Positions 1 to 64,000 of a stretch of 64,000 bases of DNA are shown here, in pieces. Made by a program: the position numbers and the translations under genes. The notes under the pieces are model-generated. The model was not told the origin of the DNA, made no database searches, and saw only the letters and a program-made list of their open reading frames with translations. This stretch comes from Bigelowiella natans CCMP2755 (Eukaryota; Protista; Cercozoa): positions 8,502-72,501 of the forward strand of contig ADNK01002630.1 of assembly GCA_000320545.1 (NCBI GenBank). Direction: 5' to 3'. Positions within the stretch are counted from its first letter, which is position 1; the number at the start of each line of letters is the position of its first letter.

Positions 1-48
1 AAGGAAATGATGACCGCGCGCTTTCATACCGCCCCCCACCATGCTTAG

Positions 49-1169
49 AGAATATGTGCTTGGAATGTCTGCTGCCTCTCGGGGGACTGCGAGGGAGAAG
101 ATCGGTCTATCGTTCCAGGTACTACCCCTTGTTACAGCGCCGAAGTCGAAGTACGTTTTTAGGAGCTTCTCTTTCGTCCTGTCTCACTGCAGGTTTATGA
201 TGAAGACAATACGGGGAGGATTAAGCAGGTTGATCATAAACAATGGCGATGATTTACCGAAATGTAGCATTTAACTCACCTCGAAATCGGGCACTGTACG
301 CAGGAGGAGATGGTGAATATCCTATGCGCTGTTGCTGACCATGAGAGCAGAGTCCAGGGTATCTATAAAATCAATCAAGTTCCTTCAAAACGCATATATA
401 ATGCTTGTATGGTGTGTGCTTGTGCCCGAAAAAAAGCTTGATACACCTGATTTTGGTTCTTTCGTCGCCTTGCAGGCATGAAGAGCACCGTGGATAAGGA
501 AGCGATTGCTAGATTCGTTGAAAAGGTAAGAATTGTTCAGACTTGTGTGGCGTGGGACTGTGCAACTTGCAAGAATACAGCATATTGTGCTATTGAAAAG
601 GTCTTTGTCAAGTACGATGCGAAAAAGAACGGCGTGCTGACGTAAGCGCCTCTCTCTGACCCTCAATACATTCTTTTCCGAAAGACATCGAGAAGTTTAA
701 TCGTTGGTGTGCACGTGGCTCGAATAGGTTTGATGAGTACGTGCGGGCAGTAATGAATCACCCCGATTTGGTGGAGTTTAAGAGCGACAGGTATGCTGTC
801 TTTCACATCTCCGTGATTGTTGTGAAACTCTCTAGGCGCTGTAGTCGTTCTTTTCTTTTCGTACGGAAGTCTGACCGGGAAGCTCCTGACAGATGCGATT
901 GTATGCCGCAACAACTCAGAACACTTTTGGGAGGCGCCAAGGCTCAAGGTGTTACCACCCCTCCTTCCCCTGATCGAAAGCAATCCTCAAACACTACTAC
1001 AAACGCAAACGGAGCCTCCTCAGAGTCTTCCAAAAGTCACGAACTGAGCTACGAAGAATGGATGATAATTGGAATTAAGAAGAAGTATCTTAAGATTGTT
1101 GGGAGAGGGCCGAAGTTCGCGCTGCGCGACGGTACGCCTTGCGATGTGTCTAGAAGCGTCAGCGACTAA
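49..1169 (+). CDS. EF-hand calcium sensor, NCS-1/recoverin/calcineurin-B-like (5' end upstream of window; about 7 exons visible)
   Basis: Joining GT-AG exons (~49-118, 193-228, 304-358, 476-526, 601-641, 728-790, 893-1169) gives EYVLGMSAASRGTAREKIGLSFQ-VYDEDNTGRIKQ-EEMVNIL...FVEK-VFVKYDAKKNGVLT-FDEYVRAVMNHP. This is the EF3/EF4 pattern of the NCS/CNB family. Stop TAA at 1167-1169. Confidence 0.8.
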
Positions 1170-2108
1170 TGCTAGTAGACATGACTACTGGCGCTGAACA
1201 TACTGATGAGCATCGCTCCCACATTAATAAAAACAACAAGCGACTAGTGTGCGATGATAACATTAAGTCCCCATCCCCATCTAGCTACGCATCTGCAGAA
1301 TAGTATTTGTTTCTAAAGCTTTATAGATGCGATTTGTGTACACAGCTAGACAGCATGCATACCACCTCCCTCCACCAGACCTATATGTGTCTGAAAGATG
1401 CTAGAGCAATGATGCACTAGAAAACAAAGTTGCGCTACACCGTATTTTGCTGCTTGCATTGGCGGTGAATGTAAAATGCGTTCAAAATCTAAAACAATCT
1501 AGCAATACAGCCGCTAGCGAATGCTAAAGTTCTGATAGCTAGCTAGCTAGATTGCTAGATAGTGCAATACTCCTATTGTTCCCTGTCGATTACCATTTAT
1601 TAGTTGCATCTCAAACGCTTTGTTTCGATTGTTGCAATTTGCTAGTTTAACAACTCTGCACAGCTAGACTAGACAGCCTAGCTAGCCAGCTAGCTAGTAG
1701 CGCTAGTCGTAGCGGTTACGATGATCGGTGCTCATCTAGCACGTGCTAGCATACCTAGCTAGCTAGCTAGCTAGATTTGATCTTTAATACTTTGCTAGTC
1801 ATTACACATGATGCGTAATCCTATCCTTAGCAATGGCCACAATAATCGACTACCAAGACAAAGAGGGTAGGATTTTCTACACGTAGATCTCCACATGTTC
1901 AGGCACAGCAGGTCTTTCAACTCAACAAAGAGAATGCATTCATTGCTTTATAAGAAGTAACTTTATAAATGTACATTAGATTTATTGCGCATAAACTATT
2001 TTTCGGCATGAATTATGCTTCAACGAATATTTACATCGCATAGCTGTTTTTTGTCTAACCCCGTGTATGGCCCCCCTCTAGGGCAAATCTAATATCTAAA
2101 AAAAATCC

Positions 2109-4570
<2,462 letters not shown>

Positions 4571-4831
4571 CACGGCGTCAGGGCCTGGTCCTTGTCGAAT
4601 GATCAAAATGTAAAGACAAGTTCTTTTTAATTGGTTGTTCAACCTAATATTTAAGATCTAGTTTTCCGGCAAGAATTTGCCCCTGAACTAACAAAGGATA
4701 GGCGTCTGACTTCAACATGACATATTGTAGTTATACGCATGGCATTTTTATATGAAGACTTGAAATTTTAGGTAAAATTACAGTAAATTCGCTCAAAAAG
4801 CCGCTTCCGCCCCTCCAACTTCGAGAGTGCT
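4571..4831. promoter_or_regulatory. Short AT-rich divergent promoter region between nicotinamidase and AFG2/SPATA5
   Basis: Head-to-head start codons about 260 nt apart with AT-rich spacer; no specific motif identified. Confidence 0.5.
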
Positions 4832-7800
4832 ATGGCCAAGAAGAAGAAGAAGAAAAGGCGATCGGACGCCGGCCGCTATGGAATTGAGGAGCACCGGCCA
4901 GGCAGTAGCCACAGCCGTGGTGGTGGGGGACGCGCTGGGCAACGCAAAAATGGTCCGAGCGAGGCCAAGGCTTTCAGATTTACAGTTGAGCGGGTTGTAA
5001 TGGATTCCTCCGGAACTGACGGGGGGAACTCCATGCTGATGAGCCACGAGGCCTTCAAAGCTCACGGCTTTCGGTTTGGGGGAAAGCTCGTGATTCTGGC
5101 GATCGTCGGTGACGGTGACAGCGGCGGCTCGAAGAAGCATTTCGTAGGAACAGTGTGCTGCTGGCCCGCGACTTGCGTTCGACAGCGTGCCATTCGCTTA
5201 CAGCTCTCTTCCATCTGGAGCTCGTTGTTGCAAGAAGGAAGAGAGGTAGAGGTGCGCCAATTGGGTTCATTGGTATCGACCCCATTGTCGGTTCCTGAGA
5301 CCGTGGCCATTCACTTGGTAAATAGTAGTGCGAACGATCGAGAGGGGAAAAACAATCGGCTGCGTGGTGGTAGCGCTGTTGCCTTTTCGCCTCACAAGTC
5401 TCAGGATAATCCTTCATATTTTTCTACTACTACTACGCCTACTAATACTACTACTACTACTGCTACACACAAACCGTCCTCTTCCTCCTCCTTCGTCATT
5501 TCAAAAGCGGTGCGTCAGTACCTCACAACTGCTTTCCGCGGGGAGGTCGTTGCGGAAGGTTGCACGTTGATGGCCAGCGTGGAAGGGCGGTCTAGATTCT
5601 TCCGCGTCGAGGAAATTTCGGCACGCTCTGTTCGCAATAGTACGCCCTCCAGCCCCAGGCAGACGACAAATGTTCCACCACGTCTCTTTAAGTTGGGCGG
5701 GGAAACGAGACTGGTGTTTCAGCGGGACGCGGCTAGAGATTCGTCACAGCCGCTTGCTGCTCTCCAGGGGAATAAAGAACGGAATAGCCTAGAGAAAGGG
5801 TCGGCTCCACCTATTGACAAAGGCAGCAGCGATGGTGATAGCTTGCACGGTGGTGATGGTGGCCAGATAGCGGCCACACGCTTTGTTGATATTGGTGGTT
5901 TGGGGAATGAGTTGAAGAGAATACGTCAAACAATCGAAGCTGGGTTAGGCTTGCTCCCCAAGCACATCTTCAACTCCTCCCAGGCGACCCCTTTGCGCCC
6001 GCCGAAAGGCCTTCTGCTATTCGGCCCTCCCGGCACGGGGAAAACCATGATTGCGAGGGCCGTGGCGAGTGAGTTTCGAGCTGCCTTTATCACGGTGAAT
6101 TCAGCAGAGATTCTCGGCCGATACGTCGGTGACGCGGAGGAGCGTCTTTCGCGAATATTCCAGGAAGCTGAGGAAAAGGCGCCCTCCATCATTTTCTTCG
6201 ATGAAATCGACGCGATATGCCCCAGCAGGGATTCCTCGTCGGGGGTCAACGAGCATACGCAGCGGCTCACTGCGACGCTGCTTACGCTGCTAGACGGCGC
6301 TAATATGCGCGAGGCGCGAGTTGTTGTCATTGCAGCTACCAATAAGCCGAACGACCTGGATGAAGCTCTGCGGAGACCAGGACGGATGGACCGGGAAGTT
6401 GCGGTAGGAATCCCAAACGAGGAAGGGCGCTTTGAGATCTTGACGAAGATGCTGCGCAGCATGCCGCATCGGCTTTCTGAGAGAGAGATTCGGCACTGCT
6501 GCTCGATTTCTCACGGGTACGTGGGTGCTGATCTTCGCTCTCTATGCCAGGAGGCGGCCTTTGCAACGCTAAATCAACTAAGGGAAAATAGGAGGAGGAG
6601 GAGGGGGAGGATGAGAGTGAGGGTAAAGAAGGAAGAACTTAGCATGAATCATCTTCCTCACGCCGCTGGCAAAGCTGTTGGTAGTACTACCCAATCTTCT
6701 TCGTTACTGAAAGGGAAAGTTTCGAGCAATGCGGAGGGGGGAGAGGAAGACTCGAGCTGCAACGAGGTGAGATATTTCGAATGTAATGACAGAGAAGTGT
6801 ATCATATACACGCACCTATGTTACCGTCAAAACAGAGCATCTTTTGCTTCTAGCATTTCTGTCTGCAAGCCTAACGATTGCCCTTGTTATGATGGGGCGC
6901 TTGGGCCCGGTCGATTTCGCAACACTTTCAAATTCTAACCTCTCTTTTCGTATATACTGCCGCAGCGTGGAGGCATCGTCAACGTGGAAAACGATGAACT
7001 GAAAGAAGCAGGAGGGGGGGGGGCAGCGGAAGAAGAGTCAATAACATTCGGCGACTTTCAACGTGCGTTCGCAACCGTTCAACCATCGGCCATGCGCGAG
7101 GTGAGCGTGGAGGTGCCTAAGGTCAGTTGGGAGGACGTTGGCGGTCAATGGCAAGTGAAGCAGCGCCTCAAAGAAGCTGTGGAATGGCCGCTGCGATATC
7201 CTCATAAGTTCAAGCGTATGGGAATCCGCCCGCCGCGCGGGGTGCTGCTCTATGGGCCTCCTGGCTGCAGCAAAACGCTGATGGCGAAGGCGCTCGCGCA
7301 CGAGAGCTCTCGCAACTTTCTCGCCGTGAAAGGCCCGGAGCTCTTCAGCATGTACGTCGGCGAGTCGGAGCGCGCGGTGAGAGACCTCTTCTCGAAGGCC
7401 CGGGCGGCATCTCCCTCCATCGTCTTCATGGACGAAGTGGACGCCCTGGCCGTGTCCCGGAGCGACGGCAGCGAGGGAAACAGAGCCCGCGACCGCGTTT
7501 TGGGACAGCTCCTCAGCGAGTTGGACGGGATGCAGCCGCTGGAGAACGTCGTGGTCATTGCGGCGACCAACCGGCCTGACCGGATAGACGCCGCGATGCT
7601 GAGGCCTGGGAGGATTGACCGCATGCTGTACGTGGGACTGCCCGATCGGAAGTCTCGAGAGGAGATAGCTGCGATTCAGTTGAAGGGCATGGCACACGAC
7701 AGCGGGAAAGTGAGTCCGTCATTGATCGCCGAGATGACAGAAGGATTCTCGGGCGCGGAGGTGTGCTCGTTGTGCAAGCAAGCAGCTGCCATAGCCCTCG

Positions 7801-7928
7801 AGGAGGACATCGACGCGGAGAAGGTTAGAGCGGAACATTTCGAGGCAGCGCGGAAAGAAAACCCCCCGCGGATCACCGAAGAGATGGTGCAGTGGTACAA
7901 AAACTTTCAAAGCGAATCGCTCGCGTGA
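4832..7928 (+). CDS. AFG2: AFG2/Drg1/SPATA5-family double AAA+ ATPase (60S ribosome maturation), 2 exons: 4832-6766 and 6966-7928
   Basis: D1 GPPGTGKT / IIFFDEID / LRRPGRMDRE and D2 GPPGCSKT / VFMDEVD / LRPGRIDR. The D2 GCSKT Walker A is typical of Afg2/SPATA5. The intron 6767-6965 (GAG|gtgaga...cgcag|CGT) joins the two ORFs in frame. Confidence 0.88.
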
Positions 7929-9034
7929 TGAGTAGTATGGCAAACGCGAACTCTGTGATAGTAGACGGAGCCTGGTGGTGCACAAAAGGATGGGCAGACA
8001 AATGCTCGCCGCACACGACTTTTTTTATCACCAGGCGTTCGTGAAGTTTTGCACACATCGATGAACACATGGAGACATCTAGACACCTAGAATTACTAGT
8101 CTAAGCAATGGTCATTAAAACTTAGATGATGAAATCACGTACCAGCAAATTTTGTTCACTCGCATCTGCAGGTGGACAAGTCTAGACAGCATGCGATGCT
8201 TACTGCTACGTCAGATTGGAATAGCTAGGATATAGCAGCTAGTGCATATAGAGTCTTCTTGCTAGCTTGTTTGTACGTACGATGATATTTTACGTACAGC
8301 TGCATGATTCTATAATATCGTGCTATGTGCATGGCTAAATGGCTAAATCAAAGTGTGCATCACTTCCAGACAAGCTAGACAATTTGCGAGGCGCGTGTAC
8401 GTACTCACTTGCACATGCACAGGTTGCGCGTACATGTAAGTGCAACAAGCAAAATCAAAAAGAAAATCTACAGTAACCCTAAAACATGTATAAGATGCTA
8501 GGATGAGCTGCGCGTGCGCTTGAATGCGCTACATAGCAAGGTAGCTCCAATGAACTAGTCAAGCTAGCAAGATGCATTTTTACACTACACACGCACGTAC
8601 TTGCTACGATGAATTGCAACATCACCACGCACTTCACAATAATCACAACCGGCGCCTGCGCTAGCTCTAAAGCTGCTGGCTGTATGTTCATTTGTTCTAC
8701 GCACTTGCTTCAGACTTCCATCATTTTGGCAGTCGTGTGTGCAATTCTAGAATTAGCTAGCAGCCACATGCATGCATTTGTGCGTCCATGCAATCAAAGC
8801 TTTGTGAAACAAAACAAAGAAACCCTGCAAGATGAAACAGTATTTAGATTTAATGATTATTTTACCACTTACAGCAGTAAAAACTATTGGGCTAAGTAGG
8901 GCACCATGCCGCTCCACTCGGGTCTTTTGAGTTTGCATGCACAGAGTTTCTAGCTAGTCTAGGCAAGTCTAGAAATCTTCTCAAATTGTCATCGGTAATG
9001 ACAACGTCTAAATAGATGTGGATTTAGCAGCCTG

Positions 9035-12000
9035 CTACTGCAGATTGATTTTGAGCTCAGATTTGGCAGCCTCGATGACCTGCACAAGGTCGACAATGTA
9101 GCGGAGCGGCACTGCTTTGGGAAATCCCTTTTGGAACCAAGAGTAGGTCTTCAGCGCCTTGCCGTCCAGCTCCGCGTGCTCCATGAAGTCTGCCGCCGCC
9201 TTGGAGGGATCGTGGGTGCCCTCGACGAGAATCGTGGCGATGGTTGATTGCATCACTGCGAGCAGAGCTTCGAGGGTCGCATCGTCAGCAATCTCCTTGC
9301 AATCGAGAATGTCAGCTTTGATCCCCCGCGCGCGCTTCGCGTCGATGGGATGCTTGTAGGACATGTGCACGTCTTGGAACCTCGACTTGACGAGCACCGA
9401 CCGGAGCGTGGCCCAGAGCGAAGCCACGTGCTTCAGCCGCACCTGCTGCTCGATCGTCTTCGACTCCATTGCGCCGGCGGCGTCCTCCATCAGCAACGTC
9501 TCGCGCATGTACGTGGAGATGAGCACCTCGCCCAGATCGCCTGGGGAGGACACCTTGGACGACGATGACGATGCTGATGTCGTAGCGGTAGCTGTCACAA
9601 AGGCAATGACTGTTTCGAGGAGCTGCAGGCACTTTAGCGCCGCAGCGCCTGACCGAAGCTCGCCGAGAATGGAATCGCGCATGTCCGAGGTCAGCTCATC
9701 CTGAGGAACGCGCCGAGCAATGGCCGCCACATCAATCGCGTCAGCATCGTCGGCGTACTGCACCGCTAGCGAGCTGGTCTCATGCGCATCAACAAGCGGC
9801 TTGCCGATGAAGTAGGTGTCCATCAGGTACTGCTGCGCGTTGTCAAAGTTGTACACAGAGGCTCCCTCCGCGGTGTGATCGACGCACTGCTTCATCACGA
9901 ACGGGACGAACCGGCCCTCCAAATCGTACGAAATCGCCTGCGTCTGCGTGAGGAACCGAGGGCTGACAAACGACGCTGCCGCTGCGGCTGAAACCGCGCC
10001 CCCCTGCCCGGCAGACGAGGCGATGTGGAGAAGCTCCTGCCCCGTGTTCCGGAGGAAGACCGCGACGAGGGAGAGGAATTCGTTGTGTCTCTTCACAAGC
10101 TCCATAGTAATGGCCGCCGCACAGCGGCCTTCGTCGCGGTCTGACGCCAGCAGCAGCGTAATGGGAGACGCCTCTGAGACGGAGATGTCGCGGAACTTAT
10201 CAGGGATACGCTCGCCAACCTCCTCCCCCGCATCGGCAACGAAGTGCTTGATCCCTGGCCATGCAAGCTCCCAAGCCTTAGAGTAGCCCTGCAGCGCCTC
10301 GTAGCACGCACGCTTCTCTCCGCTGCCCTTCGCGTACGCTTCGATCGCGTCCTTGACGGTCAGCTTGCGCGCGGATTCCATATCCAAGGCGCGCGTGAGT
10401 CGCGGCACCAGCATCGTTTGGAACCGAAGAACATCGGGGAGGTAGCGAAGAGGGCGCAGCGACTCCTCGGCGGAGAGGAACCGAGAAAGCACCGGGAACT
10501 TCGCTGAGTCTCCGATGTCCCCACGCCTCTTCGCGAGCGCGGCCGTCGCCTCCTCGTCGCGGCCAAGTTGAGCGGCGAAGTGGCCGAGCGAGAACGCGTG
10601 CCGGTACCTCCATAGCTCAGGGGCGAGCAGCTTGCTCTCCTCCGCCGGCAGCGCCTTGGTGTCTAGGCGCTCATTGAGGTCGTCGGTGAAGAGTGTGAGC
10701 TGTGGGTTAGGGCTGGGCTTTGAGGCATCTCGCAGCTGCTTCAGCAGGATATCAATCTCCACTTTGCGCTGGCTGACAATGCTTTGCGCAACACCGGTTA
10801 CGGAGTCGATGACGATCTGGCGATGTCGCTCGGTCCCGAGGACCCCCCAGTCTTTCATCCACCGGCGTTGTGCTTCCAGCAAAAACCGCCTCTTCGTGTC
10901 ACCTGACTGCTTCATCTTCTCCTCTGCTACTTTGGCCAGCGCTACCTCCTCGTCAATGGCCTTGGGAGTCTTCGTGATAAACCTTTCGCCCTCCTTCCAT
11001 TGCGGCAATGCTTTGAGCTTCGCCATAGCCTCTCTAATAGTCTGTTTGTCGATGCTCCACCTGACGAACGAATGCAGCATGTACATAGTCGCGCCACCGA
11101 GTTCCCCCTTCTCGTTTTCCATTTTCTTGGGCGGCGGTATCGCATTCTTCACGAACTCGTGCGAGGCCAACACTGCCTGCAGGCCCTCCACGGTTTTCGG
11201 CCCGAGCTTTCCATCAACGTTTAACTTGGCTTCGGCGAATGCTTTGCCGGCGCCGGCGTGTCCAGGTTTGGGCAATCTATGGTTGACGAAAGTCTGCATC
11301 GCTTTGACGTCGGCCTCCTCCATCTCCGCAACCGTGAGGTCGGGCCGGTACCCCGTCGGAGCGAGAAAACGATCGGCACCGAGCACGAACTTGAATGCCC
11401 TGCACGCGGCGCCGGTTATCTTCTTCGAATCCACGCCTTCGCTCGGTTTAGGGCAATGGTACACCGGCTTGACGATGCGATTTCCGGGAGCGTTCTTCCA
11501 GACGTCGCCGTCATCGTATTGCACGGAATACGTTCCGTCGCCGTTGTTGCGGACGATTTTGCCCATAAAGACGCCATGCTCGTTCCTAAATTGAGCGCCA
11601 ACGCGTTCTCCAGCGGCAAACTTGGTCTTGATTCCTACCGGTTTTGGTTGATGTCAGTGCGAAGTCTGCTGCGGGGGGAATTGAGTAGCTTCGGAATAAA
11701 ACGCAGTGGGAGAATGAATCCTCAAAATGCCAGGAAAAATGATAGACAATTATAAACCAAAACCACAAAACAACGCCATACGGCCGAGCTCACCGTGAAT
11801 GCAAAATTCAAGAGAAGAAATCGAAAGCAAGAAAATAAGCGACGAAGACATCCTCGTCATCACTCTTTGATTCTCACAACTGCTCGATATCAAATCACAA
11901 AATACGCCGCGGACGTCGATCATCTTCTATCGCCAACGCTGCTAGAATTGACCTCCCGTCGTGGCAGCCCACATCATTCAAAATCGTCTTTCAGTGAGGA

Positions 12001-13819
12001 AAAATAAAAAGGAAATCCAACCTGTCAAATCGACTTTACTGGCCTTCGCCTTGGCGTCAGCTATAACATCCGCAAGGGTCGGCATTCCTCGCGTTTTCTT
12101 CTTGCTTTTCTTTCCTTCCCTGGCCTCTTGAACCCCTCCTTGTTTTGCCTCGCCGCTCCCAGCGCTCTCGAAACCTCCAACACCTCCGCCAACGAAACTA
12201 TTACCAAATCCACTACCACTTTTATCACCACTGCTCGCAAATGGGTTAGATCCGCCGCCACTCCCAAATCCGCCACTGCTGCTGCTGCTGGAACCAAACG
12301 GGAGCGAGGGGGCCTTAGCCATGTTCTCCTCTAGCATTGCCTTCAATATTTGATCCTCGTCAATCGGCTAATAAACAGTCGAGTCATCACCGGGCCAACG
12401 TGAACAGGGAAGCAGGCAGCAGCAAAATCGCGAAGATTTCAACAACTCATAAAATGTTTGGAAACGCGCGTGCGCGCGCACACTTGCACCCCCTCACATA
12501 CAGGGAGCGAGAGAGAGAGAGATAGGGAGAGAAAGAGAGAGAGAATTTGTGCATAGCACACAAACATGATGCAGAAACACGGCTGCTCGTCCTCGCAAGA
12601 CAAAAAAGAAAACCGACGCGGAAGGAAAGAACAAACCTGCTGCTTTAACGTGGCGGTTGTTGCCTTCAGTGCCTGGTTTGATATTATACATAACTCAGTG
12701 AGATTACATGCCATTCTAATCGAAACACGATCAATGGGAGCGAATATCGTTATTTGGTGGCTCTTGCGAGGAATAGGAGAGATTTTGTATTATGTAAGCA
12801 ACCTCCTTCTCTTCTTCCTCCTCCTCCTCCTCCTCCTCTTCCTCCTCCTCAGCTTCCTCTTTCTCCTTCGGGGGAGGCCCCGTATCGGCATTCTCGAAGC
12901 ACCAGTTGGCAGCTTGGCCGACGTCGCCATTGCAGGCCATCAGGCCGCGGACCGCGTGATGCTCCGCGATCCCCATCATCGTCAGCTGCGGAGCCATCGA
13001 CTTGTAGAGCTCTCTCTTGGCCTTCTCCTCGGCCCTCTTCTGCTTGGCCAACGCCCTCTGCCGCCTGGCCTCGAGACGCGCCCTGTGAAGCTGCTCGAGC
13101 TGTTGGCGGTACTTCTGCATTGCGCCGAGAGCGGCCTTTTCCTCCGGGGTCAGCCCTGCGTACGGATCGTTGTTATTCTGGAGGGAAGAAAGCTGCAGAT
13201 TCGAGGGGAGCTGTATCGTGCTCCCGGCCAATCGCGAGAGCACGCTTTGCGCGAGGAGCTCGGCGTCCTCGAGCGAGATCGCGAGACTCCTGGCCAGGTA
13301 CGAGAGGTCTGTTTCAATCAGGCCGAGCAGCTTTGCCTCGGGGTCAACAACCTGCGCGTTTGACGAGGAAAGCTCGCGGTTAGTAGGAAGTCGCTAGGAG
13401 GATCTAGTATCAATAGTCCGCTCGTCGATGACTGACGACTGCGGAGTGGTTTGTTTTGGCGACGGATTACCTTCTGCAATCCTACATCGCTCAAAATCTT
13501 GGTGGCAGCTGCCTTCCACGCCTTCGCATCCACGACCGCTGACGACGCGTAAAGAGTGGCGGAGCAGGACAACCTGTAGGGCACATCGATATTGCCCCGA
13601 CAATTAATGGGCTCTGTCAAGAATGATGATCTCTCGCAGCATCGGCGTGTGTCAAAGTGTTGTGTGATAAGAGAGGGCAGGGAAGAGGTCGGTCTACGAA
13701 GTGAATTCGAGCAATTTTGAGAATTCCCCACACCCTTTCGCTCCCTCTTTCTGCCGCTCTCCTCCTTATGCCGCACGCGAAGAAGCATATGCACGCGTAT
13801 ATATTTACATATATCTACA

Positions 13820-13861
<42 letters not shown>

Positions 13862-16394
13862 ATCTATATGTGTATAACATCAAACAAACATGTATTATAT
13901 GTTGCGATGCAGCAGTACCGCATCAGCGTCTCGACATTGGCGTTATAGTTCCCGCTTTGGCTGCGGAGGCCTCGTTGCGAATAGGCCCCTGCGCCAACAG
14001 AATTGCTGATAAACGTGAGGAAGAACGGCTTCTTAAGGGCCTTGGCCTGATTGAATTGCTCCGTCTGCCTTGTCCAGTCAAACAACTGGCCGTTCACACC
14101 GACGAGGATGAGGTTCGCCTGGATTTTGTGCTGCGCCTGAAGCTTGGGATCAACCTGGGGGATAGGTCGTTTTGTGGTTATGTTAATTACTAGTGCGTTT
14201 GAGATACGCCTGGTGTGCTCTTTTTGTGCATCTGGAAATGCGTGGGCGAGTGAGGATGGAGATGGAAGATCATGGAGAATGAAAAATGCCAAGCACGCTC
14301 AGCCTGGCACGGTACTTGTTCTATTAGTATTGTCACTATCCCCCCTCCCCCCCCAACCCCGCTCACTTCCTTCACGCGACTACTATAGCTATCACCTGCT
14401 CAATAACCCCTTTCCGATTAAACTGAATGCCGTATTTCTCCATCGAAGGAACTTTCAGATGAATTAGCCCTTTGCTGCGCGCGGCTAGGGCCGTCTCGAC
14501 GTCATCAAAGTGCGGCAGAGCAAGGTTTATATCTATCTCCTGGAACTGCTCGATATTCGAGCCGCATTCTGCTGGGTATCCGGTATAGATAAAAGCATTC
14601 ATATCTTCATAGCTATCACCTTCAAGTGCCACGCTCGAAACGGCCGTTTGCATCTGCTGCTCAGTTGTTGGGAAATCCGCTTGGAACTGCTGGGGGCCTT
14701 CCAACACCTGTCATGGCCAAAGACGGCGTGTGTGCGGAGGATGGGGGGGGGTGGGGGCGGTGGAAGGGACAGTCATGCACATCATCACGGTTCAGTATGG
14801 AATTTGAAATCACTCTCGAGGCACCGTTAATTTCTCCAATTCTCAAAAAACCGAATCAAATAGAAGCTACTTCAGTCACAGGATACTGCGACATCTTGTC
14901 TCCTCCTCCTCTCTTCGTCCTCCTCCTCCTCCTCCTCCTCCTCCCCCTTCTACGACTACTACTGCTACCACTACTACTACTACTAATACAAATGATTCTT
15001 CACCTTTGCTGGAAACCAATCAACGCAGCCGCTTTCGGCTTTATTCGCTACATAGCACCGCATTCCGCTCTGGGGAACGATGCCGTGGAACATCGGCAGC
15101 AAGTATTCCGGCACCGCCTCCGCTTCCTCCTCCCCATCCGCGTCGTCCTCTGCCTCCGGCGAGGAGAGGGGGGGGGGATATTGCAGCTTCCTCTCATCGA
15201 GCAGCTTCCTCTCGCCCTTCTCCTCATCCTTGCCATAGAATCTACACGTAATCTCGTATTTCCCCCCTTCTTTAGGACCCTCGACGGCCGTAACCTCTGC
15301 CTCATGGTAGATCCTGGGGTGCTGAGCTGTGGCGAGCTTCTTCGATTTGCAGAGAATCTTCTCGCCGATTAGCACTGGGGGAGGCTGCTTTTTCTTCGCC
15401 TCGACGGCCTTTCTTTCCGCTTCCATACGCACTTTCACTTCCAAGGGGGGAAACCTCTTGTAAAGAGCGGTTAGACCGGCTGCAACCTGTGGAGGTGGGT
15501 GGGGGGCAAAGGGGATAAGGATAATGATGTTACGAGGCGCGGCGAGGACAGCAGCAAGAGATCAGTCAGCATTTTGGCTAGAGAGGGCCCAGAGGAGCCC
15601 CACAATCAAACACAACTTTTGACACGCTCCCAACAATACACCACACACACGCACATACACGCACATACGCACGCGCACATGCACACGCGCACACGCAAAC
15701 CATGTAGCACCCGGTCGGTACATATAGCCTGTTTTTTACCTTCTTGAGGTCAAAGACAGCGGTCCGCACGAAGGAGAGGACTTCATCGCCTTTCGCTCCG
15801 ATGGCGACACCGGCCACTTTCGCAGTCAGACGCTTTGCCAGCATCTGAGCCATGCCGGGATTTTCGCGGAACGCCAGGTGCTCCCCAGCCTTGCTTCCTG
15901 ATGCAAACGCTGCGAAGAGTTCCTAAAGGGGGCGGAAATAGGCAAAGAGAAGGGGGGGGGGGGGGAAGGGGGCAGAGAACAAAGAAATGAGGGAAAACGC
16001 CGATCGAAAACAACGGTTATCATTGCGCCAGAAGTATTTCCCCCCGAGCTCTCCACCCCCCTGAATCTGATATCCTAATCCAAAGGAAATGCAATCCTAC
16101 CCTTTCTTGCTCGGAGAAGAACTGGAACTTCTTCTTGGGGTCCTCCACAACCATCGCAGTGAATTTCCGGGCGTTCTCCTTGGCGTAGTCCGGCAGCCGA
16201 GGCATCGATTTAATGAGGAAGCACTCCTGGAAAGCCGCGCATAACAACGCGAGCTTCAATGGGCGCAGATCTGGGGCGGGTGGATCCTTTTTCTCTTCAG
16301 CTTCCTTCTTTTTCTTCTCTTCCTCTAAAGCTGCGCCTCGAAGTTTTTGCTTCTCGGTGGAGAGCCTGAGAGGCAATATAAATACATATATATA

Positions 16395-16433
<39 letters not shown>

Positions 16434-17326
16434 ATATATATATCTATGTGTGCATGTATTTGTATTAGTGAGCGACGATGGTTGATGCTAGTAGTGGCAA
16501 GGTCGCAGCTTAGTCATAGTGATGAATGATGATCACAGCGACGACTACACCTATTTTGCGACTGTTCATACTCGAACGCCCTCCATTTTTATTTTGGAAT
16601 GCATTATACACACACACACACACACACACACGCACACCCACACGCACACCCACACGCAAACACAACTACACACACGTGGATAAACATATAATACAGTGCT
16701 TCAATAGCACGCTTTGCGCGGAAAAATAAGATCAAAGGCCGAGAAGAATCAAATGCACTAATCAGCCGCAGCTCTCTTCGTATTACCCTAGTTTCTTGCA
16801 CGTGTGCACCCGCAGGTCCTCCAGCCTCTGTCTAGTTATTGCTGATTTCTGCGTTACGACTCGCACGTGCCGAGGGTTCATCGTCTGCAGATTCACCTGC
16901 CTCATCCGTTGGATATCGAGCTTGTACTTGGCGGAATTAACTTGGAAATCAACCGAGGTTGCGCCTGTGATTCGCCCCTTCTCGATTTGCAAGTTGGTTT
17001 CAAATGGATATCGTTTCCATCCGGCGCCGTCCTTCCACTCCCAATGATTGACTTCCATGGTAACTCGGCCATTTTGCGCTGGGGTATTCTTCACCTCCCG
17101 GAAGATCAACTCGCCGTAGCTACGTGCCTTAAGGACCTGCAATGTCGCTCTAATCAATTTAGTTGTTTTGATTGACGCTTTTTACGTGGCGCTGTGCTTG
17201 TGCTCCAACATCGAGCGAGGAATACATAAAAATCGTATAATATAAATCGTATAATATATATATATATATATATATTACGATTCTACTCTCTATCTCTCTC
17301 ACACACAGCCACCTATAATATATAAA

Positions 17327-17404
<78 letters not shown>

Positions 17405-20400
17405 ATATGGCGTTTTTTATTTATATTACCGATGATTTTGCTGTGTTTTTCTCCTGCTCGATTGCAAGTGCCGTTGCATTCTTAATCTCCCTCTCCACTG
17501 CTGCAATGACCCGGCCAAACCCTTCCTTGGCACGAGGGGCGAGGTCAGACACCAACGCGGCATGGATCGCCCGGAAAGTCGTCGAGTCTCTGAAAAGTTG
17601 AGAACAATTAGGAGGAAGAAGGACGAAGATAAGGGCGATTCAAACGGCAGCGAAGGCGATGTGGAATGCCAAGGAATCAAGCATGCCTGCCCATGTCGGG
17701 GCGACGACTCACCTGAATGGCACCAGCTCTGGCATCAAATCGTCGAAGGTAAACCGGACAAGGCCCTCGCTCTTTCTCGCCCACTCAACAAGCCACTTGG
17801 CGTCAGTGAGAGGGGCGGATCGAAGCGCAGTGTGAAGCAGCTTTTGCCCGGCGATCCGTGCGGTGGCGTCATCGTGGCCCTCTTCGGATGACAACTCGCT
17901 CGCGACGTTTTTCACGCATTTCAGCACGTACCTGTCGTAGGAGGCCGATACGCGAATACACACACACACACAAACAGAGAGATAGAGAAAGATAAAGAGA
18001 GAGTCCAATCACTTTCACAGAAACTCTATAGATCATTCAACGCAGAAGCACAATCACGACAACATCGACGAGCTAAGCAAATCGCACGTTCGCAGAGAAG
18101 GCGCCATGCCCGAGGCGCCGCATTGGCAGATGATCGAATCCAGCTGCTCCGATAGAGCGAGAAGGTCCGCAGGAATGCTTTCCTTATCAGCGCTGCCGAC
18201 ATGCGCGACAAGAGCGGATGCGAAGAACTTGACAATGTGCCGCAGCTTCGCAATAGCCAAAAGCACACTATCCGGCGACTTAAACTGCTTCTTCACGTCC
18301 AGAGAGAGCGCTCCGGCGATTTCTTTCGCGGACGTCTTCGCCAACGCGAGGGCCCCGGAGAGCGAGGAGGGAGGGGGCGCGCCAGCGACCTTTTTGACGT
18401 CCTCCGCCCCGCCTCCTTCCGCGAGCAGGCTCTCGTGCATGGAAGCAAAGTTGACCGAGAACAGGTTTCCGATGGCCTTGGCCTTCTTCACGGAGCCCTG
18501 GAGGCACTTTAAGATCTGCGCGCGCGCGGTCTTCCGAAAGGCGGGGTTGGCCAGCTCGTGGAGGGCCGTCAGGAGGCACACCCGCGCGGCGTGGCTTGAG
18601 ACGATATCGATGGAGGAGCGCTGAATGCGCTGCCCCGCCAGCGCCTTGAGGAAGTCGCGCAGGAGGTCCTTGTCCTTCATCATGACCCCGCCATCTCCCA
18701 AGCAAAGCTCGAAGATGTAGTACTCCATAAACCGCAGCGCCGAGTCTTTGAGCTGCTGCTCGGTCGCAACTGATTGCTGCCTCACCGTGAATTCCTGGTC
18801 CGGAACGAGCGTCTTGGAGCTCAGTTTTTCGCCGGTGACCGGCGAGATGTCGCTGTCCTTGAGGTAGTCCTCAATCGCCGTGCGCTCGTAAGTCTTCCCG
18901 TCTCCCTGAAGCACCACGGGCTCTTTGATTTCCTCCAGCGTAATCGGGCAGCGGAAATCGTACTCGACCAGTTTTCCCCGGAGCTTTGAGAACATGTCGA
19001 TGACCGCTTTGAGCGCCTTGGAGGTCCGCAATTCGCGGGTGGCCACGGTGGCCAGGGTCGCGAGCGTGTGCTTCGGCGCTACGCGCAACGGCACTGCCAC
19101 GTCGCGCAGGAACGTAAACATAAATGTGAGCTTTGTGAGCTTTTGGCGAACGGCGGCGGAGGCCTTCTGCGCCTGGTCTTTCTCCGCAGCTTCCAGCATC
19201 GCCGAGGCCGTCGTCTGCGCAGCCTTGAACATTCGAATCCATTGCCCGTACTGCGCGATCTCCGTCCAGTTTTTCCGGGACTCCGCCAGGGTATCGAGGG
19301 CGATGCTCAGCACCTATATGCGGCGATAATGTGGATTAGTTAGAAAACAGCCGAGCTGCCCAGGCTCGAGACGTACACGTTATTATTACACTGCGGCGAA
19401 GGGATAAACGCGACTAAGAAAACGAATAATCCAACGGCAACAACCATCATCAAAAACATGCATCTAAAAGCCAACACACGCAGTATTGTTATGAAACACA
19501 CCTCTAGGTCGAGAGCCGGGCCAGCCTGCTTTGCCTCGTCAATGTGCTTTAGAACGGCGGCCTTGCACAGAGGCACCGCGTTGATGAGCCCCATGTAAGA
19601 AACCACCATCGCCTCGCACCTCCAGAACAAAGCGTGGATCTCGGCGAACTTCGTCATGTTTTCGCCTCCGTTTTCCAGCCGCAATATCGTCCAGAGAAGC
19701 TGGGCTTGGTCTTCTCTACTGAGAGACTGGCTCGCGCGGCACCGCATGCATGCAAAGTCGTGCACATAGCGCCGAAGCAGCTTTTCCGGGATGCTGCCGT
19801 CCAGGCCTTGCTGGAACTGCATTCGCTTGACCTGGGCGTCGAGGGCTGCGACATCTTTCCCCTCGCCGGTCCGCGCCGTGGAGGCACGGAAGCTGTCAAT
19901 GGCGTTGTGCACAAAGAACGAGAATGGGAACTTCGACTCGAAGGAGGAGCCGAGCCCGTCCGAAGTTACTTCCACCTTTCCGCCCCGCGAGAGGGGCTGC
20001 TGCGCGCTAGAGGCAAATGCGTCCGCGAAGGATCGTCGGTAGAGGTAAAACCAGAGGCTCCGAACCTCTTCGTCGTTCAGAAGCTTGAGTCCATCGTTCC
20101 GGTCGGCGTGGGAGAGGAGTTGTGCAAACCCAGCCGCGAGAGTGTCGCGGATCTGCCGGTGCAATGCTGCCTGGAATGACCTCTCCACGGAGCCGCTCGT
20201 TGCAGCAGCCATCACATCGAGCTTCAGGTTGGACTGGGAGATTAGTCTCTTGACGGTATCCTCGAGCGCCGCTACCAGGTCGGTGTCATCTTGGAGAAGC
20301 TTCATCAGCATTCGTATTTGGCCTTGGACGTCAGTCACGGTGCGGGATTTTTGGTATGCCATGCGCCCCAGAGCGAGGCGGAAAGTGTTCAGAAGGGCGC

Positions 20401-20426
20401 TCGACACCTGTTTCGAATATACGAGG

Positions 20427-20463
<37 letters not shown>

Positions 20464-23400
20464 TGCACACGTGTGTATTCACACGTATGTGTGTGTGCGA
20501 GTTTGTGCGTGTATGTGTACAATATAATTACTCCATATTCATATTATATCGATTTATATGAATATCTGTGTCGCGCATCATGATCTCCTAAGCAGCATTG
20601 CTAGCAGATGTCAAAAAAAGCGCAAATATTTACAGTAGCAGCATTCACAACATCTTCTTCGTCACTGCAAGGGTTTTCGCCACGGCCATCATCACCATCG
20701 TTATTGCTCACACAGTACTTACGTCGAGTGTGCCGATGATTTCTTCCATGGAGAGGTTGGTACGAAGCATGGCTTGGAGATCTGGAAGACCGGTGTCACC
20801 TGACGCATCGAGGTCATCAATGAAGGCCTGGCGCCATACGTTCGAGTAATCGAGCTGGAATTGTACGTCGCCTCGCTGGAGGTGAATTAAAACGATCACA
20901 TGCACGCCGCGAGGGCTATCTGCAAGATCCTCCTCCCCAGCGTCTTGGTCTTTACTTTTCTTCTTATCTCCTGGCCCCATCATCATCGGCGTTTTTTTCT
21001 TCATCGAGGACGCATCGTCCTTCCCCATCATGCCGCTCATCTTTGACCGCCCGTCAGTCGCGCCCCCCCCTGCTTTACGAGCACCGGCAGACGGTTCGGC
21101 TGCAGTGGCAGGGCGTCTGCTCGCAATATCTCGGAATTTCTCCGAGGTTGCAAAGCGGTCGCGCTCCCTCTCCAGGATGTACTTTGAGTGCTCAATGCGA
21201 CGCAGGCTTGCCGCCTGAGGGTCACATTGGAGGAGGAAGACGTCGCCGTCCTTGCACTCCCCGAAAAACGAGGATACGGCGCTCCGAAGGTCGCGCTCGC
21301 TGGATAGCTCGTGGAGGTTGATGGTGGTGATGCTCGTCCACTTCGTCTTCGCAGCTACCAAATCTGCTGCGCTCTCCCCGAACGGCGTGAAGGTGAGAAG
21401 CTCTACACGCGAGCCAACCTTGGCACTGGCTGCTGTTTTGCTAGGCTTAGATGACTTTTCTTCCTTTTCATCGGTCTTTGTATCTGCGCCATTTTCTTCC
21501 GATTTCGGATTCGCTGGCTTCGTCGTTGCGTGAGCCGACTCCTCCTCATCTGCCCAGACGTCGATCATCCGCTGCGAGAAGGTGACGAGATCGGCATGCG
21601 ACTGCTGCGAGAAGTACACCTCGCCGACATCGACGCCGAACTTCGACTTGAGCGCCTGCTGGCGCTCGCTGATATCCATCACGCGGCAAACGCTCTCCGG
21701 AGTCGCGGTCCACAACAGCCGCCGGATGCATTCATGCAGTGCGGCTGCCGACGAAGCAGACGCACCCTCAGCACCCGCAGCGGCGGAGGCAGCACTAGCT
21801 TCCGCAGATTTGGCGCTGAGAAAACTGGCTGGCAGGCTCTGAATCAATGATGCGAGCATGTCTATGTGATATCCGGTAAAGCAAGCCCGCAGTTCCGACA
21901 CGCTGGCGCGCGAGTCCTCCCCACACGCGAAGATCCTTGCGAACAGCTGGAGGCTCTCCAGAAGCTGGCACTGCTCCGCATCGAGGAGGTCCTTCCTCTC
22001 CAGGACCTGCTTCTCGAAACGGTTGAGCAACGGCGGCGCGAGCCGGTTGTACGCGTCGATTTTCTCCACGACGACGATGATGCGGAACCGAGGGTCGATC
22101 TCGCAGAGCCTATTGCTGGTCCCAAACGCGATGCGAACGTACAGCTTGTTCCCAAACTCGGTGTAGTGCTGATTCAGGAGGTCATAAAGCGACTCGTACA
22201 GAGCTTCGCAGTGAACGAGGACGACCGTGCGCCCCTGCGCCATGCAGAGCTTCACCTGTTGGAGAGCCTGCATGATCTGCAAGTCGTTTTGGTCCGCGGG
22301 GAAATCGGAGCCGTATATCACCTCGGTCGTTGCGTGGTCCAGCAGCCGCGTGGCGCCGAAGAGAAGGCGAAGCGCGGCGCCATTCTTGGTGAGAAGCATC
22401 AGCTGGCGGCTCTCCTTGGAGTTGATATTCGCCGAGACAAGCTGCACCACGCCCTTGCGCTTGGCATCTTTTATCGGCAGGCCGATGGCTCGAAAGAAGA
22501 CCTCAAGAACGTCCGCCATCGCCTCGGGCTTGCCGCCGAAGTTGCGTTGAACGGCGTCAACGAGCACGTCGCCGTCGAGGTTTCTTCCCTTCTGCTCCCG
22601 CAGCACGAGGTTGATGTGCTTCACGGTGGAATAGAACTCGCGGAGTCCCCAGAAGTCTCGCTGCTTCTGCGTGCGGTAGACTTCGTCGTAGGCCCGCGCA
22701 ATCGAGCGGAGGAAGCCGTCGAGCTGCACGTTCTGCACCATGCCCTGCGCCGTTTTGGACAGGTCCTCGACGCCCGGGGCGGCGCGGAAGAGGTGCACGG
22801 CTCGGTTCATCTTCGCTGGGTCCAGCGCCCAGTTTGAGATCCCGACGAGGCTGTAGTCGCCACCCTCGTCGAGGACTTTGTGCAGCACTTTGAGGGGGAG
22901 GTGCGGCGACTGCTCCGCCAGCCCGACCTCGTCGAGCAGCACGATGACGATAGAGTTGGGGCTTTGCTGCTTGTACTTATGCGCCTTCATAAACGCCTGC
23001 TCGATGCCGGCCGAGGTAGACAGCGGCGAGCATTGGTAGGAGAACAAGGAGACCGACGGAAAATGACGGAAGAACTCGCTCTCGGAGGCCTCCCCGTTCA
23101 TGTTGGACATGATCAGCTTCATCGCCAGGCTCTTCGAAGTTCCCGGTTTCCCGACGACGAATATCGGGATTTGGTTCAAAATGGAGACCATGATCATGAA
23201 GAGGTTCTCCAGCAGCGCGTCGTTGAGCGCGATGCCGGGCCCGAGGTGCACGTGGCGCACGAACGACCGCATCACCTCATCGACGGTCTTGCCGAAGACG
23301 CGCGCGTTGAGATCCAGCCACGTGCAGCGCGGACCGTACTTGGGCACGCGGCGCATGTTCCAAAAGCCAATGCTGACGTACCCAATCGGCTCCTGGAGCT

Positions 23401-24803
23401 TCAAGTAAACCTCCTGCAGCTTCGCGCCGTAGCCCTTGCGATCCCGCTGGCCGAGCCGGGCGTAGTAGCAATAGGCGAGGGACATGAGCATCGCGCGGCG
23501 TACGTGATCCCTGGTGCGCTCTTCGACGTTGAAGAAGTCCGCGGTGGTCCACGGCACCGCGGCCTTCGCGCCGACGCTCTTCGCGAAGAACTCTCCGAAC
23601 CAGCGGAAGATCTTTACGCACCGAGCCACGTCGCGGAGGGATACGACGGAGCGCTCGCCGTCATACGACGCCCGCACGTACTCTTGCGAGGCGCAGATGA
23701 GCTGGGCGAATACCTCGACGAAGTCGCCGAAAGTCCCGTCGCCTTGTTCCATCTCCTCCATCAGTTTTTTCATGTCTTCCTCGGATATCTGCTCTGCTCC
23801 GCCGCCGCCGCCCGCGCCCGCCTGCTTGTCCTTGGACGGGTCTTTCACGATTCCTTGCGACCCGATCTTGATCTGGCGGCTTTGGTCATAGCTCAACTTC
23901 TCGCCTTTGCCGCCGGTCATGATAGAGGAGGGATTGACCTTTGTGGGGGGGGGGGGGGGGGGGGAAAGAAATTTATGCAGAGGAAACAGAAAAGAGGTTT
24001 TATTATTCGACTGGCACCGATGTCACAGTCTAATCAAAACCGAGAAGTCTCCTCCAAATGCTTCCGCAAAACACATCATGATAGGCATAACAGCATTGCA
24101 CGATCAGACGCATCAGGAGTGGTCATTTCCGGGCATCTTGCCGGCTTCTCAGCCCGACGTATACGCACCTTGTTGTCCGTGTCGCCATCGTCGAAGCGAA
24201 CCGCGTAAGTTCCGTCGGCGTTCAGCGCGGAGATCCTCCCATAGTAAAAATTGCCTTTTTTGTTACGGTACTTTGCCTTGACCTTCTGCCCGATGCGGAA
24301 AGTGCCCCCGCTGGCCATGGTTTTTCGCATCATTGCGCGGTACTTGTCGAGGCGGTCATTCCCGTCTTTCCCGTCCGCGGGAGGGACAGCGGAGGCGTCC
24401 GCCCCCACGCCGCCGTCCGGCGTATGGCCGGCTCCTTTCTTCTCGTCGTCAGCCGCTGCGTGCTTTTGCTCGTGAAGGTAAATCCCAAGCTGCCGCTTCA
24501 GCATAGCGCGGATGTAGATCTCCTCGGTCTCGGGCGGGAGAGCGCCGAAGTCGTAGACGTGGTCTACCATTGACTCAGGAAGGGGGTGCACGCGGTACAC
24601 GAGGTTTTTGAGAGGATCGCGAATGCCTGTGCCGACGTTCTCCCCCGCGTCGCTTGTGTACTGGTCAAAGGCGAGGCCGTGCATGGCCTCTTGCTCTGCA
24701 GCGGCCTTGCTCTTGAGTCGGTACGGGTTGCACGCGCAAATAACCTGTACGTTCGTTGTTGCTTAAGTTTAGTCCGTGTCACAGTCACTTTTGAACGATA
24801 CAG

Positions 24804-24840
<37 letters not shown>

Positions 24841-27800
24841 GCTTACACATTGTCCGGTGTGATACACGTGTATGTTGAAATCAAAGTTAAGAAAATAATG
24901 TTATGGCGAGAATTCTTAGTAACGAGCGATTTTGTATCGTGTATAGATTGATGGGGGGACGGCGAACTCTCAAATGCACAACCCACAGGTCAAACAAACG
25001 CCCCAACTCGCGCCAGTGGTTCCCTCGCTCTCGAGAGGGAGGCAACAACTCACCTTGAGATTTTCCGGAAGAAACTCGCCCTGCATCGAGCCGTCGCAGA
25101 CGATTTCCTTGAACAGGCCCATGCAGTTGCAGGTATTGACTTCGTCCAGGAAGACGACGATGCGCTCCTCCCTCGTCATGTAGCTCGCCTCTATGATCGC
25201 CCTCCGCATCCACTTGACCACGTCCTCCGCCTCCATCCCGCCGTGGATGTTGAGCGTGCGCAGGGGGAGGCGCAGAATGCCGCAGAGCTGCCGCACGAGC
25301 GAGCTCTTGCCGCAGCCCGTCTCCCCCATGATCATGATGGGAAGGCCGTTTTTGAGGCGGAGCTGGATGGCCAGCATCTTGAGCAGGTTGTCGATGGTGA
25401 CGACGTAGGTGGGGTCGGGCTTGTTCCGCCCCACCGAGTTGCGGAGCTGGTAGCCCTCGAGCTTGCGGAGGATGGCCATTCCCTCCTCGGAGGACATGTC
25501 GCGCCAGTCGCGGTCCAGGGACGTCTCCAATTTCCCGCCCAGCGACATCTGCTGCTTGAGGTTTTCGAGGAGGCCGCGCTCGATGAACTTGCGCACGAAG
25601 TTCTTGTTGAGCGCCAGGATGGAGAGGGCGTCTACTCCTCCGTGGCCTTCCACGCTTGGGAACCACAGGCAGATGGGGTGGTCCGTCTCGTCCCATTTGG
25701 TCATGTTCTCGAAGCGCGAGGCCATCAAATCTGGGTTACCGTTTTTGCTCTCAGCGTCGCCTTTCTCGTCCTCCGCGGCGGAGTCGGCGGGCCCTTTCAC
25801 CTTGCCCTTCTTCAGTTTTTTCCGCCCGACAGCCCCGTATTGCCATTCCCGGGGGACGGCGCGCATGGAGAAGTCTTTCGAGGTGGCAATTAGCATATCG
25901 GCCATTGCGTTGCGAAGGCCGTGGAGACCTTCCAAAAACTCGTAGACGTGCGGTTGCGTGAGCGAATAGCCGAACTCGGGGTCCATGCCGAAGAAGGCGT
26001 CCTTCATGTAACGCACGAAGTTGTTGAAGATCGAGAAGGACGGCGCGTCGTTGGGCTGAGTCTTGTTCTCGGTGAAGCTTCTCAGGAGCTCGAAGGCCTC
26101 AGCAGGCTCGATCGCGCCGCATGTGCGCGGGTTCCAAAGCTTGTCTTGCTCCCAAGTCGCGGATTTGATGAACTTCCGCTCTCGGAAGGCCTTCAGAAAG
26201 CTCGCGACGTAGTTTAAAGGTTCCATGGAGTCGTACTGATGCAGCTTAAGCTTCGTGCACTCTTGGTCGGTGAACGTGACTGTGCGCTGCTCGAAGGTCT
26301 CCACCCCTACCGCAAGCCGCCTTTCCGGTAGCAGCGCGCAGACTTGCAAGGCGTTGGCGGTCCTGTTCCCAGAGCTGTTTGGGATCTCCACGAAGAACGT
26401 GTCCTTCGTCCGGCGCGCATACACCGCGCATGTCGCCGGGTCCTTGAGCACGCCGACGATGAGGAGCTCGAAGAGGCACGTATTCGCGTCCGCGGGAATC
26501 ACATGGCCGACGTCGAGATGGATAGCGTTGCTTTCTCCTCGGGCATGTCCGAAGCGGGAGAGCCGCCGCACTAACGTGCCGGCCGTCGAGCTCTCGTGGT
26601 AAGGGACGCGGCGGTATTTTAGCCCCTTCTCCTCGCGCTGGCGGTCGGCCACGCTTCGTAGGATATAGCCGGTTTTGCCGCCGCCGTTAATGTTGGAGGA
26701 GATGGCCACCGTCTCGCCGTTGTGCTGCTTCGCTGCCTCGGCGACTGCAGTGCGCAGGGATTTCCGATCCAGCGCGCCGAGGGGAGTCGCGTGCGCAGAG
26801 AGGGAGTTGAGGATGACCTGCCGCGGTTTCCCCGAGACGAACAGCAGCGAGGCGGAATCGCGGGTCCGATAGCGGGCCAGCATCTCGCGGAGCCTCGCCA
26901 GCACCGAGACCTGCATTGCGTAGTCGAGCTTGTGCACGTCGGCGAGGCAAAACACGCACCGGCCTAGTCCGTGGGATTTGGCGGCCAGGAACCTGTACAG
27001 GATGAGCTCGACGTCCTCGAGGCTAGTGCCTTTCGTGCAGAACAGGATCTCTCCTGGCTCGGGCAGTCGCCCTCTGCGGACGTAAACTGAGAGCACGAGG
27101 TCCAGAACAGCGCTGGGAGACTCCGCACAGGACACCCACATCGGCAGGGTTTGCTTCTTCCCTGCTCCCACGCCCTGCATACGCTCGTCTTGCGAGAGAT
27201 GCAGCATATCCGTCTTGTTGCGGGAGTCTGCGCCTGGCATCGGAACTCTCCGGAACGTGACGGCTGATTTCGACGCCGAGGCGGCGCCTTCCTTCGCGTC
27301 CTTTGCCTTCTCCTCCTCGCTCGGGGCCATAATCCATCGGAGGATCTTCCCCACGGCCTCGAGCTGGTACCTATTCGTTTTCGTCCCCATTGCGTTGTCG
27401 CCGTCTTTGATCTCGGACGTGCGCGAGCGCAGCTCGCGACGCCAGACGGTGTGCATGGCGCGCACCCGCTCAACGTCAACGCGCGAAGAGAGCAGGTGCA
27501 GTAGAGCGCAGAACTCTTGGATGGCCTCGTACGATGACCGCCCGGTGCTGCCGGAGCGCGAGCGGACGCGCTTGCGCTCTTTCTTCAGGCCGAGGGACTC
27601 GATGAGCGCGGTCGTCTCGGCCGGGCGAGGCGCACCGCACATCACGCAGCGCTTTTGGAACGTCTTGTTTTTGAACCGACACGAGGAGCACCGCCAGTGA
27701 TCCATGATCGCCGCAGCCGCCTTCTTGTCGGCCTCCTGCTTTCGCTCGATCGACGATGGGGATCTCTCTAGATCGGGCGGGGCACTGCCATCGGCCGCGT

Positions 27801-30800
27801 TGTCGTCCCCCTTCCGTTGCGCTTTGTTTACACTTGAGGACTCATCGGACTCAAGACCTGGGGGCTTCTCCATTTCTTCAATTAGCCGCTTTTCCTCGAG
27901 CTCCTCCTCGATGTCGATTTTGGACCGCTTTCGCTCCCCCATGATGTTCTGAATCAAAACCAGAAGCTCGCGCATGCGGAAGTAGTTCAGGTAGTAGTAC
28001 TTCTCGCGCATCTCGCGAACGGTCTCCCTCCACGCTGCGAGCTCGGCGCAGAGTCGCGTGTACTCAGCCTTGAGGTTGCGTAGCCCTTCCTCGTCGGTGG
28101 TGAGGAAGATCCTCTTCGTGTACTGCTGGTTTTGGAAAGCGAAGTGGCCGGATTCGTACAAGGTCACAACTTGCGTTTTGATGTCCACAGCGACTCGCAG
28201 CTGCTCCAAGAACGCGCTCACCTTCGCGCTCATGTCGTGTTCCTTCTGCATCTTCTTCGGGATCTCGGTCATTATGACGCGAGACCTCAAATCCATCAGA
28301 AACTCCTCGCTCTTTGTTTCGATAGCCTTTTCCTCCGGCGCCCTCTTCTTGGCGGAGGCGTTGACAGCGCTGACCTTTTTGTCCCCCCCTCGCAGCTCCT
28401 CGTGCGGCTCGAGGGCGAGCACCGCATCGGGGTTGGGGTCCGACTTGAGCACGATGACGCCCGCGTTGAGGAAGTGGAGAATGTCCTTGCAGGCTCGGAC
28501 CCCTGCAGACTCGGTCTGCTTGGTGATGATGAGCTTGAAGGCCGCGAAGTTTTGCTGCACCGTAGTGAGGTGCGCGACTAGATCTCCGTTTTGGAGGTCC
28601 ACCGCACGGAACGTCTCGAAGAACCCGGCCAGTGATGCGTATGGTGGCTTGTTGTACAGGAGCTGCAGCATGGCGGTTCGGACCGTCGCCAGACTCCCCG
28701 TCGCGTTGATCACATTGGCCTCTGCACCCGAGTCGAGGATGAAGGAGCGGTATTGGTTAAATTGACCTTGATGCTTCTGCATTAAGATCCACTTCACCAT
28801 GTCTTCGCTCGCAGGCTCTGCGAGTATGCGCAAGAACTCGCACTGCGCCGCGGTCAAATCGGAGCCGAGGTCCTTCTTGATCGGGGCGAGGAGAGACGAC
28901 AGCGAGTTCAGAGTGAGGGTGCTCCACTGCTTCTGCAGCGTGGCGGACAGCTCGAGCAGCTTCGCGTACACGTGGTCCTTCGACTCGTCTGTCTCAAACA
29001 GAGACCCGAAATCATACTTGCGAAGTTTCAGGATGGCGGGCAGGGTGATCTTGAGTTCGGAGAGCACCGCAAAGTCCTCGAGCTGTACCAGCGCCTTCTC
29101 GTGCCAGCTGCTCTCGCCCTCCCCGCCCTTGCCTTCCGCGCCGCCGGCGCCGCTGCTTTTCTTGCTCTCCACGGCGTCTCCTTCCCCGCTCGCGCTCAAG
29201 ACCATCAGCTCGGCGACGGAGTCTTCCATAGTGTTGACTTTGCCAAACGTTTCGATGAGAAGAGGCACGGACGCCTCCCCCCGTTTGACGCTGTCGAGAA
29301 GGGACTTCCAGCGCTTTTTGATGGCGGGAACGAGACGATCCATCACGCTTTTGTGAGAGAGCGGATGCTCTTTCATTAGGTTTTCATGGTCTAGTCGCGC
29401 GATCTGATCAGCAGCCGAACCGGCCCCCTTGCCGTCCTCCTTTTTGCCGTCGCCCCCCGCAGCAGCAGGTGCGACGAGGGGGAAGACAGAGGGCTTGGGG
29501 ATGGTAGACGCGGACATTCCTATCGACGTGAGAATCACCTCCTTGCCTACCTCTCGCCACATATTCAGGAAAATGAGAGATCGATGCGCCGCGTAGAGCC
29601 AGGCGATGTTAGCGAGGTGCTCGCTCGGCATCATCTTTGGGAGCAGGGAGAGCACAGAATTCACGGCGAACTTGTTGTACCCCTCGTTGAGCTTTTTGAG
29701 CTCCTCTGGCAGCTTCCCGACGATAATCGGGACGCCGCAGTCGCAGAACTGGCGCAGGTACACGTTGATCTGGCCGAGCGCCGTGTCAAATTTCCTCACG
29801 ACTGCAAGCCATCCATTCACGACGTCCTCGGTTACTCCGCTGAGCCCTAGAAGCTCGAAGAGCTTGAGCGCATTGTCCTGATTTCGCTCGACGCTCATGA
29901 GATCTCCCAGATTCATGGTGCCTTTATCAGGCGCCAGCTGTTTGGCGGCGGACCCCATGACCGACTTCACGTGCGCTAGCACCTTGTTGAACGCTGTGTG
30001 ACTCATCTTCGCGTCGCCGCTGCCATCGAGCCCGCGGGTGGTAAAGATTTCCAGCCAGAGCGCGGATGAATCTAAAATGCGGCCGAGGGAAGGCGTGCTG
30101 CCGCCCGCGCCGAGGGTGAGCGCATGGAAGAATTGGTGGCTGAGCGGCGAGTCTACTGGCAGCTTGTTTAGCGTCGCCACTGCAAATTGGATCTCATCTA
30201 CGTTCCGCCTCTCGGCCATTGCGCCGAGTAGCTTCGAGCCGACGTTTATCAACTCCCGCGCCAGGGCGGGGGCATACTTAAACGCGCCGCCATTCCGGAT
30301 GCCGAGGCCGCATAAGGTTCTAACGACATCTTTGGGAAAGCCCATCATCGGCCGACAGCGCTTCAGCTCAAACAGCAGCGTGTCGGAACTCGCGGCGTGG
30401 TAGACGGAGGCCTTGCAGATCTTGTCAATCAGCTCGCAGTTGCGACTGAGCGCGTCGAGCATCCTGCTGGCCCTCTCCTCGGGCTCGACGTCCTTGAGGA
30501 CGTCTTCGGTGAAGTAGAAGCTTCTCTTCACGCTCACCACCTTCTTCAGGAAGGGCTTGGCTTGATTCCCGTGCCGAAACCACTGGTACACCGCCTGCCC
30601 GAGCTTGGTGAATTTCTGTGCCAGAGCGTCGGCCTTCTTCCTCTTGGGGTGATCCAAAGGCAGCTTCTCCTCGCCGCGCCGGAGGCACGCTGGCATCTGC
30701 AGATCGGCGTATCGGCGAATCGACACTCCAAGAACATTTATCAGCGCGTCGCTCAGCTCGGCGTCATGCGCCTCGGCGCAGTGGTTCTCGAAGGCAGCCT

Positions 30801-33800
30801 GCGCGATTTCCGGGATTTGCAGCGCGGGGAACTCCCCGATAATCCCCGTGATCTCCTTGATCTCCGCGACGCCGAAGTCGCAGCGCCGCAACCACCCGAC
30901 GACTGTCTGGCTGAGCCCCTGGTTGATCATAGAGCGGACCTCGTGGCGAGCGAGCAGCACGCGCAAGCTTTCAGTCGTTGGCGCGAACTCAACGAGGGTG
31001 TGGAGATAAGCCATGCCGATGCTCAGCAGCGCCTCGCCGGGTGTAATCCCCGTGTCCTCGGCGTCCGCCGGCCTCGCGGCGCGCTCCGCGCGCTCCTGCG
31101 CGAGGAATTGCGCGGCCGTCTGGAGGGTCTTGGCTGCCATCTGCACGATGGACTTCGTTTCCGCGGCGAAGGCCGTAGCGAGCTCCTGCATTCTCTTCCT
31201 CTTCTTTGTGCTGACCGCCTGGGGAAGGGGTTTGAGGCGGTCGGCGTGGGCGATTTCCTCTCCGTGCGCCCCTAGCGCGACCTTGTAAGTGCCGTCGCTG
31301 AGGACGTTGAGAACCAGCCCTTGGTAGTAGTACCTGCTGGTGAGGCTGCGGCACTTGAGGCTGTCTCCCCGCTTGAACCCTCGTTTACACCCCGCGTTCG
31401 CGGGGAAGGGGAGCTTCGGGAGCTTGCTGAAACGCCTCAGCACCGGCGCAATCTTGATCCAGCGGAAGTCGTTGACGTTGAGAAACCGCGCGGCGGCCTC
31501 CTGCAGCCCGGTCACTGACTTCTGGTACTGGTTTCCAAGCAGACCGGGTAGATCAAGAGCCCGCGCTAGATTCACGTCGAGGTTTTCGAGGACAAAAGCA
31601 CACCACGGCTCGGGCTCGAGGCGGAGGGCGACGTCCTCGTGGTAGACGTCCGTCCCCTTCCAGTGCGACACTTCCTTGGTTGAGTCCGTGCTCAGACCCA
31701 ACGCACCCGGGATAACGAGGAGCGCCATCATGGCTCCGACGGGGGCGGGCTTGTCACCGATAAACTCCTTCAGCTTCTGCAGGCCGCTTGCTGTCAGCGT
31801 ATCGCCGACTCCTCGCGAGACTTCCATATCGCCGAAGATTGCGCAGACGCGCGCCACGAAGGTTTTCGGCGTGACTAGCCCTCGGAGCACACCCTCGAAA
31901 TCGCCGATGATGCCGGCCTCGAGCGCCTCGCGCTGGGAGAGCGACTTGAAACCGTCGTAGAATTTCTTGTACTTTTTGTTCTTCTTGTTCGGGCGGAAGA
32001 TGGCGAAAAACTCCGCCTTCATCTTCTTCTCACGCCGCGGGTGGCCGCCCTCCTCCCACACCGCCTCACCTTGCGCCATAACGCACCGCCACTCGAAGAT
32101 GCCGGTTTTGCAGTTCTCGGTCTTTTTGAAGGGCAAGTCGATCGTCCCATGGTATTTCTTTGGATTGGCCCCGTCTTGCTGCAGTTTAAACTAATACAGA
32201 TAAGAGCAGCGACGGAGAGCACGGGGTGAGGAGGACCAGAGAACGGGGGTGCAGCATAACGCAAATTTGAGAATATATAATGTTAAAGGCCGAGAGTTTT
32301 TGGGAGTCTTTGTGAAAGACGTGAGAATAGAGGGCGGGGGAAACATTGTGTACTTTCTGCATAATCATCAGCATCGTCATCATCATTGCTGCATGCCGAC
32401 TTCTTTATTATCCTCACAAGCAAACTAACACTGGGAAATACTACTTCTAATACATAGACTCTCTTCTTCATCGTCGGTGAGCAAGACGATTTGCGACATT
32501 TGCTAACATGCATATAATAAATAACAGTAACCAAAGGCAGCAGCCGGCAAGCTTAGAAGGACGGGACGATAACGACGAAAAAAGAGGAAAAAACCTTCAA
32601 TTCCTTCATCTCCCCCATCGTCGCTGGGGTTCCCTGTACATAAAGTGCACAGTCCTTGTGCTCCTGCATCCAGCTCGCGTCAATGATTACATGAAACGTC
32701 GCTTGATTCTTCGCCTCGGGGTCATTCGGCGTGTACGGCTTGAATTTCTCCACGTACTTTCCCACGTTCTCCTGGCGGACGTGCTGGCCTTTCAAGCCGT
32801 ATATGGAGAAGCTTTCCCCCACGAGGCGCTTCCAGACGTAAGACCGGTACTCGGATTCGAGGTCTTGGACTGAACGGGTTTCATCGTTGGCATGATAATT
32901 GTGAAGAAGGACCAAAAGAATAAGAAGAAGAAGAAGTGGTGGTAGGATGAGCAGGATGATGATGAAGGATAAAAAGAACAGCAAGAAGAAGAAGTAGTAG
33001 GATGAGCAGGATGATGATGATGATAATGCTACTGGCGGTATTGGTAGTACTCCCCTCATCAACCCCCCCCCCCAAAATACACCCTCTCTCCTTGGCTCTG
33101 GACAACAATACCGTAGTGCTGCCCGTCGTTTGGGTCAAATCGGTCTACTAGGCACTTTTTCCATTCGAAAGGTTCATCTGAGTAACAATAACACATATTC
33201 AATAATATCAACTCGTGATCGATCAATTGACGATAAGCGAGGCCGCACATAGCACAGCACATTCAACCCAGCGCAGCAGTAAACATCTTGAACATCCCCA
33301 TTACACCATACAAGTCGCTGTCATCATTTGGGGAAAACAATTGAGTACTCGTAATACTACTGCTACGTACGTACGTACCGCCGTCGCGCGACTCAAATAC
33401 AAGAGAGATCTCTTTCTTGTTAAGGAATTCGGGGTTGGTCTCGTCATATCCCCATTCACCCTCTGCATGTGCGTCAGGGTTTGGATCTGCCTTCAGCACC
33501 TTCGCGTCGCCAAGGTCCATCTTGGGGCGAGCGATAATAGTTTCCCCCCACTGCCGGTTCGGATGAATAGTAGCGGGTATGAGAGGAGGAAGGGGGTGGG
33601 GCAAAGATATCGCATATGTGAGAGCTAAGCTAAAAGTCGTCACGCCAATGCTAGATTTATCTTCTCTGACTACTTTTTTTTTCTATAGGTTGACCATCAA
33701 GGAAACATGGCCACACAAAAAGCAGGAAAATCATGTGTGGAGTGAATCTTAGTTTTATTATCACCGTGTCGCCGCTCCCTCCTCGGAATTTTGAATGCAT

Positions 33801-34400
33801 TTTTTTGGTTTTCTCATCATATTGCAGTTTAATCTCTGCCCCATTGAAGAACTTACCTGCAATCACACGTTTAAAAGTTCATTTTCACGATAAAATAACA
33901 TGTCTACAAGACCGATGCTGTTTTGCTTATGATATGCTACGGGATAGAAGAAAAGTGCGTCTTATATGAACTCTCACCAATCATCCAGCCTTCGGCCGGC
34001 TCCAAAGGAACATGGTCTGTTTTTTCTATGAAGTAATATCTACCCTGTTTCTTCTCCACGCGGTATCTAAGAAATATTTGCGGGCACTATTCAAATGGTG
34101 TGGGTTTTTAATAACAATAACATTGCTTACTCGGAGCGAGCATAGTAGCGCCAGGTCCCTTCCCACTGCTCGTTAGGCACTCCCGATGTCCTGGTAAGAG
34201 GAAGGTAATGTTTGATCGACAACAAAACTCGAAAGCCAGATTTACATATTAGACGAAAGCACTGATTCGTGTATTGCTTGCTTTTGCCGGATGGTGAATA
34301 TGTTTTTGCTAAATTGCCTTACATTTTCAGACGAGGAGTTCGCGAACGTACGCTGTGCCTCTTCGAAGTAATGTATACGAGCGTAGACCTTGTTGCTAAA
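9035..34400 (-). CDS. RNF213: Giant RNF213/mysterin-like AAA+ ATPase-E3 ubiquitin ligase (~25 exons, roughly 6,500 aa; 5' end uncertain at ~34190-34640)
   Basis: Collinear RNF213-type motifs: YYYLNYFRMRELL; SNINGGGKTGYI (AAA2-like); IMGETGCGKS/VFLDEVNT and ICACNPYR..LVYRVHPLPESMVDHVYDFG (AAA3); VSLRDVARC; VVGKPGTSKSLA/LLDEVGLAEQSPHLPLKVLH/GISNWALDPAKMNR (AAA4); FWGLREFYS; IYGSDFPAD; LYESLYDLLNQHY; PPLLNRFEKQ; CTD LRYLPDVLRFQ..HNEFL..GKPLV. The large ORFs join through canonical GT-AG introns (e.g. exons 25054-32190, ~24168-24744, ~20721-23938, ~19501-20407, ~18081-19313, 9035-~11630). Stop at 9035-9037. Confidence 0.9.
11065..11440 (-). other. Peptidoglycan-binding (PG_binding_1-like) domain region within RNF213-like protein
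   Basis: DVKAMQTFVN...KLNVDGKLGPKTVEGLQAVL matches the V-x-x-LQ-x-x-L...VDG-x-x-GP-x-T-x-x-AL consensus. It is flanked by two weaker look-alikes (VDSKKITGAACRAFKFVL; KGELGGATMYMLHSFV). Confidence 0.65.
11480..11620 (-). other. Tudor/Agenet-like beta-barrel within RNF213-like protein
   Basis: FAAGERVGAQFRNEHGVFMGKIVRNNGDGTYSVQYDDGDVWKNAPGNRI. Confidence 0.75.
12885..12990 (-). other. UBA domain within RNF213-like protein
   Basis: QLTMMGIAEHHAVRGLMACNGDVGQAANWCFEN: MG-x loop and three-helix UBA consensus. Confidence 0.8.
14008..14470 (-). other. PDZ-like domain (split by intron 14155-14395) within RNF213-like protein
   Basis: Spliced: LIHLKVPSMEKYGIQFNRKGVIEQ|VDPKLQAQHKIQANLILVGVNGQLFDWTRQTEQFNQAKALKKPFFLTFI. 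It shows a KYGIQF carboxylate-binding loop, an ILxVNG strand and a terminal strand. Confidence 0.65.
16855..17050 (-). other. WWE domain within RNF213-like protein
   Basis: HWEWKDGAGWKRYPFETNLQIEK...YKLDIQRMRQVNLQTMNPRHVR: W-W-E plus Y-x-x-D-x-x-x-M-x-Q-x-N...R-x-VR consensus. Confidence 0.88.
18770..18960 (-). other. U-box domain within RNF213-like protein
   Basis: FRCPITLEEIKEPVVLQGDGKTYERTAIEDYLKDSDISPVTGEKLSSKTLVPD: canonical U-box. Confidence 0.92.
24170..24305 (-). other. Tudor/Agenet-like domain inserted in the AAA ring
   Basis: FRIGQKVKAKYRNKKGNFYYGRISALNADGTYAVRFDDGDTDNKV. Confidence 0.78.
27622..27699 (-). other. RanBP2/NZF-type zinc finger within RNF213-like protein
   Basis: WRCSSCRFKNKTFQKRCVMCGAPRP = W-x-C-x2-C-x3-N-x6-C-x2-C. 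Confidence 0.88.
31230..31380 (-). other. Tudor-like domain in N-terminal region of RNF213-like protein
   Basis: FKRGDSLKCRSLTSRYYYQGLVLNVLSDGTYKVALGAHGEEIAHADRLKPL. Confidence 0.65.
32040..32705 (-). other. CBM20-like carbohydrate-binding fold (N-arm), split by intron 32191-32594
   Basis: ATFHVII..LYVQGTPATMGEMKELK|FKLQQDG..KYHGTIDLPF..IFEWRCVM..AVWEEGGHPR resembles CBM20 (lyvvG...LG-x-W; yKyv...WE-x-g-x-nR). It sits where RNF213 has its CBM20-like domain. Confidence 0.55.
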
Positions 34401-35269
34401 AGCAAGGATTATATAAGGCAATAAATTAAAATTTTGAGGAATTCAAATTCCCACACGAGCTGCATTGGAATGAGAGATAATAATCTTAGAATGATCTGAC
34501 ATATGATACAGGAAGATGAATGGTGTGATGTGTGATGCACCACTTTTTTTGGTTCGGAACGGCTCGAGGAGCTAGTAGACAGGGTGGGGCCACCTTCTCG
34601 CCTCGCGTATTCTGCGCTGTCACAACTCACACAGAGACTATATCCTATTTTACTGTATTTTGGGATTATATACTTTGTCGTTTAATAAAAATGTATTGTA
34701 ATTTGTCTTACTTATTGCTTCCGCCGGGGATCCTCTGAACCAAATCCTTCCAAGCTAAAGTCTTACCTCGCGCGTTCTGGGAAATAGGGTGCCGATCGCG
34801 ATATTTCTTGGATCCGAAATCGTGCACAGAGACTGCAATTCAAGCAAAACGACAAAGTATTTGGAAGACGTAATGAGAAATTACACGCGCAACTGTGAAA
34901 TTGTGGTAATTTCCATTGGATTTCCGTCAAAGTTCAACTAATTCGTGATCAGTCGGCTCAGTCGGCTCCCCTTCTTTTCTCTCTCATCGGGAAGCTCTGC
35001 CCTGCCAAATTCGCGGAAATTATTTAAATACGACATGTAATTTTTATTGTCGCATTTGTTTTAATCATTAATTCACAAGTGTCCGTTTATACATGGCGTC
35101 ATCATTTGTACCTTGTCTCATTTAAACTTTTGATCCATTCACTAATTAAAAAAAATACCCTATGAATGTATAGAGCGACATAAGTTGAGTGCTGACGCAT
35201 TAAGCTTCACATATCCTTTTTATTCCGTGGGCCGACACCGATCCGCCTACTCGCTCCTCGCGGGAGAGG

Positions 35270-36346
35270 ATGCGGGGGATATTTCTGGGGACACTTGTGT
35301 TGGCGTTTGCCATTCTTGGACTCTTTGAGAAGCTTGGGACTTTCAACAGTAGCCATGTGATTGATAACAATAACGTTTCCTCACTTCATTCGGCCGGTCG
35401 GCTACATGTGCTTTTCTTACACGTGTGTCTGTTTTGAATACGAGCAGGGGTTTCTCAGGAAGCAAGCGGCTAAAATTAAGTCGAAGTTGAGGAAAAATAT
35501 GCCTGGAGCACCAAAACGTTGATTCAGCGTTTTTTTTATTTAAATTTGTCCTCTGAGGGATCCTGACATCTCATTAATTGTCCTGAATCTCCACATGCTT
35601 TGCTTGCAGGCAATGGGAGGGTTGTCCGAAGATATGAACGAGGTGGCTTGAAGACAAGGTCAGTAGTGGTGAAAATTACAAAACGCTGAGGGCGCTATTC
35701 GCTGGTCGTCGCTTTCGATAACACCTCCTACCAATCCCCCCCTTTCAGGCATGAGGACAGCATGCTACACGAGCTTTGGGAGGCATCAAAGAAAAATAAG
35801 GTTCAGTATTCACTACAATACTCTAGAAATAGGATAATGGCAGTGGTATGATATTTTCGTATAAATACATAACAAAATATACACATTTAGCACTCCGTGT
35901 ATGTGTGTGTGTGTATGTGTGTGTGTGTGTGTGTGTGTGCGTGTTCATATCGTACACCTTTGCTTGAGCCTCCCTGCGCAATGAGGATGGTCTAATTGCG
36001 CATTGGCCATTGTTCATTGTTCCTGCCTTCTGAATTGAATCAAAAGTTTACTATCTCCACAAAAGGCCAAACTGCCTCGGACATATAGTCTCCGCGACAT
36101 ACTGAGAAAGGACCAGGAGGAGGAGGAGCTGCCTCCACGTAAGCTTAGCTGAAACTCGTGAATATACAATTTCATGCTCTCACCTGAAACTGGTAGATCA
36201 GTATTCACTCGGCTAAGATTTTTATATGGCAGCGATGGAATTGCCAAAGATGCCGCTGTGGAAGATAAAACCGAAACTTGAGTCCGAAATGCTGCTAAAT
36301 GTCACCCTCCTTGAAGGGTATAAAGTGAATTCGAATATCATGATTT

Positions 36347-36377
<31 letters not shown>

Positions 36378-36811
36378 CACATACACACACACACATAAAC
36401 ACATACACTGACAGAAGCCTTTATTTCCTTAGCGATCGACTCCGCCGAGATGCATCGTTGGATGTATTTTGCCGCCGCGAACTAAAACTGGGGCCAAAGA
36501 CTTTCAAAAAGATTCGGGAGGTCAAATGTTATGCGGTCCATATCCATGCCCCATTTGAAATCAAATCCGTACATTCTCTTAACTGATCCCTCCCCCCCCC
36601 CACCCCCCCTCCCCCTGCCTCGTTGTTTCCGAACAGAAACATTATTTGGTGTGTCAAGCCTTCAACATCAAACAAAGGGGGCCTAAAGCTTCTGCATCTA
36701 ATCCTGGCTATAGCAAGGTAATAGTGATGGCAATAGCCTTGATGTATGGGTGGGATTTTTGCTCAAGAGCGGGAAACTGCAGATATGTATATTATACACA
36801 TATTATAAATA

Positions 36812-36851
<40 letters not shown>

Positions 36852-38451
36852 CATATGTAAATATTATATTCATATATAGATATTTCCTTGCCTTATTCCC
36901 CACTCGTTTGTCACGAAATTGATGGTACATCTATTTCCAGCTAATATATCATTTCGGCACTGTACTCGAATCCCGAGCCCTTCTGAGTCACCAATAAGAG
37001 GGGGGGGCGGGGAGGGCAGCAGAGAGGTGACGAGGATGGGGAGGAGTACATTCCTCAAGCATTTTTCATTTTTCCTAATTCTTTTTATTCTCACCACACA
37101 CTGGCCAAAATGAATAGATTCTACGATTTCGATCACGGATTCTCCACGGTGGTTGGAAAGCACGTGAGCTCCGAGGTGAGGAGGGCACACAGAGCGACGA
37201 TATACCACATATGCGAGCAGCACTGATAGAAAACATTGCTGTAGCTAACAATTATTACTCTCGTCTTGAGAAATAACCCAAAAAATAGCCAAAAAGGAAG
37301 ATCTTGCATATTCTCAAGCTTTGACTTGCGGTTCTTTGAATGAGGCCAAATGCTGGCGCGCGCGTCTTGTCACTGCACAACGATCGACGCTCCGTGTAGA
37401 TAGAGAAACACTGCTAAGAGTGTATTTTTCATCAGGCAATTCGCAACAAAATCAAAGACAAAATAAAGGTACGAATATATGCATATGTACATATATAATA
37501 TAATATATATATATATATATATACACATTAAAATAAATGGCACAGCGTGGTTCGGTGCCTGCGTTACCTCGGAGCATGTATATCGTAGAATCAGACACTC
37601 TGTTGTGAAGAGGAAGAAAACAAGCCTTTTAGGAGTATTTCGCTCAAATGTTATTAGCAATGTATGCTACTGAAATCTCCCGACTCAAAATCCCTGAACC
37701 ATTCACAACACGCATGGGTAATATGCTCTTGTCGCCGGGAAAACGAAGAGAGTACCGTCCGAATCTCTACAATGACTACACTATCTATGACTGATCATTT
37801 GAGTTTGATGGAAGCTGCGTGCATTTGTCAGCTTGAGTTTCGATGGTTTCACCACAAACGCATCTTCCGACTCGAGACGGCCGCGCGCCAGGTGGTGGAA
37901 TACAACCCGTACTCGAAATGACATTTCCTTTTAAGTGCATTTGAATTAAACTGCGCTCGACGGGGCCGGTGGCCTGATAGAAGAAATCCTTTTTTTTTTC
38001 ATATTTTTTTAATAATTTGTCCGAAGCTACAACGCGCGCTACGATATGAAATGAGCAGTTTGGCGTTTACACAAATCCCATTACGCAGAGAGCACTCGAA
38101 GCAGCAAAACACCAATATGCAAAGAAACTTCAAGTTCGGTTGGAAAAAGGTCTACTTTGCCCCCCCCCCCCCCCCCCCTTCTCTCTCTCTCTCTTCTTCT
38201 CATTGCCTCTGTCTATTTTTCTCTTCGTCGCTTACATTCTTCCCTGCGGTCTCTTCGTGCTCTCTACTTCCGCACTTGCAGTGAAAGAGAAGCAAAACGC
38301 GATCCAAAAGGTGATGAGAAAGGCGCTCTCGACGGGCAGAAGTGACGGAGAGAACACAGATGAGGATGACGATGACGAGACTGAAGAGGAACCCAAATTT
38401 AGTAGCGAAAGCGATTATGGACCGGACGGTGTTGGTGACGATGAAGATTGA
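35270..38451 (+). CDS. Multi-exon hypothetical protein; hydrophobic N-terminus, possible PH-like segment, acidic C-terminal tail
   Basis: ATG 35270 MRGIFLGTLVLAFAILGLFEK (signal-peptide-like); many short ag/gt-bounded exons; LTCGSLNEAKCWRARLVTAQ resembles a PH C-terminal helix; last exon ..ENTDEDDDDETEEEPKF..DDED* ends at 38451. Full exon chain not verified. Confidence 0.5.
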
Positions 38452-39924
38452 TTGGGTGTCAATCGCGCAAAAGCTTGCCTACACGTTTCCGCCCTAGCAC
38501 ATTAGAGATGATGATGGGCATACAAAATATGATATATATATAATATATATCATATTCTAGATATTACTGTAGTGTCTATTATGATGTCACGAATTTCGAT
38601 GCTCTGTGTGATGGATCCCAATCATTTTCTGGGTGCAATCGCATGCGGGGATGCGTTGTTAGCACCTCGCCAAGCTACAATGTCGAGCTATGAGCTGACG
38701 CTCTGCGATTGTTTCAGTCTAGCTGTGTCTCGATCCATCCTAGTCGCATTCTTTAGATGTACATCTGTGCAAATTGCGCACCCTTTTTTTGCTAGATTGT
38801 GGCACAGTGCTTGCGCCATCACAGTATTGGTTTGAGTGGATCTCCAGGTATGATGGCTTGACGCGTAGCAAGCACTCTAGACAGAGTCGAACATGCGTTT
38901 GCATTCGTCAAAGAAAGCTTGCGCGCAGACATGTTAGATGCCATGCACGATTTGCGCACCGCGCTAACGTCCCATATATGCTTTTTGCACGCAACACCAT
39001 CCACGAGTTCATTTGTTGAAACATCGATCGATGTTGCCGACTAACACCCGCGACACCCTAGTGCAGATTGAGATAAACACGAAGTGTCGTGCGAGCGCAC
39101 GTCGTTTTTCTTTTCACTTGCATGGGCCTAGAGCTATGGAGACCATGCTAGCATGTGGATGTTCATCAACCATCACCAGAAGTGATGCCGTGTTGAACAT
39201 GGATCTCGCATTGATGGTTGCAATGGTTGCAAAAACAACGCGCACATCTAGACATGCCACTGCGCCAGTTTAAATTGAGGACTTTCTCTAGTGCGCACGG
39301 CTCCATGCGTTGAGAGACGTATACATTTGCATCATGAATGGCGAAGGACACGCTTTGTCCGCACACTTGTAATAGGCGTTCTTAAATCTTGCCATCATTG
39401 GATTAGCAACCAAGTCCAAATCTATCCTACTCTCGAGGAACGAGAGAAGACCAGCTTTCGCATGAGAAATCGTCTCCCAGCACGAGCTGGAACTTCAACC
39501 AGGCCATGTAAGACAAACGATGATACGAAGGTAAACGTTAATAGAATGCCGCATGACACAGAGAAATGCACGTGGGCCATGAGGATGCTGTCGGTGGGAG
39601 GGAAGATCCAGTTCTGTGGAATAAATATGAGCAGGAAATCACAATAGTAAGTACGTACGCAATTCGCTCGTCTTCAATCTACACAAGCAACGAAACGCAT
39701 TCTTGCACATACAGACAATTCTGTCGATTTTGAATCATTTAGCAGCAGCAGCAGCATTTAACGCAGGTTCAATCCCGCAGGGAGGAGTCACTTGTTTTCT
39801 TCGTTGAAATGCAGTAAAACTCGAATGCACTGCCAGATTTAAGTTGCGAGATATACATCTCTCCAAAAGGCCATGCGTTAAATTAAGCCGCAATTATGTA
39901 ACTCATATATACACGCGCGCGCGC

Positions 39925-39958
<34 letters not shown>

Positions 39959-40218
39959 ACACGCACGCACGCACGCATAAATATCTACCCAACCTACACA
40001 TACAAAATGCACAAATAAATGCTTCGAGAGGTTTTGCTTCGGAAACACAAGCATCACCACGTATTGACATACCCTCACAGGAGTAAGGCCCCACCCCTCT
40101 GGGGCAAGAAGAATCGGTAGCGTCACAGACTGAATGAAGAGAGAAACACATCCCCTTAACACGAGAATCATTTCTTAAAGAGCTCAAACCATACGACGTA
40201 ACCGCAATTTTGCCCCAG

Positions 40219-41457
40219 CTAATTCGTCCTAGCTAGCAACCCCTCCATCCACGATTTCATCAAAACCTCATCATTGCCCACTGCTGAGCGTGCAATACAT
40301 GGTTCGTCTGAGCTCACGCGCTCATTGGGGGCGGAGTCGAAGGGAATATACTTCGTGGAATGGATGGAAACATCTCTCTACCCTAATAATACCTGGATAA
40401 GGAAGGTCGTATAGCTGAGCTCGGCCAGCACTCGCACCGTCTTCAAGGACCACGGTGTGGCGGGTGAAACACAGCAGCGGTGCGCAGACACGGTACAATC
40501 CAACATCAAATCAAACGCTCAAACGGTTTTTTTTTTTAATGGGGGGAAAAAATTTAAAAAAATAAAATCGTTAGTTTGCAGCCGCATGCACAAAAAAAAC
40601 AATCCGTTCTCCCAGGCCAGGCGCTCTCTCCGGAGCTATGCTTCGGAGCATGCACTCTTTCCCCCATCCGTTCACCCAAAAACACCAAAGCAAAAAACCA
40701 AAAGTAGGCAACAACACCTTTGAAGTCAAAATGGCCGTCATCGCCCTTTGGCCGGTGTTCTGCGGAGAGAGATCGCGCTGCTGGCCGACCCAAAACACAA
40801 TCGCTCGCGCAATTGCAAAGGAAAACAACGGGGGAACAAGCACCTTTGGGGAAGCGGGCGAGAGGGAGACGAAGAAACACAAATCAGAAAAGCACAAGAT
40901 GAGCGTCTCGCCTTTTACTCATATGATTTTCACATAGGATAATGCCACCTCCTCCTCCTCCTCCTCCTCCTCCTCAAACATCACGCAACGTCATTTAAGG
41001 TAGAAAGCTGTGTTGTCCTTCCATCGGCCATATTAGCGACGAGTATGTGTGAGCGCATTTGTGGAGGAAGAACAAGAAGGCGTAGAGAACAACGAAGAAG
41101 AAGAGGAAGAAGTAGAAGAAGAAACACAGGCTCGTTACTGGGGGAAACAATGTCAAGCTCGTTGACCTCAATTATCTTGGTGAGAAAAGGCTCATCCTCC
41201 TCTAACGCTTTCCCCCAAGGTTGGCCTAAGGACAGCATATATCACTGTATACTGACGTATTAATATATTTATAGTCATGGCTTATAATATCAGCTGCGCT
41301 TTATGCTTGCCTCTGCTCGGCGTCCAAGGCTGCAGTGCATACGTTCCAAGCACCACGAGCGCCGCAAACGCCAAACTCAACCTGTTTTATACGAAGCAGC
41401 AACAAAGTCGAGCGGCGTCAATGCGAGCTCACAATTACTAAATACGCGCTCACAAGC

Positions 41458-41494
<37 letters not shown>

Positions 41495-42165
41495 TATTTT
41501 ATATCCACTCTCCTCAGCAGCGTCAATGCATTTATGGCGAGTATGCCCTTGCTATCTACATGACAAAAACCGCATCTTTCATGCTGCGACATCGTTAGCA
41601 TACCGATGAAACATGATAGCGACCACGGTAGGATGAAAGCGGCTCTGCTGCTGCTGCTGCTGCTGCTGCTTGGTTACACGTGACTCCTTCTGCGAAGTAG
41701 ACGAGAGGTCTTGCAATGGCAGCTCGTGCTTCAAGACGTAATCCCCTCCTTCAATCGCCTAAGTGGGATCATGGGGGAGGAGATGAGGAATTGTCTATAT
41801 GAGTCTTGTCGGAGAGGGAAAAGGGGAGGTGACACACGATACATGCTTCCTAACGAGGCTCTCCCCCCGCCCCCCTTCTCCATAGCAGGTTCCAACCAAA
41901 AGCAAAGCTGCTATTTGGTTCCCCGCGGGGACGCGGCCCAACCCCCTCCGTGAGTAGGAGCAAAAACAAAAGGAGGAAATGGAAAGGAATAACCAAGCCG
42001 GCACTAATCAATCGACTCAGGACGAAGGCGCGTTGTAACTACCATGCAGGCCCATATGCCGGCTATGTAAGGGCTCAAGTGCGTGGCCAAGCTATTCGCG
42101 TACCAGATCGGCTTTTCGAGATAAAACGCACTGGGTAGACGAACACAAAATAATAATAACATCGG

Positions 42166-42209
<44 letters not shown>

Positions 42210-42975
42210 TGTGTGTGTGTGTGTGTGTGATGTTTATTTATATATTACATATAACAAACGAAGGAATTTCATTCTCCAACCACATCTCCAGGATGCACAT
42301 GCACAACACAAAACACACGCAGCCGAGTGGTAAAAGGCTGTTCTCCAGCAAGCAAATCAACTGGGTTTCCACACCTATACGCTCGAATCACGATGCCGAC
42401 GAAGAAGAAGATAACTAGACCTATATTTCAGCGCATTGGCCCACAACAAGCAACAACAACAGCATCACATGATCAAAATTGAGAAAGCTGTGGTCATTGA
42501 GAGAGAAAAGGATTTACTAACTAGACGGACAAAGGGGGTGCGTGCGCAGCACGCGAATACAAAACCGAAGGACACCCTAAAGACTCTACTCATTTCACCT
42601 CTCCCGTCATTGAGGAAAAACGCAAAAGCTGCAGCTTTGCCCCCGCGATCGATCCGCTGTCCGATCAAGTATCTGCGAAGAACCTGCAAGGAAAAACAGC
42701 TCACTACTACCATCCATCTCCTCGCTGTCTACTCGTTAGTGCACGTCGATCCAGCAAGCAATAGAGTGGAAATGAAATTGAGAAAAAAACCAAAAAAAGG
42801 GTACATGATATTGATATGTACATATTAGATGGCTCTGCGCATTATTGCAAGCTGCCTCCAAGCATTTTCTTTGAAAAGCGCTTATCTGCGGCGCTGGGTT
42901 TCTTACCGGTGTTACGAGGAGATGGAACTGCATATCGACGGCCCTGTTCGCACCATCAGCAGCCCGACAACAAAC

Positions 42976-43044
<69 letters not shown>

Positions 43045-43524
43045 CAAAAAATAATATCGTCTTGGCCTTTTTGCACAGATATTACTGAAAAATACTCATA
43101 CGCGCAGCTACATGCTGCAAATGCTCTTTCTAAGAATCCCCACAGGCAACCGCATCGATCGTATCGGCCAAGCATGCCAAGTGCTACATCGTCATGGTTT
43201 TCGAGGTAATTTCGCTCATCATCATCATCACGATCGTCATCATCATCATCATCACAATCGTCATCATCATCATCATCACCGTCGTCATCATTATCATCAT
43301 TATCATCATCGTCGTCGTCATTACGTTGTCCAAGAGAACATCAGGCTCGCTAGGCCGGCAGGATGCAAGTTTTGAATCATCCTGATGATGAAGAGGAAGT
43401 GGAGGGGGGGGGGGGGGGGGGGGGGGGGGTAAAAAAAACGAAAACAACGGGAATAAGACTGTCTACATCGCTTCGATTCTGCGCTCTCTTGCTTACTTTA
43501 TTCAAGATATACTGATCTCCACTT

Positions 43525-43565
<41 letters not shown>

Positions 43566-44997
43566 ACATAATATTAATACATATTATATCATCGTGTGTG
43601 CTTGAGTTATCAGCGGGCACTTTGCAATGTGAGAAGTGCCTCGCACACTACGCCTAATAGCTGTTTTTTTGCAGAGAAGCAAGCGTTCATCAGCGTTCAT
43701 TTCACTATAAATGTTGGTTAGTTTGCGGCTATATGAATTATCGTTACAGGAGGTGGTACGGCAAGGCCTTGAAGCAGCTCGAGCGCATATTGTATGGGTT
43801 CTATCGGAACCACAACATTTAATATGAGTCGGCGAGGCATCATAACGTTAAGGAAAACAATAGTTCCTGAAATATACTATTTGTATACGAAAATCCAATG
43901 AACTACCAATATCGCTTCAAGCGCAAAAGCAGCCATATGCGGGGGAAGGAGCCGCAAATAGCGTGAAACCAGCGACGTCCAATAGCCTCCATATCTACAC
44001 AACAGCAAAACATACACGCGGAAATTGAGCAGGATTCCTACCAGACCTGACCTCACCCGAAGAAGCTTGCCGAAAACGCGAACATTCATAAGCTATTGCC
44101 CTTAAAAGAACAAGACGAGACTATTTCGTCTCGGGCTGCTTGTTATATGATAGCTACAATGGAGCCGATTCTCAAGGGTGCTTACTTTCGGCGATAAACC
44201 GAGCGCGCGAATAAAAACCCCGACAGCACCTGATGCGAAGGACAACGCAGAGAGGGACAATGCGGTTGGTAATACGACCTAGGGAAAAAGAAACGAAGAG
44301 TTCGGCTTGCGTGTGAACTTACTTGGAAGATGTCAACTGCGCGCTCTCCTGATTGGGTATGAACAGAAATCCAGGATGAATTGGGGCTCTATACTCAGTG
44401 CGCGTGGCACACTTCGCAGAATGTTTACTGACCAAGTCGCAGGACTCTGATTAGCGGAGACTGGAAGAACGCTCGCTGGTAGGCGTCTTTACCTGTTGAT
44501 AATGAAGGCCGCCACTATGAGAAACACGTGTATTGAAAGGCAGTAGACTAATGAGAACGAGGGTGGTAAAATTGAGCGGGTGTTACCATACGGGAACTTA
44601 GAATCCATTGAATCGGGCGCTATTGTCATCGTCATCCAGTGGAAGAATAGCACCTGTTATTCGGTCATCATATAGCATATCGAAACTCGAGCCAAAAGAG
44701 CACTATCACTACCGTTAGCACTGCGACGACTCGAAGTCCATCAATGATTATGATCCTCTCCCTCACTTTCCCAGGCCACCGGCCACTACATGTCAGCCCG
44801 AAAAGCTCCCTGTGCGTAATTAGCGTCATCTTTAGAGAGACACTTCGGGGAAAAAGTCACGCGTCGTCTTCGTTGATAAGGTTATTCGACCTAATCACCG
44901 GCACTTTCTCAAGTATCGATGGCTTAGAGGGAAGGGGCGAGGCCCGTATTCGTGCGAATCTTGATGATCGGGCGGGGTTGTTTCCTCCATTGCTCAT
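40219..44997 (-). CDS. Intron-dense hypothetical protein (boundaries approximate)
   Basis: Repeated minus-strand ag/gt-bounded coding-like blocks (MSNGGNNPARSSRF.., GKDAYQRAFFQSPLIRVL, FYLEKPIWYANSLATHLSPY, LGQPWGKALEEDEPFLTKIIEVNELD) between microsatellite introns. No family recognised. Confidence 0.4.
43216..43322. repeat. Imperfect (ATC)n trinucleotide microsatellite, probably intronic
   Basis: catcatcatcacgatcgtcatcatcat... directly visible; followed by a poly-G tract at ~43404-43429. Confidence 0.85.
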
Positions 44998-45449
44998 TCT
45001 CCCGTGGTTATCCCCCCTCCGACCATCCTCTCTTCCTGGCCTGTAGAACTGATCAACGATGATCAGCCTTTCAGCTCCTACGATGTCTCCAAACATAACA
45101 AAAATATATTTTTTACAGGTGAAAATGCTCCGAAGTCAACAACTTTCTCATTAGACGACAATAAAACGCCCTATTTCTCACAGTGAGCAATTCAAGCAGA
45201 CCAGGGACTAAGGAGCTTACTTCTTCTGCGAATTGCGGATTGAATCATGGATTGATTTAATGTCGCCCATGTCAAACCGTATGTATTATCCAAATTTTAT
45301 AAAATACTCCAGAATCAATTGTCTCTATAATTAATTTACATGACAATTTGTATTTTAATTTCATCTTTATTCTTATCGAGAGAACTTCGTAAATATTTTG
45401 CCAGATTAATAATTCTTTCTGCCACGTAACCTCTGAAGCGATACCCCCC

Positions 45450-46624
45450 CCTCGTCAGCTTCACGGCGACTGCAGCAGAAGGACAAAGCACTCGGAAGTC
45501 ATTTGCTTCGATGTAAGTGCAATTAATGAATCATATCATCTCGTGTAACGGGAAAGTGAGTAGGCTGAAAAGTGGATATAAAGCTTTGTTTTCGGATGAA
45601 AGTCTCATATTAACGCCACTGTGCTCTCCCCTTTCCTCTTCACTGCTGCCACTAGGAGCTTCAGTTTCTCACATGAGGATGATGCGGTAGAGGATGCTAA
45701 ATGATTGAATTCATTGATTGTTTTTAGAGGGCGAAATCGCCGTCGGTAGCAATATCTGAATCTCATGAATACACCGCCCCCCCCCCCCCCTTTCCAGATC
45801 ACCGAGAACGCTCCTGGGAACCCAACGATTGTTATAAAGGTTGGGAATTACGCTTATTTTCTGCATCCTACAGATATATTTCTTTGTTGACTTGTATCGT
45901 TTGAATAGATTTTGAAAGATTCGTTTCTTTCGAGCATGTTTACGAATTGCCATCTCTAACACGTATTCTCTGAGTCCCCCGCCTCCTAAAAATTAGCAGC
46001 CCACTTTGACTCTCCGACGATTGGTATTATTAGGTTGGAACCTCCAGTCTCGTCGATGCGAATACTGGGCTCCCAGCTCTTTCGAAGATCGCTTGTTTGA
46101 TAGAGGTTGTTTTTGTTACTCAAGATATTCTTAACCCCCCCTTCCGATGAAGGCCTTAGTTATACAACTAGTAGGTCACAAGAGTTTCTCGCAATTATTG
46201 GATTTTAAATGGCAAAAACAAGACTTTGACATTTAAAATTCACCATTTTCGCTTCTATTCCTCCCCCCCCCCCCCCATTTACCCCTGTGTATAGAACGTG
46301 TGCATCCTCAAACGTCAAAAGCTCAACGTCGTTTTGGTACTATGGATCAAATTCTTCTTGATTCACATCATAAATCGAATAGCTGATACAAATAGTCCAA
46401 TCTTAGTAGCTATCCGAGAGGAAGCAAAGGATTTTTGGGGGTTACTTGCAAGCACTCGCAGTTGCATTAGATAGGCCCTTCTGATGATTTGAAAGGTATC
46501 TTCTGGAGCTGTAGGGTTCGGGTGTTTAGCTCTCAATCTAAAGGTCTTTCTTTGCGAGATGCGTATTAGCACATGATTCTGACAATCGTAGTCACGCGTA
46601 CTAACATACACGCGCTCGCATTCG

Positions 46625-46661
<37 letters not shown>

Positions 46662-46894
46662 TCACACACATACATATTAGAAGAGTTATACGTACTGTAT
46701 ATGCTGTTTTGGTTGTGAATTAGGAACGACCTTCCGGCGTGATGATGAAACAGGTGTGTGAGAGTGGATTTGGATAAAAAATAAGCATTTCTACGGCGAA
46801 ATGCCCTCTTCAAGCGACTGTAACCGATTTTAGCTGCTCCTCCAATAGTTATTGTAGTAGAATTATGCTACATTGAGAGCCTTTTCCGTCTGGG

Positions 46895-46948
<54 letters not shown>

Positions 46949-47949
46949 TTGCGTGTATGCGTGTTTAAACGTATATGGTTAATGGTTGACACGCACAGGC
47001 ATTAGCGGCGACGGGGCAGGCAAAGCTGATGGAACTCTATGGAAGAATGTTCAATGTAAAATGAATAAACTACTAACTGGAATTTAGAGACTTCTGCAGT
47101 CTGTTTAAGCGTGTCGCAGCTCGATGCAACCACCGAAGGCCGCGCCGCGAGCCCTTCCCCGTTGATTTATTAAACTACGGGTGCCTTTCAAACACAGTCA
47201 CTTGGGGAGTCGTGCGCGCAAGTGCTGCTTACATATGAGAACCTTGGTATTTATCTTCTTTTTCAATGTTGTTGTGGGTGAATGCTACTACTACTAGTTG
47301 TTAGGTGTTTTACGCTTATGTGTATGTGTGTGGGGGGGGGGGGGGGAGGGTGGGGGGGAGGAAGACTCAAACTAACACACGTGCAAAATAATTTCTATCA
47401 CAGCACTTTAAATGACATTAAGGCTTCATTCAGCCGTGACTTTGAATCAGCACAGTGCCTCCTATTGACAGAGGAGGCATTTGGAGGCTTATGTAGTAGT
47501 ATCGTGGGAATCTGCGCGTGTTCATTTGCGGCGTGCCGTGCTGATCAACCATAAATTCCCACTCAGGAAATCGAAGTCAGCACAAGAATGCAATAAACAC
47601 ATTTGAAGGTAGTTTCATCGGGCAAAACCAGTCACGATGATGATGACGCCGGCAGCGACGATTATTGAGTCGGTGTGGAGATGAGAGAACCCCCCGCCTT
47701 TATTTGTGCTTTCTCTCAGCGTTATTCAAGCTAGGTGTGGTTCCCATTGTTAACGAAAACGACACGGTGAAAGCTGCGATGATATTTTATGGCGCTGCTA
47801 CTATAAATATATTGTGCATCTTATCGTAATCTATCCTTCGCTGTGTTCTCTACGATCTCGACGTGATAGTTTGCCTCGTGCAGCTAAGCGTTAGAAAGAG
47901 GAAATATGATGCTTTCAGTAGGGAGTATATAATACATATCGTATAGCAC

Positions 47950-48002
<53 letters not shown>

Positions 48003-48654
48003 GAAGTGCGGGCAGAACTAACGTTTGAACTTGCAAATGTACCTTCCCACAGGTTGCAGTCGAGGAGCTGAGATTCGGTGAAATTGCAGTTAGCTATAGT
48101 ACGGCGGTGCTGCTAGGTGTTGCGTGGTTCAATTAAACGGCATTACTATTTTGAAATGTAATATGTTCATATTGAAATATATGATGCATTATATGATATA
48201 CGAAGGTGATAACGATTGCCTCTCCGCAATGGTAGCGTCGATGCTAAAGGCGAAGTAAGAACACCTCCAATTGTTGTTTCCGTCACGCCAACGCCGTGAG
48301 TCATAACCCGCATCTTCCTATCGCAGGCACCTGATAATCCTCACTGATGTCGACGGCTTGTACACATCAAATCCCACGAAAGATCCGGTTTGGCAGCTGT
48401 AGCATCGTTTGTGTGTTTTCGAGAGAGAGAGAATAAGATCGCATTGTCTCCATGAACACACCATTAATTCTTCTTGTCTTTGCTGTGTATTGTTGTTGTG
48501 GTTGTTGTTGTTTTGTTGTTGGCCGTGGTGGCGGTGGTGCTGCAGGAGGCAAAACGGATAGAAGTCGTTGAAGATATAGAGTCGCTAAACGTCGATGTTT
48601 CGGTATTATTATTAATAGACAAACGATAATATGCAGATGCCCGCATTCTTATGA

Positions 48655-48698
<44 letters not shown>

Positions 48699-49961
48699 GT
48701 TTCTCTCTGTGGTGTGTGTGTGTGTGTGTGTGTGTGAGTGTACTATAGAGCGACGTGTATAATGATTGAATGTGAGAATGGCTCGATGTTAAGCACCTCC
48801 CTTCTGGCAAGCTGTTTTGCAAACAATAAATATTGCAACGACGCAATTTCATTATAACTACTCGTTCACAATCCGGGCTATGATGCATCGTTCCTTCCCT
48901 TTCTCCCTTCCCCGCCCCCCCTCCCCCCCGCCACGGTGCCTTTTGGCGCACAGTCAAAAGGATCTTCACTAGGGACGGGAGGTGGGTAAATTAGTAGGCT
49001 TGCTGCTACCAATACAGCAAAATCCGTTACAAAAACCTTTGCAGAGGAGGAGTGAGAGAAGGGAAAATAGAGCGGAGCAGAAAGCGTTGCTTTTCTATGA
49101 AGAGATAATATAAGAGAGAGAGAGAGAGAAGGCGAGAGGGAGAGAATGAGCAAGGAGAAAATTCCTACGTTAATACTTCAAATTCCATAGTCAGTTATTG
49201 CATTCTTATCGCTTGCCACTTCGGTCTACTACTGCTTCTTCTCTTTCCATTTCGTCTCGTATTTTCTTGCCGTCGCGAAGGAATGGCCACCAAAATCACG
49301 GCCGCAAAGCTAGCAACTGCATCTGGTTGGTACATGCACAAGATTCTAATCAGGAGATTTTTGACTTTCCTACTTTTTAAATAATAATCTGCATGTATAT
49401 ATCCGCTAATGACACGCAGCAAGAATATACAAAATCCACCACGCTTTCACGCGCCCATGCTTGCAGTAGTGCCGTAGTAATAGTAGTAGTAGTCGTAGTA
49501 GTAGTGGTAGGTAGTAGCGAAGACGACGTAGTAGTTATGAAATGGGAAGCATCAGTAAAGCTGCTAAAGCTCTTAAACTTAAAAAGGAGTAAATGTATAA
49601 CTTTAGCAAGCGAGATGAACTACTAGCACCACAAATTAGTATCTGCCAATACACTCGACTGAATACGATGTTCTCGCTGATGAAAGGTGTCAGAATGTCC
49701 ATCGTCTCCGCGGCGGATCCGGCAGTTATTGTTCAGGTTGGGAGCGGCGTCGCTGGGAATCACGCCGACAATTTTTCGCCTAAAATTGCAAAAAATATTT
49801 TCTCGGAATGTGACAAGCCCAGCGGCGATAATTTGGTGTTGGCTTTGTAGCGTCGTTGGGACGTGCAACGTCCGCCTGTGTCTTAAAGTCTTGATGATAC
49901 ATCTCTCTTTGTGTGCCAATTCTCGTTCCGTATTAGCACGTGTGTGTATTGAGGAAAAGAA

Positions 49962-49994
<33 letters not shown>

Positions 49995-50141
49995 ATTTTG
50001 ATTCTTATTGCTTTTTGATGAAATCTGCTGATTGTATATGCTTTCCTATTCAGGTGCTGAAAGGTGATAAAGTCGGGACGTTGTTTAAAGTAGGCCATGA
50101 TAGTAACACTAGATACGTGAAGATATTACATAATATACGTG

Positions 50142-50183
<42 letters not shown>

Positions 50184-51199
50184 GTTGTGTGTGTGTGTGT
50201 ATTAATATATTCACACGCACTATGTGTATAGAGCTTATAGATAACGAGTGTACGCATACCACGTTTTCCTTTCATTCGTCAATATTGATGCTGAAGCTCG
50301 CTGGGTTATCCCTCAGAAGCGCACGTTGAAAACTAGTAAGGACAAAAAGCGTTGGATTGCTGGCCTCCCGGTCGTGATAGGAGAACCATGCCGGGGAAAG
50401 GAGACGGGGGGGAAGGGGGGGGGGGAAGATAGAATAGACAAAACAAAAACGAAGAAGTAGAGAACCATTAGGCTTTTCTGCGCTACTGCCTGCCTTGAAA
50501 TGGATAAGCATCATTCGCCGTGCCAACATAGAAACATATTTCATTTTGGTATTTTAGCTGAATGCATAAGATTAATGATGAAACTGAAATGTATTGGGGT
50601 TGTTCTCAAATGCCGCCTTAACCGTCGCTTCAACCCAAACCGCAGGCCCGGCAGTTCTTATATCTGGATAAGGGCGCTGTGAGCGCAGTGATGAAGAAAA
50701 AATCACTATATGCGGCCGGAATCCAGAAAATTCGAGGAAAGTCAGTGAATATTTACACTACGTGATATTAGCAGAGATGGGTGCGCCTAGATTTGTTTGG
50801 CAAAAGCTTGTCCTTATAGAAAAAGTGTGGACTTTCTGTAAAGTTGTCTTTTTTGAGTGGTCTATTTATTTCGTCGATAACGATGGATGTTATTCGTTGC
50901 TTTTTTTACCCAGATTCCCTGCTAACGTAGCGATCGGCTTGTGTGATATGAAAGGTGTTTAGGCAGCTTTCTTATTAGCAGCAGCGGCTGCAGCACACGG
51001 CAGTAGCGCCAAACCTCTCACGAATGCCTAGTAGTTTCAAATGCCTCTGCCACTAAGATATTCCTCCTGGTTATCTTGTCTATGCTGAAAGCAAAACTTA
51101 GTTTTTGAACTGAAAAGAAACTAGCTTTTTTAAAAATCTTTCTTCACCAATTTAGGCTAGTGCATTTACATTTGTATATTAACCAAAAGAATATAAATA

Positions 51200-51238
<39 letters not shown>

Positions 51239-51536
51239 GTCATCAATTGATATCCGAATATTTCAAAAAATGGATTCTTGGATTAGACAAAGTTACCGAT
51301 TTAGATACCAATGCCTCGAAGCATCTGTTTTTGAGCAGTACTCACCTTTGGGCTATTCTTCTCGTTTTCCGGTCGTTCGTTTATCGTAGGAAATGTATTT
51401 GCGCAAGGATTGGTCAATTACTCAAGGTAACGACAGATATGAAACTACAACTTAAATAGTCAAGGAACTTTTGTCAGACGTATATTAGCACCTCTCTATT
51501 CATGGAGCAGAACTCCACGTATCCTATGTTTAAATC

Positions 51537-51576
<40 letters not shown>

Positions 51577-51960
51577 CGTATATTTGTGCTTACTCTATTT
51601 GCCTGTAACATCAGCGTGGAGCTGGATATGCTGAAAGGAAAGCAAATGAATGAATGCTTTGAGGTCAATGCATGCAGAAAGTCTAGTGAACGATGAGCGA
51701 TCCCTCGTCGTCTAAAGAATTACTAGAATTTTTACTGATGAAGATCTTAGCATTTCTTCCACCACTCACCGCATTGGGAATTGATTTTTCCGTTAGAGTC
51801 TTGGCTATTATGGGGCTGAATGCGTGATACATCGAGGAAATATCGTCCTTTTCCAGGTCGTCTTGCCGCTTGTTTGTTGCGTTCAGACTACTGCGCACTC
51901 GGAATTGCAACTTCTATGGGTTTCGAAAACTTCGTTAAATAAACAGCCAAATGCATTTGA

Positions 51961-51996
<36 letters not shown>

Positions 51997-52203
51997 GCGC
52001 GCGCGCGAAAACATACGTGACTACATAAATTGGATGTTTAGTTCGATCCCTCAGCAGCTTCTCCGAAGCAAGTTTTCCGGGTCTCAAGCATCGAGAGCAT
52101 TCCATCGCAGGACCTCAACGAGGCGGTGAAGCCTAGTGGTAGTAGCGTGGTGTCGTCTTCAAAAATCAAAGGCGAAACAAACGAAGAGACCAAAAAGACT
52201 TGA
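45450..52203 (+). CDS. Intron-dense hypothetical gene (possibly more than one gene; start unresolved)
   Basis: Many plus-strand ag/gt-bounded blocks (e.g. ~46471-46561, ~50054-50090, ~50646-50740). A plausible last exon ASPKQVFRVSSIESIPSQDLNEAVKP..ETKKT* ends at 52203. No family recognised. Confidence 0.35.
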
Positions 52204-53646
52204 CGTACACTGCATGTTAAGGAGTTCTAAAAAATCATTAAAGCACAGACAACAGCAATTAGAAAATCTGTACCTGGCTAGCTAGGGGCGCCCGGTTGAT
52301 CATGCTGCTTAATCTAGCAATGTCAGTATGGTTGTTTCACGTGCTGCACGATGTCTAGACTTGTTGGTGCGATGCTTCTTTTTGATGGAAGGCTGTGAAA
52401 CGTGACATTTCTGATTTGCATGCTAGCATGTGCGCATGCTAGCATGGACAACATTAGAACAAGAACGCATTTCAACGACCTGTACTGGCGTCTTGCGTGT
52501 GACTCCTCTAGCTAGCTAGCCGGTTAGTCCTGCACATTATTGCAGCATCGTTTTTCCAAGTCATGCACATAGCTGCAACGTGCTGCGCAGCAAATCACAG
52601 GATGCTCGATGAAAGACTTTGAACAGCTAGTGCTGGTTTGCGCTGCGCGGCGATGTGCTAGGCCTGCATGCACCACACAGCTCCGTCAAACCTGCAACGA
52701 ATTGCCAGAACATGCATGTGGAAGCTTTTGCGCGCGACCAAGCGCGTCATGTGATGTGATGGACATTAAATTGGATTTGCTCGCATTTCTTTGAAATTTT
52801 TCGTGCACATCACATTTGGTTGAACACACGCGCAAAAGCATTCAAAATGTGGCAGAGAACAAACGCGCAGCGTGCATCCTCTGCACTATCGGGTGTGAAT
52901 TTTCACACTTTGCGCGCTCACTGAGGCCTTGAAGATGGACATTTAGGTCAATGTTTCGGTCATTTTTTGAGCGAGGTTTGGCCATCGGACAAGTTCTGAT
53001 GACTTTTCTTTGACCAACTGCAACTGCCTGCTGCTTCAAAGCGCGTCGCAAAGCGCTGCACTGTTCACAACTCCGTCGTTACCGGGTTTGACGGAGCTGT
53101 GTGCATGTCTGTCACAACTCACAACAGACACAGCAATGCTAGAATGTGGCAAATGTGTTGTGCATGCATCATGTTGCATGTCCATCATGCACTCGCAAAG
53201 CTGAGATTGCTGCAAACTGTGCTGCAGAACTTGATGTGCACAACGCAGACAATGCAGCCACTAGATACAGTTGTCAGATCGCATCTAGACGTACATCCGT
53301 GCTCGAGCAGCGTCTCGCCCATGCATGCATGCTAGCTCTGCATCAATGCGACAGTATCAGCGAAACAGCCCATTAGCTTCGCGTCATATGTGACTCCGAA
53401 ATGAAAGCGTTTTGCGTTTGATGTGCATAAAATGGTGGGCAGAACAGCCGGACGAGCATGCCACCATGAAGAGGAACTGACAAGTATTCTTTCTTAGTCA
53501 CAAATTCTAATTGCCTACATGCTCGCCGCACGTGGCCACGAAATAAAGACGACGGAGCGTCATCACGCAAAATAACTATTTAACCCTGCGAGACGCTTTA
53601 ACAGAATATATTCGGACGAGATTATCGGTGTTATCATAGAGTTTCA

Positions 53647-54011
53647 TTAGCTAGCTAGGGATATGGATCTTCGGCTAAACATGAACGAGTATTGGAGAGA
53701 ATTTGAGCGATGTTCTGTATCTGGTTCTGCATTTGTCACCCTGTACGTTCCTATGGATTTCTATAATCGACTGGAGTGGCTGCACGCTGATAAGGATGGG
53801 GAACGGCTGTTTCTTCACTCATCGTCTCGGAGAGAGATCTCGATCATATCCTCAAGCATATGCTTTTCGAGGTTGTACAGGGAGAGCGACTTTCGCATGT
53901 TGTTTCCGATGAGAGTCGCAATTCCAATCACGATCAGCCCTGCGCGGACAACGGAAAAAGGAAGAAACGGGAAAGAAGTATGAGGAAAAAACGACGAAGG
54001 AATAAGAATAT

Positions 54012-54052
<41 letters not shown>

Positions 54053-54550
54053 AAAGACTCGAGAATGGAGAGGAGATCACATCACGAATCTGCATTGATA
54101 ACTTTCTGAAGCGTTCATTAATCAGTATGCAAATACACCTGCTCCGACCCCCAATCTCTCCCGTCTCCGCCTCTCCCTTTGCTCTTGGGGAGAGGAGGTC
54201 ACGCTCTGTGCATTTGCGCTGAGTTCTGAGAAACAACACAACAATATCAACAACAACAACGGAAGTATTCTTTTTTAACTTTCCTCAAAAAAGAAGAGAC
54301 CACACTAACGACACACAGACGCACACACATGCACGAACTCGCGCGCACACACGCACGAACTCGCGCGCGCAAGCTGAGTGTATCTCCATATGTAATATAA
54401 TATATCATATATTACATATACATAGAAGGAAATCACGAACGATATGTATATGATCGATTGATGATGCGTATCATCCATATAGTAGTACGACACAACCAAA
54501 ATCGTCGTGTTAAACGATGTGATTACCGTTTGCGCTGTTTCGCATAGAGA

Positions 54551-54582
<32 letters not shown>

Positions 54583-54598
54583 CTATACATGTTATAAC

Positions 54599-54640
<42 letters not shown>

Positions 54641-55232
54641 GCATATATGCACATGCATTTATATCTTAACATTTGTTACATATTACTCTTCTTATCTCCA
54701 AATCCAGACATTGCAAGCATTGCGTTACTGCGTGTCAGATTACAAATACTTTGAGAGCAGTAGATTAGCGAATTGCAGCACAGACATTCATATGTTCAGA
54801 AGAAAATAAATATATTAGTCTATAATGCATATATATTTATATATATATATATATATATATATAATATGAATATATGTATTGAATGATAGTAATTTATTTA
54901 ACTTACATTCTCTCTCCCCAATCTTCATTTGTCCAACCGAGAGGCCTTCGTGCTAGAAGAAATGTAACCTTTGACCATGGCAAGAAGGTAGTCAGACTCA
55001 AACTGAGAGAAGTGCTGGCCGATCGCGCGGAAACAGATAGCGTGTGTGTGACCCCCATCGATATGTTTAGTGTTAGTTAGCTTGAGGTAGGTCTATTAAT
55101 AACAACTGGCATCTGCATTAGTACATAAACTAAAATATCAAAAACGAACATACCAATAGGATATAATCAATATTTATAAGGAATCGTGTGTGTGTAGCTA
55201 CCAGATCGTCGTAAAGGCGCTGGGAGAACCTG

Positions 55233-55268
<36 letters not shown>

Positions 55269-56153
55269 ATATTGATATTGTATGATGCATATTAGACACA
55301 TTCAAGTGAGTAATGTATTGCAGCAAAATCGAGATTACGCACGAAAGCCCCGATCAATATAACAATCAATACCCTCCTATTACTTTTACCATAATAATAA
55401 TTATTCTCTCACCAACCGACGTTACTACAAAAATCATACTCCCCCCCCCCCCCTCCCCCCCCCTCTCCACGTCCTTCTCCCTCTTCTCCTTTTCCTCCTT
55501 TTCGTACAGGACTGACAACCTTCGCTCGATGATTCGGTTAGTAGAGAATATTTTGTCCATCTCTATTTGATCCATCTGAGCGAGGGAAGAGTGGAGGGGG
55601 GAGAGGGGGGAGGAGAAGAAGGAATGTCAAAGTGATAAAACATTTTTTTGCTTTGGAACACTGTTAAAAAGGAAAACAAATGAGCATATCTGCTTCTTGT
55701 ACGCTTCACAAAGACAGCCGCTCGCTTGTATGAATACTAGCGTACGATGATGAAGATAATGATGATGATGATGATGATGATGATGGGTGTGGTCTCAATC
55801 TAACAGTCGAGGATCCTGTCTATCATGCTGTTGGGTACTCCCCGTACTACATATACATCGTTTGGAGATGCAGCAAGAGAGTGAAGTTTCTCCGTGATCA
55901 GCTGCTGGTGATACTACTAGCAGCACCACTCGCAGTGGTAATAATAGTAGCAGTAGTAGTGGTGGTGGTAGTGGTGGTGGTAGTAGTCGTCCAAATACCT
56001 GCTTCTTAAGGAGGGGTGCGGTGTGATTCATTTCAAAGTGCATGTGCGTCACTCCGTAGACCTCTGCAATCGGTTCGCCAACTGATGATGGTGTGTGCAG
56101 ATGTAGCAAATGTGATTTTATATAATTTATACAAATATTATCTATAATATACA

Positions 56154-56189
<36 letters not shown>

Positions 56190-57935
56190 TATATATACAC
56201 ATATATTTATATATGTATCAATACATATGAATGATGCTGCAGTTGATAACATGATGCGCACGAATGCGACGCCATATCAGCAACCTCTAGCGTGTGCGCA
56301 CTATACAATAAACTCGTATACTACTTCCACAACTACTTCAGCTCAAATCCCAAACCCACGCAGCAAGGGTGTACGCGAGGCATTCAAAACAATCGATAGG
56401 AGACGGCAAAAGCAAAGGGTTCTTTCTCGGCGTCACTTCGCATCACATTGCACTTTCATCGCATGCGTGCATGCGTGTAGAAATGCGCGCGCAATACCTC
56501 CTGTGATGTTTACCTCCAGCCAACTCGGTAGCGCACGCCTCAAAGTAGCGAACCACACAAGATCTTTGGGAATCCTGGTCATTATTGATATATATGTATA
56601 TATCTATATCAATATTTATATACAATATATATCATTATTGTATATCATATCCTCGGATTCAATCAACTCATACTAGACGTCATGTTACACGAGGATGATG
56701 CAGGCTAACGATCTATTCGTAGCCTGCATAGAAACACGAACAGTTACTACAATTTCTCGTTCTCTTCCTCTCCTCCTCTCTCCTCCTCTCCTCTCCATCC
56801 CCCTCCCCCTCTCCCTCTCCCTCCCTCTTTACCACGTCGTTTTCCAACGAATCCGCACCTAACAGCAAAAAAACAGCAAAAAATAGCACGATTTATCAAT
56901 TGTCCACCCAAGCATTGAGAAGAATCTGCACAAATAAAAACGCGTATTCTAGCTAATTGGGACTATAGAGAGACGGCAGCGGCACTATCCGCCCCTCGTG
57001 ATAACAACGCAGTGGTCGCATATGGTCGCTTGCAGCAATACGCTATCATCACGCTGTGCTTGAGAGAGGCAGAGGCAAAGGATGCATCCCGTATTTATAC
57101 GAGTATAGTATTCGCACTAATTGCAAGATACACTCCGTCTTGAAAGCTCTTTGAAATTCTAAGGTGTGCTAGGTGTGGTTCTAGCTCTTACCACTCCTTT
57201 GCCGATGATGGGTTCCACCTTTTCACGACGATTCATTTGCACAACAATCGATAACAATTCGGTCAGGAATCCTTGTAAATGGCAGTGGTTATGTGTGCAT
57301 CAACTCTACGTGGCCCATTCACGAACAACCAGTCGATTGCGCGTTTTCAAAGGAATGGCAGCAATCAGAAATGGATGGATTCTTCCTGTGCGTCATCTTC
57401 ATATATGCAGCATGCTATGCTTTGCACGAGGAAGCAGCCGCGTAACAACTATCCCTCTATCTTCCTACCACTTCCAGGAGCGTTGTATTAGCCTGACACA
57501 AGAATACACATATGCGTGGAAAATGCAATCAATGCAAACACCTTTTGCTTTGCACGCATCTCGAAAACTCGATCCTATCGGTACTACAACAGGCCAAAAC
57601 GCCGGCGCTATAGCACAAACATCATCGACGTCTCCAACTGCATATTGCATCGAGACGATCTCCCTGACAAGCCCCCGCAATCCCGGAAGTTCCAAGCTCA
57701 CCGTTCATATTCAAACACACGTCAAGCAAGCTATCGCGAATGCGCATCTACCTCAGGCATCATATCGAAGTTCTGTCTCCATGCCGCCAAGGAGTCTAAG
57801 TAGCTGGTGGCGCGGAAGGAAGGAAGAGGGTGAGAAGGATACTAAAAAGGCATTCTGTTATGCTCTATCACACGGTGTAAGAGTAGGTAGGACTAAAATC
57901 TCACTTGCTGCTACTGTTTGAACACGCACACACAG

Positions 57936-58020
<85 letters not shown>

Positions 58021-58565
58021 GAAGACTCGCAATTGCTGCGCGAGAGAGCTGTCCCAAATATCTACAACTGGAAAATTGCGAGTTGTATGCTGCTGCTCAC
58101 CGAGACTTGCCGTGCACGCGCCACAAGGGAGACGAAAGCAAAACGTCATTCCTGCTCATTGCAACAAGGGCGTATTTAGTTCAATAAATACCGGGGAAAA
58201 AACACGGCTGCGCTCGCAACGATGCGTTAGCAGGTCCCTCTCTTACTTGAGTGCTTCTGCATCGGTGATGAAAACGCCGCTGTTACCCGCAATCATGCGG
58301 TCTAAAGTGTATCTGATAACAACGCGAAACAGCACGTAGGCCGTGCGGGTGAGAAGGAGTGAAGGGGCAGCAGGAGGGCAGAACCCTGTCAAAGTCAACG
58401 TCTCTCTTCGCATGGCTCTTAGTATCACCGAACGAGTTGAGTATCTAGGATTCGTGGCTTCTTCACGCCTACACGCGATAAGCATAGCGTCACATTACAT
58501 TCTGTGCTAAAGCTAACTGTCCTGTAACGAGTCCCCCAATTTCGAAACCCAAGCGTGCACTCACC

Positions 58566-58608
<43 letters not shown>

Positions 58609-59296
58609 GGATGTAAAGATGGGGAGAGAGAAATAGCGAAAGACGGAGAGAGAGGAGAGAGAGAGAGAGAAAGAGAGAGAAAGAGAGAGAGATGGAAAAA
58701 GAGAAATGATGGAGGAATGGGGGGGGGAGGAGCGGGGTAAACAGTTTACATCTTCTACCACCTCCTTTCTTAGCGTCGTTTTCCGTGGGCCTCCCACCTA
58801 ACGCTAGAGGGCGCATTAAGTGACGGCTCCGAGGCTCCTCTCTACTCGCCAATTGCCGTGACTCTGTACTCTGAAGAGGCGACTTAAATTTCTTCGGGGA
58901 AAGAAGATGCCTCCTAGAGATAGGTCTCGCCTGGGACTGTTGTAAACACACCACAGAACACGACGAGAATGGTTACGGAGAAAAGGGTTTCAGGCCGGAA
59001 GACACATAGTTGCTTCTTCTGCATTTCCTGATTCTATTATTTATTTGCACACGATGTGTTTTTTGTAAATTGATAGCGGAAAGACTTGCTAGCTCTGGAA
59101 GAAATCCTGGCCCGGTACGCAGCGAGCATTTTCCACTAGCTTAGCTGCGCGGATGAGGAGAGTACAGAGAGCAGCATACCGCGTAGGAGGAGGCAAACAT
59201 GCGCCGTGAGTGCAGAGAGGCCGAGCAGCTCAATGCAGTCGTGAAGAAATACACCAAGATGCGTAGGCTATTATTTTTGTCGGGGCGAGTCATCAT
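53647..59296 (-). CDS. Intron-dense hypothetical secretory/membrane protein
   Basis: N-terminal MMTRPDKNNSLRILVYFFTTALSCSA (signal-like); internal exons such as LELPGLRGLVREIVSMQYAVGDVDDVCAIAPAFWP; C-terminal hydrophobic segments (LIVIGIATLIG) and a spliced end ..RDDE|VTNAEPD..SISLAS* at 53647. Confidence 0.4.
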
Positions 59297-60793
59297 CAGA
59301 GGGTTGGGACGAATTTTAAGGCCAGCGATCTCCTGGGAGCGGAAGTGAGGCAATTGTGAAGACTTAACAGCTTGAAAGTGATAAATATCTATCGCCTTCT
59401 AAAGCATAAAATGATAGAAAAAAATTGTCGCTTTATCTATATTCATGTTATTATTTAAAATACAAACTTCCGTAGAAGATAAATTGAATCTGATTTATTA
59501 TTCAGAATGCATCATTAATTATGTTGAAACTCTTTTCGATAAATGCAAGTAGCGACAACAATATTCGTTCCGTATTGAAGTAAAACAAATGGGATATGTT
59601 CCGTTTTTCCCTGATAATTGCTTACAGCTATCTTAAAAAGTAGGCGATGGGATGTGTTTGATTGGAAGTGACCAGTGTTACTAGTAAAAGACAACTAAAA
59701 AAACAAGTCGCAAGAACAAAAGAGAATTGCCAGCTGATGATTTTTCTCTTGCCTTTGCAAATCGACTTTTTCCCCATCCAATTTCCTCTACGACAAATGT
59801 TATCTGGGTTAAAAAGTGAAAAACAGAGGGGATTTGCGCGCTGTAGCCCAACGTCTTAGTTGGGTGATCCTTCGGATGACCCGGCCGGGGACCAGACTGT
59901 GGAAGTAGCCTGCAGGAAGTTCTCATTCCAACGAAGAGTGGATGCTTTGCGTTGCCGCCACATTGCCGCCAAATGCGCTGCCCCTTGTAGCTGAAATGCC
60001 AATTTGTCAAACCCATTCAGCTAGTCAGTCCTCACTGAAGCTAGTTCTAGCGCAGGCACTGCGTTTCGCACCTTGCAAACGTCTTGCCACACACTTTGAA
60101 AGTGTGATTCTTCATCACGTTTGTTTGTTTGTTCTTGCTGATTGACTCTACTCCAACAGACTGATTGACGGACCCACGTGCAGCAACAGAGCAACGATTG
60201 CACGCAACAGAGACCAAACACCTCTTCAGCTCTGCACGTTGAGAGCTAGAAAGCCCTTCATGATCATTTGTAATGATAAAGAAGAAACCGCAGCTGTTAA
60301 TGTTTATAACGTAGTTTTAGATAAACAATTTTAAATGTTGTTTATCTTCATGGCCTGCTTGAATCGATTCTTCAGTTTCAGTGAGTCGTTGCGACGCATG
60401 CGACAACATTGCCACCCATGCGACACTGCAAGATTGGCCAGTTGCAACGACAGTTGAAATTGCAGACCTCGCCACCTAGCTAGGTAGTTGTGGCAATCAA
60501 CAACGTGTCAATGACGACGGTGCAACTCATGCAAGTTTTGCAATGCAATGACTGCAATGACAGCAACGCAATACATGCACGTTTGTGATGCGCGCGCGTC
60601 CGGACACATGTCGATGTCTGAAAATTCAAGCACTCTCCTCACATGTTTTCATGCCTCCACCATGTACAGCTAGGTGTGTTTATGTGTGTGTGCAGCTAAT
60701 GGTTTATCCACACGCATCATTGTGTCGTACATGTGTAGATTCTGATGCGGCAGACACCTGTATTCGCCCAGAGAAACATCTATAGATCTATAT

Positions 60794-60970
60794 CTATGCT
60801 AGTGCAGAACATTTGTAAACGATGAAGAGACACTCTCTCAGAATGACCAATGGAACAGCTATTAGCAAAACTGAAAGCCTTTAATTTATCTCTTCCACAC
60901 GCTTTGAATCGTCGATCTCCATCTTTGTTACGCGCACACACACATACGCACACCGAGAGCGCGCGCGAGT

Positions 60971-61026
<56 letters not shown>

Positions 61027-61574
61027 GATGAATAAGAATTAGATGTACTCTCGGTACACACGATATACTTCCCTTGCGAGTTCATTCGAAATGTCTAGCT
61101 ATATCTGCCACTTTCAGAGTGTGGAAAGCAGGTTTTTAGAGACATCAAATGCAGGCCAAAAGACAATAAATTAAAAAACATGGAAACAACGTCACTGGTC
61201 TACAAACTAAAAAGAATGCCTTTGTAGCAATTGGATGTTACCTCCTCTCCCTTACTGGCGGCTGGTACCTCGCCTTGATCTCCATTGCCCTTTCCTCCCT
61301 CAGAAATACCGTCGCCGTCTATCGCATCAGCGGGCTCGGGGACCTGTGTGGGCCACAAAACCATCATTCTCCATCTTCTATCGAAGCGTATACAATGAAC
61401 AAGTGCGTAGGATCTTCGTTATCATCCCCGCCATCATCGCCGCTGTCATCATATCTGCCTCTACTACCATGACCTGCTCGACTGGCTTTTCCTCTTTTGG
61501 CTTTGCAGCGGGCTGATTTTTAACGCAAATATGTATTATTGCGAACAGACGCTCACAGATACAGAAGCGTATAT

Positions 61575-61618
<44 letters not shown>

Positions 61619-61630
61619 ATATATATATCG

Positions 61631-61672
<42 letters not shown>

Positions 61673-61682
61673 AGCACACACT

Positions 61683-61718
<36 letters not shown>

Positions 61719-61722
61719 TGTA

Positions 61723-61759
<37 letters not shown>

Positions 61760-62735
61760 GTTTATGTGAAATGTATATGTTTCTAAATCTATCAACTTCC
61801 AGAATCGGAGCACACACAAATTAAAAAAATGGATATTTTCCTCTCCCCGCCACATAGGTTTCGAAAGACTCGGGCTGTCTACATCTTCCGTCCCCCACCC
61901 CCTCTCCAGGCCAAAAGATCGTGAGGAGATTGCTCAGTGCCGCTCATACTATCACGCTCGGTTGGGGAAAATGCAAACATTAGAAACACATCTGTTATTT
62001 CACCTTATCTTCGTATAAATCCCCCATTACTTTATTCATTGCGCTCGACCAAACCCTAGTTGTTGCGAACACCGGTTATTACTTGGCGACAAGACAAACG
62101 TCCTCCGCCAGCACTCACCGCGCAAATAGAATCTAGGAAGCGAAAGTTGCGAGATTGCGTGCGAGATTGCGTAGATGACCACCAATCAAACACTTTCCGA
62201 AACAATAGAAACATGCCATCATATATGCACTCTCCGCCACTCATTGCGAAGTTGCCGTCAGCCGATTTAAACAAGGAAAAAACAGTTGTTGTTCTCGAGT
62301 TCTGCAGCTTACTGTTTTTCCTTCTGAAACATGCTCTTTTGGGCCTTCACTGCACGATCATGAAGATCCGCAATCTAAGAGGGCAAAGAGGCCGGTTTGA
62401 TAGACAAAATCGATTGAGTGGCAGTGCTAAGCTATGTGTCAATCGAGTAAAAACTGCCAGTGTATTTGCCGTAAACTTGAGAATACTCCTGCATCTTTCG
62501 ATAGGTGTATTGCAGCTACGAGAGTATTGAAGTGCGAAGTACATGTTTATACGTGTGCTACCTGCTCGGATGGAGAGAGGCCGAAAGCTTTATTCGAGTC
62601 CGCAATAGCCTGTGTTTGGATTTCAACGATGCATCATCAGTTAGACGATGCTGCCTCTCTACTCATATCGCATTTACTACACTAATTTGAATTAGAATAA
62701 TAACATATTTATAAGAGTATATACATATAACAAAT

Positions 62736-62771
<36 letters not shown>

Positions 62772-63176
62772 TTATTATATGATTTCGAGTCGTTTTCACC
62801 ACCGACCTCTCGGTACATCTTTAGCCCGTAGTACGCCTTTAAATACACAAACAATCACCGAGAACACCAAACCGCGATTGCGTAAGAAAACACAACCCAA
62901 GCCAGCATAATAAACGAAGAAAGAAAACAAACGTGCATCACGACTGTCAATGGCGATAAACTCTTCACAACTTATCATCGAAACATACACAATGCCAACG
63001 AGAATCTCAAAGTGACTTATTGGGGATTGTACTCGAGGAGAACACTGCTACCTCTGCTCGTCGGTACAGAGCCTTTGCGTGCTTTGGGAAAGTGCTCAGG
63101 ATGGGCGAGAGGATAGGTACGACCTCTGAGATCCTGCGACGAAGGAAATAGCACGAACACGCACACAAACAGAAAG

Positions 63177-63243
<67 letters not shown>

Positions 63244-63790
63244 CGAGGGGGAGGGGGGGTATAGAATACATATATTAATGATTTTCCCACTATGTGCGTG
63301 AGCACGTGCCGCCAGAGAAAGATCAAATCGCAATCAGAAACCGGTTTCCAACTAACACCCTTTCTCAGGCTCACTTTGGCTCGAAATATCTCTCGGTGGG
63401 CGGTCAAAAGCCGTGACTTCTCTCACTTACTTCCGCAGCTTATTCCTCACTGCAGCAAGATTTAGAATGACCGAGAGACGGGTTGTGTTGGCCTGTACCA
63501 TATACATGCATATTATCAACACACACACACACACACACACACACAACTTCTCCGAGATGCTCAGACAACGCACAATCCCAATTTCCAAACCGATAATAAT
63601 ACTTCTTTCAAAAACACAACTTGAAAATTGCTGCATATGCACACGACCCCGCCAGCTGCAGCTGCCTTTAATGTATGGCTACTCACCACTTCAAAAGCAG
63701 GGTCCTTCGTATCTTTGAAGTCGATGTCCTTAAGGAGCTCATAAGCAGCCTAGATGATAAAAAGCAACCATCCGCCATTTGGACGTCACA
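60794..63790 (-). CDS. TPR-repeat protein (co-chaperone-type), possibly tail-anchored; 5' end beyond window
   Basis: Spliced exons: RLSVILNLAAVRNKLRK-ISEVVPILSPILSTFPKHAKALYRRAE-AYYGLKMYRE-AIADSNKAFGLSPSEQ, a typical TPR (N-x-A...KALYRRA...A-x-x-D-x-x-KA-x-x-L-x-P). The possible last exon LSVLLIAVPLVILRECLFIVY is hydrophobic. Confidence 0.65.
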
Positions 63791-63832
63791 TATTGGTTGG
63801 TTACTCTCGCATATAAAACATAATATATTCAC

Positions 63833-63900
<68 letters not shown>

Positions 63901-64000
63901 GAGTATATAATATTTTTTATGCGAGAGAGACAAACCTATATGTGTCGTGTGTATGGGGGGGTGGGTGCTTTTTTTCATATAGGGGGCGTGTGAGCGCGCT

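What the first reader, a model, noticed from the sequence alone, without database searches (positions are those of the whole stretch)
14500..14700. Apparently zinc-less RZ finger that keeps the ECG cysteine
At the position where RNF213 has its RZ finger (upstream of RGL...LMRL and DLxxLAxxL motifs, both seen here), the sequence reads FPTTEQQM...FIYTGYPAECGSNIEQ...LPHF. This parallels RNF213 MPED...HPCSVGECGRPMEQ...H. The Cys of ECG (codon ~14564-14566), the transthiolation nucleophile in RNF213, is retained with a downstream His (~14510-14512), but the CxxxH/CxxC zinc ligands are absent. This could be a zinc-independent transthiolating E3 active site or a decayed remnant.
Basis: partly seen in the sequence, partly recalled or inferred. 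Interest (0 to 1): 0.82.

Follow-up and report, generated by a model that had tools for sequence, protein, structure and literature searches.

The report
Decayed RZ finger relic, not active
In a giant RNF213-like ubiquitin ligase gene of a microbial eukaryote, the place where relatives carry their catalytic zinc finger (the RZ finger) holds only a degenerate leftover. Its single cysteine is missing from the two closest relatives, so it is most likely a dead relic, not a new zinc-free active site.

Summary
Exon 14707-14396 (minus strand, 104 aa) is spliced and expressed. It carries one Cys (TGC, 14564-14566) in an ECG motif and a His at 14510-14512.

A profile built from 27 RZ-bearing homologues places the RZ site between the E3-shell helices and the helix that follows RZ. 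That bracket is the Tudor exon, this exon and a PDZ exon. Within it, the only local match to the RZ-region profile is this stretch, with the Cys on the nucleophile column. The match is weak: about 0.006-0.009 of shuffles reach it, hhalign gives E 0.34, and Pfam PF20173 gives no hit.

- All four zinc ligands and the CxxCGxxIGGxxH half are gone.
- The only two relatives that cover this stretch (L001, L012) have Leu and Glu at the Cys position and no RZ finger.
- AlphaFold2 gives no confident fold, and Foldseek finds nothing RZ-like.
- The same genome keeps a paralogue with an intact RZ finger.
- A tree of the C-terminal domain puts the RZ-less clade inside RZ-bearing lineages.

Verdict: a decayed RZ relic that now serves as a linker between an inserted Tudor domain and an inserted PDZ domain. 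Ligase activity probably runs through the U-box. A zinc-free catalytic Cys is not excluded, but I put it near 5%.

The scan had already noted this stretch (s1-728097) and the paralogue (s1-715875).

The parts
14396..14707 (-). Exon of interest: 104 codons, phase 0, VLEG...VIEQ. It holds the RZ relic and then the first strands of a PDZ domain.
   Evidence: RNA contigs of X15, X18 and X19 carry 14394-14704 and join it to 15001 and 14152. GT..AG boundaries were fixed. The joined frame has no stops.
14618..14674 (-). FPTTEQQ...VALEG. Probable relic of the LPxMPED motif and of the short helix that precedes the RZ finger. In ZNFX1 that helix binds ubiquitin.
   Evidence: HMMER with the RZ-region profile and hhalign both place it on 'LPxMPED..MA..L.GG'. 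Each match is weak on its own (E 0.16 and E 0.34).
14546..14617 (-). DSYED...YPAECGSNIEQ. Probable relic of the first half of the RZ finger. Both ligand columns are substituted: the first Cys column by Asp and the His column by Phe in the HMMER alignment, or by Asn and Tyr if the stretch is laid on RZ without gaps.
   Evidence: alignment (HMM positions 4-43 against model residues 567-609). Shuffle test.
14564..14566 (-). TGC, the only Cys of the exon. It sits on the nucleophile column in the HMMER alignment.
   Evidence: L001 has Leu and L012 has Glu at the aligned position.
14510..14512 (-). CAC, a His 18 residues after the Cys. In RZ the general base is 21 residues after the nucleophile, directly after IGGxx.
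   Evidence: RZ spacing from PMC11549300. No IGG motif here. L001 keeps the His but L012 does not.
14396..14470 (-). N-terminal part of an inserted PDZ domain: GLIHLKV..GIQF, where GIQF is the carboxylate-binding loop.
   Evidence: The orthologue segment folds as a PDZ, and all top Foldseek hits are PDZ domains. P0151, the L012 protein, carries PF17820.
13999..14154 (-). The rest of the PDZ domain, in the next exon.
   Evidence: Exon confirmed by RNA contigs.
13919..13998 (-). Linker ending in RGL...ETLMR. It leads into the helix that follows RZ in homologues.
   Evidence: domain 3 starts at TLMR.
13471..13573 (-). Exon coding LSCSATLYASS..., the counterpart of the conserved 'R.LLH..L..G' helix that follows RZ.
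   Evidence: domain 3 (HMM 402-532 against model 735-865). Exon confirmed.
12803..13351 (-). Exon with the 'DLSYLARSL...ELLAQSVLSRL' helix, the counterpart of 'DW..L..LL....D...LLH..L', followed by a UBA domain.
   Evidence: for the helix. for UBA_7 (E 2.8e-7). for the intron inside the GAG repeat.
15004..15486 (-). Inserted Tudor-like exon directly upstream. It starts with YKRFPPLEV, a second candidate for the LPxMPED motif.
   Evidence: L012 has CEFPREV at the same spot. The Tudor assignment is by eye and by similarity to L001 and L012, not by Pfam.
15740..15922 (-). Last E3-shell exon before the bracket.
   Evidence: domain 2 (HMM 172-300 against model 273-396, 42.6 bits).
18789..18956 (-). 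U-box, in the place of the RNF213 RING. It is the likely working E3 domain of this protein.
   Evidence: Pfam U-box E 1.4e-10. PDB U-box matches, E 2e-8.

Best explanation
The stretch is the decayed leftover of an RZ finger in a duplicated RNF213-like gene. The ancestor had a U-box and an RZ finger, as the paralogue on contig C3250 of the same genome still has. In the lineage leading to this gene, the zinc-binding beta-sandwich was lost: all four ligands and the CxxCGxxIGGxxH half are gone. Tudor and PDZ domains were inserted on either side of the site. What remains is about 45 residues of acidic sequence with no confidently predicted fold. It keeps a faint imprint of the pre-RZ helix and of the first hairpin, including one Cys. 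It most likely works as a flexible tether between the Tudor and PDZ modules and has no thioester chemistry. Ubiquitin transfer by this protein is inferred to go directly from an E2 held by the U-box. The WWE, Tudor, PDZ and UBA modules are inferred to select targets. Shown here: the exon, its expression, its position, the loss of the ligands, the non-conservation of the Cys, the intact paralogue, and the derived position of the RZ-less clade. Inferred: descent of these particular residues from RZ, the tether role, and catalysis by the U-box.
For: Position: the flank profile aligns the model on both sides and leaves the RZ nodes unmatched, which brackets the site to the Tudor exon, this exon and the PDZ exon. 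Imprint: the only local hit of the RZ-region profile in 1948 residues is this stretch, with the Cys on the nucleophile column, and 19-27 of 3000 shuffles of the bracket reach that score. hhalign picks the same register for the helix. Decay: the exon has one Cys and two His. The ten columns C,H,C,G,C,C,I,G,G,H are invariant in 22 RZ-bearing homologues. PF20173 scores 63-72 bits on homologues and gives no hit here or in L001 at E<=10. No constraint on the Cys: L001 reads PDALTA and L012 reads DDSEEL where this gene reads PAECGS. Neither relative has an RZ finger. No fold: pLDDT is below 50 over residues 1-48 here and over the relic in L001, and Foldseek finds no match. Derived loss: the clade of this gene, L001, P0003 and L012 has SH-aLRT 100. 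It is sister to the RZ-bearing paralogue (89) and nested among RZ-bearing rows. One PF20173 match in the whole genome lies in that paralogue. Literature: zinc-ligand mutants kill RZ activity, and C. elegans ZNFX1 lacks RZ yet keeps its U-box-like Miz domain.
Against: The residue-level homology is statistically weak: HMMER E 0.16 over the C-terminal model, hhalign probability 0.2%, BLASTP nothing. A second FPP-type motif at the start of the Tudor exon could be the true counterpart of LPxMPED instead. Only two relatives cover this stretch, and both are distant (about 40-60% identity in the C-terminal domain). Loss of the Cys in them therefore does not prove that it is unused here. The structure models are shallow (3-4 rows) and of low confidence. 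U-box activity was not tested.
Confidence: 0.6

Rival explanations
1. An unrelated linker. The RZ finger was deleted outright when the Tudor and PDZ modules were inserted, and the resemblance (FPT..E, ECG...E) is chance in an acidic linker. The stretch is still non-catalytic.
For: No significant pairwise or profile-profile match. PF20173 is silent. L001 and L012 show no RZ-like residues at all here. L012 has a different module order (PDZ, Tudor, PDZ), which shows that the region has been rebuilt repeatedly. A competing FPP/FPR motif lies directly after the E3 shell.
Against: HMMER's single best local alignment falls exactly inside the bracket that was defined beforehand and puts the Cys on the nucleophile column. 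About 0.006-0.009 of shuffles reach its score. Two methods choose the same register for the helix.
Confidence: 0.28
2. A zinc-independent active site. The relic loop keeps a reactive Cys (with His66 or another base) that accepts ubiquitin from an E2 docked on the U-box and passes it on. That would be an RBR-like relay without a zinc scaffold.
For: The Cys lies on the nucleophile column of the best alignment and is followed by Gly, as in every RZ finger. A His lies 18 residues downstream and is shared with L001. The gene is intact and expressed. ZNFX1 shows that a U-box-like domain and an RZ Cys can work as a relay.
Against: The Cys is absent from both clade relatives. All four ligands, the IGG motif and the correctly spaced His are missing. 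Zinc-ligand mutants of RNF213 and ZNFX1 are inactive even with the Cys present. There is no confident fold.
Confidence: 0.05
3. The conserved part of the stretch (A-F/Y-I-Y/H..Y/H-P ... EID..AL..H.DD...AR) is an N-terminal extension of the PDZ domain, or a short linear motif for a partner. It would be kept for that reason and not as an RZ leftover.
For: This gene and L001 share 38-39% identity over the exon, including these positions, and the shared motif runs straight into the first PDZ strand. AlphaFold2 puts helices just before the PDZ in L001.
Against: pLDDT is below 50 for most of it. L012 shares almost none of it (15% identity). This rival is compatible with the best explanation, because a relic can be reused.
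Confidence: 0.07

Closest known systems
RZ finger of RNF213 and ZNFX1 (Pfam PF20173, ZnF_RZ-type)
   Same: The stretch lies at the same place in the protein, between the E3 shell and the helix that precedes the C-terminal domain. It carries a faint imprint of the preceding helix and a Cys-Gly on the nucleophile column.
   Different: None of the four zinc ligands is present. There is no CxxCGxxIGGxxH half, no correctly spaced general-base His, no PF20173 score and no predicted beta-sandwich. The Cys is not conserved in the two closest relatives.
RNF213-like paralogue of the same genome (G000 contig C3250, minus strand, about 56.6-40.5 kb; loci L003-L005)
   Same: AAA modules, a U-box in place of the RING, the E3 shell and the C-terminal domain. 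It is the sister of this gene's clade in the tree.
   Different: The paralogue has a canonical RZ finger (71.9 bits). At that site it lacks the WWE domain, the PDZ domain, the Tudor exon at the RZ site, the UBA domain and the low-complexity insertions.
C. elegans ZNFX1, which lacks the RZ domain but keeps a U-box-like Miz domain (bioRxiv 10.1101/2025.10.14.682297)
   Same: A member of an RZ-bearing ligase family that lost RZ while keeping a RING/U-box-type E2-binding domain.
   Different: It belongs to a different family (an SF1 helicase, not a dynein-like AAA ligase). The preprint says it lacks the RZ domain entirely and mentions no leftover. I know of no report of domains inserted at the site.
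Clade relatives L001 (JGI 3300017015 transcript contig) and L012/P0151 (ENA ERZ23491500 scaffold)
   Same: L012/P0151 shows the same architecture in full: AAA, U-box, WWE, Tudor, PDZ, UBA and the C-terminal domain. L001, a contig that covers only the Tudor-to-C-terminal part, shows the same order over that part. Both lack RZ, and the PDZ lies directly before the post-RZ helix.
   Different: Neither has a Cys at the aligned position. L001 has a long extra insert and L012 has a second PDZ. Neither has the FPT..E motif.

Membership tests
RZ finger (PF20173) | First zinc ligand, a Cys four residues before the His (human C4505) | tested here: not met
   Asn without gaps, Asp in the HMMER alignment. 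The column is invariant Cys in 22 homologues.
RZ finger (PF20173) | Second zinc ligand, a His seven residues before the nucleophile (human H4509) | tested here: not met
   Tyr without gaps, Phe in the HMMER alignment. H4509A is inactive in RNF213.
RZ finger (PF20173) | Third and fourth zinc ligands, CxxC nine and twelve residues after the nucleophile (human C4525, C4528) | tested here: not met
   The exon has no second Cys.
RZ finger (PF20173) | Nucleophile Cys followed by Gly (human C4516) | tested here: inconclusive
   Cys-Gly is present and lies on that column in a weak alignment. It is replaced by Leu in L001 and Glu in L012.
RZ finger (PF20173) | General-base His directly after IGGxx, 21 residues after the nucleophile (human H4537) | tested here: not met
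   No IGG motif. The His is at +18, in LPHF.
RZ finger (PF20173) | Profile score at or above the Pfam gathering threshold (27 bits) | tested here: not met
   No hit at E<=10. Controls P0052 and P0032 score 62.9 and 72.3 bits.
RZ finger (PF20173) | Zinc-stabilised beta-sandwich fold | tested here: inconclusive
   AlphaFold2 mean pLDDT 47. Foldseek finds nothing at E<=0.001 and no RNF213 or ZNFX1 chain among the rows shown. A low-confidence model cannot decide this.
RZ finger (PF20173) | Position between the E3-shell C-lobe and the helix leading to the C-terminal domain | tested here: met
   Bracketed by profile domains 2 and 3.
RNF213-like AAA E3 ligases (whole gene) | Dynein-like AAA modules, an E3 module and the RNF213-type C-terminal domain | tested here: met
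   AAA_5, AAA and AAA_7. U-box. The C-terminal domain matches human RNF213 chains, E 2.9e-8. 727 family hits.
RNF213-like AAA E3 ligases (whole gene) | RING finger in the E3 module | tested here: not met
   A U-box occupies the place, as in the paralogue and in P0052.
PDZ domain (the neighbour of the relic) | PDZ fold with a carboxylate-binding loop | tested here: met
   The L001 segment has pLDDT 64-79 and its top PDB matches are all PDZ domains, TM by target up to 0.72. P0151 has PF17820. The loop reads GIQF here. The Pfam PDZ models did not hit the split exons.

The most novel reading that the evidence does not exclude
The relic is a working zinc-free catalytic loop. An E2~Ub held by the U-box hands ubiquitin to Cys48 of this exon on a flexible tether, which then delivers it to targets held by the neighbouring Tudor, PDZ and WWE modules. 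That would be an RBR-like relay that no longer needs the RZ zinc scaffold. It would have arisen or survived only in this species' lineage.
Probability: 0.04. Interest if true: 0.85.

Novelty: new variant of a known kind. Interest (0 to 1): 0.3.

Why it matters
RNF213 and ZNFX1 are the only known RZ-finger ligases, and how work is divided between their RING/U-box-type domain and the RZ finger is still debated. This genome offers a natural comparison inside one cell. One RNF213-like gene has a U-box plus an intact RZ finger. A sister gene has a decayed RZ and has gained reader modules (WWE, Tudor, PDZ, UBA) at that very site. That makes a direct question testable: can the dynein-like ligase chassis work on the U-box alone? 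The case is also a caution for annotation, because a surviving Cys-Gly at the right place is not an active site once the zinc scaffold is gone.

Tried and rejected
- PDB sequence search with the exon found nothing at E<=10.
- BLASTP of the exon against the paralogue's RZ-bearing block gave only noise.
- Pfam on the exon and on the L001 segment gave no RZ and no PDZ hit.
- The representative search used the last exon. Many of its top hits were Tudor-repeat proteins that matched only the first 55 residues, so I sorted them out by hand.
With a C-terminal-domain alignment it returned only distant members at 32-35% identity, L006-L011, which I did not pursue.
- Two word searches with L001 segments found nothing. 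One with L012 found only its own protein.
- P0003 and P0011 have no contig on record.
- My first spliced model had stops. The cause was an unnoticed intron inside the GAG repeat and a 36-nt exon.
- I considered that the exon might be an unexpressed pseudo-exon. I rejected this because three studies' transcript contigs include it.
- I considered that the RZ finger might lie elsewhere in the gene, for example near YHCPKPSEG in the last exon. I rejected this because the genome-wide PF20173 scan finds no second match and the flank profile places the site upstream.
- The joined protein was built only inside local scripts, for frame checks and for alignment to my own profiles. It was never sent to a search or folding tool.

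Full report
**What is there.** The window carries a very large intron-containing gene on the minus strand, from about 32136 to 9038.
- Pfam finds dynein-type AAA modules in the two largest exons.
- It finds a U-box in exon 19313-18057, a WWE domain in exon 17136-16787 and a UBA domain in exon 13351-12803. It also gives a weak, sub-threshold Tudor match (16.7 bits, cut-off 27.2) at the start of the last exon.
- The last exon matches the C-terminal domain of human RNF213 chains in the PDB (E 2.9e-8).
- The U-box matches solved U-boxes.

So this is an RNF213-like ligase in which a U-box stands where RNF213 has its RING.

**The exon.** The exon named in the finding is real and expressed. Contigs of three runs from three studies hold about 60% of the sampled words of an 8.4-kb genomic stretch, and they skip introns with GT..AG ends. 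After adjusting the junctions, the exon is 14707-14396: 312 nt, phase 0, 104 residues. The next exons on either side are 15486-15004 and 14154-13919. Two further details were needed to obtain a stop-free frame: an intron inside the GAG repeat (12802-12673) and a 36-nt exon (12672-12637). One transcript contig is 16.7 kb long, so the protein has well over 5000 residues.

FPTTEQQM is at 14651-14674, the Cys codon TGC at 14564-14566 and the His codon CAC at 14510-14512. The exon contains one Cys and two His in total.

**What defines an RZ finger.** According to PMC11549300, human RNF213 binds a metal with C4505, H4509, C4525 and C4528. C4516 is the nucleophile and H4537 the general base. H4509A and C4516S are both inactive. 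For ZNFX1, bioRxiv 10.1101/2025.10.14.682297 reports three things:
- The isolated RZ domain needs both the zinc ligand H1853 and the Cys C1860.
- A short helix before the finger binds ubiquitin.
- C. elegans ZNFX1 lacks RZ but keeps a U-box-like Miz domain.

Among homologues fetched here, 22 aligned RZ segments have ten invariant columns: C, H, C, G, C, C, I, G, G, H.

**Is the exon at the RZ position?** A search of 1.84 billion representatives with the last exon gave 727 hits. Most long family members carry a canonical RZ finger 200-400 residues before the C-terminal domain.

I built a profile from 27 of them, covering RZ with about 330 residues before it and 260 after. I aligned it to a locally joined model of the C-terminal 1948 residues:
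- Profile nodes 89-300 align to the E3-shell exons (28.8 and 42.6 bits).
- Nodes 402-532 align to TLMR|LSCSATLYASS... and to the DLSYLARSL...ELLAQSVLSRL helix (11.4 bits, i-E 5e-6).
- Nodes 494-604 align further down in the last exon.
- Nodes 300-402 find no partner. These cover the LPxMPED motif, the RZ finger and its linker.

The RZ site is therefore bracketed to model residues 397-734. That is the Tudor-like exon, the exon of interest and the PDZ exon.

**Is the stretch itself derived from RZ?** A sub-profile of 116 nodes, running from LPxMPED to the post-RZ helix, has a single local hit in the whole model. It covers residues 567-609, from FPTTEQQ to AECGSNIEQ, against nodes 4-43, with the Cys on the nucleophile column.
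- The score is weak: -1.5 bits, E 0.16.
- On the bracket alone it is 1.6-2.4 bits, and 19-27 of 3000 shuffles reach that.
- hhalign between the clade alignment and the RZ alignment picks the same register, but only for the helix and not significantly (E 0.34).
- BLASTP against the paralogue sees nothing.
- PF20173 scores 62.9 and 72.3 bits on two homologues and gives no hit here at E<=10.
- A second FPP-type motif at the start of the Tudor exon, shared with L012, competes for the LPxMPED position.

I read this as suggestive evidence for a true relic. It is not proof.

**Conservation.** Only two relatives cover the stretch.
- L001 is a 6.1-kb transcript-like contig whose 1989-residue open frame has the same order of modules.
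- L012 is a 30-kb metagenomic scaffold with an intronless gene. Its full product, P0151, has precomputed Pfam hits to AAA, U-box, WWE, PDZ_6, UBA and MIB_HERC2, but none to RZ.

Where this gene reads PAECGS, L001 reads PDALTA and L012 reads DDSEEL. Neither relative has an RZ finger anywhere in the sequence available. So the Cys is unique to this gene among its known kin.

**Structure.**
- AlphaFold2 on the exon with a three-row alignment gives mean pLDDT 47, below 50 for residues 1-48. Foldseek then finds nothing at E<=0.001 and no RNF213 or ZNFX1 chain among the rows shown. This is inconclusive, but it gives no support for an RZ fold.
- The L001 segment folds with pLDDT 64-79 from just after the relic onward, and its PDB matches are PDZ domains.

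The relic therefore lies directly before an inserted PDZ domain. The first strands of that domain, including the GIQF loop, are in the same exon.

**History.** The whole genome (91.4 Mb, 3736 contigs) has one PF20173 match over the cut-off, on contig C3250. It belongs to a second RNF213-like gene with AAA modules, a U-box and an intact RZ finger.

In a tree of the C-terminal domain (52 rows, quick IQ-TREE; P0002 and P0004 were left out as duplicates of L001 and L012):
- This gene, L001, P0003 and L012 form one clade (SH-aLRT 100).
- That clade is sister to the paralogue (89).
- It is nested within RZ-bearing rows (98).

Loss of RZ is therefore derived. The root is a midpoint root only, but RZ occurs on both sides of it.

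I did not test that.

**Mechanism, as I judge it.** The stretch is a decayed RZ relic that now serves as a flexible, acidic tether between the inserted Tudor and PDZ modules. Ligase activity is inferred to come from the U-box by direct E2-to-substrate transfer, by analogy with C. elegans ZNFX1. The added reader modules are inferred to choose targets.

I give about 0.6 to descent from RZ with no catalysis and about 0.28 to an unrelated linker. A zinc-free active Cys gets about 0.05, and reuse as a PDZ extension or linear motif about 0.07.

**Limits.**
- The joined protein was used only in local scripts. All database searches and folds were done exon by exon or on natural contiguous sequences of relatives, and a search or fold with the joined protein was left out.
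- Reads were laid on 6000 bases only.

Noticed in passing
window 14396-14470 and 13999-14154 (-): A divergent PDZ domain is inserted directly after the RZ relic and is split by an intron. Pfam misses it in the exon pieces and in L001. The orthologue's model matches solved PDZ domains, and the L012 protein carries PF17820.
   Followed up: yes
G000 contig C3250, about 40545-56667 (-); loci L003-L005: A second RNF213-like gene in the same genome has a U-box and an intact RZ finger (PF20173, 71.9 bits). It is the sister of the window gene's clade.
   Followed up: partly
window 12637-12672 and 12673-12802 (-): A 36-nt micro-exon follows an intron whose donor lies at the end of a GAG (poly-Glu) repeat. 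Transcript contigs break at the repeat, so this junction rests on one loose end per run.
   Followed up: partly
window 11607-12050: Low-depth contigs (depth 7-33, against 146-467 for the spliced form) run unspliced through the intron 11635-12021. This suggests some intron retention or pre-mRNA.
   Followed up: no
window 11470-11634 (-), start of the last exon: This Tudor-like unit matches very large proteins made of 10-34 similar repeats, for example P0005 to P0010 (up to 7637 residues), at 36-41% identity. These crowded the top of the representative search.
   Followed up: no
P0011 (1216 aa): This protein carries the RNF213-type C-terminal domain behind a P-loop GTPase-like N-terminus and a Gly/Ala-rich spacer, with no E3 module or RZ finger. 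It is either a different architecture or a gene-model artefact, and no contig is on record.
   Followed up: no
window 14340-14375 and 14735-14775: The introns on both sides of the exon hold long G-runs (below the exon) and C-runs (above it) on the coding strand.
   Followed up: no
L012 nt 6200-7500: The metagenomic relative has two PDZ domains around the Tudor module, plus MIB_HERC2 repeats and two UBA domains. The site between the E3 shell and the C-terminal domain therefore appears to be a hotspot for domain insertion in this clade.
   Followed up: partly
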